Positions 1 to 64,000 of a stretch of DNA of 64,000 nucleotides are shown here, in pieces. The notes under the pieces were generated by a model. It worked only from the letters and a program-made list of their open reading frames with translations, ran no database searches and was not told the DNA's origin. This DNA comes from Candidatus Spongiisociaceae bacterium (GTDB lineage: Bacteria; Actinomycetota; Acidimicrobiia; Spongiisociales; Spongiisociaceae). Every line of letters begins with the position of its first letter. The stretch's first letter is position 1. The stretch covers positions 1,280,001 to 1,344,000 of the forward strand of contig OZ241841.1 in NCBI GenBank assembly GCA_965202665.1. Direction: 5' to 3'. Position numbers and translations under genes: made by a program.

Positions 1-330
1 AAAATCTCCCAGGTCGGGCCCCCCTTCGCCGAAAAGGTCCTCCACCCGCACCCGCCGCCCCCGGTAACCCCCACCGGCCCCGAAGCCGCTGAACGCCCCC
101 GCGCCCAAGTCCCGCACCTGGTCGTATTCTTGGCGTTTCTCCGCGTCCGACAGCACCGCGTAGGCTTCTGAAACTTCCTTGAACCGCTCGGCTGCGGCAT
201 CGCCCGGGTTGGTGTCCGGATGAAGTTCTTGGGCCAGCCTGCGATAGGCCTTTTTGATTTCTTCTTCGTCCGCCTCCCGGTCTACGCCCAGCAGCTGGTA
301 GAAGTCCCGCTCCAGCCAGTCGCGATTCAC
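1..330 (-). CDS. dnaJ: DnaJ chaperone, N-terminal part (runs off window start)
   Basis: GTG at 330 gives [16 protein letters not shown]...[20 protein letters not shown]...[13 protein letters not shown]: a J-domain with HPD motif, then a G/F-rich region; follows grpE. Confidence 0.93.
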
Positions 331-346
331 AGCCCGCCCCCGCCGG

Positions 347-1255
347 TCAGTCTTTGCCTACCGGCGTCTCCCCCTCCTCCGGCCCGCCGCCGACCTCCGC
401 CACCCCCGAAACAGAACCGTCCGGCGGCACAACCGCCCCATCTCCAACATCCACCGCATCCGGCTGAACCGCATCCTCCGCCAGCGACTCCGCAGTGTCC
501 TCCCCATTCGTCGAGGAGGCGGACCCCACCTCCACCTCGGCGGGTCGTAGTAGCTTACCGCTCTGATACCGGTAGCCGCGCCGTAACTCGGCTTTCACCA
601 CATCACCGGATCCCTCCGCTATCAGCGCGTCATGCACCGTTGGGTCGAAAGGCATTCCCAGTGTTGCATCCACCAGGGTTAACCCTTCGCGCTTCAAAAC
701 TTCCAGCAACAGGTGGCGTACGCCCTCCATCCCTTTCCGCATGGATTCCGTGGTACTGATCTCGACTTTCAAGGCTGAATCTAAGGCATCCAAAATAGGA
801 ACCAATTCCAGCATCAACCGCTCCGAGGCCTCTTCCTTAGACTTGTGCCTGTCCCGGTCCACGCGTTTGCGGTAATTTTTGTAATCGGCGGTCGTTTGCA
901 CCCAATTACCCTTCATCTCGTCCCGCTCGTTGCGCATCTCGATAAAAGCCTTGGCCAACTCACGGACAGCCTCCGCCGCCGCCTTCGCCTTGCTGATCTC
1001 TTCAGGAACAGGTTCCTCCACCGACTCAACTTCCTTTGAGGCCTGCTCATTTGCCTCAGCCTCCACCGTTAACCCCTCAGATGGCACTGAAGTCTGCTCT
1101 GCTGTCCCTTCTGCCTCGGCCCGGGGTTGCTCAACCGACTCCGCCTCCTCTACCTGCCCCTCGGTCGTTGTCATGTGGTCCTCGGAGGGGACGGGCGGGG
1201 CCTCCCCCTCCGCCGCGGGGGGACCGCCCCGGCGGGATTTCTTTCTGCCCTTCAT
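347..1255 (-). CDS. grpE: Nucleotide exchange factor GrpE with long acidic N- and C-terminal extensions
   Basis: [40 protein letters not shown] motifs; overlaps the dnaK stop. Confidence 0.92.
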
Positions 1256-3099
1256 CGGTCATCCTCCTCTACTATTTCCGCCTCAACCACGTCCTCGTCG
1301 TCAACGGGGGCCGCACCGCCCTCCGGGTAGGCCTGCGCAGAGTCGGCGTAGATTTTCTCCCCCACCACTTGGGAAGCGGTCAGCACCGCCTCCAATTTCT
1401 CTTGGATGTCGGCGGCGGTTGCCGACTCGGCGGCGGCGGCCGCCTTTAGGGAATCCAGCGACTTGTTGATAGTTTCTTTCTCCGCCTTGTCCAACTTGCC
1501 GCCGTGCTCCTCCAAGAGTTTTTCGGTGCGGTGCACCATCTGCTCCGCCCCGTTGCGGGCTTCCGCCAACTCCCGCCGTTTCTGATCTTCAGCCGCATAT
1601 TGCTCGGCGTCCCGAATCATGCGGTCGATTTCATCTTTGGGGAGTTTGGTGCCGCCGGTGATGGTCACGGCCTGCTCCCGGCCGGTGCCTAGATCCTTAG
1701 CGCTCACCTTTACGATGCCGTTGGCGTCGATATCGAAAGTGACCTCGATTTGGGGTACGCCCATGGGGGCAGGGGGAATTCCGGTCAGATTGAACTTGCC
1801 CAGGCTCTTGTTGCCCGCCACCATCGGCCTCTCCCCCTGCAGAACGTTAATCTCCACTTCCGGCTGGTTGTCGGAGGCGGTGGTGAACACCTCCGACCGC
1901 TTGGTGGGAATGGTGGTGTTGCGCTCGATCATCTTGGTCGTCACCCCGCCTTTGGTTTCGATGCCCAAAGTGAGGGAGGTCACATCCAGCAACAGTATGT
2001 CCTTTACGTCCCCGCTCAGCACCCCCGCCTGCAGGGCCGCGCCGATTGCCACCACCTCATCGGGGTTCACCGTCCGGTTGGGCTCTTTGCCAGCCAACTC
2101 CTCCACTATCTCCTGGATGGCGGGCATACGAGTAGAGCCGCCCACCAACAAGAACTCGTCGATATCCGCCCTTTTGATCCCGGCGTCCTCGATGGCCTTG
2201 TTGAAGGGGCCCCGGGTGCGTTCCACCAGGTCGGCGGTTAGGCGCTGGAACTCGGCCCGGGTGATCTTCTGTTCCAGGTGCAGGGGTCCGGCCGCGTTGG
2301 CGGTGATGAATGGCAGGTTAACCGTCGTCTCCGGGACGGAGGACAGCTCGATTTTGGCTTTTTCGGCCGCCTCTTTCAGCCGTTGCAAGGCTTGCAGGCC
2401 CTGGGAGGAGGACCTGTCGGCCGATAAATCCACCCCCTGCTCCTTTTTGAAAGAGTCCACTAGAAACTGGATCAAGGCCTCGTCCCAGTCATCACCGCCC
2501 AGTTGCGTGTCCCCGCTGGTGGATTTGACTTCGAACACCCCATCGGCGATTTCCAACACCGACACGTCGAAGGTGCCTCCGCCCAAGTCATACACCAGGA
2601 TAGTCTGCTCGATGTTCTTGTCGCCCTTGCCCAACTCGAAGGCGAGGGCGGCGGCGGTGGGCTCGTTGACGATGCGCAACACTTCCAAGCCGGCGATTTG
2701 GCCCGCCTCTTTGGTGGCCTGACGTTGGGCGTCGTTGAAATAGGCGGGAACGGTAATCACCGCCTCTTTGATGTTCGTTCCCAGATGAGCTTCGGCGTCC
2801 CGCTTCAGTTTCATCAGGATGAGGGCCGACACCTCCTGGGCGGTGTAGGTTTTGCCGCGCGCTTTGATGGTCCAGTCGGTTCCCATATCCCGCTTTACGG
2901 AGCGCACGGTGAATTCGGGGTTGACCACCGCCTGTCTTTTGGCCACATCCCCCACCAAGAGCTCGCCGTCCTTGTTCCACGCCACCACCGACGGGGTGAG
3001 GCGGTCGCCTTCGGCGTTGGGGATGATGGTGGGCTCGCCGGCTTCCATCACCGCGATCACGCTGTTGGTGGTTCCCAGGTCGATTCCTACGGGCTTCAT
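1252..3099 (-). CDS. dnaK: Chaperone DnaK (Hsp70)
   Basis: [56 protein letters not shown]. Confidence 0.99.
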
Positions 3100-3200
3100 C
3101 GTTTGGCTTTCCTTTCTGATGGTTTCATCTGTTTCCGGTTTATTATGCCTTGCCGGTGCGACAAACTACCAAACGCGCGGGTTGGACGCCTTGCTATTTT

Positions 3201-3230
3201 AGCATATCTGATAGTTATAACCTTAGTCAA
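3201..3230 (-). promoter_or_regulatory. Sigma70-type promoter of dnaK operon (TTGACT-N18-TATGCT)
   Basis: Minus-strand -35 TTGACT (3230-3225) and -10 TATGCT (3206-3201) in an AT-rich island ~100 bp upstream of dnaK; contains the palindrome GTTATAAC. Confidence 0.65.
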
Positions 3231-3260
3231 TCCGTATCATATTCCCCACTCGTTCGCTGT

Positions 3261-3353
3261 TTACAATCTGAGCAGTTGGATGGTGAACACAACTCCGGCT
3301 ACTCCGATGGCCGCTAGCAGGGCCAACACCATAATTACGGTGCCCGGACGCAC
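3261..3353 (-). CDS. Small single-TM membrane peptide (30 aa)
   Basis: GTG at 3353, 13 nt after the cytochrome c stop: MRPGTVIMVLALLAAIGVAGVVFTIQLLRL. Confidence 0.55.
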   Translation of the reverse strand: MRPGTVIMVLALLAAIGVAGVVFTIQLLRL

Positions 3354-3366
3354 AGCCGCAACCGAT

Positions 3367-4341
3367 TTAGGCCTCGGCGGGGGTTTCGCCTTCGGCGGCG
3401 TCCCCCTCCGGGTCGGCCAAACCGCAATCGACCACCGCCTCCGCCGGGTCCTGGCCGCCGAACACCACCCGCTCATAGAAGACCACCGCCGTCAGTTCCT
3501 CCTCGGTCAGGTTGTCGAAGGAGGGCATCTGCCCGCCCGCTCCCACCGGTTTGCCGGTGTCGCCGTAGGTGGTGCGGTTGGCCGCCTCGAAACCGGTGGT
3601 GCCCAGCCGCACCCATTCCAAATGGTCGACGCACATGGAGAAGGTGGACAGCACCGCTCCGGCCAAAGCGGGGCCGGTGCCGCCTCCGCCGCCCGCCCCA
3701 TGGCAGGATTCGCAACTGGAAGCGGCGGCGTATACGGCCTGCCCTTGGCCGACAACCGCTCGGACGTCCACTCCCCCCGCCCCGCCGGCGGCCGCGAATT
3801 CGGAGCCGTCGCAATTCTCCACCTCCCCAGTGAGCCGATCCACCGCCAACTGGCCGCCCTCCCCGCAAGTGGGCCCGCCCGCGAAACTGATCAGGTAGGT
3901 GAGGCCCACCAGCGGCACCACCGCGAACAACAAACCCAGCCAGCGGGGAACGGTCGCCGACACCCTTTCCAGAATTCCGGCGACGGGGGCGGTCACCACC
4001 GCCTCGTAGTCGCCCGCTTCGGCCAAACCCACCCGCTCCGGAGCCGGGGGCCCGGCCGCAACGGCCGCCGCAGCCGGGGCGGGGGCGGCGGGAACGGGGG
4101 CGGCGGACGGGGCCGGGGCGGACTCCGTTGCGGCGGCGGTCTCCTCGGGAGCGGGAGCGGATGGGGCTGGCGCCGACTCCGCCGGAGCGGGGCCGGCGGG
4201 GGCCGGGGCTCCGCCCGCCCACGCCGTCAAAATCTCCTCCACGGTCACCCCGGCGGCGGCCGCCCGGGCGGCGGCGGAACGTTCCACCAGGGATTCGGGG
4301 GCTTCCATAGCGGCCGCGGCGGCGGCCAGCAGTTCGCTCAT
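3367..4341 (-). CDS. Membrane-anchored monohaem cytochrome c with N-terminal helical motif and Pro/Ala linker
   Basis: CESCH haem motif, GPAL, distal GQMPSF; one TM (WLGLLFAVVPLVGLTYLISF); 4-bp overlap with the upstream gene. Confidence 0.88.
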   Translation of the reverse strand: MSELLAAAAAAMEAPESLVERSAAARAAAAGVTVEEILTAWAGGAPAPAGPAPAESAPAPSAPAPEETAAATESAPAPSAAPVPAAPAPAAAAVAAGPPAPERVGLAEAGDYEAVVTAPVAGILERVSATVPRWLGLLFAVVPLVGLTYLISFAGGPTCGEGGQLAVDRLTGEVENCDGSEFAAAGGAGGVDVRAVVGQGQAVYAAASSCESCHGAGGGGGTGPALAGAVLSTFSMCVDHLEWVRLGTTGFEAANRTTYGDTGKPVGAGGQMPSFDNLTEEELTAVVFYERVVFGGQDPAEAVVDCGLADPEGDAAEGETPAEA

Positions 4342-5144
4342 TTCAGCTCCGTCAGATAGGCGGCCAGCGTCTCCAAGTCGCGGGCCGACAGGTAAGCGTA
4401 GGAGGGATGGAGGGCGCCGGGGGCGGCCTCGCCGGGATTAACCAGGAAATTAATTACGCCGGAGGCGGCGAGCGTCCCTTCCTCGGCCCCGTAACCGGGA
4501 CGGGCCCCCACTTTGGACAGGTCGGGCCCCAAGCGGCGAATCCCGAAACTGGCGTTTTTCAGGGAATCGGAGTAGGTCTCAGTCGCCGGACCCAGCCCTA
4601 CGTCGGCCAGCACCGGACGCACCAGCTGGGTGTGGCAGTACCAACATCCTTCCCGCAGATAGACGTCCCGTCCCGCCTCCGCCGCGCCGCTCAACACCGG
4701 ATCCCCCACCAAGTGGGTGAAGTCGCCTCCGGTGCGGGCCGGGATGGCCATGGCGACGATCACCGCCGTGGCAAACAAACCCAAAACCGCCAGCCAGACG
4801 GCCAACGGGCGGAAAGGCCGTCCCTCCAAGATGGGGGTGGCCCGGCGGCGGGCGGCCGGAGCGGGAGCGGCCGCCGGAGCGGACACGGCGACGGGCGCAG
4901 GAGGGGCGGGGGCGGCCGGGGCGGGAGCGGGGGAGGTGGCGGGTTCGGCGGACGGGGGCGGGGCGGAAACTTCTTTGGCGGGGGGGGCCGGGGCGGCGGC
5001 GGGCATGGGAGCGTCACCCGCCCAGGCCGCCAACACCTCCTCCGTGGTGGAACCGGCGGCGGCCGCCCGGGCCGCGGCCGAGCGTTCCACCAGATGCTCG
5101 GGAGCTTCCAGCGCGGCGGCCGCGGCCGCCAAACGATCACTCAT
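4338..5144 (-). CDS. ccoO: cbb3-type oxidase subunit II (CcoO/FixO)-like monohaem cytochrome c
   Basis: GRDVYLREGCWYCHTQLVRP and GIRRLGPDLSKVG match CcoO hallmarks; start taken at ATG 5144 (MSDRLAAA); distal Met position reads GALHPSY. Confidence 0.85.
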   Translation of the reverse strand: MSDRLAAAAAALEAPEHLVERSAAARAAAAGSTTEEVLAAWAGDAPMPAAAPAPPAKEVSAPPPSAEPATSPAPAPAAPAPPAPVAVSAPAAAPAPAARRRATPILEGRPFRPLAVWLAVLGLFATAVIVAMAIPARTGGDFTHLVGDPVLSGAAEAGRDVYLREGCWYCHTQLVRPVLADVGLGPATETYSDSLKNASFGIRRLGPDLSKVGARPGYGAEEGTLAASGVINFLVNPGEAAPGALHPSYAYLSARDLETLAAYLTELK

Positions 5145-5476
5145 CCCCGCCTCCCCCGGCCCCGCCGCGTAGCCGGGACTCTGAGATAAACGGACGCCGC
5201 CGACCCGCCCTCGCAAAAGTTCTGCGCCGCCCGCCCCGGAAACCGCAACCGCCGAAACGTCGCTCACCCCCCGCCGCCCCGCTGTCACACCCAACACGGC
5301 CAACGCCCCCGCCGGATGCGGCACGGCACCGATGCCGCGCAACGCACGCACCGACAACCCGGCCCCCGGCGACCGGTCCCCGGCGACCGCCTCGCGCCGT
5401 CCGGAGCCCGGGAGCGCCCGCCCCGGAAACCGCAGGCGCCGAACGTTGCGCCGGGCTCGCCGCGGCCGCCGACGGA

Positions 5477-6922
5477 TCACTCATTCTCGTTTTCCCCAGC
5501 CGGCGCGTCCGGGGCGCCCACCGCCGCCAGCACTTCCACCGGGGCCGCCTCCCCCGACATATAGGTTCGCGCCACCGACCACGCCAGCAAGCCCACCCCC
5601 GCCGCCGCGGCGACGGCCGCTCCCGCCGCCAGCGTGTACAAAGGAGAGACCCCGTCCAGAATGCTCCCGAACCCGGCCCCCGCGTTGCGCAACGCCCCGG
5701 CCGCGTTGGCCCAGTTCCAAGACAGGCCGGTCACCAACCCGGCCACTAGCAACAGGCCGCAGGCAACCGCCCCGCCCCACAAAGTCAGGCGCACCCCCGC
5801 CCCCACCGTGCGGGTTGAAAACACTTCCCGGCCGGTCAGCCGGGGAAAAGCGTACAGGACAAACCCCAGGCCCAGCAACGGAACCGCCGCCAGAACCAAG
5901 CCCAGATCCAGCCCCTCCTGCCAAGCGGTCAGGCCCACCGCGGCCGACACCGACCGGAACCCGGACAGCCCGGTCAGCCCGGTGACCGCGGCGTACATCA
6001 TCACCCCCGCCATAGTGGCCAAAAGGGCGGGCCGGGCGCGGGACTCCTCCCAGCCTCCTTGCAAAGTCATCGTCAAATTGACCGCCACCGCCAGGGCGGA
6101 CAATCCCAAACCCATGGCGGCCACCGCCGCCACCGACTCCATCCAAGCGGGGGCGGGACCGCTCATGTAACGGGCCGGGGCGGCCAGCAACCCGGCCCCC
6201 GCCAAAGTCCAAAACCCGGCCCGGGCCAACCCGCCGGAAAACAGGGGGCGTCCGCTGTCGCGGGCCACCGTGAAATAGGCGGCCCCCAAAGCGGCGGCCG
6301 GGAAAGCCACCGTCAGCGCCCCGCCCGAAACCAAGCCGGCCTGCAAGAAAGTTCCGATTCCGGTCAGGCCGGGAAGGGAGCCGGTTACGTACAGGGCCGG
6401 ATACCACCACAGCGCGGCCAGCACGTAGTAGAGGGAAATGTAGGACCCGCTTTCAGTGCGACGGCGCCAGATATCGGCCGCCGACAGGGCCGCGAACAGC
6501 ATGCAGGCGGCCAGCCCCCAGTCGATCACCGGCGGGAATTCGGCGAGCTCCGTCCCGGACGGCCCCCGGAACATGACCAGAACCGACCCCGCCGCAACCA
6601 ACCCGGCGTAGACAAGGCCGTTGAGCAGGGCGGCCCGTTCCCAACGCAAAGGGGCCCCGGTCAGCCGGGGAATCAGATAGTAGGCGGCGGCCTGGGTGAG
6701 GACGCCGCCCGCCCCGTACACCAGCAGGTTGTAAGCGGCGGGGCGCAGGCGGCCGTAGGAAAGAGGAGCGGCGGCGTCGAAGAGGACGGGAACCGCCAGT
6801 TTGATCATCAGCAGGGCGGCCAAAGCGGCCCCCGCCGCTAGGAAAAGGCAGGCGATCAACATCAAACCGGCGGCCGCCCCCGCCGCGCCGATCGGATTGT
6901 CTCTGGCAGTGGCCTGCGTCAA
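5477..6922 (-). CDS. ccoN: cbb3-type oxidase subunit I (CcoN)-like polytopic membrane protein lacking all metal-ligand histidines
   Basis: LSYGRLRP, YYLIPRLTG, ELAEFP, RPLFS..L...GFW, PAW, FPRLTGREVFS; about 12 TM segments; no His in 481 aa; TTG start with AAGGAG RBS. Confidence 0.82.
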   Translation of the reverse strand: MTQATARDNPIGAAGAAAGLMLIACLFLAAGAALAALLMIKLAVPVLFDAAAPLSYGRLRPAAYNLLVYGAGGVLTQAAAYYLIPRLTGAPLRWERAALLNGLVYAGLVAAGSVLVMFRGPSGTELAEFPPVIDWGLAACMLFAALSAADIWRRRTESGSYISLYYVLAALWWYPALYVTGSLPGLTGIGTFLQAGLVSGGALTVAFPAAALGAAYFTVARDSGRPLFSGGLARAGFWTLAGAGLLAAPARYMSGPAPAWMESVAAVAAMGLGLSALAVAVNLTMTLQGGWEESRARPALLATMAGVMMYAAVTGLTGLSGFRSVSAAVGLTAWQEGLDLGLVLAAVPLLGLGFVLYAFPRLTGREVFSTRTVGAGVRLTLWGGAVACGLLLVAGLVTGLSWNWANAAGALRNAGAGFGSILDGVSPLYTLAAGAAVAAAAGVGLLAWSVARTYMSGEAAPVEVLAAVGAPDAPAGENENE

Positions 6923-7137
6923 GCCCTACTCCTTACTCCGTTCTTCGTTCCGCCCCGGGCCGCCATTTGGAGCATACCGGGCGCCGCCCCGACCGCTTCC
7001 CCTTTCCGGTGCGCCGGGCGGTTAACATATCAGGGACGGACCCGGCGTCCTCTATTCTAATGACGCCGCCCCCGGACAAACAGCCTCCGGCGGCGGACGG
7101 GAGAAACGGGATGGCCGGTTTAGCCGCGGCGGGCTTT

Positions 7138-7155
7138 TATGCTATCAATAGCATA
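7138..7155. promoter_or_regulatory. Perfect 8-2-8 palindrome TATGCTAT-CA-ATAGCATA between the divergent respiratory operons
   Basis: AT-rich inverted repeat in a GC-rich intergenic region; each strand carries a TATGCT -10-like hexamer. Confidence 0.6.
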
Positions 7156-7219
7156 GAACCGGCGGGGCGGTCCAACGCCGGCGAAGGCTGACCTAGCGGA
7201 GACGGAGACAAGCCACCAG

Positions 7220-7996
7220 ATGCTGCAACGCAAGCTTCGGCAAATAAGCGACCGGGAACGTTCCCGCCTCGGCTGGGCCGTTTTTACGCTGGGCTTGGCC
7301 GCCCTGATCGTCGGCATCTGGTTCAACCATTACTCCAATTTTCCTTCGGTGGAAACGGTGACCATCCCCACCGCCGAAGCGGCCAGCGTGCAGGCGGGCG
7401 ATGTCATCATCTACGATCGGCTACCGCATGTGGTGGACCGCACCCCGGTCATCGACCCCTCCCTGCCGCAGACCACGGTGGATCTGCGAATCGAGGTGGA
7501 CTATTTCGGATGGGTGCCCCGGGACTGCCTGATTGCGGGCGGGGACTGGTGCCTGCCCTGGTCCACCTTGGGACATTTGGTCGCCTTGGGGGGCAGCCAG
7601 CTGATGTTGCTGGGGCTGGTCCTGGCCCTGATCCTCGGACGGCGGATGACTTGGGCTTTGGCCTCCTTCGCCGCGTTTTTGGCAATGCTGGAGCTGGTGA
7701 TCTTGCTGGGCAACGTGGCCTCGGAATGGCTCAACTTGGCCCAAGGCCCGCTCAACTGGACCGAGCAGAACGACGCCTTCGTCATCTGGCCCCCCCTGGT
7801 GCTGGGCAACAACGTGGGGATCAGCTGGGGGGCCATCAAGGACTTTGTTTCCATTAACTACAATATGGGGGTTCTCACCTTTATTATTCTGTTCGCCCGG
7901 TTCGTCCAGAAACTGGGCGGCCCCGCCCCGGCGGAGGAGCCGGCCGAAGAGGCCGTTTCCCCCTACGGGCGGCCGTTGGTCAAAGGAGTCAAGTAG
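7220..7996 (+). CDS. Uncharacterised multi-pass membrane protein, first gene of the Rieske/cytochrome b operon
   Basis: About 4 hydrophobic segments, GGAG RBS, C-terminal SPYGRPLVKG; stop abuts the ferredoxin start. Confidence 0.8.
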   Translation: MLQRKLRQISDRERSRLGWAVFTLGLAALIVGIWFNHYSNFPSVETVTIPTAEAASVQAGDVIIYDRLPHVVDRTPVIDPSLPQTTVDLRIEVDYFGWVPRDCLIAGGDWCLPWSTLGHLVALGGSQLMLLGLVLALILGRRMTWALASFAAFLAMLELVILLGNVASEWLNLAQGPLNWTEQNDAFVIWPPLVLGNNVGISWGAIKDFVSINYNMGVLTFIILFARFVQKLGGPAPAEEPAEEAVSPYGRPLVKGVK

Positions 7997-8452
7997 ATGG
8001 CCAAAACCCAGGTCTGGTTCGAGACGCCCCCCTTCCGGGACGACTACCAGCTGGCCATGGTGGACGCCGAATATGTGGACAGCCAGGTGCGGCCCAAGCA
8101 GTTCCTGCACATCAACCAGGCGGAATGCATTATCTGCGAGGGGTGCGTGGACATCTGCCCCTGGAAATGCATCCATTACCTTTCGTTGGACGCCATCGAC
8201 GAGGCGCACGGGGTGGAGCACCCGACGGACGGGGCGGACAACATGGGGTTTTTCGTGGTGGACGAATATGAGTGCACCCGTTGCCAACTGTGCATCGACC
8301 GTTGCCCCACCAACGTGATTTCCATCGGCAAATTCGAAGGGTCGGTCACCGACGCCGCCCTCAACGCCGGGTTGATCGACTCGGCGCCGTGGGACATCGA
8401 CACCGGGGCCCGCGATTTCAAAAACGGATACACCTACGGGATGAGATGGTGA
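7997..8452 (+). CDS. 2x[4Fe-4S] dicluster ferredoxin
   Basis: [12 protein letters not shown] and [12 protein letters not shown]. Confidence 0.93.
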
Positions 8453-8462
8453 GGAGGTTGAG

Positions 8463-9236
8463 ATGGCGAACGGCGACCGGGTGAGCCTGCGGGAGCGGAT
8501 CGCGTCCGCCGGCGAATCGTTCCGGGCCAGTCCGTTTTGGGAGTCCATGTTCCGGCCCGGTTCCCCTTTCAAGAAAGGTTACAGCGACAGCCCCCGCAAC
8601 CGCTCCTACGTGATAATGAACAACGTGCTCTACCACCTGCATCCGGTGAAGGTGAAGCGGCACGGGGTGCGCCTCTCCTACACGTTGTGCCTGGGAGGGT
8701 TGAGTTTTTTCCTGTTCATTCTGCTCACCATCACCGGCATTTTCCTGATGTTCTATTACCGCCCCACCTCCCCCGCCGCCTACATCGACGTGGAGGCCCT
8801 GTCAACTTCGGTGGCCTTTGGGTCGCTGGTGCGCAATTTGCACCGCTGGGGGGCGCATTTGATGGTGCTGACCGTGTTTCTGCATATGTCGCGCGTGTTC
8901 TACCATGGGGCTTACAAGCCGCCCCGGGAGTTCAACTGGGTGGTGGGGGTGGTGCTGTTGCTGCTCACCTTGTTGCTTTCTTTTACCGGCTATCTGTTGC
9001 CGTGGGATCAGTTGGCGCTGTGGGCGGTGACGGTGGGCACCAACATGGCCGGGTTTACGCCCCTGTTCGGCAACCAGGTCAAATTCGCCTTGCTGGGGGG
9101 GGTGGAGGTGACCGGCAACACCTTGCTCCGCTTCTACGTGTTACATGTGTTGTTCCTGCCGTTCATCATCGTCATTTTCATGGCCGTCCACTTCTGGCGG
9201 GTGCGCAAAGACGGCGGAATTTCGGGGCCGTTATGA
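8463..9236 (+). CDS. petB: Cytochrome b6-type subunit (N-terminal half of a split cytochrome b)
   Basis: YTLCLGG (haem ci Cys), HRWGAH...[19 protein letters not shown]-x14-H, C-terminal GISGPL. Confidence 0.93.
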
Positions 9237-9344
9237 ACGGGCTGACCGCTCGTTGCGGCCGACCGGTGAGATTTGGCCGGGGGCCGGGTTTGTTACTCCT
9301 TTCTTCTCCCGGTCCCCGGCCATCCCCAAAACTGGGCGGAGGCG

Positions 9345-10256
9345 ATGGCGGAACTGCCTGAACATCTTCTTATCCGCTCAGCGGAGGCCCGGGCCAAGGC
9401 CCTGGGCCTGCCGGTGGATCAGGTGCTGGCTGAAATGAAAGGCGAAGCCCCGCCCTCAGACCCCCCGCCGGCGGAGGAAGCCCCGCCCTCGGAGGCCCCG
9501 GCGGCCGCTCCGCAGGCGGCGATGGAGAGCGCCCCGGAGGCTGAATCCGTCGCCGGGGAAACCCCGGCCGCGGAAACCCCCGCTCCCTCGGCGGCCGCCG
9601 TCGAGCCGGAGCCGGTCGCGGCGACCGCGGTAGCGGACCCTCCGCCTTCCCCTTCGGCGGAGGCGGGCAACGGGGCGTCGGCGGCTTCGGTGTCGCCCCG
9701 CCCGGTGGTTCCGCCCGCCGAGGTGCCGGAGGGGGTGCGTCCGCAACGTCTCTTGACCGTGGTGAAAGCCCGCGCCATCCAGCAGGTCAAAGCCACCCCC
9801 ACCGACAAGGTGAACACCTGGCCTCATCTGATGATCGCCGAGTTTTCGGCCCTGATGGTGATCACCGCCGGGCTGATAGTGTTGTCGGTGATACTGCAGG
9901 CCCCGTTGCTGGAGTTGGCCAACTTCAACGCCACTCCCAACCCGTCCAAAGCCCCCTGGTATTTCCTCGGTTTGCAGGAACTGCTTTCCTACTACGACCC
10001 GCAGATCGCCGGGGTGATCATTCCCGCCGTCACCGGCCTGGTCGGGTTCATGGCCATCCCCTATGTGGACCGCAACCCGTCCACCAATCCCGCCGACCGC
10101 AAATTCGCCATCATGCTGTTCACCTTGTTTCTGACCGGTTCCGCCACCCTCACCATTATCGGCACCCTGTTCCGCGGACCCGGGTTCAACTTCACCTACC
10201 CGTGGGCGGACGGCATCTGGTTCGATGACTTGAAAGACTGGGTGCATTTCGAATGA
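9345..10256 (+). CDS. petD: Cytochrome b6/b subunit IV (PetD-like) with N-terminal motif and Pro/Ala/Glu linker
   Basis: WPHL, APLLELANFNATPNPSKAPWYFLGLQELL (Qo-motif region), PYVDRNP; 3 TMs; start at ATG 9345 with GGAGG RBS. Confidence 0.88.
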   Translation: MAELPEHLLIRSAEARAKALGLPVDQVLAEMKGEAPPSDPPPAEEAPPSEAPAAAPQAAMESAPEAESVAGETPAAETPAPSAAAVEPEPVAATAVADPPPSPSAEAGNGASAASVSPRPVVPPAEVPEGVRPQRLLTVVKARAIQQVKATPTDKVNTWPHLMIAEFSALMVITAGLIVLSVILQAPLLELANFNATPNPSKAPWYFLGLQELLSYYDPQIAGVIIPAVTGLVGFMAIPYVDRNPSTNPADRKFAIMLFTLFLTGSATLTIIGTLFRGPGFNFTYPWADGIWFDDLKDWVHFE

Positions 10257-11176
10257 CCTCCGTCCAGCTTCTGGTTTTGGCGGTGGCCGCGGTGGCGGTG
10301 GCGGGGGTGCTGGGGGCTTTCGTAATCGCCTACCGGCGCACCACCGGCGCCTCCCCCTCTGAACGCGCCCGCCGCAAAGTGCGGGTGTCGCGGGAAACGC
10401 GCCGGGCGGACCGTTCCCGCTTGGAAGAACCGGTGGCCGTATCGGTCCCGGCCGAGGAGGAACCGGAGGCCGCCCCGGCTGAGGCTGAGTCTGAGGAGGA
10501 CGAGGAGGAGGCTGAAGCCGAGGCCGGGGAGCTGGAACCGGTTGCGGCCGTGGCGGCGGTGGAAGTGGCGGCGGTGGAAGAGTTGTCCCCGGAGGAGGCG
10601 GGCGTGAACCGGCGCCAGTTTTTCACCCGGGCGCTGGGCATCACCTTCGGGGCTTTCCTGGGTTTGAACGGCATCTCCTATCTGGCTTTTCTGTGGCCGC
10701 GCCTGTCGGGGGGGTTCGGTTCCGACATCGACGTGGGCGACATCACCGAACTGCGGGCCGAGGTTTTCCTGTCGGACGGCTCCATCCTGCCCAAGTTCGT
10801 CCCCGAAGCCCGGGCCTACATAGTGCCCTTCGCCGAAACCGATGTTTCCCGCTCCCAGTTCGAAGGTCTGCCGGTGGTAGTGGGGGGCTTGACCGCCCTT
10901 TTTCAGCGGTGCGTGCACCTGGGTTGCCGGGTGCCGTGGTGCGAAACCTCCCAGGGCTTTGAGTGCCCCTGCCACGGTTCCAAATACAACTTCGCGGGCG
11001 AATACGAAGCGGGTCCCGCCCCCCGCAACCTGGACCGGTTCGCTTTGGAAAATCAGGAGGGGCGGCTGATCGTCAAAACGGGGACCATTCTGCAGACTTC
11101 GCGGGCCATCGCCAAGACCGTCCGCTATCCGCAGGGGCCGTCCTGCATCGCCTTGGACGCGGGCACGGAGGCGTGA
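10253..11176 (+). CDS. petC: Rieske [2Fe-2S] protein
   Basis: CVHLGC and CPCHGSKY boxes, GPAPRNL; internal Tat motif NRRQFF followed by a TM; extra N-terminal TM. Confidence 0.94.
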   Translation: MTSVQLLVLAVAAVAVAGVLGAFVIAYRRTTGASPSERARRKVRVSRETRRADRSRLEEPVAVSVPAEEEPEAAPAEAESEEDEEEAEAEAGELEPVAAVAAVEVAAVEELSPEEAGVNRRQFFTRALGITFGAFLGLNGISYLAFLWPRLSGGFGSDIDVGDITELRAEVFLSDGSILPKFVPEARAYIVPFAETDVSRSQFEGLPVVVGGLTALFQRCVHLGCRVPWCETSQGFECPCHGSKYNFAGEYEAGPAPRNLDRFALENQEGRLIVKTGTILQTSRAIAKTVRYPQGPSCIALDAGTEA

Positions 11177-11179
11177 CCG

Positions 11180-12619
11180 GTGGCCACGTTGGTCGTCACC
11201 ATCGTCGCTTTAGGGGCCATCGGTTGGTTCGCCTACCTGGTCGGGTCGGGGTCGCGGCGGGACCGGCGGGATCCGGTTCCGTCCAACCTGTCGGCGGCCG
11301 CCACCGACGACGAACTGGAAACCACCCGCTTGGACCGCACCCTGATGGGGGCGGTGGTGGCGGCCGGGTTCCTCACGTTGGCCATGCCCATCTACTACCT
11401 GAGCGAGTTCGACCGCCAGGAGGGTTTCGTGGAAGAGTTCGCCGAAGCCTCTTTGGATCGGGGGCATGAGGTGTGGGAGGAGTTCGGGTGCGGGGACTGC
11501 CATGGGGCAACCGGGGGGGGCGGGGTGGCCGCCTACCTGGAGGAGCGCTCCAAAGTGAACGTGCCCGGCTGGGCGGCCCCCGCTTTGGACGACATTTTCT
11601 TCCGTTACGACCGGGACGAAGTACGGTTCTGGATCACTTACGGCCGGGCCAACTCTCCCATGCCCGCCTGGGGTTTGGAAGGGGGCGGGGCCCTCAACTC
11701 CCAGCAGATCGACGACCTGCTCAACTACATCGGGGCTTTCCAGATTCCGCAACAAGACGCCCTGCTCAGAATCGAGGGGACGGTGAACGGGGCCCGCAAT
11801 CGGCTGACCGGGGCCTCTGAGGCGGTGGGGCAGCAGATCGCCGACCAGCAGGCCTTGGTGGAGGAAATCACCAACTCCGGGGAAACTTCGGTGGCGGTGA
11901 CCGACATCGCCGACCGGGCCCGGGACGTCTTGGACGGGGCCGGGGACGGGATCGACACCGACGGGGACGGCCTGTCGGACAGGGCCGAATCCGATCTGAC
12001 CGCCATCGGGCGGGAAGCTCTGGAAACCGGTTTCCTGGCGGTGGATACCTCCTTCGATCCCCGCAACGTTGAAACCCTGATCGGGTCTTCGGATTCCCGT
12101 TCCGCCGCCCGCATGGTGAGCGACTTGGAGTCGCGGGCCACCTCTTTGACCATTACCTCCCAGAACCGGGAAGTCCTGCTGGAACAGGCCCGGTTTGGGC
12201 TGTCTTTCTTGGAGGAAGCGGCCGGGGCGGCCCGCTGGGAAGTGGATTTCCAAGAGGTGGCGGACGGATCCTTCGGCGGGGATCGGGAAAGGGCGGAGCG
12301 GGCCGCGGCCCTGTTCAACGGATACTGCGCCCGATGCCACACCGCCGGTTATTCGGCCGGGCCGGCTTTCCAACAGGTGCAGGCGTCCGGGGCGCTGGGG
12401 CCGTCGTTGCGGGCGGGGCGCTCCCGAACGCAGTTCCTGGCAGCGGAGGACATGGCCGAGTTTTTGCAGAAAGGTTCCGTTTCGGGTGAAGGTTACGGGG
12501 TGAACGGGGTGGGTTCGGGGCGGATGCCCGGCTTCGGACAGGTGCTGTCGGGGGAGGACATCGACCTGATCGTGGGATATCTGCGAGGGCCGACTTTGGA
12601 CGGGCGGGAGGATAACTGA
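11180..12619 (+). CDS. Membrane-anchored dihaem cytochrome c
   Basis: CGDCH with SPMPAWG and CARCH with GRMPGFG; two N-terminal TMs; central helical region containing DTDGDGLSD. Confidence 0.9.
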   Translation: MATLVVTIVALGAIGWFAYLVGSGSRRDRRDPVPSNLSAAATDDELETTRLDRTLMGAVVAAGFLTLAMPIYYLSEFDRQEGFVEEFAEASLDRGHEVWEEFGCGDCHGATGGGGVAAYLEERSKVNVPGWAAPALDDIFFRYDRDEVRFWITYGRANSPMPAWGLEGGGALNSQQIDDLLNYIGAFQIPQQDALLRIEGTVNGARNRLTGASEAVGQQIADQQALVEEITNSGETSVAVTDIADRARDVLDGAGDGIDTDGDGLSDRAESDLTAIGREALETGFLAVDTSFDPRNVETLIGSSDSRSAARMVSDLESRATSLTITSQNREVLLEQARFGLSFLEEAAGAARWEVDFQEVADGSFGGDRERAERAAALFNGYCARCHTAGYSAGPAFQQVQASGALGPSLRAGRSRTQFLAAEDMAEFLQKGSVSGEGYGVNGVGSGRMPGFGQVLSGEDIDLIVGYLRGPTLDGREDN

Positions 12620-12969
12620 TGCGGGAGTTGTTCCGGACGATTCTTTCCCAGAACCTGCTGTTCACCGGGATCGTGTTGACGGCGGCGGCGGTGCTGGTGT
12701 TTTTCGGAACCATATACCTGTTGAACCACACCAACCTGGGCCGCCGGTTGGCGGTGCTGATGCTGGGAGCGGGAATTTTCGGATGGACCACCATCAACTC
12801 CATCCTGTTCGTGCTCTACGCGCCGCGGGGCCCGCGACCGGTGGATTTCGAGGGGTTGAACGCCTTTGAGATCCGGATCATCCCCGGGGCGTTCGCGGCC
12901 GGCTCCGCCATTTTGTTCGCCATGTTCCTAGTGGCCCTGCACCGCTACGAACGGGACCAAGAACGTTAA
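12619..12969 (+). CDS. Small 3-TM membrane protein
   Basis: Three hydrophobic segments; TGATG overlap with the dihaem cytochrome c gene; GGAGG RBS. Confidence 0.8.
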   Translation: MRELFRTILSQNLLFTGIVLTAAAVLVFFGTIYLLNHTNLGRRLAVLMLGAGIFGWTTINSILFVLYAPRGPRPVDFEGLNAFEIRIIPGAFAAGSAILFAMFLVALHRYERDQER

Positions 12970-13006
12970 TCCCAGGCCCGGAAATAGCGGATGGGGGAGC
13001 TCAAAT

Positions 13007-13324
13007 ATGAACGAAGGAACTGACTGGCTGGACGAGGTCAGGGGGCAACGATACCAGTGGACCAGGCTGGGGGAGGCTTGGCTGGAAACGGAGTTGCGGC
13101 CGGGGTTGCCGTGCCGGATAATCTTGGGAGAGGCGGAAGGGGCTCCGGTTCTGTATGCGGCCATCGGCGTCAACGGGACCGCCCGTTACTGGCAGTGGGC
13201 GACGCTGGACGAAGCCGGGCGGCCCCTGCCCCGAAGGCGGGCCCTGGAACGGCTGTGGAAAGTCATAGAGTTGGCCCAGATTTCTTCAAAAAGCGAAGTT
13301 GAACACAAACTACGCGATGGATGA
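13007..13324 (+). CDS. Hypothetical protein (105 aa)
   Basis: ATG with upstream GGGGAG; ATGA overlap with the next ORF. Confidence 0.55.
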   Translation: MNEGTDWLDEVRGQRYQWTRLGEAWLETELRPGLPCRIILGEAEGAPVLYAAIGVNGTARYWQWATLDEAGRPLPRRRALERLWKVIELAQISSKSEVEHKLRDG

Positions 13325-13818
13325 GGCGGACCGATTACTTCCTCATCGCCTCCCCCCGGGAGGACGCCCGGCGGGCGGCGGAACAGGTTCCAGCCCCTTA
13401 TAACGACCTCCAATCTCTGCAAGAGGCTTTGTACGAACTGTGCCTGAACGTGCAACAGTGGGCGGAGGCCCCGGGGTTCATCGCCGTGGAGGAAGATGAC
13501 CTGCATCGCATTATCACCGTCCGCGACGAGGGGGCGGGGATTCCGACCACTATCAGAAAGGCCTTCCCCGCCAACCAGGCGGCGGTGGCCAAAGCCCTAA
13601 GCCCGGGCGAAACCTCGTCCGGCGGGCAACGGCGGAGAAAGGGGCTGGCCGGCGCCATCGGCTTGTCCGCCCGCGGGTTTATCGTCTACCTGGAGACGGA
13701 GGATGTAGCGGCCTGGGCGGAGGGGGGAAACACCATTTTCGCTTACAAAGGCGGTCGGGCGGTGACCGGAACCCGCATACAGATCATCTATCCGACGGAC
13801 CGCCCTCCGTCCGCTTGA
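13321..13818 (+). CDS. Stand-alone GHKL/HATPase_c-like domain protein
   Basis: ALYELCLNV (N box), VRDEGAGIP (G1), KGL (degenerate G2), GTRI (G3). Confidence 0.65.
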   Translation: MRRTDYFLIASPREDARRAAEQVPAPYNDLQSLQEALYELCLNVQQWAEAPGFIAVEEDDLHRIITVRDEGAGIPTTIRKAFPANQAAVAKALSPGETSSGGQRRRKGLAGAIGLSARGFIVYLETEDVAAWAEGGNTIFAYKGGRAVTGTRIQIIYPTDRPPSA

Positions 13819-13859
13819 GCCCGGCGGAGGGGGTTGGAAACGGGCGTAAACTGGGGCGG

Positions 13860-14495
13860 GTGGAGAATTGCCGAGCGTCCAACAACCACCTGCCCGCGGC
13901 GACGGTGGAGCGGTTGCCCCGCTACCTGCGCTTGCTGGAACAGAAACCGGAGGCGCAGGCCACCATTTCCTCCACCGAGCTGGCCGCCGGGGTGGGGATG
14001 AACGCGGCGGGGGTGCGCAAAGACCTGTCCCGCCTCGGCTCCTACGGAAAACCGGGCACCGGCTACTACAAGGAGGAACTGACCGCCGTCATCCGCCGCC
14101 GGCTGGGGCTGACCGAAGACCGGCCGGTGGCGGTGATGGGAGCGGGCAACCTGGGGTCGGCCCTGGCCGGCTACGGCGGGTTCGCCCGGCGCGGTTTTCG
14201 CATCGTCGGCCTGTACGACGCCGCTCCCGGCAAGATCGGAACCGTAATCGGGGGGATAACGGTGCGTCCGGTGGAAGACCTGGCGGTCGACGCGGCCCGC
14301 GTCCCCATCGCGGTGGGGATTATCGCCACTCCGGCCGCAGTAGCCCAGGAAGTGGCCGATTTGCTGGCGGCGGCCGGCGTGTCGTCCATTCTCAACTTCG
14401 CCCCGGCCGCCCTGCAAGTTCCGAGCGGGATACATCTGCGCCAAGTGGATCTGGCCACCGAGTTGCAGATTCTCAGCTACCACCTAGCCGGGTAG
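13860..14495 (+). CDS. rex: Redox-sensing transcriptional repressor Rex
   Basis: LPAATVERLPRYLR, ISSTELA, VRKDLS.LGSYG, GAGNLGSAL, ILNFAP; probable leaderless GTG start at 13860. Confidence 0.96.
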   Translation: MENCRASNNHLPAATVERLPRYLRLLEQKPEAQATISSTELAAGVGMNAAGVRKDLSRLGSYGKPGTGYYKEELTAVIRRRLGLTEDRPVAVMGAGNLGSALAGYGGFARRGFRIVGLYDAAPGKIGTVIGGITVRPVEDLAVDAARVPIAVGIIATPAAVAQEVADLLAAAGVSSILNFAPAALQVPSGIHLRQVDLATELQILSYHLAG

Positions 14496-14597
14496 GGCGA
14501 CTTGCGAGCCCCGGTTGCGGTTTGCCGATTCGGCTGCTGAGGGTTTGGCGGAAACGCCCGACGGCTCTAATCTGGGACGGCTCCCAAGAGGAAGGCC

Positions 14598-15032
14598 GTG
14601 ACCCTTTCCGACTACCTCCCCATAGCTGTGATGCTCGTCCTAGCGGCGGCCTTTGCGGGCGTGTCGCTGGTCGTCTCCTATCTTCTTTCCTACCGTCGTC
14701 CCACCCCCGAAAAACTGGAGCCTTACGAATGCGGGATCGTCACCGAGGCCGAACCGGTGCACCGCTTCCCGGTCAAGTTTTACCTGGTGGCCATCCTGTT
14801 CGTTATCTTCGATGTGGAAATCATTTTCCTGTTCGTATGGGCCTCCCAGTTTGAAACTTTGGGCTGGTTCGGAGCGGCGGCGGTGGGCCTGTTCACCCTG
14901 ATGATCGTGGAAACCCTGGGCTACGTGTGGAAACGGGGGGCCTTGGACTGGAACGAATCCCGCCGCGCCCGCTACCGCCCCGCCGACCCCGCCCCGGCGC
15001 CCGCCGCCGAACCGGCCGGGAAAGCCGCCTGA
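14598..15032 (+). CDS. nuoA: NADH-quinone oxidoreductase subunit A
   Basis: [33 protein letters not shown]. Confidence 0.97.
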
Positions 15033-15502
15033 TGGCCCGCCTGTCCTCCCCGCCCAACCTGCTCACCACCACTTTGGGCAAGGCCATGCGCTGGGCCCAA
15101 ACCCAATCAATGTGGCCCGCCACCTTCGGTTTGGCCTGTTGCGCCATCGAGATGATGGCCACCGGCACCGCCCACAACGACCTGGCCCGGTTCGGGATGG
15201 AAGTGTTCCGGGCCTCCCCCCGTCAAGCCGACCTGATGATCGTGGCCGGGCGGGTGTCGCAGAAGATGGCCCCGGTGTTGCGCCAGGTGTACGACCAGAT
15301 GGCCGACCCCAAATGGGTGATTTCCATGGGGGCGTGCGCCTCCACCGGCGGAATGTTCAACAACTACGCCCTGGTGCAGGGAGTGGACCAGGTGGTGCCG
15401 GTGGATATGTACGTGCCCGGGTGCCCCCCCGGACCGCAGTCGCTGATGCACGGCATCCTCACCTTGCAGGACCGGGTGATGAGCGGAGAGGCCGCCCGTT
15501 GA
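15032..15502 (+). CDS. nuoB: NADH-quinone oxidoreductase subunit B
   Basis: [34 protein letters not shown]; ATG overlaps the nuoA stop. Confidence 0.98.
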
Positions 15503-16020
15503 CCACCGGCGCCCCCGACATCCCCGCCCCGGAAGCGCCCCCCGCCGGGGACGAACTCTTGGACGGCCTGCTGCAACGGGCGGAGGGGGCGGAGGCGGCC
15601 GTCTCGCTGGGGGATCAGACCATCCGGGTGGAACCCGGCCGCCTGCTCGCCCTGGCGGAGGCCGCCCATGAAGCCGGGTTTGAAATGTGCGTGGACATTA
15701 CCGCCGCGGACTATCTAGGGAGTCGCCCGGAACGGTTCGAGCTGGTGGTCAACCTGCTGTCGATTTCCCATAACCGGAGGTTGCGCATCCTGGCCGCCCT
15801 CCCGGAAAAAGACCCGACCGCCCCTTCGCTGACCTCCGTCTATCCGGGGGCCAACTTTTTGGAGCGGGAAGCGTACGACATGTTCGGCATCCGGTTCGAC
15901 GGCCATCCCGATTTGACCCGCATCCTCATGCCCGACGACTGGGAGGGCCATCCGTTGCGCAAAGACTTCGCGACGGGTGAAGTGCCGGTGCAGTTCAAAG
16001 AAACCCCGCAGGTGACATGA
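15499..16020 (+). CDS. nuoC: NADH-quinone oxidoreductase subunit C
   Basis: [36 protein letters not shown]; TTG start overlapping the nuoB stop. Confidence 0.97.
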
Positions 16021-17369
16021 CCGAGACCCGCACCTCCCAAACCGACGACCTGTGGCTGACCGGGACCGAAGTTCCGGAATGGATGGTGGCCGGCACCGAC
16101 GAAGGGGCCCAGGAGATGGAGCGGTCCGAAAGCGGGGGCCGGGCGGCGGAGCAGATGGGCTCGCGGGTGGCGGACGACTGGGTGATAGCCGACGAAACGG
16201 CCGACGACGAAAGAATGATCGTCAACATGGGCCCGCAGCACCCGTCCACTCACGGGGTGCTCCGCCTCAACTTGGAACTGGAAGGGGAAATCGTCCGGCG
16301 CGTCAAGCCGGTGATCGGCTACCTGCACACCGGGATGGAAAAAACGGCCGAAACCCTCACCTTCCTGCAAGGCGGGACCAACGTGACCCGCATGGACTAC
16401 CTGGCCCCGTTGCACAACGAACTCTGCTATTCGCTGGCGGTGGAAAAACTGCTGGGGGTGGAAATTCCGCCCCGGGCGCAGGCCATCCGCATTCTTATGA
16501 CCGAGTTGAACCGCATCTCCTCCCATCTGGTGGCCACCGCCACCAACGGAATGGACATCGGGGCCCTGTCCATGATGATGTACGGGTTCCGGGAGCGGGA
16601 GTTGATCCTGGCATTCTTCGAAAAAACCACCGGGCTGCGGATGAACCACAACTACATACGGCCCGGCGGGGTGGCGGCCGACCTGCCCGACGGCTGGCGG
16701 GAGGACGTGGGGGAAATCTTGGAGCGGATCCCGGCCGCCATGGCCGACTACGAGGATCTGCTGAAAGAGAACTCCATTTGGAAGGGACGCACGCAGGGGG
16801 TGGGGATCATCACCGCCCAAGAATGCCTGGCCTACGGGGTGACCGGCCCCATCCTCAAAGCCAGCGGGGTGGACTGGGACTTGCGCAAAACCCAGCCCTA
16901 TTGCGGAATAGAAGAGTACCAGTTCGACACGGTAACCGGACAGGCGGGGGACGTCTACGACCGCTACCGGGTGCGCATTGGGGAAATGCGCCAGTCGTTG
17001 CGCATCGTCGCCCAAGCCGCGGAGCGGATGCCCGCCGGGGATTACAAGACGGAAGACCGGAAAGTGTCGCCGCCGCCCCGCAAGCGGTTGGACGAATCCA
17101 TGGAGGCCCTCATCCACCATTTCAAAATCTACACCGAAGGGTTCAAAGTTCCGGAGGGGGAAACCTATGCGGCGGTGGAGTCGCCCCGGGGGGAGTTGGG
17201 ATGCTATCTGGTTTCGGACGGGGGCGGGCGGCCGTTGCGCATGCACACCCGGGGCCCCTCTTTCTCCAACCTGCAGGCCCTGCCGGTGATGATGGCCGGC
17301 TCCCCGGTGGCCGATGTAATCGCCGGCATCGCCTCTTTGGATCCGGTGATGGGGGACGTGGACCGGTGA
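16017..17369 (+). CDS. nuoD: NADH-quinone oxidoreductase subunit D
   Basis: NMGPQHPSTHGVLRL, GYLHTGMEK, RMDY, ESPRGE, DPVMGDVDR. Confidence 0.98.
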   Translation: MTETRTSQTDDLWLTGTEVPEWMVAGTDEGAQEMERSESGGRAAEQMGSRVADDWVIADETADDERMIVNMGPQHPSTHGVLRLNLELEGEIVRRVKPVIGYLHTGMEKTAETLTFLQGGTNVTRMDYLAPLHNELCYSLAVEKLLGVEIPPRAQAIRILMTELNRISSHLVATATNGMDIGALSMMMYGFRERELILAFFEKTTGLRMNHNYIRPGGVAADLPDGWREDVGEILERIPAAMADYEDLLKENSIWKGRTQGVGIITAQECLAYGVTGPILKASGVDWDLRKTQPYCGIEEYQFDTVTGQAGDVYDRYRVRIGEMRQSLRIVAQAAERMPAGDYKTEDRKVSPPPRKRLDESMEALIHHFKIYTEGFKVPEGETYAAVESPRGELGCYLVSDGGGRPLRMHTRGPSFSNLQALPVMMAGSPVADVIAGIASLDPVMGDVDR

Positions 17370-18010
17370 CCGCCGCCCCTCCCTACGCCTGGTCCGAGCG
17401 GGCCGAAAGCTTGGCGGAGGCGGTGATGGCCCGCTATCCGCAACCCCGTTCGGCGGTCATGCCCCTGCTGTACATAGCCATGCGGGAAGACGGCCACCTG
17501 ACCGAGCCGGGAATGCGCAAAGTGGCGGAAATGACCGGGATCACCCCCGCCCAGGTGGCGGCGGCGGCCGGTTTCTACACGATGTACAAGCGGACCCCGG
17601 TGGGGAAATACCTGGTGTCGGTGTGCACCTCCATTTCTTGCTGGTTGCTGGGAGCGGACGACGTGTTGCGGGCGGTGGAGGCGACGGCCGGGGTTCCGTC
17701 CGGGGAAACCGATGAGGAGGGCCTGGTCTCCCCCGAGCACGTGGAATGCATCGGGGCTTGCGGAGGGGCCCCGGCGGTGCAGGTCAACTACGAGTTCGTG
17801 GAAGGGGTGACCCCGCAGGCGGCCCGGTCGCTGGTGGAATGGCTGCAAGCGGAACGGCCCGATTCGGTCAACGGGGACGACATGCAGGTGCGGTTCGGCG
17901 GTCCGGCCGGGTTTGACTGGGCCATCCCGGACCCGGCCCGGGCGGGGGGCCCGGCGCCCGCTTTCGGGCCGTTGGGAACCCTGGCCGGCGCCCCGGAGGA
18001 GGGACAATGA
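17366..18010 (+). CDS. nuoE: NADH-quinone oxidoreductase subunit E
   Basis: RSAVMPLL, FYTMY, CTSISC, ECIGACGGAP; GTG start at 17366. Confidence 0.96.
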   Translation: MTAAPPYAWSERAESLAEAVMARYPQPRSAVMPLLYIAMREDGHLTEPGMRKVAEMTGITPAQVAAAAGFYTMYKRTPVGKYLVSVCTSISCWLLGADDVLRAVEATAGVPSGETDEEGLVSPEHVECIGACGGAPAVQVNYEFVEGVTPQAARSLVEWLQAERPDSVNGDDMQVRFGGPAGFDWAIPDPARAGGPAPAFGPLGTLAGAPEEGQ

Positions 18011-19341
18011 GCGAACCGCTGATCCTCACCTCCCGCATGAACGAACATCCCCGCACCAGCCACACCCGGGCCGTCTACGAGGAGACGGGCGGCTACCGGG
18101 CGTTGCGGACGGTGCTGGGCGGAAACGGGGACGGGCCGGGGATGACGCCAGAGGCGGTGACCGAAGAAGTAAAAACCTCCATGTTGCGGGGGCGGGGCGG
18201 GGCCGGGTTTCCGGCCGGGATGAAATGGAGTTTTCTGGCCCCCGCCCGGCCCTCCTATCTGGTGGTGAACGCCGACGAGTCGGAGCCGGGCACCTTCAAG
18301 GACCGCCAGTTGATGGAGCGGGACCCCCACCAGCTGGTGGAAGGGGTGATCATCGCCTCCTACGCCAACGAGGCGCATCACGCCTTCATCTACATCCGGG
18401 GCGAATACCCCAAGTCGGCCCGCCGGGTGCAGGCGGCGACGGACGAAGCCTACGCCGCCGGGTATCTGGGAGGGAACATCCTGGGGAGCGGATTCGACTT
18501 GGAGGTAACCGTTCATTTGGGGGCGGGGGCTTACATCTGCGGGGAGGAAACCGCCCTGCTCAACAGCTTGGAGGGGAAACGGGGCGAGCCCCGCCTGAAA
18601 CCCCCCTATTTTCCAGCCGCCAAAGGCCTTTACATGCAACCCACCATCGTCAACAACGTGGAAACCCTGTCCAACCTGCCCTGGATCATCAACAACGGAG
18701 GGGAGGCCTACGCGGCCATCGGCCCCCCCGACTCCCCCGGGCGGCGGATGTGCTCCGTTTCCGGGCATGTCAACCGGCCGGGCAACTACGAAATGACGGA
18801 AGGGATGACTTGGCGCCATCTCATTTATGAAACGGCGGGCGGCATCCGGAACGGGAACCGCCTGAAGGCGTGGGTGCCGGGCGGGGCCTCCGCCCCCTGG
18901 TTCGTGCCCGACCGTCATCTGGACACCGAAGTGACCAAGGCGGTGATCGACGCCCAAGGTTCCATGGTCGGGTCGGGGGCGGTGATCGTGATGGACCACA
19001 CCACCGACATGGTGGCGGCCGCGGAACGGCTGGTGCGGTTTTTCGCCCACGAGTCGTGCGGGCAGTGCACCCCCTGCCGGGAAGGGACCGTCTGGCTGGA
19101 CATGATCCTGCGTCGCATAATGGACGGGCAGGGGCGGCCGGCGGACGCCGACCTGCTGTACGACGTGTCGGACAACATCTCCCCCGGGGTGGCCTGGCCG
19201 CCCAAGATGACCACCATCTGCCCGTTGGGGCCGTCGGCGGTGTCGCCGGTGGATTCCCTCCTCAAATATTTCCGGGACGAAGTGGACGAATACCTGCGGG
19301 CGGCCAACCTGGTCCCGGTGGAAATCGGAGCGGCGGTATGA
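18007..19341 (+). CDS. nuoF: NADH-quinone oxidoreductase subunit F
   Basis: GRGGAGFPAG, NADESEPGTFKDR, GAGAYICGEETAL, ESCGQCTPCREG. Confidence 0.98.
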   Translation: MSEPLILTSRMNEHPRTSHTRAVYEETGGYRALRTVLGGNGDGPGMTPEAVTEEVKTSMLRGRGGAGFPAGMKWSFLAPARPSYLVVNADESEPGTFKDRQLMERDPHQLVEGVIIASYANEAHHAFIYIRGEYPKSARRVQAATDEAYAAGYLGGNILGSGFDLEVTVHLGAGAYICGEETALLNSLEGKRGEPRLKPPYFPAAKGLYMQPTIVNNVETLSNLPWIINNGGEAYAAIGPPDSPGRRMCSVSGHVNRPGNYEMTEGMTWRHLIYETAGGIRNGNRLKAWVPGGASAPWFVPDRHLDTEVTKAVIDAQGSMVGSGAVIVMDHTTDMVAAAERLVRFFAHESCGQCTPCREGTVWLDMILRRIMDGQGRPADADLLYDVSDNISPGVAWPPKMTTICPLGPSAVSPVDSLLKYFRDEVDEYLRAANLVPVEIGAAV

Positions 19342-21746
19342 GCGGAGACGGGCGGGAAATGGCTACGGTGGTCATCGACGGGCGGGAAGTGCGGGCCGCG
19401 GCCGGGGAGTTGCTGATCAAAGTGGCCGAAGAGAACGGGACCCACATTCCCCGCTTCTGCTGGCATCCCCGCATGAACCCGGTGGGGATGTGCCGCATGT
19501 GCCTGGTGGAAATCGACACCCCCCGCGGGCGGGCCCTCATCCCCTCCTGCATGCAACCGGTGTCGGACGGGATGGTGGCCCACACCCAGTCGGAAACGGC
19601 CCTGAAAGCCCAGGAGGGGGTGCTGGAGTTCCTGCTCATCAACCATCCGTTGGACTGCCCGGTGTGCGACAAAGGGGGGGAATGCCCGCTCCAGGATCAG
19701 ACCATGTCCTACGGGCCGGGGGAAAGCCGGTTCGTGGAGGAAAAACGGCACTTTGAGAAACCGATCCCCATCAGCGACCTGGTGCTGTTGGACCGGGAGC
19801 GGTGCATCCTGTGCGCCCGGTGCACCCGTTTTTCCGATGAGATTTCCGGCGACCCGCTCATCGAATTCCAAGGGCGGGGCTCGTACACCCAGGTGCTGAC
19901 CTTCCCCGACGAGCCGTTCAACTCCTACTTTTCGGGCAACACCGTGCAGATCTGCCCGGTGGGGGCCCTCACCGCCGTCCCCTACCGTTTCCGGGCCCGT
20001 CCCTGGGATTTGCGCATCGTGGAAAGCACCGGCGGCTTCCACGCCGAAGGCTCCCGGATAGCGGTGCACGCCTCCCAGAACCGGGTGTTGCGTTTTCTGG
20101 GGGTGGACAACGGGGCGGTGAACCAGGGTTGGCTGTCGGACAAGGAACGGTTCGGCTTCGAATACATCAACTCCCCCGACCGGTTGCGCACCCCCCTCAT
20201 CCGCAACCCCGACGGGGAACTGCGGGAGGCCGGCTGGGGGGAGGCCTTGGACTTGGCGGCGGAGCGCCTCGGCGAAGCCGGAGGACGGTCGGCGGCTTTG
20301 GGCGGGGCCCGGGGAACCAACGAGGACGCCTACGCCCTGTCCAAATTTATGCGGGAGGCGGTCGGCTCCCACAACCTGGACTGCCAGCTGGGAGACGGCT
20401 TGGAGCCGGGGTTTCTGGCCGGGACGGCCGGGAGGGGGCGGATCGACGATTTGGAGCGGGCGGGGGCGGTGTTGGCGTGGGGGCCGGACTTGAAAGAAAC
20501 CCATCCCATCCTCTACCTGCGGGCGCGGCGGGCCGCAACGGAGTTGGGCGCGCAGTTGGTGATCCTCCACCCCCGTCGCACCGGGTTGGATGATCGGGCG
20601 GCCCACAAGTTCGCCTACCGCCCCGGGCAGGGGGCGGAGATGCTGCAAGCCCTGCGGGCCGGGGAGGGGCCTTTGGCCGCCGCCCGCAACGCTCTGGAAG
20701 AGGGGCCTTTGCTGGCCCTGGTGGGGCGGTGCGGACTGGGGGAAGATCCCCGGTTGGCGGAAGGGGCGGCCGCTTTCGCCTTGGAGTTGGGGGGGACGGT
20801 TCTGCCTTTGGCGCACCGGGGCAACACTTTCGGAGCGCTGGACATGGGGGTGTCGCCCGGGCTCCTGCCGGGGCGGAGGGAGCTGGACGACCCTTCCGCG
20901 GCCGGGTGGGATGCGGCCGGGATGGCTCGGGCGGCGGCGGACGGGGAGTTGGAGGTCCTGTTGCTGATGGGGGCGGACCCGGTGCGGGATTTGGCGGGGG
21001 CGGACGGGGGGGCGCTGGTGGACGGAGCGGGCTTCGTCATCGCCCTGGATTTGTTCCTCACCGACTCCTCCCGCCGGGCGGACGTGGTTCTGCCGGCGGC
21101 CGCCTTCGCTGAAAAAGAGGGCTCCGTCACCAACCTGGAAGGACGGGTGCAGAAAGTCAACCGGCTGATTTCCGCCCCCGGCCAAGCCCAAGCCGACTGG
21201 TCCGTCTTAGACGACTTGGCCTCCCGCCTGGGACGGCCCCTGAGTTTGGAATCCCCGCAGGCCATTTCCGAAGAAATCACCGAAAAAGCCCCCGCCTACC
21301 GGGGGATAACCTGGTCCTACCTGGAAAAAGAAGCCAAGGAGGGGGCGGTGGTGCCGCTGGCGGAGGCCGACCAGCCCCTGCGCTACCAGCCCCGGCCCGC
21401 CCCTCCCCCCTCCCCCGCTCCCAACGGGGACCTCCCCGCCCTGCATCTGGCCCGCACCCTCTACGACGACGGAACGGCCATGCGCCACAGCCCCTCCCTG
21501 CATCCCCTGGCCCCCGGGACCGCCTGCCATATCCGTCCCGAACACGCCGCCGCCCTGGGGGCGGAGGAAGGAAGCCGGGTGGCGGTGCGGGCCGGTGAAA
21601 CGACGCTGGAAGCGCCCATCCGGCTGGACGACAGCTTGGCGGCGGGAACCGTCTACCTCCCGTTCAACCAGCCGGATGCGCCGCCGCTGGGAGCGGCGGC
21701 CGGGGCGGCGGCGGAGCTGACCCCGCTACCCGCCGGAGGGAAATAA
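19338..21746 (+). CDS. nuoG: NADH-quinone oxidoreductase subunit G
   Basis: IPRFCWH, CRMCLV, HPLDCPVCDKGGECPLQ, CILCARCTR, ICPVGAL; ATG at 19338. Confidence 0.97.
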   Translation: MSGDGREMATVVIDGREVRAAAGELLIKVAEENGTHIPRFCWHPRMNPVGMCRMCLVEIDTPRGRALIPSCMQPVSDGMVAHTQSETALKAQEGVLEFLLINHPLDCPVCDKGGECPLQDQTMSYGPGESRFVEEKRHFEKPIPISDLVLLDRERCILCARCTRFSDEISGDPLIEFQGRGSYTQVLTFPDEPFNSYFSGNTVQICPVGALTAVPYRFRARPWDLRIVESTGGFHAEGSRIAVHASQNRVLRFLGVDNGAVNQGWLSDKERFGFEYINSPDRLRTPLIRNPDGELREAGWGEALDLAAERLGEAGGRSAALGGARGTNEDAYALSKFMREAVGSHNLDCQLGDGLEPGFLAGTAGRGRIDDLERAGAVLAWGPDLKETHPILYLRARRAATELGAQLVILHPRRTGLDDRAAHKFAYRPGQGAEMLQALRAGEGPLAAARNALEEGPLLALVGRCGLGEDPRLAEGAAAFALELGGTVLPLAHRGNTFGALDMGVSPGLLPGRRELDDPSAAGWDAAGMARAAADGELEVLLLMGADPVRDLAGADGGALVDGAGFVIALDLFLTDSSRRADVVLPAAAFAEKEGSVTNLEGRVQKVNRLISAPGQAQADWSVLDDLASRLGRPLSLESPQAISEEITEKAPAYRGITWSYLEKEAKEGAVVPLAEADQPLRYQPRPAPPPSPAPNGDLPALHLARTLYDDGTAMRHSPSLHPLAPGTACHIRPEHAAALGAEEGSRVAVRAGETTLEAPIRLDDSLAAGTVYLPFNQPDAPPLGAAAGAAAELTPLPAGGK

Positions 21747-22831
21747 TGGACGGATGGGACTTGTTGCTCATCGCCCTCCGGGTGCTGGCGGTGTTCGCCC
21801 TTTTGATGGCGGTCCCCGTCCTGCTCATCTGGTTCGAGCGCAAAATCGTGGCCGACATGCAGAACCGGGTCGGGCCCGACCGGGCCGGACCGTGGGGAAT
21901 TTTGCAGACGGTGGCCGACGGCCTGAAACTGTTTTTCAAAGAACAGATCACCCCCCGCAAAGCGGAGTTGGGCCTCTACCTGGCCGCCCCCATGCTGGCC
22001 GCCGTTCCCGCCTTTCTGATGTTCATGGTGGTCCCCTTCGGACGCCCTTTCACCGTCACCCTGGGCGGAGTGGAACGCACCGTTCCCCTGCAAGGGGCGG
22101 ACCTGAACGTGGGTTTGCTGTTCGTGCTGGCCATGTCCTCCATCGCGGTGTACGCGGTGGTGCTGGCCGGCTGGGCCTCCGGCTCCAAATACCCGTTGCT
22201 GGGCGGGGTGCGGGCCACCGCCCAGGCCATCTCCTACGAGGCGGCCATGGGATTGTCGCTGGTGCCGGTGGTGTTGTACAGCGGGTCGTTGCGCATTTCC
22301 GAAATCGTGGAAAGCCAGCGGCAAACCCTCACTTTCCTGGACTGGGGAATCGGCCTCCCGGCGTGGAACGGGATCATCCTCGCTCCCTCCTTCGTCATCT
22401 TTTTCATCGCGGCCGTGGCCGAAACCAACCGGGCCCCCTTCGATTTGGTGGAAGCGGAGCAGGAAATCGTCGGCGGATTCCACACCGAATATTCCGGGTT
22501 GCGCTTCGCCCTGTTTTTCCTGGCCGAATACATAAACATTTTCACGATGTCCGCCTTGGCGGTCACCCTGTTTCTGGGCGGCTGGTCGGGTCCGACTTGG
22601 GACGGCGCCCTGCCCGCTTTCGTCAGCGGCGTCCTCCCCACCGTCTGGTTCCTTCTCAAAACACTCGTTTTCCTGTTCCTGTACGTGTGGTTGCGGGCCA
22701 CTTTGCCCCGCCTGCGCTACGACCAACTGATGACCTTGGGGTGGAAGCGCCTCATACCCGCCTCCCTGGTCTGGATCGTGTGCGTGGGCGGCGCGCTGTC
22801 GGTGCGCGAGTTCGGTCTTCCTTGGAGTTGA
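21746..22831 (+). CDS. nuoH: NADH-quinone oxidoreductase subunit H
   Basis: [49 protein letters not shown]. Confidence 0.98.
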
Positions 22832-22832
22832 A

Positions 22833-23474
22833 ATGGATCCGATAAGAGCGTTCCTGAAAGGCATGGCCGTCACTTGGCGGCAGTTTGTCTCCACTATGGT
22901 CGGCAAAGGGCTGGTCACTACCAAATACCCGCAGGAGATGCGGGAAAAACCGCAACGTTTCCACGGCCGCCACGTCCTGAACCGTTACGAAGACGGCATG
23001 GAAAAATGCATCGGGTGCGAGCTGTGCGCCGGGGCTTGTCCGGCCCGATGCATCTACGTGCGGGGGGCCGACAATCCCGAAGAGGAGCCCGTCAGCCCCG
23101 GGGAACGTTACGGGTTCATCTACGAAATCAACATGTTGCGCTGCATTTTCTGCGGCTTGTGCGTAGAGGCCTGCCCCACCGAGGCCATCACCCACACCCA
23201 GCTGTTCGAAATGTCCTCCTCCAACCGGGCGGACGCCATCTACACCAAAACGGAGCTGCTGGTGGAGCAAGACGGCTCCCCCGCCCATATGTTCGACTCC
23301 GACCCTTACGCCGACCTGGGGGAACTGAACAAGGCCGACGGGTGGCTGCGGGCCACCTCCCCGCAGGGGCGGGCCGCCTACGAAGGGGTGGTCGGCTGGA
23401 CCGGCTCGGCCGGGACCGGAGTGCGCCCCCCGGAACGGGGGCAGTCGGAGGAGGAGACGGGGCCCGATGGTTGA
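22833..23474 (+). CDS. nuoI: NADH-quinone oxidoreductase subunit I
   Basis: [12 protein letters not shown] and [18 protein letters not shown]. Confidence 0.98.
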
Positions 23475-24063
23475 ACTGGTCATTTTCATCCTGATGGGGG
23501 CGGCGGCCTTGGCGGGAGCGCTGGCGGTGGTTTTGGGACGCAACCCGGTATACGGGGCCATCGGGCTGATGGCCACCCTGTTCGCCTTGGCCGTGTTCTA
23601 CGTGGTGCATCTGGCCCATTTCGTAGCCGCGGTGCAGGTCATCGTATACGCCGGGGCGGTGATCACCCTTTTCCTGTTCGTGATCATGTTCATCGGGGTG
23701 GACCGGATGGATCGAATGAAAGAGAAACTGGCCTTCCAGCGGCCGCTGGCTCTGATAGTGGTGGTCGGGGCGGTGGTAGCGGCCGGGATACTGGTGGTGA
23801 CCGGCCGCTTCGACTGGGTGATAACCGACGGGGCCCCCGCCCCGGCCGTGACCGGATCCATCGAGGAAATCGGGTCCAACCTGATCAGCGTCCCCGCCCC
23901 GGACGGCGGGCGTACCGCCTCCCCCTGGCTTCTGGCCTTCGAAGCCACCTCCGCCCTGCTGGTGGTGGCGGCGGTGGGGGCCATCGCCCTGGCCTTCCAC
24001 CGGGCCCGGCCCGGGGACAAACCCGGAGAAGAATCCCCCCCGTCGCCGGAGGAGGGCCGATGA
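23467..24063 (+). CDS. nuoJ: NADH-quinone oxidoreductase subunit J
   Basis: [24 protein letters not shown]. Confidence 0.96.
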
Positions 24064-24365
24064 TCGTCACCGCCGGCTGGTACATGACCCTGGCCGCGGC
24101 CCTGTTTCTCATCGGGACTTTGGGACTTCTGCTCCGCAACAACGCCCTGGTGATGTTCATGTCCATAGAACTGATGCTGAATGCGGTCAACCTGACTTTC
24201 GTGGCCGCCGCCCGGGCGCACGGGCTGATCGACGGGCAGATGGCGGTGCTGTTCGTGTTGGTGGTGGCGGCGGCGGAAGTGGCGGTGGGGCTGGCCATCA
24301 TCGTTTCCGTTTTCCGCACCCGGCGCACCGCCTCGGTGGATGACTTGGCGGAGCTGGCCGGATGA
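24060..24365 (+). CDS. nuoK: NADH-quinone oxidoreductase subunit K
   Basis: [24 protein letters not shown]. Confidence 0.97.
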
Positions 24366-26265
24366 CCGCCAACCTGTGGGCGGTGATCGCCCTGCCTTTA
24401 GCCGGGGCGGCGGTCAACCATTTCTTCGGACGGCGGATGGGAGGACGGCGGGCCTGCGGCCTGGCCATCCTGGCGGTGGGGGCCTCCTTCGCCTACGCGG
24501 CGGCGGCCGCCCTGCCTTTCCTGGCCGGCGGGGAGAAAGCCGAAGAAGCGGCGGCGGTCGTCCCCCTGTTCGACTGGATACCGAGCTTGGGGGCGGCGGC
24601 GGAACTGCTGTGGGATCCGCTGGCGGCGGTAATGACCCTGGTGGTTACCGGGGTGGGGTCGCTCATCCACATCTACGCGGCGGGCTACATGCGCGACGAC
24701 CCGCGCCTGGCCCGCTTCTTCACCTACCTGAACCTGTTCATCGCCTCCATGTTGATCTTGGTTTTAGCCAACAACTTTGCGGTCCTGTTCGTGGGATGGG
24801 AGTTGGTCGGACTGTGCTCCTATCTGCTCATTTCCTTCTGGTACGTCCGACCGGCGGCGGCGGCCGCCGCCCGCAAAGCCTTCGTGGTCAACCGGATAGG
24901 GGACTTCGGTTTCATGATCGCCCTCATGCTGATCTTCGCCTCCTTCGGAACCCTCTCCTATTCGACGGTCCTGAACGGCCCCGGGGAGGTGATCGGCTCC
25001 TCCACCGCCGCCGCCATCGGGCTGCTGCTGTTAGTGGGGGCGGCGGGCAAGTCGGCCCAAGTCCCTCTTTACGTGTGGTTGCCGGACGCCATGGAAGGCC
25101 CCACCCCGGTTTCGGCCCTCATCCACGCCGCCACCATGGTCACCGCCGGGGTGTACATGGTGGCCCGCACCGGGGCCCTCTACGGCCTGAGCGACCTGGC
25201 CGGGGGGATGGTGGCCGCGGCGGGGGCGGCCACCGCCTTGTTGGCGGCCACCATCGCCCTCGCCCAGCGGGACATCAAACGGGTGCTGGCTTATTCCACC
25301 ATAAGCCAATTGGGGTACATGTTCATGGCGGTGGGGGCGGCCGGTTACACGGCCGGCCTGTTCCACCTGGTCACGCACGCCGTGTTCAAAGCCCTGCTCT
25401 TTTTAGGGGCCGGCTCGGTCATCCACGCCATGGGCGGCGAGCAGGACATGAACCGGATGGGCGGCCTGGCCAAAAAGACGCCGGTCACCCATTTCACGAT
25501 GGTCGTCGCCACCCTGGCCATCGCCGGAGTTCCGCCCCTGGCCGGGTTCTGGTCCAAAGATGAAATCCTGGCGGTGCTGTTCGAATCGGGCGGATATTTT
25601 ATGGCTTTGTGGGCGGTGGGGGTGGCCACCGCCCTGCTCACCGCCTTCTACATGGGCCGCCAGTACTTCCTGGTGTTCTGGGGGAAGCCCCGCTGGCCGG
25701 ACGGGGTTCATCCCCACGAATCCCCCCGGGTGATGACCGTCCCGTTGCTGATCTTGGCGGCGGCCACCATCGGCATCGGTTTCATCAACACCCCCTTCCG
25801 CCTGGCCTTCGAGCATTTTTTGGAGCCGGCCTTTCACGGGGTAAAACAGGCCCACGCCCCGGAAAGCGGAATGTTGCTGGCCGCCCTGGCCCTGATTTCC
25901 ATCGCGGCCGGGCTGGCCGGGATCGCCATCGCCTTCCTGCTCTACGGGCGGGCCTCCGAGGAAAACCGAGAGCGGTTGCTGGCCCGCCTGCGCCGCCCGC
26001 TGACCGCCATGGAACACGGCTACTGGGTGGACGACATGTACGGGCGGTTGGCGGTGATACCCGGGCGGCGCCTGGCCGAATGGACCGCCCGGGTGGCGGA
26101 ACAGCGAATAATCGACGGAGCGGTAAACGGGACGGGGGCCCTGGTTAGGCGCCTGGGCAAGCGGTTGCGCCCGGTGCAGTCCGGCTACGTGCGGGCCTAC
26201 GGGGTTGTGCTGGCCGCCGGAACGGTGGCGGTGATGATCTGGATCGTGTTTCGGGGGCTGTGGTA

Positions 26266-26266
<1 letters not shown>
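24362..26266 (+). CDS. nuoL: NADH-quinone oxidoreductase subunit L
   Basis: [59 protein letters not shown]. Confidence 0.98.
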
Positions 26267-27797
<1,531 letters not shown>

Positions 27798-27798
<1 letters not shown>

Positions 27799-29252
27799 TG
27801 GACGTTTCCTACCTGGCCGTCGCCCCGGAAATTTTGCTGTTGGCGGGGGCCGTTTTGGCGTTGATGATGGACGTCTTCTTCCGCCCGGGGGCCCGCGGGC
27901 ACGCCTGTCTGATCGCCTTCTGCTACCTGGCGGCGGCCGGGGCGGTGGCCGGGCAGTGGCGGCGGGTAGCCGCGGACGGCGGCTCCCTGTCCTTCGGGGA
28001 AACGGTTTTGCTGTCCCAACACACGGTCGCCCTGCGGGGAATACTGCTGGCGGCCGCCGTCCTGGGGACCCTGGCCGCGTGGCCGATGCTGGCCGGATTG
28101 GGACGGCGCACCGCCGAAGGGGCGTCCCTGGCTTTGACGGCGACCGCCGGGTTTATGCTGATGTCCTCCTCCGTCAACCTGGTTCTCCTGTTCGTGGCCT
28201 TGGAAATCGGCTCCATCGCCCTGTACGTGCTGACCGGCATCGTGCGCAACTCCATCGCCGGCGACGAGGCGGCGGTCAAATATTTTCTGCTGGGGGCGTT
28301 CGCCTCCGCCATTTTCATCTACGGGGCGGCCCTGGTGTTCGCCGGAACCGGGGAGATGGGCTTGCCCGGCATCTCCGCTTTTCTAGGTTCCACGGTGGTG
28401 TTGCGTCCGGCGGTGATCCTGATCGGAACGGGGCTGCTGGTGGTGGGAATGTGCTTCAAAGTGACCGCCGCCCCCTTCCACTCTTGGGCCCCCGATGTCT
28501 ATCAGGGGGCCCCGGCCGGGGCGGTGGGGTTTATGGCCTCCGTCGCCAAAGTGGCCGGGTTCGCCGCCCTGCTCAACATTCTGTTCCTCGGCTTCTCCCC
28601 CCAACCGGGGCATTGGCTGCCGGAGGCGTGGGCGGACGGGCTGGCGGTCCTGGCCGCGGCCTCGGTGGCGGTCGGAACCCTGCTGGCCATCGTGCAAAGC
28701 GACGTGCGGCGCATGCTGGCCTATTCGGGGGTGGCCCACGCCGGTTTCATCCTCACCGGGATGGCCGCCGGGACGGCGGGGACGACCGGGGTGATCTTCT
28801 ACCTGGCCGCCTATTCGGTGATGGTGGTGGGGGCGTTTGCGGCGGTGTCGGTGGTGAGCGGCGACCCGGCGCAGGGACCGTCCGCCGACACTTTCGACTT
28901 CTACCGGGGACTGGGGCGCCGCTCCCCCTGGGTGGCGGCCAGCCTGTCCCTGCTGTTGATAGGGATGTCGGGGATGCCCCTCACCTCCGGCTTCATCGGC
29001 AAATTTGAGGTGTTCCGCCTCGCCTGGAACGGCGGGTTCCGGTGGCTGGTGATCGTCGGGTTGCTGGCTTCGGCGGCCGCTTTCTTCTACTACCTGCGAC
29101 TCATCGTCCTCATGTATTTCCAGTCCGAAGAGGACGGCCCCGCCGAGTCGCCCGCCGCCCCGGCTTCAGTGCGGTGGGCCCTGGGGGCGTGCAGCGCGGT
29201 CACGATCGGGTTGGGGGTTTTCCCCGGCCCGTTGCTTGAGTTGCTAAGTTGA
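27798..29252 (+). CDS. nuoN: NADH-quinone oxidoreductase subunit N
   Basis: EAAVKYFLLG, FKVTAAPFHSWAPDVYQGAP, RMLAYSGVAH, GFIGKF. Confidence 0.98.
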
Positions 29253-30475
29253 ACGAACCGGGCCGGGGTGCGGGAACCGGGGGCCGGGGGCGGGGGCTGA
29301 CGGCGGGGGCGGCCCTTCTTCTAGCGGTAGTCGGGTGGGCGGGGGCGGCGGACGGAGCGGCGGGGGCGGAACGGCTGGCCTCCCGGGCGGCCGCCGACGT
29401 GGTGCTGGTGGCGGAGGGCGACGTAGTAGCCGACGACCTCTACGCGGCCGGGCAGGTGATCACCATCAACGGGCTGGTGGAAGGCGACCTGTTTTTCTGG
29501 GCGGCCGATCGGCTGGAAATCAACGGCGAAGTCACCGGAAACGTGACCGGGGCGGCGGGGACGATGCGCATCAACGGACGGGTGGGCGGATCGGTGCGGG
29601 TGGTGGGCTGGGACCTGGCGGCGGGCGGGTCGGTGGGACGGGACCTGTTCGGCATCGGATGGCGGGTGGCGGTCGACGGGGCGATCGGACGGGATGTTCT
29701 GGCCTGGACCCGCAACTTGGCGGCGGGCGGGTCGGTGGGACGCGACATCGCCGGCCAGGCGCGGGGGACGGCCCTGTTGTCCGGGAGGGTGGGGCGGGAT
29801 GTGGACATGACCGTGAACCGGTTGCGGGTGGCGGACGGGGCCGACATCGCCGAAGACCTGGTGTACCGCAGCCCCCGCTCAGCGACAGTTTCCGAACAGG
29901 CGACGGTGGGGGGCAACCTGATCCGGCGCCCTCCGTTGGTCCCCAACCTGAGCGTGGGAGCGGCCAGCACCGCCCTGACCATCGCCATATGGCTGTTCTA
30001 TATGATTGTCGGACTGCTGGTCATCAGAATCCCCGGCTACGGGCAGGCGGCCCAACGAGTGCGCGCCCGCCCCTGGTTCTCGCTGGGCTGGGGGGCGGTG
30101 ATGTTGCTGGGGCTGCCTTTGCTGTTCGCCCTGGCCCTGTGGGTGGTAATCGTTTTCGCCGGCTGGAATTTGTGGATTGCGCTGGGGGCGGCCCTGGTGG
30201 GGGCCATCTTGGTTGCGGTACTGGGAATAGCGGCCGGGCTGTGCTCCATTCCGGCCCTGATCGCAACCGGGCGTTGGTTGTCCCGGGGGCGGCTGAGCCC
30301 CTACGGGGCCTTTGCGCTGGTCGCCGGCGCGGTCGGGCTGTCGCTACTTCTTGCCCCCTTCTACATCGGCCAGGCCCTGTTGGGGGCGGCCGCCCTCTTC
30401 GGGGCGGGGGCGGCGTTCGGGGAGCCGCGGAAAAACTCCCGCCTTACTCGCTCTCCACCAGGTAATACATGTTGA
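29249..30475 (+). CDS. Membrane protein with exported bactofilin-like beta-helical repeats and a C-terminal multi-TM domain
   Basis: Signal-like N-terminus; repeated ~15-aa units (INGLVEGDL, INGEVTGNV, GSVGRDL, GAIGRDV); about 5 C-terminal TMs; overlaps the nuoN stop. Confidence 0.75.
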   Translation: MNEPGRGAGTGGRGRGLTAGAALLLAVVGWAGAADGAAGAERLASRAAADVVLVAEGDVVADDLYAAGQVITINGLVEGDLFFWAADRLEINGEVTGNVTGAAGTMRINGRVGGSVRVVGWDLAAGGSVGRDLFGIGWRVAVDGAIGRDVLAWTRNLAAGGSVGRDIAGQARGTALLSGRVGRDVDMTVNRLRVADGADIAEDLVYRSPRSATVSEQATVGGNLIRRPPLVPNLSVGAASTALTIAIWLFYMIVGLLVIRIPGYGQAAQRVRARPWFSLGWGAVMLLGLPLLFALALWVVIVFAGWNLWIALGAALVGAILVAVLGIAAGLCSIPALIATGRWLSRGRLSPYGAFALVAGAVGLSLLLAPFYIGQALLGAAALFGAGAAFGEPRKNSRLTRSPPGNTC

Positions 30476-32534
30476 CCGGCCCGTCGTCGATGTGGGCCGT
30501 AACCTCTTGCGCGTCCTCTTCTTTTATTTCCCTCCGGAACTGATCGAAGGCGATGGGGGCGCCGGCGGAGTCGAAGTAGTGGTCGTTGTCGTCTAAAGAA
30601 AACAACAATATTTCCGGCTCGTCGCCGCCGGTGGTCACCACCAGGTTGTTGTTATCGGCGTCTTTGTGCAGGATTTCAACCTGTTCATATTCGTCCTCGT
30701 CCGGTTCCTCCGCCCAATAATGACGGGCGGCCTTGCTGATGGTTTCGTCGGCGGTGCGGGCCACGATTTTTTCGACGGCGCCGGCCGATGAGTCGCGGTC
30801 GTAGGAAACCGCGAAGTTCCCCCGGCTGCTGGTGTTGCGGCTGATGGCCGGGTCGGCTTCGGAGCCGCCTATCCCGTTTTCCTGGTCGGACCAGAGGTTG
30901 ATGCGCGCCCCCCGTATGGGTCGCCCGTACTGGTCGGTCAAGGCAACGGTCAACCGGTTGGTCCCCCCCGACCCGGAAGAAGTGGCCCGGGTGTAGGGCG
31001 GGTCCTGTTGGATAAGCAGGCTGGTGGGGGCGGGGGGGGCGTCGTCCCAGTCCACCGTCCGACGGCTACGCACCACTCCCACCGTTGACTCATCGTCGAT
31101 GCGGAGGGTGGCGGAAATGTTGCTCACCTCCAACCTGACGTTGGTGAAGTCATTGGAAGCCGACGGGTCCGAATAGCGCAAGGTGCGGGTGGCCCGGCCG
31201 TCGGAATTGGTGGTCAGGGTTTGCGAGCGGCCGCCGGAGGCGACCCCGGACTGGTTGGCGTATACGCGGAGGTTGAAGGTTATCCCCCGCCGAGAAACGG
31301 CGGTTCCGTCCTCGTCCACCGCTTGAAAGGTGAAAGTCACCGCATCGCCGTAGCGGACTCGCAACGCCCCATCCGGCATGTCGTCGGTTATCCGCAGGGC
31401 GGCCGCCCCCTTGTCGGCGGTGAATCTCAGGGTGCCGTAGTCAACCGTATCGGCGTCGAATTCATCATCCTCGTCGCCCGCCCAGGCCCACATGGTCAGC
31501 GTATTGGGAACGGACAGCGTGAAAAGGAGATTTCCCTGCTCGTCGGTGAAGTCGTCGTTATCGTCGATCTGGCAGACCGCGGAATTGCCGGAATAGCCGG
31601 TGATTACGCTCAGGAAACACCGGCCGTCCCGTCTGATGGCCTGGCTGGCCGAGCGGGCAGTGAAAATGTCCACGGGGCGGTCCTGGAAGGGGGCGAAGTC
31701 GGCGGTGCGCACCGAGGCCGCCACCCGCACCCGGTTGCCGGCGGAAACAGACAGGTTTTCGGTTTGAACGGTAACCCCGGCCGGCCGGGCCTGGGTGTGG
31801 GCCAAAGCCCGGGTGATGAAAGCCGCCATCTGCCCGCGGGTGACCGGCCGCTCCGGGGAAAAAGAGTTATAACCGGTTCCGGTGGTAACCCCCATCTCAT
31901 ACAACCGGCGAATGGCGTCGTGGGCGCCGCGGTTCAGATGGCCGATGTCGGTGAAAATTTCGTCATCGGGCTGAACATCGTCGATGTCCGAACCGCCCGG
32001 CCCGACCGGGGCCGCCCGCAGAAACCTCGCCAGAAACTGGGCCATCTGCGCCCGGGTGACCACCTCCCCGGGGGCAAAGGCGGTGGGAGTGCGCCCCCGG
32101 GCGATGCTCAGGGCGGCCAACTGGTTGACCGCCTGCGCCGTTTCGGCGGACAGATGGCCGATGTCGGTGAACCCCTGGTCGGGGGCGGAGCGCAACTCGA
32201 TTCCCGCTGGGAGGGCGGCCCTTATCAGAAAGCGGGCCATCTGCGCCCGGGTAACCGTCTCCCCCGGCTCGAACCGGTCGGGACTGCGGCCCAGGGTGAT
32301 CCGATAGTGGGCCAGGCAATCCACCGCCGGTTGAAAAACCCGGGGGACGTCGGTGAAACCGGCCGCTTGGGCGGCGGGTCCCACGCAGGCCGAATAAAGG
32401 GGCGCATTGTCGACTTCCCCGTCGCGGGCGGACGCCGGATGGACGGGCAAGAGGGAGGTTGCCAGCAACGCGGCCGCCGACAGGCAGGCGACCCGCGCCC
32501 GGGCGGCGCGCAACGACGCTGATCCGTCTTTCAC
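30444..32534 (-). CDS. Secreted S-layer homology (SLH) domain protein with Ig-like domains
   Basis: Signal peptide ending ASA; three SLH repeats (FTDV/FTDI...F.PGE.VTRAQMA.F); beta-rich C-terminal domains (TDQYG.P); probable GTG start at 32534. Confidence 0.85.
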   Translation of the reverse strand: MKDGSASLRAARARVACLSAAALLATSLLPVHPASARDGEVDNAPLYSACVGPAAQAAGFTDVPRVFQPAVDCLAHYRITLGRSPDRFEPGETVTRAQMARFLIRAALPAGIELRSAPDQGFTDIGHLSAETAQAVNQLAALSIARGRTPTAFAPGEVVTRAQMAQFLARFLRAAPVGPGGSDIDDVQPDDEIFTDIGHLNRGAHDAIRRLYEMGVTTGTGYNSFSPERPVTRGQMAAFITRALAHTQARPAGVTVQTENLSVSAGNRVRVAASVRTADFAPFQDRPVDIFTARSASQAIRRDGRCFLSVITGYSGNSAVCQIDDNDDFTDEQGNLLFTLSVPNTLTMWAWAGDEDDEFDADTVDYGTLRFTADKGAAALRITDDMPDGALRVRYGDAVTFTFQAVDEDGTAVSRRGITFNLRVYANQSGVASGGRSQTLTTNSDGRATRTLRYSDPSASNDFTNVRLEVSNISATLRIDDESTVGVVRSRRTVDWDDAPPAPTSLLIQQDPPYTRATSSGSGGTNRLTVALTDQYGRPIRGARINLWSDQENGIGGSEADPAISRNTSSRGNFAVSYDRDSSAGAVEKIVARTADETISKAARHYWAEEPDEDEYEQVEILHKDADNNNLVVTTGGDEPEILLFSLDDNDHYFDSAGAPIAFDQFRREIKEEDAQEVTAHIDDGPVNMYYLVESE

Positions 32535-32626
32535 ATCGCCCAAGATACACTCTTTCGCCGCTGAAACGGGGCAAGCCGGGGACTCGTCGGCTAACTTTGC
32601 CGCATATCGGAGCGGACGGAGGTCGT

Positions 32627-33589
32627 ATGCGGGCAACGGTAATCAGAAACCACGGCGGCCCGGAGGTTTTGCGAACCGAACCGGCAGAAGAACCGACGGC
32701 CGGGCCGGGGCAGGCGGTGGTGAGGATAGCCGCCGCCGGGTTGAACTTCATAGACACCTATCACCGCACCGGCCTCTATCCCCGCGATCTGCCTTTCATC
32801 CCCGGCATGGAGGCGGCCGGGGTGGTGGAGTCGGTCGGCCCTGATGTTTCCAACACGGCGGCGGGCGACCGGGTGGCGTGGTGCACCGCTCCCGGGGCCT
32901 ACGCCGAAGCGGCGGCGGCGCCGGTGGAGTCGTTAATTCCGGTACCGGCGGAGGTGTCGTTGGAGACGGCGGCGGCGGCCGCCCTGCAGGGCCTGACCGC
33001 CCAGTACCTGGTGCGGGACACTTTCCCGCTGGGCGACGGCGACTCCTGCCTGATCCACGCCGGCGCGGGCGGAGTGGGGCTGTTGCTCACCCAAGCGGCC
33101 AAACGGCTGGGGGCGACGGTGTACGCCACGGTCGGTTCCGAGGAAAAAGCGGAGCTGTCCCGGGCGGCCGGGGCGGATCACGTGATCGTCTACACCCGGG
33201 AGGATTTTGCGGAGCGGGTGCGGGAAATCAGCGGAGAGCGCTGTTTGGATGTGGTGTACGACGGAGTGGGCCGGTCTACCCTGGCGGCCGGTCTGGACTT
33301 GTTGCGCCCCCGGGGGGTGATGGCCGCTTTCGGCAACGCCTCCGGCCCCCCCGACCCGGTGGACCCGCTGACCTTGGGCAAGGCTTCCCTGTTTCTGACC
33401 CGCCCCAGCCTGTTCCACTACGCCCGCACCCGGGAGGAACTGCTGTCCCGGGCCGAGGAGCTTTTCGAATGGATCGCCGACGGCCTGCAAGTGCGCATAG
33501 GCGCCCGCTTCCCCCTAGAACAAGCCGCCGACGCCCACCGCGCCCTAGAAGGCCGCTCCACCACCGGCAAAGTCCTAATAATCCCCTAA
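32627..33589 (+). CDS. qor: NADPH:quinone oxidoreductase (zeta-crystallin/Qor family)
   Basis: GGPEVL, GLNFIDTYHRTGLY, HAGAGGVG, YDGVG, FLTRPSL, TTGKV. Confidence 0.92.
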   Translation: MRATVIRNHGGPEVLRTEPAEEPTAGPGQAVVRIAAAGLNFIDTYHRTGLYPRDLPFIPGMEAAGVVESVGPDVSNTAAGDRVAWCTAPGAYAEAAAAPVESLIPVPAEVSLETAAAAALQGLTAQYLVRDTFPLGDGDSCLIHAGAGGVGLLLTQAAKRLGATVYATVGSEEKAELSRAAGADHVIVYTREDFAERVREISGERCLDVVYDGVGRSTLAAGLDLLRPRGVMAAFGNASGPPDPVDPLTLGKASLFLTRPSLFHYARTREELLSRAEELFEWIADGLQVRIGARFPLEQAADAHRALEGRSTTGKVLIIP

Positions 33590-34765
33590 ACCCAAAATAA
33601 GAGATCGGTTCATACCCCAGTCGTCATCCAAGATTGACATCACCTCCTCCGCCACAAACCGCCGTTGCTTGCGGGGCCCCGGTTCCATCTCCTCCAAAAT
33701 CCTCAACTCCATCATCTTCTCCAACGCCGCCAACGCCGTCGGCGTCGACACATGGAGGCTGCCTACCACCCTGCTCGCCGTCAGTATCGGGTTGGCAAAA
33801 ATCTGATCGCATATCGCGATGGCCGTGCCGCCGCGTATGGAACTTAAAATACGCTCGCGATATGACTCCCTCATATCTATCAACTGTCTCATCCGGCCTA
33901 GGGCGTCCTCCGCCTCTCTAATAACGCCTTTCAGATAAAAACCTACCCACCCATCCAAGTCACCTTGCTGCCTGACTGAATTCAACCAAGCGATGTACTC
34001 CGGTCGCTCGTCTTCGAAATAGGAGGACAGATAGAGAAAAGGGCGTGACAATCGTTTGCGATAGATAAAGTGCAACACGATCAAAAGGCGCCCTAGTCGA
34101 CCGTTGCCGTCGTCATAGGGATGAATGGTTTCAAACTGATAGTGAAGCATACCGCTCTGTATCAAAACTGGGATATCCGAGTTGCCGGTGGCGAACCTGA
34201 TCCAGTCATCCAGCAACCTTCCCACTTCCTCGGGCGGAGGCGGTACGAACGAAGCTTCTTTGATCTTGGCGTTGGGCGGGCCGATCCAATTTTGCGTGGT
34301 GCGGACTTGTCCCGGATTTCGATTCCGGCCCCTCACGCCCGCCAACAGCACCTCATGCAAGCGACACATCATGTCCAAACCAAAAGAATTGCTTTGCTCC
34401 AAAAGCGCGACGCCGTCGGTCATGGCTCGCACATAGTTGAGGACTTCTTCGGTATCTGGACCCTGTGTAACGTCGGCCACCTCGGCTAGAAAGGACTCTC
34501 CGAGGGTGGTTAGGGTCCCTTCGATTCGCGTTGAGGACACAGCCTCCTGAAATAAGTAGGGACGAATCAGCAGGTTAGGATTGGACAACAGTCGTCCCGT
34601 TCCTTCCAAACGGCCCACCGCGGCCTCAGCCTCCGCCAACAGGCCAACGGTTCTTTTTGACAGGTCAACGGAGAGGGGCATTTCAGCGGGGAAGAAAGCT
34701 TCGTATTTTTCGCCGCCAGCAGTTTCCGCCATCCGCCGTTGGCCAAATTCTGTAGAGTGCGTCAT
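33575..34765 (-). CDS. Fic-family protein with N-terminal inhibitory motif and C-terminal HTH
   Basis: HPYDDGNGRLGR Fic motif; SSTRIEG (S/T)xxxE(G/N) motif; visibly lower GC than the flanks. Confidence 0.93.
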   Translation of the reverse strand: MTHSTEFGQRRMAETAGGEKYEAFFPAEMPLSVDLSKRTVGLLAEAEAAVGRLEGTGRLLSNPNLLIRPYLFQEAVSSTRIEGTLTTLGESFLAEVADVTQGPDTEEVLNYVRAMTDGVALLEQSNSFGLDMMCRLHEVLLAGVRGRNRNPGQVRTTQNWIGPPNAKIKEASFVPPPPEEVGRLLDDWIRFATGNSDIPVLIQSGMLHYQFETIHPYDDGNGRLGRLLIVLHFIYRKRLSRPFLYLSSYFEDERPEYIAWLNSVRQQGDLDGWVGFYLKGVIREAEDALGRMRQLIDMRESYRERILSSIRGGTAIAICDQIFANPILTASRVVGSLHVSTPTALAALEKMMELRILEEMEPGPRKQRRFVAEEVMSILDDDWGMNRSLILGLGDY

Positions 34766-34798
34766 ACGGCTAAATTAGCACCTCCTCAGAATAATAAA

Positions 34799-35252
34799 CC
34801 ACCATAAACCCAAAACGCCCAAACCTAAAAGACGCACCCCCACCATAAACCCAACCTAAAGGACAAACCCCCACCATAAACCCAAAACGCCCAAACCTAA
34901 AGAACGCACCCCCACCATAAACCCAACCTAAAGGACAAACCCCCACCATAAACCCAAAACGCCCAAACCTAAAGGACAAACCCCCACCATAAACCCAACC
35001 TAAAGGACAAACCCCCACCATAAACCCAAAACGCCCAAACCTAAAGAACGCACCCCCACCATAAACCCAACCTAAAGGACAAACCCCCACCATAAACCCA
35101 AAACGCCCAAACCTAAAGAACGCACCCCCACCATAAACCCAACCTAAAGGACAAACCCCCACCATAAACCCAAAACGCCCAAACCTAAAGAACGCACCCC
35201 CACCATAAACCCAACCTAAAGGACAAACCCCCACCATAAACCCAAAACGCCC
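34799..35252. repeat. Tandem repeat with 72-bp period (~6.3 copies), built from alternating ~41- and ~31-bp subunits
   Basis: The sequence at 34801 recurs at 35161 (5x72); both subunits share CCACCATAAACCCAA and ACCTAAAG; + strand is almost only C/A. Confidence 0.95.
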
Positions 35253-35257
35253 TTTGC

Positions 35258-36148
35258 CTAATGGTGATTGGGGGGCCAGAGCCAGGCCGCCCCTCTTACG
35301 CCGCCTGAGTCGCCATGGCGGTTGGGCAACAATCGGTTGGCCGCCTGTTCGGAGAAAACCCACTTGCCCCATTCTTGGGGGACTCGTTCGTATAGGGCGT
35401 CGATGTTGGACAGCCCGCCTCCCAGCACAATAACCTCCGGGTCCAGGATGTTGACCACCGCCGCCAACGCCCGGGCCAGCCGTTCCGCATACAGATCCAG
35501 CACCCGGCGGGCATCCTCGTCGAACCCCACCCGCCTCATCACCTCCTCCGCGCTGCGCTCCTCCCCCGTCAGCCTCCGATACTCCCCGGCCGCCGCCGGG
35601 CCGGACAGAAAAGTCTCCACGCAGTTGGAACGTCCGCAGTAGCAGGAACGCGTCTCCCCCTGACCGGCCAGTTCGTTGTGCCCCCACTCGCCCGCAATCC
35701 GGTTGGGACCGTCCATCACCCGTCTTTCCACCACCACTCCGCCCCCCACCCCGGTTCCGAGAATCACGCCGAACACCACCCGGGCGTCCCGACCCGCCCC
35801 ATCCACCGCCTCGGACAGGGCGAAGCAGTTGGCGTCGTTTTCGATCCGCACCGGCCTTCCCAAAGCCGCCTCCAAATCCCGATGCAACGGGCGGCCGTTC
35901 AGAACCTGCGAGTTGGAGTTGCGCAACAAACCGGTGAAAGGCGAGATGGCCCCCGGAGTCCCCACCCCCACCGTGCCGGAGCCGCCCGCCCGGGACTCGG
36001 TCTCCTCCACCAGCCGGACGATGGCCTCCACCGTCGACCGGTAGTCATCCGCCGGGGTGGGAATCCGCAGGCGCGCCAACTCCTCCCCCGCCCCGTCCAA
36101 TGCCGCCGCCTCAATTTTGGTGCCCCCCAAATCCACCCCGATTCTCAT
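35258..36148 (-). CDS. ROK-family sugar kinase (Mak/fructokinase-like)
   Basis: IGVDLGGTKIE, ENDANCFALSE, GTGVGGG, GEWGH, CYCGRSNCVETFLSG. Confidence 0.93.
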   Translation of the reverse strand: MRIGVDLGGTKIEAAALDGAGEELARLRIPTPADDYRSTVEAIVRLVEETESRAGGSGTVGVGTPGAISPFTGLLRNSNSQVLNGRPLHRDLEAALGRPVRIENDANCFALSEAVDGAGRDARVVFGVILGTGVGGGVVVERRVMDGPNRIAGEWGHNELAGQGETRSCYCGRSNCVETFLSGPAAAGEYRRLTGEERSAEEVMRRVGFDEDARRVLDLYAERLARALAAVVNILDPEVIVLGGGLSNIDALYERVPQEWGKWVFSEQAANRLLPNRHGDSGGVRGAAWLWPPNHH

Positions 36149-36561
36149 CGGGAACCCGGTCGGTACACGGTCCCTCGAAACAGCCCCACTTCTTTCCCCT
36201 CCTGGTTTTCCACCGTCACCTGATACCAGCCAAAGGATCTGGTGCCCGACAATCGCTGCCCGCGAGCGGTCAGCCGGTCCCCGGGTCGGGTGGCGCGCAC
36301 ATACGAAATCTGCATGTCAACCGCCACCGCCGCCTCCTGCAATGCGTTGGCGGACAAGCCCATCACGATGTCGGCCAAAGAAATAATCACCCCCCCGTGG
36401 GTCATCCCCAAAAAGTTAACGTGTTCCTCCCGCACCGTCAGCTCGGCCGCCATCTCGCCGGGACCGGCTGAAACCAGCTTCACCCCCAGCAGTTCGGCGA
36501 ACCGGTCAGCGGCCAGCAAGGAAGGGGCGTCGCCGGATGGGGCGGCATCGGAAATGGTCAT
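36145..36561 (-). CDS. PaaI-family hotdog thioesterase
   Basis: NFLGMTHGGVIISLAD; hotdog-fold size. Confidence 0.9.
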   Translation of the reverse strand: MTISDAAPSGDAPSLLAADRFAELLGVKLVSAGPGEMAAELTVREEHVNFLGMTHGGVIISLADIVMGLSANALQEAAVAVDMQISYVRATRPGDRLTARGQRLSGTRSFGWYQVTVENQEGKEVGLFRGTVYRPGSR

Positions 36562-36576
36562 GGAGGTAATCGTATT

Positions 36577-38052
36577 CTATTCCCGGCGACGCGCTGTAAA
36601 TGACCAGGCCCACAAACCGGCCGCCATCGTCATGGCCGCCACTTGCAACCAGTCCCCTCCTCGGGCGTACAAGGTCAGGCCGGCCGTCCGAATCCCCGCC
36701 CGCCCGGTCAGGACGGTGGTTTGAAACAGGCCGGTGGGGCCGGTCATCCGTCCGTCGGCGTGCGCTATGGCCGAGCGCCCGGTGACCGCGGCATGCACGA
36801 TGTCCACCCCCAACTCGGCCGCCCGCAGGCGGGTGATGTCCAAAAACTGGTCGCTGACCGGCGAAGTTCCGAAAGAGGCTTCGTTGGTGGCCACCACCAG
36901 CAACCGGGCTCCCCCCCTCACCGCCTCCCGCTCGTAGCGGGCGTAGGCGCCCTCGTAGGAGATGACCGAGGCGAACGGGATCCCGTCCAAGTCGAACCAG
37001 ACCGGCCCCTCCCCGCGGGCCATGTCCCGGGGGACCCGCGCGATGGCCGGAATCCAATCCAGCCAGGACCGCAACGGCACAAACTCGCCGAACGGCACCG
37101 GATGCCGCTTGCGGTATTCGCCCGCCAACTCCCCTTGGCGGTTGAACAGCAGGTTGACGTTGATGAAAGAACCCGGGCCGTTGTCCAAATCCCCCCCGGC
37201 CAGCAACGGCGCACCCAACCGGCGGGCCTGCTCGCCTATTTCGGCCGCGATCCGCTCGGAGCGGAGCGGATCGGCCGGGCCGCCGGTGGAGCTCTCCGCC
37301 CACACCACCAGGTCGGGGCCGGGGGCCAGGGACCTGGTCAGTTCCAAGTGGCTGCGGTAGATCATTTCCCGCTCCCCGGCGCACCGCACCATCGGACAAG
37401 GCGAGTTGCCCTGCACGATGGCCGTCGTTACGGCCGGTCCGTCGGCCGTCGCCGGCCACACCGCCCCGGCCGTAGCCAGGGCCGCGACCGCAACCGCCGC
37501 CGCCGCCGGAACGCGCCAGGAAACCCGGCTCATCGCCGCCAGGGCCGCGGTCGCGGCCGCCGCGGTCAGGATCACCGTCCAACCGGTGGCCCCCACCCAC
37601 TGGGAGGCGGCCCGCAACGGCGTGGGGCTGACGGTCAAGCCGGGCAGCCCCCAGGGAAAACCCCCCACCGGCCACCGCATCCGCAGAAACTCCATCAACG
37701 CCAACGTCCCGGCCGCGGCCAGAACGAACAGGACGGGGGGGGCTCCCCGAAACCGGTAGGCGGCCGCCGCCAAACCCAAATAGGACGCGGCCTGCAACAA
37801 CACCAGCGGGACGTAGCCGATCAGCTCCACCGGAACTATCCACCACAGCAAAGTCCCGAAGTAGGCCAAGCCGAACAGGTATCCCGACCACAACGCCGTC
37901 ACCCAACCGGGGGCGGAGGCGGCCAGCCAAATCAACAGCCCCGCCGCCAGCCAGGTCAGGAAAACCCATCGGAAAGGGGCGAACCCCAGGGCGGCGGAAC
38001 CCCCGCCCAGGGCGGCGGCGGCCAGGCGGAGGGGGACGGAGAAGCGCGGCAC
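36577..38052 (-). CDS. lnt: Apolipoprotein N-acyltransferase
   Basis: GGFPW, VQGN, VVWAES, YRKRHPVPFGE, VISYE (Ser at the nucleophile position), TNEASF, RAAELG; start approximate. Confidence 0.92.
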   Translation of the reverse strand: MPRFSVPLRLAAAALGGGSAALGFAPFRWVFLTWLAAGLLIWLAASAPGWVTALWSGYLFGLAYFGTLLWWIVPVELIGYVPLVLLQAASYLGLAAAAYRFRGAPPVLFVLAAAGTLALMEFLRMRWPVGGFPWGLPGLTVSPTPLRAASQWVGATGWTVILTAAAATAALAAMSRVSWRVPAAAAVAVAALATAGAVWPATADGPAVTTAIVQGNSPCPMVRCAGEREMIYRSHLELTRSLAPGPDLVVWAESSTGGPADPLRSERIAAEIGEQARRLGAPLLAGGDLDNGPGSFINVNLLFNRQGELAGEYRKRHPVPFGEFVPLRSWLDWIPAIARVPRDMARGEGPVWFDLDGIPFASVISYEGAYARYEREAVRGGARLLVVATNEASFGTSPVSDQFLDITRLRAAELGVDIVHAAVTGRSAIAHADGRMTGPTGLFQTTVLTGRAGIRTAGLTLYARGGDWLQVAAMTMAAGLWAWSFTARRRE

Positions 38053-38080
38053 AACCGGTTTGACCCCAGCCGACGGCGTG

Positions 38081-38827
38081 TCAGACGTCCATCGCCGCCG
38101 AAACCCGGCCGGCCGCCTCCGCCACCATCCGGGCGATGTCCTCATCGTCCTCCTCGCCGGGAAAACGATAGGACGGGCCGTGGACGTGCAAGGCCCCCAG
38201 CACCCGTTTCCGCCCGTCGTGCACGGGGGCGGCCACCGAGCTGATGCCTTCCGCGAACTCTTCCCGCACCCAGGCGTATCCGGCATCCCGAATTCCCTCC
38301 AACCGGGCCCGCAACCGCACCGGGTCGGTCACCGTAAACGGCGTGTAGCCCTCCAAACCCCGTTCCAGGTAAAGGTCAAGTTGGGCGGGCGGCCACTGGG
38401 ATAAAACCACCAAGCCGGAGGGCACCACGTGCATGGGAAGCAAAGTCCCGGTCCAATCCCGCACCGCAACGTCGTTTTGGGCGTCCTCCTGGGCGATGTA
38501 ATGAACCCGATGTCCGTCCGGCACCGCCAACCCGGCGTCCTCCCCGATCTCCCGGGACAGCATCCGCAGATGGGGCCGGGCGCGGGCGGTCAGGTTGACC
38601 GTCATTCCCCGCCCCGCCGACAGGCTGAAAACTTTGGGGCCGATCCGATAGGAGGCTTCGGACTCCGCCCGCTCCACCGCCCCCACTTCCAACAGGGTGT
38701 TCAGAATCCTCGACACCGTGCTTTTGGGCAGATCCGCCAGTTCGGCCAACTCGGTTACGCCCACCTCCGCCTGCGATATTTCGTCTAGCAACAGAAACGC
38801 CCGCTCGATCGACTGCACATAGTCCAC
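38081..38827 (-). CDS. IclR-family transcriptional regulator
   Basis: VQSIERA, GVTELA...LPKSTVSRIL HTH, GYA...EE...GISSVAAPV; probable leaderless GTG start. Confidence 0.93.
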   Translation of the reverse strand: MDYVQSIERAFLLLDEISQAEVGVTELAELADLPKSTVSRILNTLLEVGAVERAESEASYRIGPKVFSLSAGRGMTVNLTARARPHLRMLSREIGEDAGLAVPDGHRVHYIAQEDAQNDVAVRDWTGTLLPMHVVPSGLVVLSQWPPAQLDLYLERGLEGYTPFTVTDPVRLRARLEGIRDAGYAWVREEFAEGISSVAAPVHDGRKRVLGALHVHGPSYRFPGEEDDEDIARMVAEAAGRVSAAMDV

Positions 38828-38957
38828 CAGCCGATTGTACCACATCGTGGAACTGTTCCGCTAGGCGGTTTCCGCCAGGCTGCGGCCGCGCGCCGGTCGG
38901 CGGCCTTCGACGGCGGGTAACCTTAATCAAGGCCCCCAACCCAAAGGAGAACCCGCC

Positions 38958-39680
38958 ATGTCGGTCCCCACCCCCCACATTTCGGCCCCCGAAGGGGCGT
39001 TCGCCCCCTCCGTCCTGCTCCCCGGCGACCCCCTGCGGGCCCGCCACATCGCCGAAAACTTCCTGGAAAACGCCCGGGAGGTGACGGCGGTGCGCAATAT
39101 GCTCGGCTACACCGGCTCCTACCGGGGGACCCCCGTTTCGGCTATGGGAACCGGGATGGGAGTTCCCTCGGCCGGCATTTACATAACCGAGTTGATCCGG
39201 TTCTACGGTTGCCGGCGCCTGATCCGGGTCGGTTCCTGCGGCGGCATCGACCCGGAGATCAAAATGCGGGAGGCGGTGATCGCCATGGGGGCCTGCACCG
39301 ATTCCTCAACCAACCGCGCCCGTTACAACGGCTGGGACTACGCGGCCGTCGCCGACTTTCAACTGCTGACCGGGGCGGTGGCGGCCGCCGCCCGACTGGG
39401 GGTGACCGCCGCGGTGGGCAACGTACACACCTCCGACTTGTTCTACAACCCCGACCCCCGGACTATGGAAACCTGGCGCCGGATGGGAATCGCGGCGGTG
39501 GAGATGGAAACCGCCGCCCTGTACGCCATCGCGGCGGAAGAGCGGGCCCAGGCCCTTACCATCGCCACCGTGTCCGACCATCTGGCCACCGGGGAGGCGA
39601 CCACTTCCGAGGAGCGGGAACGCACCTTCGACGACATGGTGCGGGTGGCTTTGGAAACCCTGGCCGACGCCCACCGGTGA
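38958..39680 (+). CDS. deoD: Purine nucleoside phosphorylase
   Basis: PTPHI, LPGDPLRA, VRNMLGYTG, GMGVPS, IRVGSCG, VEME, TVSDH. Confidence 0.97.
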   Translation: MSVPTPHISAPEGAFAPSVLLPGDPLRARHIAENFLENAREVTAVRNMLGYTGSYRGTPVSAMGTGMGVPSAGIYITELIRFYGCRRLIRVGSCGGIDPEIKMREAVIAMGACTDSSTNRARYNGWDYAAVADFQLLTGAVAAAARLGVTAAVGNVHTSDLFYNPDPRTMETWRRMGIAAVEMETAALYAIAAEERAQALTIATVSDHLATGEATTSEERERTFDDMVRVALETLADAHR

Positions 39681-39739
39681 AACTTGTCGCACCCCCTCCC
39701 TACCATAAGGCCGGACATATCGCATAAGGAGGAAACCCG

Positions 39740-40210
39740 ATGGCCCTGACCGTCTTCCATTTCGACCATGTATATCTGGAATACGAGGGGGAGCGTCCGA
39801 CGGCGGTTCCGGAAGTCACCGACGAGGGGGAGGAGATGTTCGTGGCGAAACCGAACGATGTCATCTGCGTGGACGCCGAAACCGCCCACCTGTTGCTGGA
39901 AAAAGACGGATGGCGGGCCTCCAACGTGGTCCAGTTGATGATCGACAAACTGGGCCGGGCGGCCTCGGCGATGGGGAAAAACGTGGAGGAGGCGCTGGGC
40001 GTGGCCGAGTCGGCGCTGGAGGTATTCGCGGCGGATGTGACCCGAGGACGGTTGAACCGGCGCCGACTACGCGCGGCCACCGACCGAATGGTACGGGAAA
40101 TGGCCCGCTCTTCGGGAATGCTCAGCCGGGCCAACGCCGAAGTGGAGACGGCGGTGGAGGAGATCAACAATTGGCATCCCCCGCTCGGCGACCGGCGGAC
40201 GGCTACCTGA
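39740..40210 (+). CDS. Hypothetical protein (156 aa)
   Basis: Strong AAGGAGG RBS and GC3-rich codons; no recognised motif. Confidence 0.75.
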   Translation: MALTVFHFDHVYLEYEGERPTAVPEVTDEGEEMFVAKPNDVICVDAETAHLLLEKDGWRASNVVQLMIDKLGRAASAMGKNVEEALGVAESALEVFAADVTRGRLNRRRLRAATDRMVREMARSSGMLSRANAEVETAVEEINNWHPPLGDRRTAT

Positions 40211-40361
40211 ACAGTTTGCGCAACAGCCGCCCGGCTGCCCGGCCCGTCGCCCGTCGGGCCACCCGTTTTCCCACCGTGCCCCGTTGCGCCGCGTTGGCGT
40301 CCCCCAGCAAACGGGATATTTTGTAGAGGAGGGAGCGGGTTTTGTTAATGGACATGACGGC

Positions 40362-40811
40362 TCAGGCCCCCCACTTGAGGACCATGGCCAGGATGGTGAA
40401 CGCCACCAGCCCCGCATCCATCCAACCCGCCCAGGCGATGCGGGCGGCCGCCTCCCGCCCCGCCGGACGGTCCCCCCGTTGGTAGGCGGAGGCGGCCAGC
40501 CTCCCCGCCGGCCCGAACACGGCCATTCCCAACGCGGCGCCCGCGACCGTCATCAGAATCCCGATTATCACAAACAGGTCGGTCATGGAATAAACCTCGC
40601 TTTGCAACCCGATCAGGCCGAACCCGGTTATGAACAGCAACACGGCGGCGGGCATTTGCACCACCCGGGCCAGGTTGACGGTGAAACCGAACCAAGCGGC
40701 CGCGGCCGCATTGTCCGCCCGCATGGCGCGACCGCCCAAGTTGCGGACCAGGGCGGCCCCGAACCAGGCCGCGGCGGACAAGATGTGAATGAAATAGAGA
40801 AACTCGGTCAC
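40362..40811 (-). CDS. 4-TM membrane protein (DUF2269-like)
   Basis: HILSAAAWFG...ITGFGL...MVLKWGA pattern; four hydrophobic helices. Confidence 0.75.
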   Translation of the reverse strand: MTEFLYFIHILSAAAWFGAALVRNLGGRAMRADNAAAAAWFGFTVNLARVVQMPAAVLLFITGFGLIGLQSEVYSMTDLFVIIGILMTVAGAALGMAVFGPAGRLAASAYQRGDRPAGREAAARIAWAGWMDAGLVAFTILAMVLKWGA

Positions 40812-40851
40812 CGGCCGCCTTTCCAGTCTGAACCTTTGCCGGAAACCCAGC

Positions 40852-41997
40852 CTAACATTCTCCGGGGCGGGGGCGGAAACGGGCGGGGGACAACTCCTCG
40901 GCGGTGAAACCGGCCTCCCGCATCTCCGGGGGCGGTTCCCCGTTTTCTATGAGGGCGGCCGCCAACCGGCCCGCGCCGGGGGCGGTCTGAATGCCCGTCC
41001 CCCCCTGGCCGGCCAGCCAGAAAAACCCCTCCGCCCGCTCGTCGAACCCAATCACCATGTTCCGGTCGGGGGCGAAGGTGCGCAGGCCGGTCCAAGAGGA
41101 ACGGACGGTGCGGATTCCGATTAGGGAGGCGTCGTTGATGCGGTCGATGGCCAAAGCCACGTCGATTTCCCGCGGACGGGCGTCGCAGGGCGGGGATGGG
41201 TTTTCTTCGGCCAGGGAGCACAACATTTGCCCCCCGTCCGGTTTGGCGTACCAATTCATTTCGATGTCGGCCGACAACGGGGCCCCCGCCCATTCCGCCC
41301 GACCGGGAACCGTGAAGGCGGTGCGCCGCATGGGGGACAAACCCACCGGCTCCGCCCCCGCCCGTTCCGCCACCGAATCGCCCCACGCCCCCGCCGCGTT
41401 GACCACCGTCCGGCAGGCGATGGTCCGCCCTCCGGCGTTCACCGTCCAGCCTCCGCCCTCCCCGGTCAAGCCGGCGACCGGGGAACCGGTCAGAATGCGG
41501 GCTTCGGCCCGTCTCATCCCCCGCACGAAGACCTGATGCAGGGCGGCCACGTCGATGTCGGCCGCTTCCGGCTCCCACAACCCGGCCGCAAACCTGCCCG
41601 GCCGCAAATACGGGACCAACTCCGTCACGTCGTCGGCGCCCAGCCTGCGCCATCCTTCGCCGGCGGCGGCTTCCTCCTCCAAATGCCGTTCCTGGCCGGG
41701 CCGGGCCACATAAGCCGCCCCGCGCCGGGTCAGCAACGGCCCATCGGCCAGCCCGGCAGGCGGGTCGGTGAAAAACTCCCGGCCGGCCCTGGTCAGATAA
41801 CGGTTGAGAGGAGAGCCGTAGTTTTCAAAGAACAGGGCCGCCGACCGACCGGTGGTGTGATAGGCCAAAACATCCTCCGCCTCCGCTAAAACCACCCGGC
41901 GCCCCGCCTCCGCTAAGAAAAACCCCGCCGAAACCCCGGCGATCCCCCCGCCCACCACCACCACATCCGCCGACAAATTATTGGAAGACAACGCCAA
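40852..41997 (-). CDS. FAD-dependent oxidoreductase (DAO/glycine oxidase family)
   Basis: VVVVGGGIAG, YHTTGRSAA, VNAAGAW, WTGLRTFAPD, GQGGTGIQTAP; start uncertain (41991-42045). Confidence 0.9.
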   Translation of the reverse strand: MALSSNNLSADVVVVGGGIAGVSAGFFLAEAGRRVVLAEAEDVLAYHTTGRSAALFFENYGSPLNRYLTRAGREFFTDPPAGLADGPLLTRRGAAYVARPGQERHLEEEAAAGEGWRRLGADDVTELVPYLRPGRFAAGLWEPEAADIDVAALHQVFVRGMRRAEARILTGSPVAGLTGEGGGWTVNAGGRTIACRTVVNAAGAWGDSVAERAGAEPVGLSPMRRTAFTVPGRAEWAGAPLSADIEMNWYAKPDGGQMLCSLAEENPSPPCDARPREIDVALAIDRINDASLIGIRTVRSSWTGLRTFAPDRNMVIGFDERAEGFFWLAGQGGTGIQTAPGAGRLAAALIENGEPPPEMREAGFTAEELSPARFRPRPGEC

Positions 41998-42129
41998 TCC
42001 GCTCCATGGGAACTTGACCCGCCGCCGGAACAACCATATTTCCATACCATAGCAAACGCGTACCGCGCGCCCTTCGCTGATTTGAAATCAAACCGGCGGT
42101 GATCCGGGCCGGGGTGGCATTATGGGGGG

Positions 42130-43095
42130 ATGCTGGCTTGGCGGATGGACGAATTCGGTCATTACTCCAACCTGCGGCTGGCGGATCTTCCCTCCCCGCC
42201 CTTGGGCGAGGGGCAAGTCCGTATTCGCAACTTGGCGGCCGGAGTCAACTTTGCCGACTTGTTGATGGCGGAAGGGAAATACCAAGTTCGCCCCGACCCG
42301 CCTTTTACGCCCGGCTTTGAATGCGCCGGGGAGGTGATGGAATCCGCCCACCCCCGCTTCGCGCCCGGCGACCTGGTGTTCTGCGGACTGTGGCACGGAA
42401 CCTACGCCGAGGAGGTGATCGCCCCCGCCGATCGCACCTGGCGCATACCGCCGGGGGTTTCCCCCATCGCCGCCGCCGCCCTCTACGCCAACTACATGAC
42501 CGCCGCCTGCGGATTGCTCGGCGCGGCGGACCTGCGGCCGGGGGAATGGACGGCGGTGACCGGGGCCGCGGGCGGGGTGGGAACCGCCGCCCTGCACATC
42601 GCCCGGGCGGTCGGGGCCAAAACCCTGGCGGTGGTGGGCGACCTCCGCAAAACCGCCGCCGTCCGGGAGGCGGGGGCGGAGGCGGTCCTGCTAGCCGGGG
42701 ACCCCGACCTGCGTGGGAAAATAGACGACCTGACCGACGGACGCCGTCTGGACGCGGTGGTGGATGTAACGGGAGGGAAACTAGCCGAGGTCCTGTTGCG
42801 TTCCCTGCGTTACAACGGACGTTACCTGGTGACGGGTTTCGCTTCCGGGGTCATCCCGTCTTTCCGGGCCAACCTGCTGTTGCTAAAGGCGGCCCGCGTG
42901 ATCGGAGTCAATCTGGGCCGCGTCGTGGAAGAAGAACCCGACCTGTTCCTCCGGATGCTGGAAAGGCTGGGGGAATGGATCAGGCTAGGGACGATCGTCC
43001 CCAAAATCACCACTATGCCCATGGAACGACTGCCGCAGGCTTTGGCCTTGGTGGAGGAGCGCCGGACGGACGGCAAACTGGTGCTAATTCCTTGA
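42130..43095 (+). CDS. NADPH:quinone oxidoreductase family protein (MDR, Zn-independent)
   Basis: GVNFADLLM.EGKYQ, PFTPGFE, GAAGGVG, GFASG.IP, GKLVL. Confidence 0.9.
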   Translation: MLAWRMDEFGHYSNLRLADLPSPPLGEGQVRIRNLAAGVNFADLLMAEGKYQVRPDPPFTPGFECAGEVMESAHPRFAPGDLVFCGLWHGTYAEEVIAPADRTWRIPPGVSPIAAAALYANYMTAACGLLGAADLRPGEWTAVTGAAGGVGTAALHIARAVGAKTLAVVGDLRKTAAVREAGAEAVLLAGDPDLRGKIDDLTDGRRLDAVVDVTGGKLAEVLLRSLRYNGRYLVTGFASGVIPSFRANLLLLKAARVIGVNLGRVVEEEPDLFLRMLERLGEWIRLGTIVPKITTMPMERLPQALALVEERRTDGKLVLIP

Positions 43096-43135
43096 CCGTC
43101 CCGCCTGCTTCCGCGCAGTCGGATATAGTGGGGTC

Positions 43136-43807
43136 ATGACCGACTCCCCCCGGCCTCCGACCGCGGCCCCCGCCGTCGAGTTCGTGTACGTGGGGGATGT
43201 CATGTGCTCCTGGTGCTGGGGGTTCGCCCCGGTTCTGGACCGCCTCCGGAAACGATTCGGGATTCCCATCCGGGTGGTGAACGGAGGGTTGCGTCCCGGG
43301 CCGCACGCCCAACTCCTGGACCCGGAAATGGCCTCCTACTTGACGGGTGCTTGGTCCAAAGTGGAGGAAGCCACCGGCCAGCCGTTCGACCCGACCTGGC
43401 TGGCCAAACGGCTGGAAGGCCCGCCTTGGAAATTCGATTCGGAGTTGCCCGCCATCGCGGTGACGGTTATGCGCCGTCATTCGCCGGAGGACGCCCTGAA
43501 TTTCTTCTGCGACTTGCAACACGCCTTCTACGCCCGGGGGGCCGACCTGACCGAACCGGCGGCTTACCGCCCGTTGCTGGCCCGATACCCGGTGGACGCC
43601 GACCGGCTCCACTCCGAACTGCTGACCCCCGAAGCGCAACGGGCCGCTTGGGAGGACTTTCAGGAGGCCCGGACAATGGGCGTGTTCGGGTTTCCGTCCC
43701 TGTTCATCCGCCAAAACGGGCAGCTGGCGGCGGTGGCCCGGGGCTATCAGCCTTTCGAACAAACGGCCGAGGTGGCGGCCGTTCACCTAAAACCGAAGCC
43801 CGCCTGA
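43136..43807 (+). CDS. DsbA-family thioredoxin-fold protein
   Basis: DVMCSWCWGF (CxxC), GVFGFPSL cis-Pro loop. Confidence 0.9.
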   Translation: MTDSPRPPTAAPAVEFVYVGDVMCSWCWGFAPVLDRLRKRFGIPIRVVNGGLRPGPHAQLLDPEMASYLTGAWSKVEEATGQPFDPTWLAKRLEGPPWKFDSELPAIAVTVMRRHSPEDALNFFCDLQHAFYARGADLTEPAAYRPLLARYPVDADRLHSELLTPEAQRAAWEDFQEARTMGVFGFPSLFIRQNGQLAAVARGYQPFEQTAEVAAVHLKPKPA

Positions 43808-43839
43808 TCCCCCATCATCCCCCCGGCGCGTCCCGCCGG

Positions 43840-44070
43840 TCAATGTTTCATAGCCCGCAGGGTGCCCACGAAACCGCCCGCGAACACTCCCAGCAAAACG
43901 CCGGGGAGCAGGCCGGCCACGATGGAGGTAAGCAAACTCCGATCGGTGATCAGCCACACCGCCAAGCACATAATTACGAACACCGGTACGAACACCACCG
44001 CGATGCCTTTCAGAACCGATTTGCCGAAGGCGGCGTCTTCGTCGTCGCTACCGTCGTATTCGTCCGACAT
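43840..44070 (-). CDS. Small 2-TM membrane protein (76 aa)
   Basis: ATG at 44070 with [10 protein letters not shown]; acidic N-terminus then two hydrophobic helices. Confidence 0.7.
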   Translation of the reverse strand: MSDEYDGSDDEDAAFGKSVLKGIAVVFVPVFVIMCLAVWLITDRSLLTSIVAGLLPGVLLGVFAGGFVGTLRAMKH

Positions 44071-44108
44071 TTTCACTCCTCCCGGGCCGGGCGTCCTCCC
44101 GGAGCAGT

Positions 44109-44798
44109 TTAGCGTCCCCGCCGCGACAACTCCTCCCAATCGGGCCCCGGCGAACCCGCCGCCTCCGCCGCCCGCGACAGGTATTCGGAACGGGCCGTCT
44201 CCACCGCGCCCAGCGACCGCAGATGCGGGGTCAGCCACTGCACATCCAACAAAGGCTCCGCCAGCTCAGACATTATTTCCACCAGCTTCGCCAAGGCGGC
44301 CTTGGAAGCGTCCCGGCGCCGGTAAAACTTGGACTCCGCGCAGAACAATCCCCCAATGGAAACCCCGTACAGCCCCCCCGCCAGTTCCCCGTCCTCCCAA
44401 GCCTCCAGCGAATGGGCCCAGCCCAGATGATGCAACCGCCGGTAGGCCCGGGCCATCCCGTCGGTGATCCATCCGCCGGGGCGGGACGGGTCGGCGCACC
44501 CGGCCACCACCCCGGCGAAGTCCCGGTCGACGGTTATGCGATAACGGCGCGCCGAGCGGCGCAGGGAACGGGAGGGGGCGAACCGCTCCACCGGCAACAC
44601 CCCCCGGGGGTCGGGCGACCACCAGGCCGGCGCCCCTACCGCGGGATGGGGCATCGGAAAGAAACCCGCCCGGTAGGCGGCCAGCAAAGTCCCCGGTTCC
44701 AAGTCCCCGCCCACCGCCGCCAACCCTTCCGGCCCGACCTGCTCCGCCGGCGGGAAAACCCAGGCGGAAGTCTCCGGGCGGCGGACGGGGGGCATCAC
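44109..44798 (-). CDS. aat: Leucyl/phenylalanyl-tRNA-protein transferase
   Basis: AVGGDL, AYRAGFFP, WWSPDPRG, AHSLEAW, LAGGLYGV, CAESKF, DASKAAL. Confidence 0.95.
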   Translation of the reverse strand: MMPPVRRPETSAWVFPPAEQVGPEGLAAVGGDLEPGTLLAAYRAGFFPMPHPAVGAPAWWSPDPRGVLPVERFAPSRSLRRSARRYRITVDRDFAGVVAGCADPSRPGGWITDGMARAYRRLHHLGWAHSLEAWEDGELAGGLYGVSIGGLFCAESKFYRRRDASKAALAKLVEIMSELAEPLLDVQWLTPHLRSLGAVETARSEYLSRAAEAAGSPGPDWEELSRRGR

Positions 44799-44971
44799 CC
44801 TCCTTCGATAGGGGTTGCGGCGCGGTCAGGGGCGTAAGTCGGCTAAATTATCCCATACGGGCCCGCGCCCGACCAGCCTCCGCCCAGCGGGCGGCCCCTA
44901 GAGCCGGGGTGAAACCTGATGAACCCTGCAAGAGCATTCTCCCCCCCATCTGCAGACAGGGCCGCCCGGCG

Positions 44972-46057
44972 ATGAAAATCGGGCTGGTGCGGGAGACCAA
45001 AACCGACGAACGGCGGGTGGCCCTCACTTCGGCGGGCGTGGAAACCTTGGTCGACGACGGCCATGCGGTGCTGGTCCAATCCGGGGCCGGAGAGGGTTCT
45101 TTCATAACCGACGGGGACTACGCCGGGGCCGGGGCGCAACTGGTGGAAGAAGCCGGCCAAGTGTGGGCGCAGGCCGAGCTGATCGTCAAAGTCAAAGAAC
45201 CGCAACCGGACGAATTCGACCTGCTCGCTCCCGGAACCATCCTGTTCACCTACTTGCATCTAGCCGCCTACCCGGAAGTGGCGGATGTCCTGCGCCGCCG
45301 GGAAATCACCTCCATCGCCTATGAGACGGTGCGGCTGGCGGACGGAACCCTGCCGCTTCTGGCCCCGATGTCGGAAGTGGCGGGGCGGATGTCGGTGCAG
45401 CTGGGGGCCCGCTTTCTGGAAAGTTACGAAGGCGGACGGGGGATTTTGCTGGCCGGAGTGCCGGGAGTCCCCCCGGGACGGGTGGTGATCATCGGGGCCG
45501 GCTCGGCCGGGTGCAACGCGGTGCAGATCGCGGTGGGGATGGGGGCGGAAGTGGCGGTGTTCGACCTCAACCCGGCCCCGCTCCGCCATCTGGACCAGGT
45601 TTACCACGGGCGGATCACCACCGGCATCGCCAACCCGGTGGCGGTGCGGGACGCGGTGGCCAAAGCCAATGTGGTGATAGGGGCGGCCCTCATCCCCGGG
45701 GCCCGCGCCCCGCGCGTGCTGACCGCCGAAGATGTGCGGGCCATGAAACCGGGTTCGGTGGTCCTGGATCTGGCCATCGACCAGGGAGGGGGTTTTGAAA
45801 CATCCCGGGAAACCACTCACACCAACCCCACTTTCGTGGTGGACGATGTGGTGCATTACGCGGTGGGCAACATCCCGGGGGCGGTCCCCCGCACATCCAC
45901 CTACGCCCTCACCAACTCCACCCTCCCCTATCTGCGCCTCATCGCCGGACGCGGCCTCGACGAAGCCATGGAGCGCCGTCCGGAACTGAAGCCCGGCCTG
46001 AACACGTACCGCGGCCAAGTGGTAAACGAGGCGGTGCGGGCGGCCCTGGCCTCCTGA
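44972..46057 (+). CDS. ald: Alanine dehydrogenase
   Basis: ERRVAL, VKVKEP, FTYLHLAA, PLLAPMSEVAGR, DLAIDQGG, NIPGAVPRTST. Confidence 0.97.
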   Translation: MKIGLVRETKTDERRVALTSAGVETLVDDGHAVLVQSGAGEGSFITDGDYAGAGAQLVEEAGQVWAQAELIVKVKEPQPDEFDLLAPGTILFTYLHLAAYPEVADVLRRREITSIAYETVRLADGTLPLLAPMSEVAGRMSVQLGARFLESYEGGRGILLAGVPGVPPGRVVIIGAGSAGCNAVQIAVGMGAEVAVFDLNPAPLRHLDQVYHGRITTGIANPVAVRDAVAKANVVIGAALIPGARAPRVLTAEDVRAMKPGSVVLDLAIDQGGGFETSRETTHTNPTFVVDDVVHYAVGNIPGAVPRTSTYALTNSTLPYLRLIAGRGLDEAMERRPELKPGLNTYRGQVVNEAVRAALAS

Positions 46058-46060
46058 CCG

Positions 46061-48514
46061 ATGGCCGCCGACGGAGCGAATCAAGCGGGCGGGGCCCTGC
46101 CGGAACGGGCGCAGGCGGTGGTGGTGGGCGGCGGGATCGTGGGATGCTCGGCGGCCTACCACCTAACCCGGCGGGGGATAACCGACGTGCTGTTGCTGGA
46201 GCAGAACACCCTCACCGGCGGCGCCACCTGGCACGCGGCCGGGCTGGTCAGCAAACTCAAATCGGGGCATACTTTGACCAGGCTGGCCGCCTACACCGCC
46301 GACCTGTACGCGAAGTTGGAGGAGGAGACCGGCCAAGCCACCGGCTACCGCAACACCGGTTCCATAACCGTGGCCTCCGACTTTGAACGGTGGGAGGAGA
46401 TCCGGCGGGGAATGTCCATGGCCAAAACGGCCGGCATCCACATGGAAGTCATCTCTCCCGACCAGGCGAAAGAGATGTGGCCGCTGATGCGCACCGACGA
46501 CCTGGTGGGCGTCGCCCACCTGCCGGAGGACGGCCAGACCAGCCCGGTGGACACCACCAGGGCCTTGGCCCAAGGGGCCAGGCAACGGGGGGCGGTCATA
46601 CGGGAGGGGGTGGCGGTGGAGCGGGTGCGGGTGCGCAACGAACGGGCGGTAGGGGTGGAAACCGAACAAGGGTTCGTGGAAGCGGAGACGGTGGTGCTGG
46701 CTTGCGGAATGTGGACCCGCCAGTTGGCGGCCGCCGCCGGAGTGAACGTGCCCTTGCACCCCTGCGAGCATTTTTACGTGGTCACCGAACCGATGGAGGG
46801 GATCACCCCGGGGATGCCCACCTTGCGCGACCCGACCAACTTCACCTATTTCAAAGAGGAGTCCGGGAAACTGATGGCCGGCTTTTTCGAACCCCGCGCC
46901 AAAACCTGGAAATTCGAAGTCCCCCGCGATTTCGCGTTCGGGACCCTGCCGGAGGATTGGGAGCACATCAGCCCGGTGCTGGAACGTTCCATCCACCGCA
47001 TCCCCGCCCTCGGCCAAGCCGGCATCCAGCTGTTCATGAACGGGCCGGAGTCTTTCACCCCGGACGGGGTCTACTACCTGGGGGAATCCCCGGAAGTGGA
47101 CGGCCTGTTCGTGGCGGCCGGTTTCAACTCGGTGGGAATCCAATCGGCGGGCGGAGCGGGCCGGGTTTTAGCCGACTGGATCGCCGACCGCCATCCCCCG
47201 ATGGACCTGACCGCGGTGGATCTGCGCCGGGCTTTCCCCGCCCAAGCGGACCGGACCTACTTGGAGGAGCGCATCTCCGAAAGCCTGGGCTTGTTGTACG
47301 CCATGCACTGGCCTTTCCGGCAGTTCGAATCCGCCCGGGATGTGTTTCGTTCGCCACTGCACGACCGCCTGCTGGACTGCGGGGCGGTGTTCGGCGAAAC
47401 CGCCGGGTGGGAGCGCCCCAACTGGTTCGCCCTTCCCGGCGGCGAGCGGGAATACCGCTACTCCTACGGCAAGCAAAACTGGTATCCGGCCTCGGCCCGG
47501 GAATGCGAGGCCGCCCGGCAACGGGTAGCGGTGTTCGACCAGTCGTCCTTCGCCAAATTCCGGGTCTCCGGCCCCGACGCCCTGCCGGTTCTCAACCGGC
47601 TGGGCGGAGCCAACATCGATGTTCCGCCGGGCAAGGTGGTCTACACGCAGTGGCTGAACAAGCGGGGGGGCATAGAAGCCGACCTGACCGTCACCCGCCT
47701 CAGCGAAGAGGAGTTCTTGGTGATCACCGGGGCGGCGGTCGCCAACCGGGACTACCACACCTTGCGCCGGGCATTGCGGGGACGCCGGGCCCGGCTGGCC
47801 GATGTGACGGAACAGACGCCGACCATCGGGGTGATGGGCCCCCGCTCCCGGGATTTGCTGTCGGCCCTGACCGATGACCCGTTGGACGATGACTCTTTCC
47901 CTTTCGGCTGGTCCCGCGAGATAACGGCGGCCGGGATTCCGGTGCTGGCCCTGCGCATCAGTTACGTGGGGGAGATGGGATGGGAGTTGAACGCCCCGCC
48001 CGACCATATCGGCCGGCTGTGGGATGCTGTACTGGCGGAGGGCGCCCGGCACGGGGCCTCCCCCGCCGGATACCACGCCATGAACTCGTTGCGCTTGGAA
48101 GCCGGATACCGGCATTGGGGGCATGACATAACCGATGTCGACGACCCGTTTGCGGCCGGGCTGTCTTTTACCATCGACTGGGATAAACCGGGCGGCTTCC
48201 AAGGCCGGGAGGCCCTCCTGGAACGGCGCGCCGACCCGGTGCGCCCCCGGCGGCTGGCCCAGTTCCGGCTCCGGGACCCGGACCGCATCCTCTACCACGA
48301 TGAGCCCATTTACCGAGACGGGGTTCTGGTGGGACGCACCACCTCCGGCATGTTCAGCCACACCTTCGGGGCCTGCCTGGCCATGGGTTACGTGGAACAC
48401 GCCGACGGGGTGACCGCCGACTGGATGGCGGCCGGCCGGTTCGCCGTTGAGGCGGCGGGCGACCCCATCCCCGCCGACGCCGGACTGCGCGCCTTCTACA
48501 AATCCCGCGCCTGA
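46061..48514 (+). CDS. GcvT-family FAD-dependent dehydrogenase (dimethylglycine/sarcosine dehydrogenase-like)
   Basis: GGGIVG, GATWHAAG, NGPESFTPDG, GWERPNWF, SYVGEMGWEL, SLRLEAGYRHWGHDI. Confidence 0.94.
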   Translation: MAADGANQAGGALPERAQAVVVGGGIVGCSAAYHLTRRGITDVLLLEQNTLTGGATWHAAGLVSKLKSGHTLTRLAAYTADLYAKLEEETGQATGYRNTGSITVASDFERWEEIRRGMSMAKTAGIHMEVISPDQAKEMWPLMRTDDLVGVAHLPEDGQTSPVDTTRALAQGARQRGAVIREGVAVERVRVRNERAVGVETEQGFVEAETVVLACGMWTRQLAAAAGVNVPLHPCEHFYVVTEPMEGITPGMPTLRDPTNFTYFKEESGKLMAGFFEPRAKTWKFEVPRDFAFGTLPEDWEHISPVLERSIHRIPALGQAGIQLFMNGPESFTPDGVYYLGESPEVDGLFVAAGFNSVGIQSAGGAGRVLADWIADRHPPMDLTAVDLRRAFPAQADRTYLEERISESLGLLYAMHWPFRQFESARDVFRSPLHDRLLDCGAVFGETAGWERPNWFALPGGEREYRYSYGKQNWYPASARECEAARQRVAVFDQSSFAKFRVSGPDALPVLNRLGGANIDVPPGKVVYTQWLNKRGGIEADLTVTRLSEEEFLVITGAAVANRDYHTLRRALRGRRARLADVTEQTPTIGVMGPRSRDLLSALTDDPLDDDSFPFGWSREITAAGIPVLALRISYVGEMGWELNAPPDHIGRLWDAVLAEGARHGASPAGYHAMNSLRLEAGYRHWGHDITDVDDPFAAGLSFTIDWDKPGGFQGREALLERRADPVRPRRLAQFRLRDPDRILYHDEPIYRDGVLVGRTTSGMFSHTFGACLAMGYVEHADGVTADWMAAGRFAVEAAGDPIPADAGLRAFYKSRA

Positions 48515-48582
48515 GCTGATCTGGAACCCGCCGTCCTTCTCGGGATTGGGTAAAATCGCCGCAGGCTACGGAAAGGACTTCA

Positions 48583-48990
48583 ATGCCCGACCTTGAACGT
48601 TTCTGCACCATCTCTGCCTCTTTGGCGATGGAGGTCATCGGACCCACCCCCGGCGGAATGCGGGTCGATTTTCCTTTCACCGGGACGGCGACCGGGCCCC
48701 ACTGGGAAGGAGAGTGGCCGGTGAAAGGAGTGGATTACGTAACGATCCGCTCCGATAACAACCTGGCCTTGGACATAAGGGCCACCATCGGCGAGGGCAG
48801 GGACGTAATCGCCTATCGGGGATCCGGGGTTTCCATACGGTTGGACGAGAAAACAGCTGAGCCCTACGAGTTGCTCACTTTTGAGACGGCCAGCGAAAAA
48901 TTCGCTTGGCTCAACACCTGCATCGCGGTCGGCTTGGGCCGGGGAGAGGGCATGGATCTGACCATCGACTTTTACGTGGTGCGCCGCTAA
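48583..48990 (+). CDS. DUF3237-like beta-barrel protein
   Basis: IGPTPGGMR...G.D...IRSD...LDIRA...FETASEKFAWLN; GAAAGGA RBS. Confidence 0.7.
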   Translation: MPDLERFCTISASLAMEVIGPTPGGMRVDFPFTGTATGPHWEGEWPVKGVDYVTIRSDNNLALDIRATIGEGRDVIAYRGSGVSIRLDEKTAEPYELLTFETASEKFAWLNTCIAVGLGRGEGMDLTIDFYVVRR

Positions 48991-49015
48991 CGGGCGGACC
49001 CAACGGGAGGAGGTA

Positions 49016-49049
49016 GGTCCGACCGGGTGGTCACGGGCCCGGTCGGACC
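49016..49049. terminator. 12-bp GC-rich hairpin after the DUF3237-like gene
   Basis: GGTCCGACCGGG / CCCGGTCGGACC perfect stem with a 10-nt loop; no U-tract. Confidence 0.5.
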
Positions 49050-49351
49050 GGAAAACGCGGGAACTCCGACTTGATTGCCCATCCATCCAACCCGAATGCG
49101 GATGGTCCAATGCGACTAACCCCAATGCCAGGTTTGTCCAAGTTGCCAGGTTCCAGGATTGTCTTTCCAGGTTTCCAAGTAGCCAGCCCGGGAATGAGAC
49201 CGCCCCAAACCAGCCAAGCGCAACTTTAGCGCCGCCTCCCGAACCTGTCAAAATCACATCCGGGTGCGACGCAATCCGATCCGCTCCTGAAACGTCCGCC
49301 GCGCCCCATTGCCGCCAAAACAACCCTAAAAGGTGGCATGCTTAAACCCTG

Positions 49352-50698
49352 ATGCGTTCCAGAGCATGCACTTTTTGCGGTGAACGGGAGCAACGGGTCA
49401 CCGCTTTGGTGGCCGGGCCCGGCCGGGCGGTCATCTGCGACCAGTGCGTCGATCTCGCCTCCGGCTTGGTCAAAGAACGGCTGACGCCGGGCGGCGACAT
49501 GGTTTTGGGCAACATCGGACGGCTGGCCACCAACAACCCCCGCTTCCAGGGAATGCTGGGCATCATCACCGACGCCGCCTTGGCCGTCCGCCGGGGCCGG
49601 GTGGCCTGGGCCGGCCCGGCCGAGCGGCTCCCCTCCGGACTGGAGTCGCTGCCCCGCATCGACTGCGAACAACGGACGGTAATGCCCGGCCTGATCGACG
49701 CCCACACCCATCTGCTGTTCGGGGGGGAACGGAGCCGGGAGTTCGCCCTGTTGGCCGCCGGCATACCGGAAACCAAGGCCATCATGCAGGGCGGGGGGGC
49801 GGCCGCCACCGCCCGGGCCACCCAGGTCATGGATGTGGACGCCTTCGCCGATCTGGTGAGCGAACGGCTCAACCGGATGCTGGAATTCGGAACCACCACG
49901 GTGGAGGCATCGGCGGGTTTCTCCGCCAACCATCAGGACGAGTTGAACCTGCTGCGGGTGGCGGACATGATCCAGAAACGGCAACCGGTGGATCTGATAC
50001 CCACCTTCAACCTGTCGATTTTCCCATCCTTGGGCTCGGAGCGGGAAAGAATCATCGCTCATCTGACCTCCTCCGCCCTGCCGGGGGCGGCCCGCAAAAG
50101 TTACGGCCTGCGGGTTTCCCACGGCGGGCGTTTTCCCACCTACGAGGAGGGCCGGGACCTGTTGGAAAAGGGGGCCGCGCTGGGCATGCCGACCAAGGTG
50201 CACCGGGAGGGGGATGCGATGGGGCAGGCCCACGAGCTGGCTTTGGAAACCAACACCCCGGTCGTGGATCACTGTGATGCGGTGGACGCCCGCTCCGCCG
50301 CCGCCATGGGGCGGACGGGCATTGCGGTGGTTATCACCCCGGTCACCGCCTTGGCCCGGCAGGAGGAGGTTCCGGCCATTCAGGAACTGATCGCCTGCGG
50401 CGTTCCGGTGGCCATCGGCACCGACTGCGGCCCGTCCCCGGTGATGAACGAGTCCCTTCCGCTGGCCATCTCCTTGGCGGTGTTGGGAATGGGGCTTACC
50501 CCCGATCAGGCGATCTGGTCGGCCACCCGGGGTTCGGCCATAGCCCTCGGCTTGGAAGACCGGGGATGGATCGGGCCGGGGGCGATAGCCGATCTGCTCA
50601 TTTTGGACGCCCCTCATCCGGATCATCTCACCTACCGGCCCGGCGCCGATCTGACCTGGAAGGTGCTGAAGGCCGGCTCGGTGGTGGTCAGCCGTTGA
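49352..50698 (+). CDS. ClpX C4 zinc finger fused to a HutI (imidazolonepropionase)-like amidohydrolase
   Basis: N-terminal CTFCG...LVAGPG.AVICDQCV; then PGLIDAHTHLLFGG.R..EF, GTTTVE, KVH, DH, IGTD, G.I.PG..ADL. Confidence 0.85.
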   Translation: MRSRACTFCGEREQRVTALVAGPGRAVICDQCVDLASGLVKERLTPGGDMVLGNIGRLATNNPRFQGMLGIITDAALAVRRGRVAWAGPAERLPSGLESLPRIDCEQRTVMPGLIDAHTHLLFGGERSREFALLAAGIPETKAIMQGGGAAATARATQVMDVDAFADLVSERLNRMLEFGTTTVEASAGFSANHQDELNLLRVADMIQKRQPVDLIPTFNLSIFPSLGSERERIIAHLTSSALPGAARKSYGLRVSHGGRFPTYEEGRDLLEKGAALGMPTKVHREGDAMGQAHELALETNTPVVDHCDAVDARSAAAMGRTGIAVVITPVTALARQEEVPAIQELIACGVPVAIGTDCGPSPVMNESLPLAISLAVLGMGLTPDQAIWSATRGSAIALGLEDRGWIGPGAIADLLILDAPHPDHLTYRPGADLTWKVLKAGSVVVSR

Positions 50699-51534
50699 CC
50701 CTCCCCCCGCCCCTGGACCGGGAGCGTCCCATCGCCATCGCCCACCGCGGCTCCATGACTTTGTGGCCGGAGAATACGATGACCGCCTTCGGGGGGGCGG
50801 TTGATCTGGGGTTCCGTTACCTGGAAACGGATTTGCGCATCAGCCGGGACGGCGTGCTGGTTACTTTTCACGATTCCGATTTGGACCGCACCACCGACGG
50901 CTCCGGGCCGGTCAACGGGCGCACCTTCGCGGAGTTGCGCCGCCTGGACGCCGCCTACCGTTTTCAGCCGGAGCAGGGGTTTCCCCAACGCGGGCGGGGG
51001 ATTCTCATCCCTTCCTTGGAGGAAGCGACCGCCGCCTTCCCGGAAGCCGTTTTCATGCTGGACATCAAACAGGACGGCCTGGAAGGCCCGTTGTTGTCGG
51101 TCATTGAACGTCTCAACCTGTGGGAGCGGGTGATAATCGGATCGTTCGGCGGTTCGCGGCTGCGGCGCTTGCGGGCCATGGCCGGACGGCCGTTGGCCAC
51201 CGCCGCCGCGCCCGGCGAGATTCTCCGCTTCGCGGTCGCCGCCCGCCTGGGGCGGCCTTCCCGCATCCCCGCCGATGCGCTGTCGATTCCCCCCCGGCAG
51301 TGGATCCAGCTGGTGAACGAACGCAACGTAGCCGCCGCCCGCGCCTCCGGCCTGCCCGTTTTGGTGTGGACCATCAACCAACATCAGGAAATGGCCCAAC
51401 TGCTGGATTTGGGGGTGGACGGCCTGATCACCGACCGCCCCGACCTGCTCAAGGCCCTTATGATTGAACGGGGCCGGGGCGGCCCTTGGAACCCGCCCGA
51501 CGGCGGAGATGCGACCGAACAGGAGGGGCGGTGA
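50695..51534 (+). CDS. Glycerophosphodiester phosphodiesterase
   Basis: IAHRG, PENTM.AF, LETDL, FHD, VWTIN, GVDGLITDRP; TTG start overlaps the upstream stop. Confidence 0.93.
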   Translation: MTLPPPLDRERPIAIAHRGSMTLWPENTMTAFGGAVDLGFRYLETDLRISRDGVLVTFHDSDLDRTTDGSGPVNGRTFAELRRLDAAYRFQPEQGFPQRGRGILIPSLEEATAAFPEAVFMLDIKQDGLEGPLLSVIERLNLWERVIIGSFGGSRLRRLRAMAGRPLATAAAPGEILRFAVAARLGRPSRIPADALSIPPRQWIQLVNERNVAAARASGLPVLVWTINQHQEMAQLLDLGVDGLITDRPDLLKALMIERGRGGPWNPPDGGDATEQEGR

Positions 51535-52154
51535 ACAACGGGCCGGATACGGGGGGCGACTGGGTGCGGGCGGGGTCGGTGGTGAAAATGCAGGTGGCCC
51601 GGCGGCGCATCCGCAACGGCCCCCGCTACGACCCTTCCCCCCTGCGGGAGGTGAGCCGGTTACGGCTCAGCGCCGAAGGGGTGATCGGGTACGACGGGGA
51701 GTCGTGGGTGCTGGACAGCCACCATCGGGCCCATCCGGAAAGGACACTCTTTCAGCCCCACCGAGTGTTGTTGATCGGCTTTGAACCCAACTACCGAAAA
51801 CTGTGGGAGAAGTTTCGGCCCATCGATCTGGGAGGGGCCGGCGAAGCCCTGATATTCTCCGCCGACCGGTTGGTGACCCCCGGGGAGGCGGCGGCTGGAA
51901 TGCTAATCGCCAGCGGCGGAGAAACCGTCGAGTTGAGCGGGCCGGAATCGGCGGTGGCCTGCGCCGCCTTCACCCGCTACATGACGCAAAGCCCCGACCC
52001 GCCCGGGGAACTGGCGGAGGAGGAGCTGGAAGCCCCCCGCCGTCGGCTCAGCCAGGGCCTGCGCGGGTTCGTGGTCCCCTACAACCGTCCGCAACCGTTC
52101 GACGTGGAACCGGGGGCCGAGCTGTTCCTGCGCCGGAGCAACCCCGCCCCGTAA
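51531..52154 (+). CDS. Hypothetical protein, possibly MOSC-like
   Basis: AGGAGG RBS and GTGA overlap; L..EGV.G, AGE.L, a single Cys and a C-terminal V.PG.EL resemble the MOSC layout. Confidence 0.6.
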   Translation: MNNGPDTGGDWVRAGSVVKMQVARRRIRNGPRYDPSPLREVSRLRLSAEGVIGYDGESWVLDSHHRAHPERTLFQPHRVLLIGFEPNYRKLWEKFRPIDLGGAGEALIFSADRLVTPGEAAAGMLIASGGETVELSGPESAVACAAFTRYMTQSPDPPGELAEEELEAPRRRLSQGLRGFVVPYNRPQPFDVEPGAELFLRRSNPAP

Positions 52155-52164
52155 CCCCCCGTCC

Positions 52165-52735
52165 TGGCAAACCGGCTTGCAATAGCGGCCGTCCGCCCGG
52201 GCAACCAGCGCCCCCACGCCACGCGACGAACAGCCGACCTTCGCAACCAACATTGCTGGGCTAGACGCAAAACGCCGGCGCCGCCCGACCCAGGCAGGCT
52301 GACCGCCGTCGCTCCACCTGCGGCTGAGGGTAAAACGACGGGGACGCCGGCCCCCTAAGCCGTCGGCCATCGCTGAAAATGTCGCATCCCAGCCCCATAC
52401 TGGAGAGGGCGGAGGGGCGGGGGACGCCGATGGTCCTTTTTTCGATAATTTCAAGTCTTTTCGAGACCCCCGCAAATCGGCTTGTCATAGGCGGCCAGCC
52501 GGACAACCAACGCCCCCCAACGACGTACGCTGAATCACCGTTTAGCGGAGGACGGGACCCCGCAACCAACATTGCTTGGCAAAACGACGGAAACGCCGGC
52601 CCCGCCCAGCCCCCTAAGCCGTTGGCCCCGCCGAAAGCGTCACACCCCGCCTCCATACTGGAGAGGGCGGAGGGGCGGGGGACGCCGATGGTCCTTTTTT
52701 CGGTGATTCCAGGACATTTTCGAACCCCCCGCCCA
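52165..52735. repeat. Two tandem degenerate copies of a ~260-310 bp non-coding element
   Basis: Identical 50-mer at 52395-52444 and 52653-52702; CGCAACCAACATTGCT at 52242 and 52561; further shared blocks. Confidence 0.85.
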
Positions 52736-52760
52736 GCCCCGGTGACCCCTCCCCAGCCGC

Positions 52761-54167
52761 TCAAGCGGGGAACGGGCCGGGGTCGGCCAGGCCCCGTTCC
52801 GCGGCCCACTCCCGAATCATGGCGTAGGCTTCCTCCGGCTGGTAGGGGCCGTCCTCGATCCGCTTCTCCAGCAACATTTCCAGGATTTCCCCCACTTGGC
52901 GGCCGGGGGGAATGTTCAGGTAGGCCATAACCTGGCGGCCGTCGATGGGCGGACGCAGGGAGTCCAGTTCCTCCCGGGCTCGCAAGCGGTCGATCCGTTC
53001 CTCCAATTCGTCCATCTGCCGCTGGATGGCCCGTTCTTTGCGTTCGTTGGCGGTGGTCACATCGCATCGCACCAGATGGTTCAGTTTTTCCAAAAGCCCC
53101 CCGGCGTCCCGCACGTAGCGGCGCACCGCCGAATCGGTCCATCCCATCTTGAAAGTGTGGGCCCGCATATGCAGAAACACCAGCTCCGCCACCGACCTGA
53201 TCACTTCTTTGGGATAGTGCAATTCCCGCAGGCGATGGCGCGTGATGCGGGCCCCCACCGCCTCGTGGGAGTGGAACGTTACCCGTCGCCCTTCGTAACG
53301 GCGGGTGGCGGGCTTGCCCACATCGTGGAAAAGTGCCGCCAACCGCAATATCAGATCGGGGTCGGTTTTTTCCAGCACGGCCAGGGAATGGGCCAGCACG
53401 TCCTTGTGGCGATGGTCGGGGTCGGTTTCCATAGCCAGGGCGGGAATTTCCGGAATGAACTCCTCCGCCAAACCGGAGGCGACCAGCATTTCCATCGCCG
53501 ACCGCGCCCGCGGAGCGATCAGCAGTTTGGAAAACTCGTCGCGGATGCGCTCGGCGCTGACGATCCGCAACCGTTCGGCCATCTCCCCCACCGCCTCCAG
53601 TTCTTTCCGGCCCGGCGTAAAACCCAGCTGGGCGGTGAACCGGAACAGCCGCAACATCCGCAACGGGTCTTCGGAAAAGGTAACCCCGGGGCCGAGCGGG
53701 GTGCGCAACACTTTCCGCGCCGCGTCCGCCGCCCCCCCGTACGGATCATGCAAACGGGGCGGGTCGTCGGCCAGGTTGAGGGCCATGGCGTTGACCGTAA
53801 AATCCCGCCGGGCCAGGTCCTGCTCAATGGAATCCCCGTATTTGACCGCCGGGCGGCGGCTGTCAAACGGGTAGACCTCGGAGCGATAGGTGGTGATCTC
53901 ATACCGATAGTCGTCTTTTCGGGCGCCGATGGTGCCGAACCTCTCCCCCACCGCGTACAGGTCGTCCGCCCAGCCCCGGAGCAGGGATTTGATATGCGGG
54001 GGACGGGCGGAGGTGGCGAAGTCCAGATCGGTGGGGGCCTCCTTCTCCAGCAGGGAGTCGCGCACCGACCCGCCCACCAGGTAGATTTCATACCCGGCGG
54101 CGGTGAACAGCCGGCTCAACTCGCGGGCGGAGCCCTCGGTGAGCCATCGGAAACGTTGGGGAATCAT
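52761..54167 (-). CDS. CCA-adding tRNA nucleotidyltransferase with HD domain
   Basis: [48 protein letters not shown]. Confidence 0.95.
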
Positions 54168-54263
54168 ATGGGTTCTCGGTTTCGGGGCGGAATTCGGGCG
54201 GGGGACATCAGCCCCCTTTCCCGATGTTACCGCCCCCCGCCCCGTTCGGGTACCGGCCCGAGG

Positions 54264-55295
54264 TCAGGGACCGGTCCAGTCGGAGGCCCCCGCCGTCCCC
54301 CCGCGCAGCTCCCGCACCCGGGACAACGCCGCCCAAGCCTCCGGCGGGGAACGGAACCGGTCCGGCTTGTCTTCCACCGTCCGTCCGGCGGCCCCCGCCA
54401 GGGTGGCGGAAACCGAGGCGGTTATCGCCTCCGCGTCGTATCCGCCTTCCAGGAAGAAGATGGTGCGGCCCGGCGGAACCGTTTCCCGCAAAGCGGCGGA
54501 CAGGTAGGCGTAGTCGGAGGCCAGCAACCGCAGTTGCGCCAAAGGGTCGGCGGCGTGGGCGTCGTATCCGGCGCTGACCAGCATCCAGTCCGGCCCGAAC
54601 CGGCGCAGGGCGGGCAACAGCAACTCATCGCAGGCCCGCCGGTAGAGGTCGCCGGCCGCGCCAGCGGGGAGGGGCAGGTTCAAAGTAGTGGACGGCGAAG
54701 GATAATCTTCCATGTCCGCCTCCCCGCCCGTGCCCGGATAGTAGGGAAACTGGTGCAGGGAAATGTAGAACACGCCGGGGTGGGCGGCGAAGGTTTCCTC
54801 CGTGCCGTTGCCGTGATGGACGTCCCAGTCCGCGATCGCCACCCGGTTTCCCCGCCCGGCCAGCAGGGCGGCGGTGACCGCTGCGTTGTTGAACAGGCAG
54901 AACCCCATGGCCAGCGCGGAGCGGGCGTGATGACCGGGGGGGCGAACCGCCAGGAAAGCCGCCTCCGCCTCCCCGGCCTGCAAGCGCCGCACCGCCTCCG
55001 GGCCCGCCCCGGCCGCCCGCAACGCCGCCTCCCAGGAGGCTTCCCCGGCCCGGGTGTCGGGATCCAGCCTTCCGCCGCCCATGGCGCACAGCCGTTCAAT
55101 CCGGTCGATGTAGGAGGGGTCGTGCACCAGTTCCAGGCCCTCCCGCGCCGCCAACGGGGCTTCCACCGGAATCGTTTCCACCGGGGCCCGTTCCACTCCC
55201 AGCAGGGCCGCTTCCAGGCGGGCCGGCCGTTCGGGATGCCCCCATCCGGCGTCATGCAAGGCGCAGGCCGGATGGCTGACGGACAATACCCTCAT
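54264..55295 (-). CDS. Histone deacetylase-family protein
   Basis: [42 protein letters not shown]. Confidence 0.96.
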
Positions 55296-55373
55296 GGGAA
55301 CAGGCTACCCCGGCGGGCGGGGCGGAGTTTAAGTAACATTCCGGTCGCGGCCCCAGAACGAGGGAGGAATGCA

Positions 55374-56705
55374 ATGTCCGAGTTTTTCGAAGAGGTGAGT
55401 GAGCCGATCAAATACGGCGGTTTGGACTCCGACGATCCCCTGACCTTCAAGGTCTACCAACCGGAGCGGGAGGTGCTGGGCAAACGAATGGAGGACCATT
55501 TGCGGGCCGCGGTCTGCTACTGGCATTCCTTCAACTGGCCCGGGTCGGATGTGTTCGGATTGGGGACTTTGGACCGGCCGTGGCTGGACCCGGGGGCCGA
55601 CCCGATGTCCGCCGCCCGCGTGAAAATGGACGCCGCTTTCGAGTTTATGGCCAAACTGGGGTTTCCTTTTTTCGCCTTTCACGACCGGGACATCGCCCCG
55701 GACGGGGATTCTTTCGCCGGCACGGTGCGCAACCTGGAGGCGATGACGGAATACATGGAGGAGAAAATGGCCGCCACCGGACGGAGGTTGCTGTGGGGAA
55801 CCGCCAACCTGACCGCCCACCCCCGCTACGCGGCGGGCGCCGCCACCAACCCCGACCCGGAAGTGTTCGCCTGCGCCGCCGCCCAAGTGCGCCATTGCCT
55901 GGAAGCCACCCACCGGCTGGGGGGCGCCAACTACGTGCTATGGGGCGGACGGGAGGGTTATGAAACCCTGCTCAACACCGATCTGCGCCGGGAGGCGGAC
56001 CAACTGGGCCGTTTCCTGCACATGGTGGCCGAACACAAACACCGCATCGGGTTCCAGGGGACGCTCCTCATCGAGCCCAAACCGCAGGAACCGGCCAAGC
56101 ATCAATACGATTACGACAGCCAGTCGGTGCACGGTTTTCTGGAACGTTACGGGCTGGCCGACGAATACCGGCTCAACATCGAAGTGAATCACGCCACTTT
56201 GGCGGGACACACTTTTCATCACGAAGTGGCTTACGCGGCGCAGGCGGGAATTTTCGGCTCGGTGGACGCCAACCGGGGCGACTATCAGAACATGTGGGAC
56301 ACCGACCAGTTCCCCAATTCGGTGGAGGAGTTGTCGTTGGCCTGGCATGAGATTCTGCTGGCGGGCGGCATGGGCTCCGGAGGGTTCAACTTCGACGCCA
56401 AGTTGCGCCGCCAGTCGGTGAACCGCTCCGACCTGTTCCATGGGCACATCGGCGGGGCGGATGCGCTGGCCTTGGCCTTGCTGGCGGCGGCGGAGATGAT
56501 AAAGGAGGAAACCTTGACCGGGGCCCGGCGGGCCCGTTACGCCGGTTGGTCGGAGGAGTTGGGAACGAGCATCATGGACGGGTCGGAAACCTTGTCGTCC
56601 CTTTCGGAGCGGGTAACCGCGGGGGGAATCGACCCGGCCCCGGCTTCGGGCGGCCAGGAACTGTTGGAAAACCTGGTGAACCGGGTCCTGTGGCGGGTGC
56701 GGTGA
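55374..56705 (+). CDS. xylA: Xylose isomerase (class II)
   Basis: [56 protein letters not shown]. Confidence 0.98.
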
Positions 56706-58186
56706 GCCTGGTCCTCGGTTTAGACGTTTCCACCACCGCCGCCAAGGCGGTGGTTCTGGATCGGGCGGGACGGACGGCGGCGGCCGGGACGGCGGAATAT
56801 TCCTACCAAACTCCCCGCCCGTTATGGGCGGAAGCCGATCCCCGCCGATGGTGGGAGGGGGCGGCGGCCGCCACACGAGAGGCTTTGTCGCAGGTTTCCA
56901 GCCGGGAGGTGGAGGCGGTGGGACTCGCCGGCCAGATGCACGGATGCGTGCTGCTGGACTCCGCGGGCGAGGTGGTGCGGCCCGCCATCTTATGGAACGA
57001 CCAGCGCACCGCCGCCCAGTGCGATGAAATCCGGAGCCGGCTGGGCGACCGGTTGCTTTCCATAACCGGCAACGACGCCCTGACCGGTTTCACCGCCCCC
57101 AAACTGCTGTGGGTGCGGGAGGAGGAACCGGAGTCGTGGGCCCGGACGGCGCATCTGTTGCTGCCCAAGGATTATGTGCGGTTCCGGCTGACCGGGGAGT
57201 CGGCCACCGACAAGGCGGACGGAGCGGGCACGTTGCTGATGGATACGGCCGCCCGAACCTGGTCGGAGGAGGTGCTGGCGGCCTTGGAAATAAACCCGGA
57301 CTGGCTTCCCGCCGCTTTTGAGGGACCGGAGATAACCGGAACGGTGCACGAAGAAGCGGCCCGGGCCACCGGTTTGACCGCGGGAACCCCGGTGGTGGCG
57401 GGGGGAGGCGACCAGGCGGCCAACGCGGTGGGGTGCGGAGCGGTGGATCCGGGGACGGCCGCCCTCTCGCTGGGCACCTCGGGGGTGGTGTTCGCCCCCA
57501 CCCGGAAACCGGTGACGGAACCGGAGGGGCGGGTTCATTCCTTCTGCCATTGCCTGCCGGGCCGCTGGCATCTGATGGGGGTGATGCTGTCCGCCGCCGG
57601 CGCCCTGCGCTGGTTCCGGGATGCGCTGGCCCCCGGAACCAGTTTTGCGGAGTTGGATGCGGAGGCGGCGACCGCGCCGGCCGGGGCGGAGGGCCTGCTG
57701 TTCGCCCCTTACCTGACCGGGGAGCGCACGCCCCACCCCGACCCGGCGGCCCGGGGGGCGTTCGCGGGCCTGACGGTGCGGCACGGGCGGGGCCATATGG
57801 TGCGGGCCTTGATGGAAGGGGTGGCCTTCGGACTGCGGGATTCCCTGCAAGTGATGGAGTCGGCCGGCGCGCCCCTCCCGGAACAAATACGGGCTTCCGG
57901 CGGGGGAACCAAAAGTCCCCTGTGGCGGCAAATCCTGGCCGATGCGTTGCAAGCGGAGATAGCCGTCACCGCCACCTCCGAAGGGGCCGCCGCCGGAGCG
58001 GGCCTGCTCGCCGCAACCGGTGCGGGTTGGTTCGACTCAGTTGGCGAGGCGGCGGCCGCCCTGGTCAAAGTAACCCAAACCACCCCGCCCGGCCCCGACC
58101 GGGAGACATACCAAAGCCTCCACCCCCTGTACCAATCCCTCTACCCCGCCCTGAGCCCAACCTTCCATTCCCTCACCGAAACCTGA
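56702..58186 (+). CDS. xylB: Xylulokinase
   Basis: [45 protein letters not shown]; overlaps the xylA stop. Confidence 0.96.
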
Positions 58187-58223
58187 ACGCCCCGCCCGAT
58201 ATTTGTCCTACACGTTTCGGCTT

Positions 58224-58246
58224 CGTCCCCAAATAACAAGGGGACG
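58224..58246. terminator. Hairpin between convergent xylB and DUF3566 genes
   Basis: CGTCCCC / GGGGACG stem with a 9-nt loop. Confidence 0.35.
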
Positions 58247-58297
58247 GGCTGGTCATCGCTTGCTCTCTCTCCGCTCTCGGCAAAGATACGGGGGGGA

Positions 58298-58765
58298 TTA
58301 GGCCGGGTCCAGGGGGTGGCGGATTTGGGTGGGGAAATCGGGGGTGGGCGCGGGGGCGGCCGGGGCCGGGGCGGGGGTCTGGTCGGGATCGGGCAGGCGC
58401 AGCGACTCCTCTAGCATCACCACCTCCACCCCTCCCACCACGTCGGAAACCAGGTTGTAGAGCACGGCCGCCAACGTGGTGAGCAAGGTCATCGCCGCTC
58501 CGAAGGTAAAAGCGAAAAAGATGGACACCCGCACGAACCGGCCGCCGTTGTCGAACAGGGAACTGCCTTCGTCCAGCAGGCTGATCCGAATCAGGAAATC
58601 GTCCAAAGAAGCGGGGACGCCCACTCGCACCAGCAACGACCAGAACATGAGCAGGCCGATCAACGTGGCCACCGCAAACACCAGATGCAACAGCAGGGAA
58701 ACCTTGAACACCGTCCACGGATCCACTTTGCGGATCACCCTGCGCACCCGCCGGACCGCGGCCAT
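58298..58765 (-). CDS. DUF3566 membrane protein, copy 2
   Basis: RRVIRKVDPWTVFKVS...LYNLVSDVVGGVEV; ATG at 58765. Confidence 0.88.
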   Translation of the reverse strand: MAAVRRVRRVIRKVDPWTVFKVSLLLHLVFAVATLIGLLMFWSLLVRVGVPASLDDFLIRISLLDEGSSLFDNGGRFVRVSIFFAFTFGAAMTLLTTLAAVLYNLVSDVVGGVEVVMLEESLRLPDPDQTPAPAPAAPAPTPDFPTQIRHPLDPA

Positions 58766-58770
58766 CCGTC

Positions 58771-59196
58771 CTATCCCGCCGAGAGTTGGTCGGCCGCATA
58801 CGCCGGGTCCACCGGCGTATCCTCGTAGACGGTGAACTCCACCCCGCCCGCCACCTCGGCGATCAGGTTGTAGACGATGGCGGCCGAGGTGAGCAGGCCG
58901 GTTACCATCATCATCCAGCCCGCCGCCGCCAGCAAAGTCCCCCGCAGGTAAACCGACCCGGATTGCAACAACGTCTCGTCGGGAGCGATCAGGCTCACCC
59001 GTTGCGCGGCCCGCTCCAAAGCCCCGGGGATGCCCAACCGGTTGACGATGGCCCACAAAGTCACCGCGGCCAGCACCAGCCCCAAGGCGGCGATGGCGGT
59101 CAACACCAAAGAAACTTTCAGCACCGTCCACGGGTCGAACTTGCGAATGATCCGCCGAACCCGGCGAGGGGCGGTGGGAAGACCCACGGCGGTCAT
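58771..59196 (-). CDS. DUF3566 membrane protein, copy 1
   Basis: [16 protein letters not shown]...[14 protein letters not shown]; overlaps the gyrA stop. Confidence 0.88.
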
Positions 59197-61619
59197 TCCG
59201 CCTCGTCGTTCAAAACCGGAGCGAACGAGGTAAGCGTGACTCCTTCGTCCAGGTTCTTGACCCGCACTCCGGTGGAGTTGCGTTGCTGGCGGCTGATGGA
59301 GTTTATGGCCAGTCGGATCATCACCCCGTCCGAGGACACCACCAACACCTCCCCATCGGTGGAAACCGCCCGCGCTCCGATCAACTCCCCCCGCACCGAG
59401 GTCAACTTGTACGCCTTAACCCCCATGCCCCCCCGTTTGATCTGGCGGATAAGGTTGATCTTGGTGCGTTTGCCGTATCCGCCGGAGGTAAGCATCAGCA
59501 CCTCGTCCCCGGTTTCGCTCACGCAGGCGCCCACCACCTCGTCGCCCTCCCGCAGTTTTATGCCGCGCACCCCCCGGGTGCTGCGCCCCATGGGCCGCAA
59601 ATCGTTCTCCGAAAAACGGATGGCTTGACCAAGCCGGGTGAACAACAACACATCGCTTTCCCCTTTGGTGGCGTGCACTTCCACCAGTTCATCCCCTTCC
59701 ACCATGTTGATCGCTTTTAAAGTCCTATTGGGACTGTCGTATCGGCTGAACAGGGTGCGCTTGGCCTGCCCCAACTTGGTAGCCATCACCAGGTATTTGA
59801 AGGACTCGTAGTCGCGGGTGTCGATGATGGCCCGGATGCGCTCGTCCGGCTCAAAAGGCAGCACCGACTGGGCCAGCACCCCTTTGGCGGTGCGGGACTG
59901 GCGGGGAATCTCGTGGGCTTTGACGCGATGCACCCGTCCCTTGTTGCTGAAAAACAGCAGGTAGGCGTGGGCGGTGGTGTGCAAAACATGGGTGAGAAAA
60001 TCACCTTCCCTCACCGCCGCCCCTTTCACCCCCCGTCCCCCCCGGCCTTGGGAGCGGTACATCCCGGCGTCCACCGTTTTCACATAGCCGTGGGCGGAGG
60101 CGGTGAGCACCAGTTCGTCGTCGGCTACCAGATCCTCGAACGACAACTCCCCTTCGTCGGGCTGGATACGGGTGCGGCGGGCGTCGTCGTGTCCCCGGCG
60201 CACCTCCTCCAACTCTTCTGCGATTATCGTCCGGCGACGGGCGGGATCGTCCAGGATGGCCTGCAAGTCGGCGATCAAAATGCGCAGGTCCTCCAACTCG
60301 GCCCGCAGTTTTTCGGTCTCCAGCGAAGTAAGGCGGCGCAACGGCATATCCAACACCGCCCGGGCTTGGATGTCGGTCAGTTCAAACCTTTCCATCAGGG
60401 CGGTGCGGGCCTGGTCGGCTTCGGCGCTGCGGCGGATGATGGCCACCACCTCGTCGATGTTGTCCACCGCCGTCACCAACCCTTCCAGGATGTGGGCGCG
60501 GGCCTCCGCCCGGTCCAGCCGGAACCGGGTGCGCCGCTCGATCACCTCCATCTGGTGGTCCAGGAAATATTGGATCATCTCGGCGATGTTCAAAGTTTGG
60601 GGCACCCCGTCCACCAGGGCCACCGTGTTCACCCCGAAACTCTCCTGCAACTGGGTCAACTTGTAGAGCTGGTTGAGCACCACTTGGGGGACGGCGCTCC
60701 TTTGCAATTCGATCACCAGCCGCACCCCCACTCTGGAGGATGACTGATTGTGCAGGTCGGCGATCCCGGAAACCTTCTTGTCCTGCACCAGGCCGGCGAT
60801 CTTCTCCATCACCCGATCCTGGCTCACCTGATAGGGCAGTTCGGTCACCACGATGGCGGTGCGGCCCTTGCGCACCTCTTCGATGTCGGCCACCGCCCGC
60901 ATTTTGATGGAACCCCGCCCGGTGAGCAGGGCTTGCCTGATCCCGTCGGTTCCCATCACGTAACCGCCGGTTGGGAAATCGGGGCCTTTCACGATGGACA
61001 GGTAGTCCTCGGGCGGAGCGTCGGGGTGCTCCAACCCGTACCGGCAGGCCTCCGCAATCTCCCCCAGGTTGTGGGGGGGGATGTTGGTGGCCATCCCCAC
61101 CGCGATCCCCTGACTGCCGTTGACCAGCAAATTGGGGAAGCGGGAGGGCAACACTTTCGGCTCCGCCTCGGACCCGTCGAAGTTGTCTATGAAATCCACC
61201 GTGTCCTCGTCGATCCCGTCCAACAGCGCCTCCGCCAGCCGGGTTAATCGGCATTCGGTGTAACGCATAGCGGCCGGGGGGTCGTCGGTGGTGCCGAAGT
61301 TGCCCTGCGGGTCCACCAGCGGGTAGCGCAAACTGAAACCCTGCCCCATCCGCACCAAAGCGTCGTAGATGGCGTCGTTGGAGTGGGGATGGTATTTGCC
61401 GATCACCTCCCCCACCACCGTGGCCGACTTGCGATGGGAGGCCCCCGCCGTCACCCCCATGTCGTCCATGGCGTAAATGATGCGCCTTTGCACCGGCTTG
61501 AGGCCGTCCCGGACATCGGGCAGGGCCCGGGACACGATCACCGACATCGCATAGTCGACGAACGACTTGGACATCTCCTCGTTGATGTCGACCGGCGCGA
61601 TGCGCCCCTCTTCGGCCAT
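59193..61619 (-). CDS. gyrA: DNA gyrase subunit A
   Basis: [27 protein letters not shown] (catalytic Tyr), GyrA-box QGRGGRG, CTD blades. Confidence 0.98.
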
Positions 61620-61621
61620 AA

Positions 61622-63529
61622 TCAAATATCCAGGAACCGGACGTCGCCCGCATTGCGCTGAATGTACAGCTTGCGGGCGGCCACATCGTCCCCCATCAGC
61701 ACCGTAAACCGTTCGTCGGCTAAAGCGGCGTCCTCCAACTGCACCCGCACCAGGGTGCGGGTGGCCGGGTCCAAGGCGGTGACGCTCAACTCGGCGTCGT
61801 TCATCTCCCCCAGCCCTTTGAAGCGGGTGGGTTTGGCTTTGGGATGGTCGACGCGGAACTTTTCCAAGGCGGCGTCATCGGCCAAATAATGGACTTTTTT
61901 GCCCACCTTCACCCGGTAGAGGGGCGGCACCGCGATGTACACGTTTCCGTTTTCGATCAGCCCCCGCATATGGCGGAACAGGAAAGTGAGCAACAGGGTG
62001 CGTATGTGGGCCCCGTCCACATCGGCGTCGGTGAGGAGCACCACCTTGCCGTAACGGCGCTTGGCGATGTCGAAGTCCTCGCCGATGCCGGTTCCGATGG
62101 CGGTGATCAGGGCCTGAATCTCCTTGTTCTGCAAGGCCTTGCCCAGCCGGGCCTTCTCCACATTGAGGATCTTGCCCCGGATGGGCAGCACCGCTTGGAA
62201 CTCCGATTCGCGCCCGTTTTTGGCCGGGCCCGCCGCCGAATCCCCTTCTACGATGAACAGCTCGGCCCGGTCGGGGTCGCGGGTGGCGCAGTCCACCAGT
62301 TTGCCGGGCAGGGTGGAGGAACCCAGCAACGACTTGCGCCGGATCATTTCCCGGGTCTTGCGGGCGGCTTCCCGGGCGTGTTGCGCTTGACGGGCTTTCT
62401 CCACGATGCGCCGGGCTTCAGTCGAATAACGTTCCAACCATTCTGGCAACATCCTATTGAGCATCTTCTGCACGTAACTGCGAACTTCGGTATTTCCCAG
62501 CTTGGTTTTGGTCTGCCCTTCGAACTGGGGATTGCGCACCTTCACCGAAATCACCGCCGTCAGGCCCTCCCGCACATCTTCCCCGGTCAGGTTGCTGTCC
62601 TTCTCCTTAAGCAGGTTTTTGGCCCGGGCGAAGTCGTTGATGGCCTTGGTGAGGGCGGTTCGGAAGCCCTCCTCGTGGGTCCCTCCTTCGTGAGTGTTGA
62701 TGTTGTTGGCGAAACTGAGCACGCTTTCGCTGTAGGAGGAAGTCCATTGCAGGGCGGCGTCCATCGTGATGTCCTCGCCTTCTTCCTCCAAATTGACGAT
62801 GTGCGCATGCAACGGGTCGCGGGAGCCGTTCAGATGCTTGACGAAATCCGACAGGCCGCCTTTGTAACGAAACTCGTCGGCGCGCCCGTTGCGTTCGTCA
62901 GTCAGCCGAATGCACAGGTTACGGTTCAAAAAGGCCAACTCCCGCAGGCGTCCGGAAATGGTTTCGTAATTGAAGTCGGTGGTGTCGGTGAACACCTCCG
63001 GGTCCGGCCAGAAGGTGATGGTGGTGCCGGTGCGTGTCAGCTTGCGCCCTTTGGCCACCTCCGCCTGCACCGGTTTGCCCCGGATGAACTCCTGCGACCA
63101 TACGAACCCGTCCCGCACCACCTGCGCCTCCAGCCGCTCCGACAAGCCGTTGACCACCGCCATCCCCACCCCGTGCAGGCCGCCAGAAACGATGTAGGCC
63201 CCTTCCTCGAACTTGCCGCCGGAATGGAGGGTGGTGAGCACGGTGGTCAAAGCGGAACGACGGGTCTTGGAATGCCGGGCCACCGGGATCCCCCGGCCGT
63301 TGTCCACCACCCGGCATCCCCCACCGGACAACAACGTGACGTCGATCCGGTCCGCAAAACCTGCCACCGCCTCGTCCACCGAATTGTCCACTATCTCCCA
63401 CACCAGATGGTGCAGGCCGCGCGGGCCGGTGGAGCCTATGTACATGCCGGGCCGCTTGCGGACCGCTTCCATCCCTTCCAGGACTTTGATGTCTTTGGCG
63501 CCGTAATCCGACGCTTGTCTGGTAGTCAC
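61622..63529 (-). CDS. gyrB: DNA gyrase subunit B
   Basis: [52 protein letters not shown]; probable GTG start at 63529. Confidence 0.98.
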
Positions 63530-63742
63530 TAGTCCGCTTTCTCCAAACCGGGCCCGTTTGGCCGGGCTTCTTCCAGTGCGTTGAGGGCCGCCCGCTGGTT
63601 GCCGTGCAGGCGCCTCTCTTTCTCGTCCCGGCCGACTTTTCCACGGCCTCGTCCACCGCCCGCTCCGGCCCTCCGCTAGCCGACCCGGCGGGCGCTTCCC
63701 TCCCCCGGCTTTTAGACCCGGGGCCAACGCCCCGCGCTGTTT

Positions 63743-63771
63743 ATTCTAGTAGGTTTCCACGGCTAAACCAA
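63743..63771 (-). promoter_or_regulatory. Putative gyrB promoter (TTGGTT-N17-TAGAAT)
   Basis: Minus-strand hexamers at 63771-63766 and 63748-63743 with a 17-nt spacer. Confidence 0.55.
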
Positions 63772-63797
63772 GCCTTTCCATCCTGCTCCGCGGCGGA

Positions 63798-64000
63798 TTA
63801 AGAAACCGGCGAAAACCCCGTCTGACCAGGGTTTTTACCGTCAGGGGAAGAGGGGCGGCGGGGAGGGGCGGCCACCCTGACCGACCGTACCACCCCCGGT
63901 CCGAAATGCCGTTCCAACCGCGCCTGCAGTTGATTAGCCGAGAAAGCCAAAACGCGTACCATGGCGGCTTCTCTGGACTGCACCGTCAACTCTCCGTGCC
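63798..64000 (-). CDS. DciA/DUF721-family protein, C-terminal part (runs off window end)
   Basis: GELTVQS...QLQARLERHFGPGVVRSVRV; lies directly upstream of gyrB as in actinobacterial dnaA regions. Confidence 0.7.
   Translation of the reverse strand, partial: HGELTVQSREAAMVRVLAFSANQLQARLERHFGPGVVRSVRVAAPPRRPSSPDGKNPGQTGFSPVS

Follow-up and report, generated by a model that had tools for sequence, protein, structure and literature searches.

The cluster at 3261..12969 of the window (the whole 64,000-nucleotide stretch analysed, from the Candidatus Spongiisociaceae genome G000) probably encodes, in its right arm, an aerobic complex III that oxidises menaquinol, accompanied by a histidine-free CcoN homologue (CcoN*) serving as a scaffold for cytochromes that relay electrons to caa3 and O2, and by a ferredoxin acting as a cytoplasmic electron port. 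Sequence and computation show the cofactor motifs, a fold retained despite ligand loss, purifying selection, synteny, a three-helix domain common to several subunits and a caa3-linked membrane protein, and loss of the complex together with the A-family oxidase. NuoA-N would likely supply quinol, and electrons would pass from MKH2 through the Rieske protein, the dihaem cytochrome c and the monohaem cytochrome c (perhaps CcoO) to caa3. CcoN* would scaffold CcoO and the monohaem cytochrome c within the membrane, for relay toward caa3, and tethered domains may hold the two arms and caa3 in physical association. The bound ferredoxin would most likely admit electrons from reduced ferredoxin, made for example by 2-oxoglutarate:ferredoxin oxidoreductase, at haem ci and the Qi site.

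Gene content and the b6-type complex

All eleven genes of the cluster are real, with intact reading frames, and contigs from two studies cover 3445-8041 unbroken, with no frame-shifting indel listed within genes; an RNA holder for the region was looked for and not found. They form two divergent arms, as described in the initial annotation, and the loci are divergent in 39/40 cases at order level. The tight coupling also described there does not extend to ccoN-ccoO (332-bp gap) or petB-petD (108 bp), and of the downstream neighbours it placed next, nuoA-N (14598..29252, + strand; a complete complex I) is present, but two unrelated small ORFs precede rex (13815..14495, +), which is convergent in 26 of the 31 relative loci that have it. 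A micro-peptide does end the left arm, most likely as a single-TM product of 30 aa (3261..3353, - strand, likely start GTG 3353) rather than of the 71-aa ORF, which is not conserved; an RPGT-plus-hydrophobic ORF follows cytochrome c in 15/40 loci only, mostly in the same family. A 113-aa N-terminal extension of CcoO was also rejected as unconserved. The proposed palindromic control region contains a perfect 8-2-8 palindrome (7138..7155) in the divergent intergenic region, present once in the genome, but it is found only in the same genus (39 loci scored in approximate intergenic windows), and an inverted repeat with arms as long arose in 37/500 shuffles; we therefore rejected it as a shared conserved operator. 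No Rex-box-like site was found in the intergenic regions, using approximate windows and the usual Rex consensus.

The right arm encodes a Rieske/cytochrome b complex of the b6 (chloroplast-like) type with the APWY motif, and is assigned to the APWY clade by its motifs and the ExtP HMM. All seven genes lie on the + strand, beginning with a membrane protein (7220..7996; 20/20 class loci, no Pfam match above cut-off) and a dedicated cytoplasmic 2x[4Fe-4S] ferredoxin (7997..8452; Fer4 families). PetB (8463..9236, PF00033), a four-helix cytochrome b6-type protein, carries the annotated haem ci cysteine in CLGG at residue 76 and b-haem histidines at 127, 141, 228 and 243, and scores 305.9 bits against NCBIfam ExtP (cut-off 290); across 80 scanned loci, some partial, CxGG gave 66 motif matches. 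PetD (subunit IV; 9345..10256, PF00032) is a separate ORF, so that cytochrome b is split, and has the Qo motif APWY, as in 72/72 pattern matches. The Rieske protein (10253..11176, PF00355) contains the boxes CVHLGC and CPCHGSKYN, an extra N-terminal TM, an RRQF Tat-like motif and the S-Y signature (72/73 scored loci; S-F in one), for which a potential above +260 mV is predicted in the relevant part of PMC4122944. The membrane-anchored dihaem cytochrome c (11180..12619; profile matches and motifs) has two CxxCH motifs, His/Met ligation of both haems and a long helical insert, and the arm closes with a small membrane protein without a family assignment (12619..12969), conserved in 20/20 class loci. 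Profile searches of the seven genes recovered no flavoprotein or NAD(P) oxidoreductase subunit. The earlier judgement that this is not actinobacterial QcrCAB is borne out by the split cytochrome b, by APWY in place of PDWY, and by a QcrB_actin score of 108 bits against a cut-off of 500. The clade is named in print, and the passages of Kao & Hunte (2014, PMC4122944) that treat it give no characterised member, favour reverse operation and leave the attachment of haem ci unverified.

CcoN* and the tethered cytochromes

CcoN* (5477..6922, - strand) has no histidine in 481 aa, in agreement with the initial annotation, and aligns over its full length with solved cbb3 CcoN, every ligand being substituted. 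The predicted fold is that of the 12-helix cbb3 subunit I: the AlphaFold2 model (pLDDT 92.3) matches 3mk7, 8smr and 9g83 with TM 0.86, and its top seven Foldseek matches are all CcoN (TM 0.85-0.86). Among 41 homologues, the six haem b, b3 and CuB ligand positions hold His in 0/41 at five and 2/41 at one, and the position of the active-site cross-linked Tyr, Gly244 in CcoN*, is Tyr in 0/41. The gene is nonetheless under purifying selection, with dN/dS of 0.09-0.36 (Nei-Gojobori, 8 pairs, GC-rich DNA), and the range of 0.09-0.45 over the same number of pairs for the left arm rules out neutral decay. Ligands lost, fold kept and selection maintained together support the annotated view of CcoN* as a putatively cofactor-less, scaffold-like protein; if haem and Cu cannot bind, O2 reduction and proton pumping by it would be excluded by chemistry. 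The accompanying proposal of an ion conduit did not hold up. Conserved charged residues never lie more than 4 residues inside any helix, and Ser240 and His243 of CcoN, which we take to be K-channel residues, are replaced in 37/41 and 39/41 sequences; both observations argue against a conduit role.

The two cytochrome partners were correctly recognised from the start. The CcoO homologue (4338..5144, -; PF02433 above cut-off) bears CWYCH and one haem c with His as distal ligand, a position held in 41 sequences by His (21), Met (14), Gln (3) or a gap (3); replacement of the usual Met by His would be expected to lower the potential, which fits poorly with a forward relay. The membrane-anchored monohaem cytochrome c (3367..4341, -; PF13442/PF00034; dN/dS 0.16-0.45) bears CESCH and QMPSF, giving His/Met ligation, and begins with a three-helix domain followed by a Pro/Ala linker.

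The N-terminal motif noticed earlier on three subunits across both arms marks this three-helix tether domain, present in the monohaem cytochrome c (4207..4341, -), in CcoO (5010..5144, -) and, shortened, in PetD (9345-9452). The AlphaFold2 model of the CcoO copy has helices at 2-12, 16-30 and 34-42 (pLDDT 86.5). A fourth carrier, a membrane protein, lies outside the window beside the caa3 operon; in support of the preferred reading, it is encoded 2-7 kb from ctaD in 4/5 genomes, and in G064 it follows ctaG immediately and in the same orientation. Against that reading, it lies about 95 kb from ctaD in G001, and G057 has two motif carriers only. Searches of Pfam, PDB sequences, VIA and the ESM Atlas gave no useful match for the domain or the fourth carrier, a result that does not amount to a new fold (the top VIA match, with Z 5.5, was a designed toroid). 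By analogy only, the domain resembles the peripheral subunit-binding domain (PSBD) of 2-oxoacid dehydrogenase E2, which is likewise a small helical domain with a long Ala/Pro linker, at times in tandem repeats; unlike the PSBD, it has no Pfam, PDB-sequence or clear fold match, and none of 49 members matched E3_binding.

The left arm might instead be a separate co-regulated module (an assembly factor, a sensor of redox state, a conduit for ions or lipids, or an independent cytochrome anchor) standing outside the electron path and the assembly. It has its own divergent transcript, its CcoO distal ligand is variable, CcoN* falls to 22-35% identity within the order, and the arm is dispensable in most of the class: among the 138 class genomes that carry the complex, 85 give no strong CcoN* match, so the scaffold is optional elsewhere. 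We nevertheless think such a module quite unlikely, since the tether domain is common to the left arm and PetD, the left arm never occurs without the complex in the class sample (a strong CcoN* match in 53 genomes, a PetB orthologue in 53/53), and, in a different lineage, a similar cassette has come by convergence to lie between a complex III and an A-family oxidase; the conduit version additionally faces the missing mid-helix charge and the replaced K-channel positions. A scaffold close to the electron path, our preferred reading, is further favoured by CcoN*-CcoO fusions in 12/40 order loci and, at L082, a fusion of CcoN* to cupredoxin immediately upstream of ctaC-ctaD. A single assembly of all 11 products, as originally proposed, is plausible but cannot be a general requirement, since in most other Acidimicrobiia the right arm occurs on its own, with no CcoN.

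In the open-licence literature searched, neither a CcoN devoid of ligands nor the present cluster was described, and databases annotate proteins like CcoN* as 'cbb3-type cytochrome c oxidase subunit I'. High-affinity or microaerobic respiration deduced from genes so labelled is probably wrong. CcoN* would represent a selected, cofactor-free pseudoenzyme, recurring independently, in the haem-copper family, which is defined by its cofactors.

Respiratory context and the direction of electron flow

A canonical caa3 operon (C1:1372667-1376946) lies 85 kb from the cluster, intact in HPEVY, WAHH, HFH, CuA and CxxCH. The search for separate oxidases, suggested at the outset, thus returned caa3, whereas PetB is the only cytochrome b in the genome and no bd oxidase was found. 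Within the class, PetB orthologues (E <= 1e-120) occur in 138/151 genomes, including 12/12 of those of 0.9-1.1 Mb, in which the complex is kept beside caa3, and the right arm is also found in cultured Acidimicrobiales such as Aquihabitans (L196). An A-family oxidase was matched in 136 of the 138, and in the 137th ctaD is cut by a contig end. The sampled order members without a PetB orthologue (G034, G045, G146, G153 and G164, which represent 2 families and are therefore not independent) all lack both CcoN* and the A-family oxidase, and PF00115, applied to three of them, detected no haem-copper oxidase of any kind. The complex is apparently the usual complex III in Acidimicrobiia and in several other Actinomycetota families, although its clade is uncharacterised.

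These data bear directly on the original proposal that electrons run in reverse, in a cycle or to an external partner, among c haems, quinone and ferredoxin, with no feed to O2. Such flow agrees with the reverse operation proposed for APWY complexes in Geobacter, which the pertinent part of PMC4122944 draws from gene context only, with the high-potential Rieske signature, and with one genome (G161; 95% complete, 4 contigs) in which the complex and CcoN* are both present and no A-family oxidase was matched. We regard it as very unlikely: the complex is the only enzyme of complex III type available to a cytochrome c-dependent caa3, it is lost together with the oxidase and retained in 1-Mb genomes beside caa3, the tether motif recurs on a caa3-linked protein, and nothing like a multihaem conduit was conspicuous among the ORFs with CxxCH, none of which showed more than two motifs.

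The dicluster ferredoxin, with two CxxCxxC motifs, was rightly noted and consistently accompanies the b6-type cytochrome b; its 8 Cys are conserved across class and phylum, its dN/dS is 0.03-0.11, and the gene is absent at L068. The entry-port reading is favoured by KOR, which is present in G000 and found in 77/83 ferredoxin-bearing genomes versus 57/118 others, and by Rnf and Nqr, neither of which scored above cut-off in 5 genomes. Against it stand five Acidimicrobiia genomes that retain the ferredoxin but lack KOR, and the Kgd-type 2-oxoglutarate dehydrogenase that G000 encodes in addition. With a ferredoxin permanently encoded beside a haem ci cytochrome b, the long-debated route from ferredoxin to haem ci in b6f-type complexes could be tested in a non-photosynthetic setting.

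Menaquinone has a potential of about -80 mV; menB is present, and the futalosine pathway was not found in 5 genomes. With this quinone and the predicted Rieske potential given above, a forward chain to caa3 and O2 might use the ferredoxin as an exit rather than an entry, menaquinol bifurcating so that one electron moves from bL to bH, ci and [4Fe-4S], driven by the fall of the other to O2. By our own arithmetic on a symmetry argument made for anammox complexes in part of PMC12954380, bL could be near -430 mV, which would suffice for reduction of a 2x[4Fe-4S] ferredoxin, and the genomes that keep the ferredoxin without KOR favour such an exit. It is an unlikely arrangement all the same, as an NAD(P) oxidoreductase subunit, which the anammox complexes possess, is missing from the operon, heterotrophs with KOR and without Rnf need ferredoxin oxidised rather than made, and the potentials derive from motif prediction only.

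Comparison with known systems

The nearest relatives are APWY-clade complexes such as the split cytochrome b of Ilumatobacter coccineus and Geobacter ExtP/ExtQ, which share the split cytochrome b with CxGG, APWY and the S-Y Rieske (PMC4122944, in the part dealing with the clade). That part mentions no dedicated ferredoxin, dead CcoN module or tether domain, and it favours reverse operation, whereas the present complex is the sole complex III of aerobes. In cbb3 CcoNOP (P. stutzeri 3mk7) and the bc1-cbb3 supercomplexes 8smr, 6xkw and 9g83 we find the same 12-helix CcoN fold (TM 0.85-0.86), the CcoO partner, the order N-O-cytochrome c and a complex III nearby; the differences are that here the active-site Tyr has gone together with every ligand of haem b, b3 and CuB, the cytochrome c is monohaem in place of the dihaem CcoP, and a separate caa3 reduces O2. 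The anammox complexes Kuste4569-4574 and Kustd1480-1485, for which the relevant section of PMC12954380 proposes bifurcation to a low-potential acceptor, also combine a high-potential Rieske protein with a cytoplasmic redox subunit, but they carry an NAD(P) oxidoreductase as well as multihaem c domains, and the present operon has a small ferredoxin only and feeds an aerobic chain.

A degenerate CcoN-CcoO-cytochrome c cassette also lies between complex III and an A-family oxidase in Verrucomicrobiota-type loci, with ACIII on one side (25/25 loci with room) and A-family ctaD on the other (32/32); the partner is thus ACIII instead of a b6-type complex. In trees built here it has a separate origin from the Acidimicrobiia CcoN*, many of its CcoN sequences retain His at two positions, and no tether domain was found in the 9 loci scanned. 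The ACIII-adjacent 'C-type oxidase' genes of Verrucomicrobiota have been treated as cbb3 oxidases (PMC8498564), the methanotroph genes described in that review lying outside the 57 loci scored here. A bolder joint reading, possible but somewhat doubtful when all its parts are taken together, is that the locus might encode a new-build supercomplex, in which a b6-type complex III with its own ferredoxin is joined to caa3 through a dead cbb3 adaptor and an undescribed three-helix tether; the adaptor would have arisen twice (with Rieske/b6 in Actinomycetota and with ACIII in Verrucomicrobiota), ferredoxin would exchange electrons at haem ci, and O2-driven quinone bifurcation might make reduced ferredoxin in abundant marine, sponge and soil aerobes.

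QcrCAB-aa3 passes electrons without a soluble carrier. The supercomplexes of Corynebacterium (7qho) and Mycobacterium (6adq) likely do the same job as the chain we favour, taking electrons from menaquinol by way of a dihaem cytochrome c to an A-family oxidase and O2. They differ from the present system, which has a split cytochrome b with a haem ci motif, QcrA and QcrB HMM scores that are weak and far below cut-off, an extra ferredoxin and CcoN* module, and a caa3 oxidase encoded at a distance rather than an aa3 partner.

The gene cluster and its histidine-free CcoN homologue

All eleven genes lie where the initial annotation had placed them, as an ORF check of the window confirmed. On the minus strand, Pfam and NCBIfam assign ccoN* (encoding the cofactor-less CcoN homologue, 5477-6922), ccoO and a cytochrome c gene to the COX1/CcoN, FixO/CcoO and cytochrome c families; on the plus strand they identify Fer4, cytochrome b N-terminal, cytochrome b C-terminal, Rieske and cytochrome c families, and give no assignment to two right-arm membrane proteins. 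The region is represented in contigs of two studies, with a 4.6-kb contig per run bridging 3445-8041, and every coding indel listed for the cluster preserves the reading frame; the layout is therefore no artefact of assembly. Of the annotated continuation into rex and nuoA-N, both parts are present and nuoA-N is complete, but two unrelated small ORFs (13007-13818; 105 aa without a family, and 165 aa weakly matching HATPase_c) intervene before rex, and neither was found in 40 relative loci. The closest named relatives of PetB come, at 93%, from an Acidimicrobiia bacterium and, at 94%, from a Ca. Spongiisociaceae bacterium; we take the order to be UBA5794, and the 0.9-1.1 Mb genus among our samples to be Ca. 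Actinomarina. Directly downstream of the left arm lies dnaK-grpE (347-3099), an adjacency found in the same genus only. The ccoN*-ccoO spacer (5145-5476) is 332 bp long and GC-rich with a short repeated segment inside; a similar gap occurs in the same genus and is missing in most relatives, and populations vary at 5319-5386.

CcoN* has, as first noted, no histidine among its 481 residues. Its alignment to cbb3 CcoN of solved structure (E about 1e-14 to 1e-15) covers the full length and shows every ligand substituted, and its AlphaFold2 model (12 helices, pLDDT 92.3) retrieves only CcoN chains among the top seven Foldseek matches (TM 0.85-0.86). Residue names follow P. stutzeri CcoN, the numbering of His207/257/258 being that of PMC3578206. 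From 55 matched relatives, a tally that includes genomes flagged unpublished, we fetched 40, preferring longer contigs and excluding unpublished genomes; across these and the window sequence, five His ligand positions and the active-site Tyr are kept in 0/41 and the sixth His position in 2/41. Neutral decay is not borne out, with dN/dS of 0.09-0.36 over 8 pairs: this is a dead but kept CcoN homologue. In 12/40 loci ccoN* is fused to ccoO. Its conserved residues are Gly, Pro and Trp, together with charges at helix ends, none of the 17 conserved charged columns lying deeper than 4 residues within a helix; CcoN* therefore fits the scaffold, and not the ion conduit, that had been offered as its possible roles.

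That the two arms belong together holds within the order, where they are divergent neighbours in 39/40 loci (the fortieth reaches a contig edge), but does not extend to the class, in which 85 of 138 PetB carriers have no strong CcoN* match (E <= 1e-30; two weak matches left uncounted). Strong matches occur in 53/151 class genomes, comprising 39/45 in the order and 14/106 elsewhere, the latter including all 12 one-megabase genomes. Every one of these 53 has a PetB orthologue, and in many PetB carriers without strong CcoN* just the divergent cytochrome c gene is left. The dependence is one-way: CcoN* goes with the complex, and the complex often goes without CcoN*, whose absence from most of the class counts against the scaffold reading. 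Ligand-poor CcoN is also found in other Actinomycetota families (a tally including genomes flagged unpublished), clustering with the order-level proteins at a FastTree support of 0.999; two AT-rich one-megabase sequences are exceptions, falling outside that group on long branches, and intact cbb3-type CcoN from five other genomes of the phylum is placed separately. Three loci of family f74 (L264-L266) encode CcoN-like proteins in which two of the His columns read Trp and Tyr, with ccoO upstream.

The right-arm complex, the caa3 oxidase and the ferredoxin

By its motifs the right arm belongs to the APWY b6-type family, matching the APWY clade described by Kao & Hunte 2014 (PMC4122944) in split cytochrome b, CLGG, APWY and the Rieske S-Y signature; among actinobacteria with split cytochrome b, that text lists Ilumatobacter. 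PetB orthologues are present in 138/151 class genomes. The seven-gene order is retained in 20/20 loci of other orders, and the ferredoxin gene lies immediately 5' of petB in 20/20 loci of other classes, which were chosen via a ferredoxin match and include genomes flagged unpublished. Among 80 loci selected by PetB (unpublished genomes included), 78 have a ferredoxin match, one is incomplete and one has no match; the order-level locus L068 also has no ferredoxin gene. The Rieske protein (10253-10610) has an additional TM helix at its N-terminus, and a linker that is long and acidic leads up to its RRQF motif; by analogy, this layout suggests mixed Sec/Tat insertion. Between the haems of the dihaem cytochrome c (11750-12300) sits a helical insert of about 180 residues with a DTDGDGLSD (TSP3-like) motif, seen in the order and in one-megabase genomes and much shorter elsewhere.

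Electron flow to an acceptor other than O2, as originally proposed, is not supported by the oxidase content of these genomes. The genome containing the window has two COX1 genes, CcoN* and that of a caa3 operon 85 kb off, which is of the canonical A-family kind with ligands, CuA and haem c motifs all intact; cytochrome b is present once in this genome, and no bd oxidase was found there. Cytochrome c oxidase requires a quinol:cytochrome c reductase, and for this caa3 the b6-type complex is the only candidate found in a search that covered cytochrome b. A-family oxidases are matched in 144/151 class genomes, and among the seven without a match are all five members of the order in which both the complex and CcoN* are missing; no haem-copper oxidase of any kind was found in the three of these five that were checked. 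Since the five genomes fall within two families, they do not represent five independent events. A sixth, G050, has a ctaD interrupted by a contig end, and its second cluster (L267:741-4312) encodes a ba3-like oxidase and, after it, a fusion of cytochrome b with a dicluster ferredoxin domain. The predicted role is likely to resemble that of an aerobic complex III-IV chain. Against this stand G161, so far the exception in having no detectable A-family oxidase, the frequent His or Gln where Met is expected in CcoO, and published opinion on APWY complexes, which leans to reverse operation on the basis of Geobacter gene context (PMC4122944).

The right-arm ferredoxin, in which no signal or TM segment is predicted, retains eight Cys under selection nearly as strong as that on PetB. 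For complexes of the b6f type, it has been put forward that a ferredoxin may feed electrons to haem cn/ci (PMC5600118). The window's genome has menB and korAB, with no Rnf found, and KOR (2-oxoglutarate:ferredoxin oxidoreductase) occurs in 77/83 ferredoxin-bearing genomes vs 57/118 others, counting related and unpublished genomes. Predicted potentials (S-Y above +260 mV vs menaquinone about -80 mV) make electron exit through ferredoxin by bifurcation feasible, an argument made for anammox complexes too (PMC12954380), and five class genomes without KOR retain the ferredoxin. Entry from ferredoxin remains our preferred direction. In its accessible text, PMC12008989 finds KOR in the majority of UBA5794 and enumerates complexes I-IV, leaving the b6-type, CcoN* and ferredoxin features unmentioned. 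It also states that 2-oxoglutarate dehydrogenase is absent, contrary to which we find a Kgd-type E1 above cut-off in the window's genome and three others, and none above cut-off in the one-megabase genome G064 (1.0 Mb). G064 has KOR, and neither menB nor a futalosine gene above cut-off.

The tether domain

CcoO, the monohaem cytochrome c and PetD share an N-terminal tether domain with three helices in about 45 residues (pLDDT 86.5), which matched no family or fold in Pfam, PDB sequences or a structure search. A Pro/Ala linker separates it from a TM helix further along, and it is therefore predicted to be cytoplasmic. The PetD copy is without helix 1, tandem copies occur in some genomes, and PetD in loci without CcoN* matches weakly, the middle helix alone being retained. 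An uncatalogued membrane protein with about six helices is the fourth carrier and lies outside the window (G000:C1:1367150-1368313, plus strand; homologues L242-L245). Exactly four carriers were found in 4/5 other genomes searched and two in the remaining one. The distance between the fourth carrier and ctaD is 2-7 kb in the window's genome (G000), G052, G042 and G064, whereas the two are far apart in G001; in G064 the carrier gene sits directly 3' of ctaG and shares its strand; in or beside the caa3 operon, it is a candidate oxidase-side anchor. At L074 and L075 (1.0-1.1 Mb genomes) and L056, the CcoO and cytochrome c domains of one genome show no difference across about 48 residues, which suggests gene conversion.

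Ligand-poor CcoN elsewhere and comparison with known systems

We took the best 150 matches from a profile search of 1.84 billion representatives; 135 cover all ligand columns, 81 of them without any His ligand and 28 with all six. One ligand-poor group is nested within intact CcoN, a case of convergent degeneration, its database relatives being named Verrucomicrobiota and annotated as cbb3 subunit I. Across its 58 metagenome loci (CcoN scorable in 57), His at the His257, His345 and His347 columns and Tyr at the Tyr251 column are each kept in 0/57, and many sequences retain His60 and His207. Alternative complex III (ACIII) genes lie upstream wherever the locus has room (25/25), and downstream there is an A-family ctaD in 32/32. 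At L273 and L319 (about 1300-19000) the operon reads actA-F, ligand-poor ccoN, ccoO, cytochrome c, cupredoxin and A-family ctaD/E/C; the CoxII-like protein of L273 does not match the CuA pattern used. In genome G070, a CcoN* with a C-terminal cupredoxin fused (L082:2593-4737, minus strand) lies directly upstream of ctaC-ctaD; P0035 and P0083 resemble this protein. Both arrangements set the module between complex III and an A-family oxidase. Verrucomicrobial ACIII has been described as adjoining C-type oxidase genes, in a passage that does not question oxidase activity (PMC8498564).

The system is real, selected and widespread; genomes flagged unpublished enter some tallies only, and no other claim depends on them. 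We found no description of a cofactor-less CcoN in the main texts of the open-licence literature, nor in the accessible portions of PMC6431628 or PMC4013037, and the new haem-copper families described in PMC11214002 keep their metal sites in the text available. The CcoN* system is not a cbb3 oxidase. Its right arm is of a type already known, though no APWY member had been characterised at the time of the passage in PMC4122944; what is new in the system is a dead oxidase that has been recycled, along with a dedicated ferredoxin and the tether domain.

Follow-up and report, generated by a model that had tools for sequence, protein, structure and literature searches.

The locus described here lies in a window of 64,000 nucleotides, the whole stretch of DNA that was analysed. 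On the minus strand, positions 5477–6922 encode a membrane protein of 481 residues with 12–13 predicted helices and no histidine, hereinafter designated pseudo-CcoN. The frame begins with a TTG codon and has no internal stop; a Shine-Dalgarno sequence, AAGGAG (6929–6934, minus strand, read from the sequence), lies 6 nt before the start. The intact frame without histidine, the ribosome-binding site and the transmembrane pattern described in the initial annotation are all confirmed. Contigs from two studies span the gene without a gap, one of them identical and one with 29 differences over 5386–7300.

Two genes for membrane-anchored monohaem cytochromes c follow downstream on the same strand, a CcoO/FixO-like protein of 268 residues (4338–5144) and a second cytochrome that is only loosely CcoP-like (3367–4341). 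The spacer between pseudo-ccoN and ccoO (5145–5476, minus strand) resembles a decayed duplicate of the ccoO start; a similar insert is found in the congener G001, and the two genes overlap in most relatives. A 115-aa open reading frame over the spacer (5137–5484) was rejected as a real gene and is probably non-coding. Its codon score is −0.40, compared with +0.15 to +0.23 for its operon neighbours, although a strain variant alters its length by 6 nt, in frame.

Back-to-back with pseudo-ccoN, a Rieske/cytochrome b (complex III) operon runs on the plus strand. It begins with a conserved membrane protein of no known family (7220–7996) and continues with a 2[4Fe-4S] ferredoxin-like protein (7997–8452), a split cytochrome b of the cytochrome b6 type (8463–9236), a PetD-like subunit IV (9345–10256), a Rieske protein (10253–11176), a membrane-anchored dihaem cytochrome c (11180–12619) and a small conserved membrane protein (12619–12969). 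The initial annotation recorded the ligand loss, which stands, but left the partner genes and the adjacent complex III operon unmentioned. The divergent promoter region contains a perfect 6-6-6 palindrome (7138–7155) that occurs once in the window and has a partial counterpart in G001 only; it is possibly a regulator site. A promoter scan upstream of pseudo-ccoN found nothing.

In the source genome (G000), one intact haem-copper oxidase (HCO) was found. It is a caa3 oxidase with A-family motifs, and its CoxII carries a c haem. Cytochrome bd gave no match in this genome. The genome encodes four likely c-type cytochromes, all membrane-anchored by sequence.

Sequence and predicted fold of pseudo-CcoN

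Pseudo-CcoN matches the COX1 profile above its cut-off (91 bits) and scores 97 bits against TIGR00780 (CcoN), for which the cut-off is 583. Its only matches in the PDB by phmmer are five cbb3 CcoN chains, aligned over the full length with E values of 1e-15 to 6e-14. An AlphaFold2 model of the protein (pLDDT 86.6) was searched with Foldseek. The top seven matches are all cbb3 oxidases, with 3MK7 aligned at a TM score of 0.84–0.85, an RMSD of ~2.8 Å and 21% identity, and NorB structures score lower (TM 0.75–0.78). The predicted fold is therefore that of CcoN, as had been proposed, and no sign of a COX1-unlike fold was found in the model.

The alignment to CcoN places RPAAYN on RPLHTN, LVSGG on WYGHN, APARY on GPHH and EGLDLG on GHVH, in line with the four replaced histidine motifs first reported. 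Specifically, the columns that we take to provide the ligands of low-spin haem b are occupied by Ala63 and Leu340, and the presumed haem b3 column by Leu338. The CuB columns (His207, His257 and His258, numbered as in PMC3578206) are occupied by Gly200 or Ser199, Ala250 and Arg251, and the column of the cross-link tyrosine in helix VII by Gly244. The ligand columns hold neither Cys nor Met. The features of nitric oxide reductases (NORs) are likewise missing: pseudo-CcoN has no histidine for haem b or b3, and no Glu or Asp is conserved at the metal-site columns.

Compared with the CcoN of P. stutzeri cbb3 (3MK7), pseudo-CcoN is alike in predicted fold, length, gene order (N-O-cytochrome c) and the existence of natural N-O fusions, but it is without the six histidines, the cross-link tyrosine and most proton-path residues. 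Moreover, the third gene encodes a monohaem cytochrome c instead of the dihaem CcoP of cbb3 operons, and no ccoQ was seen. By these defining features, pseudo-CcoN is not a member of the cbb3 oxidases.

Loss of cofactor ligands across the family

Neither a ligand-column histidine nor the cross-link tyrosine was found in any of 58 homologues (27–92% identity; one is a fragment spanning two of the columns). Close orthologues thus lack the ligands as well, and decay confined to one lineage, which the initial annotation had considered, does not account for the loss. Each of the 58 homologues has 1–11 histidines elsewhere, and 3 of 29 hydrophobic coding frames of 400–560 aa in the source genome also contain no histidine. 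The complete absence of histidine from pseudo-CcoN is therefore incidental.

In a profile search, 1651 proteins scored at E values of 0.001 or below. Sequences of at least 400 aa from the best 150 of the 1651 and from the tail of the 58-homologue search were aligned, giving 131 sequences with the query included. Ligand histidines number none in 91 of them, one in 11, two in eight, five in one and six in 20. The query falls inside a ligand-less clade of 107 sequences, in which each histidine column contains 0–6% histidine and the tyrosine column contains no tyrosine (0/107). No Cys, Met or His is conserved at the lost-ligand columns of this clade, and alternative haem- or copper-binding residues, named in the initial annotation as grounds for refutation, are not apparent from these sequences.

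Most of the presumed proton path of cbb3 has been lost with the ligands. The Thr, Ser and Tyr columns that we take to form it are 82–93% conserved in 40 intact relatives, in which the cross-link tyrosine is 93% conserved, versus 7–16% in the ligand-less clade. Specifically, the input-channel threonine is kept in 7%, the serine in 16% and Tyr310 in 13% of the clade, while Tyr216 is kept. Most of the residues still conserved are Gly, Pro or Trp; Arg58, Glu128, Arg323 and Thr332 are kept as well. The haem arginine of GRLRP and the ExxE loop (TELAEFP), earlier read as a retained Ca2+ site, are both present in this protein, but not consistently across the family. Of the two ExxE glutamates, the first is found in 32 of 107 sequences and the second in 78%; of the two GRLRP arginines, the second is found in 40 of 102 and the first in 92%. 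The argument from a Ca2+ site thus fails family-wide.

Five sequences from a genus with ~1-Mb genomes sit apart from this clade at the end of a long branch and are assigned as orthologues by synteny; they were excluded from the 107-sequence counts and from the AU test described below. The N-terminal third of pseudo-CcoN is strongly diverged in this genus.

Pairwise dN/dS of pseudo-ccoN (Nei-Gojobori) is 0.05–0.33 in 17 of 17 pairs, which are non-independent and include some dS values near saturation, and is 0.23 against the nearest relative, G001. These values are similar to those of ccoO and higher than those of petB (0.01–0.07). Because ligand histidines are absent from all 58 homologues and the gene is under purifying selection, ligand loss is a family trait and not local decay. 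Neither mark of a pseudogene is present: the frame is unbroken, the codon score is normal, and dN/dS is far from neutral. The suggestion that a non-catalytic function has been maintained thus holds up, with no ligand histidine in the homologues and dN/dS below 0.35 in every pair. Pseudo-CcoN is a real and conserved pseudoenzyme of the HCO superfamily.

The gene is present in 39 of 40 relatives examined (37 of 38 without G028 and G039). In a class sample of 150 genomes, it was detected in 31 of 36 genomes of the same order, in 32 of 35 genomes of the ~1-Mb genus (0.9–1.1 Mb) and in one genome in each of two more families; the other 77 gave no match. The ~1-Mb genus appears to be Ca. Actinomarina and the order UBA5794/Ca. 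Spongiisociales. The source labels of homologues name Acidimicrobiia.

In a phylum sample of 250 genomes, other classes also carry the gene, namely 10 of 10 genomes of family f48 (including G308) and 7 of 18 of family f50. Sixteen loci were fetched from this sample, of which nine are ligand-less and seven encode six-His proteins. Homologues from f48 (L193:9096-10793; L184, L185 and L192) keep the last histidine. In L193, both presumed low-spin haem ligands are retained and the binuclear site is gone, and these proteins possibly represent an intermediate stage of ligand loss. In small actinobacterial genomes (L179, L180, L181 and L190), an intact CcoN, the sole COX1 match, is followed by a five-haem CcoO fusion of 640–673 aa. 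Two genomes of one genus encode membrane proteins of 438–448 aa with weak COX1 similarity and several retained histidine motifs (L200:7269-8582 and L201:7326-8669), convergent with a small cytochrome c; one of these genomes is without a recognisable terminal oxidase.

Partner cytochromes and the shared N-terminal motif

The CcoO partner matches FixO (49.7 bits) and contains a CWYCH haem c motif, and its distal Met is replaced by His. This ligand varies: fused forms have Met, the family of the source and the small-genome genus have His, and four loci have Gln. The CxxCH motif is intact in every complete CcoO examined, including those of ~1-Mb genomes, and some of the invariant columns of the fused family fall in the CcoO haem domain. 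The second cytochrome contains CESCH and keeps its Met. It has a single haem motif and scores 18.8 bits against TIGR00782 (cut-off 180), which sets it apart from dihaem CcoP, and its gene is found also in lineages without pseudo-ccoN.

Pseudo-CcoN and CcoO are fused in 5 of 20 same-order loci and in 4 of 12 loci of a second class set. A model of a fused homologue has a pTM of 0.91, a value that may reflect likeness to solved cbb3 structures. Because of the gene fusions, the fixed adjacency and this confident model, pseudo-CcoN very probably binds CcoO.

CcoO starts with a helical motif of ~45 aa (5004–5144, minus strand) followed by a Pro/Ala linker. The same motif is present at the N-terminus of the monohaem cytochrome c (4201–4341, minus strand), and a shorter form at that of subunit IV (9345–9455, plus strand). 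Exactly four proteins of the source genome carry it, the fourth being a 387-aa membrane protein encoded near the caa3 operon (G000:C1:1367150-1368310; L159:7151-8311). The motif is unannotated, gave nothing significant against Pfam and the PDB, and occurs in up to five repeats per protein in relatives. No named relative of the fourth protein was found. The protein was found only in families with split pseudo-CcoN and CcoO (23 of 41 genomes), a pattern that may simply reflect kinship. Its homology to the C-terminal extension of the G050 protein was rejected (E 1.1).

Association with complex III genes

Divergence of pseudo-ccoN from the membrane protein, ferredoxin and cytochrome b genes is conserved in 20 of 20 same-order loci and in 12 of 12 loci of the second class set, with intervening genes in two of the 12. 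At the nine ligand-less loci of other classes, complex III genes lie within a few kb in seven; one of the nine is cut by a contig end, and L178 adjoins neither ccoO nor complex III. A ferredoxin gene is present in the complex III operon of nearly all loci examined, in several classes.

The five same-order genomes without pseudo-ccoN have no COX1 match, and their petB matches are distant or absent. Eight of eight class loci of non-carriers keep the Rieske/cytochrome b genes together with a partner gene that bears the motif, and have neither pseudo-ccoN nor ccoO nearby; since the partner gene persists there, the monohaem cytochrome c does not need a pseudo-CcoN scaffold in these loci. Class families without pseudo-ccoN and ccoO mostly retain an A-family oxidase.

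The module is tied less closely to caa3 than to complex III, because G173 (95% complete) has kept the module and complex III and gave no match for an A-family oxidase, CoxII or cytochrome bd. The pseudo-CcoN of G050 carries a C-terminal cupredoxin domain (L035:8090-10219). A single run of genes there has the caa3 genes placed between pseudo-ccoN and ccoO and also contains cytochrome c maturation genes and the monohaem cytochrome c gene.

Ligand-poor CcoN in Verrucomicrobiota

A scan with a distant ligand-less alignment yielded 80 loci, nearly all titled Verrucomicrobiota. In these loci, ccoN, ccoO and a cytochrome c gene follow a pentahaem-cytochrome operon, recognised from sequences, which we take to encode alternative complex III (ACIII). 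CcoN has six ligand histidines in 66 of the loci and 0–2 in 14, and the 14 ligand-poor proteins form one clade nested in intact CcoN. In a tree of 45 chosen sequences, built with the ligand columns removed, the actinobacterial ligand-less group has an SH-aLRT of 98, and the AU test rejects a topology that unites all ligand-less sequences in one clade (p=1.6e-5). Because the single-origin tree is rejected, ligand loss, as judged from these sequences, arose at least twice, each time beside complex III.

Genomes of 50 of the 80 loci were searched for other oxidases. A match of A-family strength is present in 14 of 14 ligand-poor genomes and 23 of 36 intact ones, and A-family motifs were seen in all six ligand-poor genomes checked. 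The excess is consistent with the role proposed below, the 14 genomes being one clade and so offering no valid statistical test.

Discussion

The sequence evidence points to a non-catalytic pseudo-CcoN: it has no cofactor ligands and no conserved substitutes for them, has the predicted fold of CcoN, and is under selection. Among the roles suggested in the initial annotation, that of a scaffold has the most support, from the CcoO fusions and the synteny; that of an ion channel loses ground, with the polar membrane residues lost along with the ligands. We infer that the pseudo-CcoN/CcoO module is an accessory of complex III from the back-to-back synteny, the joint loss, the shared N-terminal motif and the parallel ACIII case. 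On balance, we favour a model in which a cofactor-free CcoN scaffold holds CcoO as a complex III accessory that likely relays electrons toward caa3. Pseudo-CcoN would hold the CcoO-type cytochrome against the neighbouring Rieske/cytochrome b complex, and CcoO would add a haem step toward the oxidase. Electrons would pass from quinol through the Rieske/cytochrome b complex and the dihaem cytochrome c to CcoO and/or the monohaem cytochrome c, and then to caa3; transfer from CcoO to caa3 is the least certain part. In evolutionary terms, an ancestral complex III-cbb3 unit would have ceded O2 reduction to caa3, after which the catalytic site decayed and the CcoN body stayed.

Several points weigh against this model. 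The module is dispensable, being absent from 77 of the 150 class genomes; the variable distal ligand of CcoO fits poorly with a tuned relay; and CcoO could be a dead end, because haem b, to which it hands electrons in intact cbb3, would be missing.

A bolder version, which we put forward tentatively and think rather doubtful, is that HCOs at least twice became cofactor-free organisers of complex III. In these actinobacteria, a shared cytoplasmic helical tag would tie the emptied CcoN barrel, CcoO, the monohaem cytochrome c, subunit IV and the caa3-linked membrane protein together as a III-IV supercomplex of a new type, and quinone or lipid would occupy the pockets that once held haem.

Several alternatives were weighed against the scaffold-and-relay model. 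The module could be an entrenched structural relic that stabilises complex III (or a supercomplex) or sets its spacing, with a CcoO haem that carries no useful flux. In most pairs, pseudo-ccoN evolves faster than petB by a factor of 2–9, at about the rate of ccoO, the distal ligand of CcoO varies, other families that retain complex III have lost the module wholesale, and the N-terminal third is strongly diverged in the ~1-Mb genus, all of which would suit a relic. We nevertheless consider it unlikely, given the CxxCH motif in every complete CcoO and the invariant haem-domain residues of the fused family.

It is improbable, in our estimation, that the emptied haem pockets bind menaquinone or lipid and make pseudo-CcoN/CcoO a new quinone-linked branch or conduit of complex III. 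Three of the histidine columns now hold mostly small residues, which could leave cavities; exchange of Met for His as haem ligand, which lowers the potential of cytochromes, would lower that of CcoO; and pseudo-CcoN tracks complex III better than caa3, as in G173. No conserved polar or aromatic set has taken the place of the ligands, however. We would give equally little weight to a platform on which c-type cytochromes or caa3 are assembled or matured, with a part in haem or copper handling. In other lineages ccsA, resB, ccmE, ccmF, thioredoxin-like or ctaA/ctaB genes adjoin pseudo-ccoN, and the G050 copy has its cupredoxin domain, but no metal or haem ligand is conserved, none of the 20 same-order loci has maturation genes between its two operons, and families without pseudo-CcoN still encode caa3 and complex III.

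A redox or gas sensor, in which CcoO reads the redox state of complex III or takes up a gas ligand and the CcoN body passes the signal across the membrane, seems very improbable. Intact cbb3 takes part in signalling in Rhodobacter, the CcoO of four loci has neither Met nor His as distal ligand, some cytoplasmic-loop residues are conserved, and many genomes have rex as the locus ends. Against this, no kinase or transducer is conserved beside pseudo-ccoN, a search for Rex boxes near promoters gave matches at chance level only, and most CcoO copies have a candidate sixth ligand. Still less credible is an ion or proton channel: a haem-free 12-helix barrel could leave pores, but the polar columns fall to 7–16% conservation and the clade has gained no conserved charged residue in the membrane. 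The idea of an O2 or NO reductase with other ligands, or of a recently decaying pseudogene, is already largely refuted and has a negligible chance of being right; the database labels and the few distant relatives with one or two ligand histidines speak for it, and the absence of histidine, the Cys- and Met-free ligand columns without conserved substitutes and a dN/dS well below 1 over the order-wide family speak against it.

Known systems offer partial precedents for the scaffold-and-relay model. In actinobacterial bcc-aa3 supercomplexes (7QHO, 6ADQ), membrane-bound c haems link complexes III and IV, and the dihaem cytochrome c contacts CuA directly. The proposed route would likewise be a monoderm solution with membrane-bound c haems; we know of no CcoN-fold accessory subunit in the bcc-aa3 supercomplex. 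In P. aeruginosa, intact cbb3 and bc1 form a supercomplex via CcoN, CcoO and CcoP (PMC10556555; 8SMR), which sets a precedent for a structural tie to complex III. There, CcoN is catalytic and contact is made through cytochrome c1. In contrast, complex III at the present locus is of the b6/subunit IV type with a ferredoxin and a dihaem cytochrome c, and caa3 would be the enzyme that reduces O2.

Among HCOs with altered sites, cNOR NorB (3O0R, 4XYD) shares with pseudo-CcoN the fold (TM 0.75–0.78), a cytochrome c partner and the missing cross-link tyrosine, but keeps six histidines and its FeB ligands and has a lower structural score than CcoN. To our knowledge, the six histidines have been treated as invariant in the HCO superfamily. 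The gNOR family is described as the first HCO family to replace one active-site histidine, and it is still catalytic (PMC11214002; 10.1101/2021.10.15.464467). Such variant families have altered active sites in common with pseudo-CcoN, which has lost all six histidines without substitute. An HCO classification database discarded sequences without six histidines (PMC3084760), which may explain the neglect of the family. In the literature covered, mostly papers outside subscription and their main texts, no account of a CcoN family without ligands came to light. A group of HCOs termed 'unknown', credited to Muntyan et al. 2015 in PMC5492636, may overlap with the ligand-less family or its intact relatives.

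If the proposed role is correct, pseudo-CcoN would represent a widespread, twice-evolved HCO pseudoenzyme and reveal that the CcoN body can serve a structural role independent of catalysis; it would also point to an undescribed wiring between complex III and complex IV in monoderms. Because databases label the homologues cbb3 subunit I, high-affinity microaerobic respiration has probably been misassigned to the genomes that carry them.
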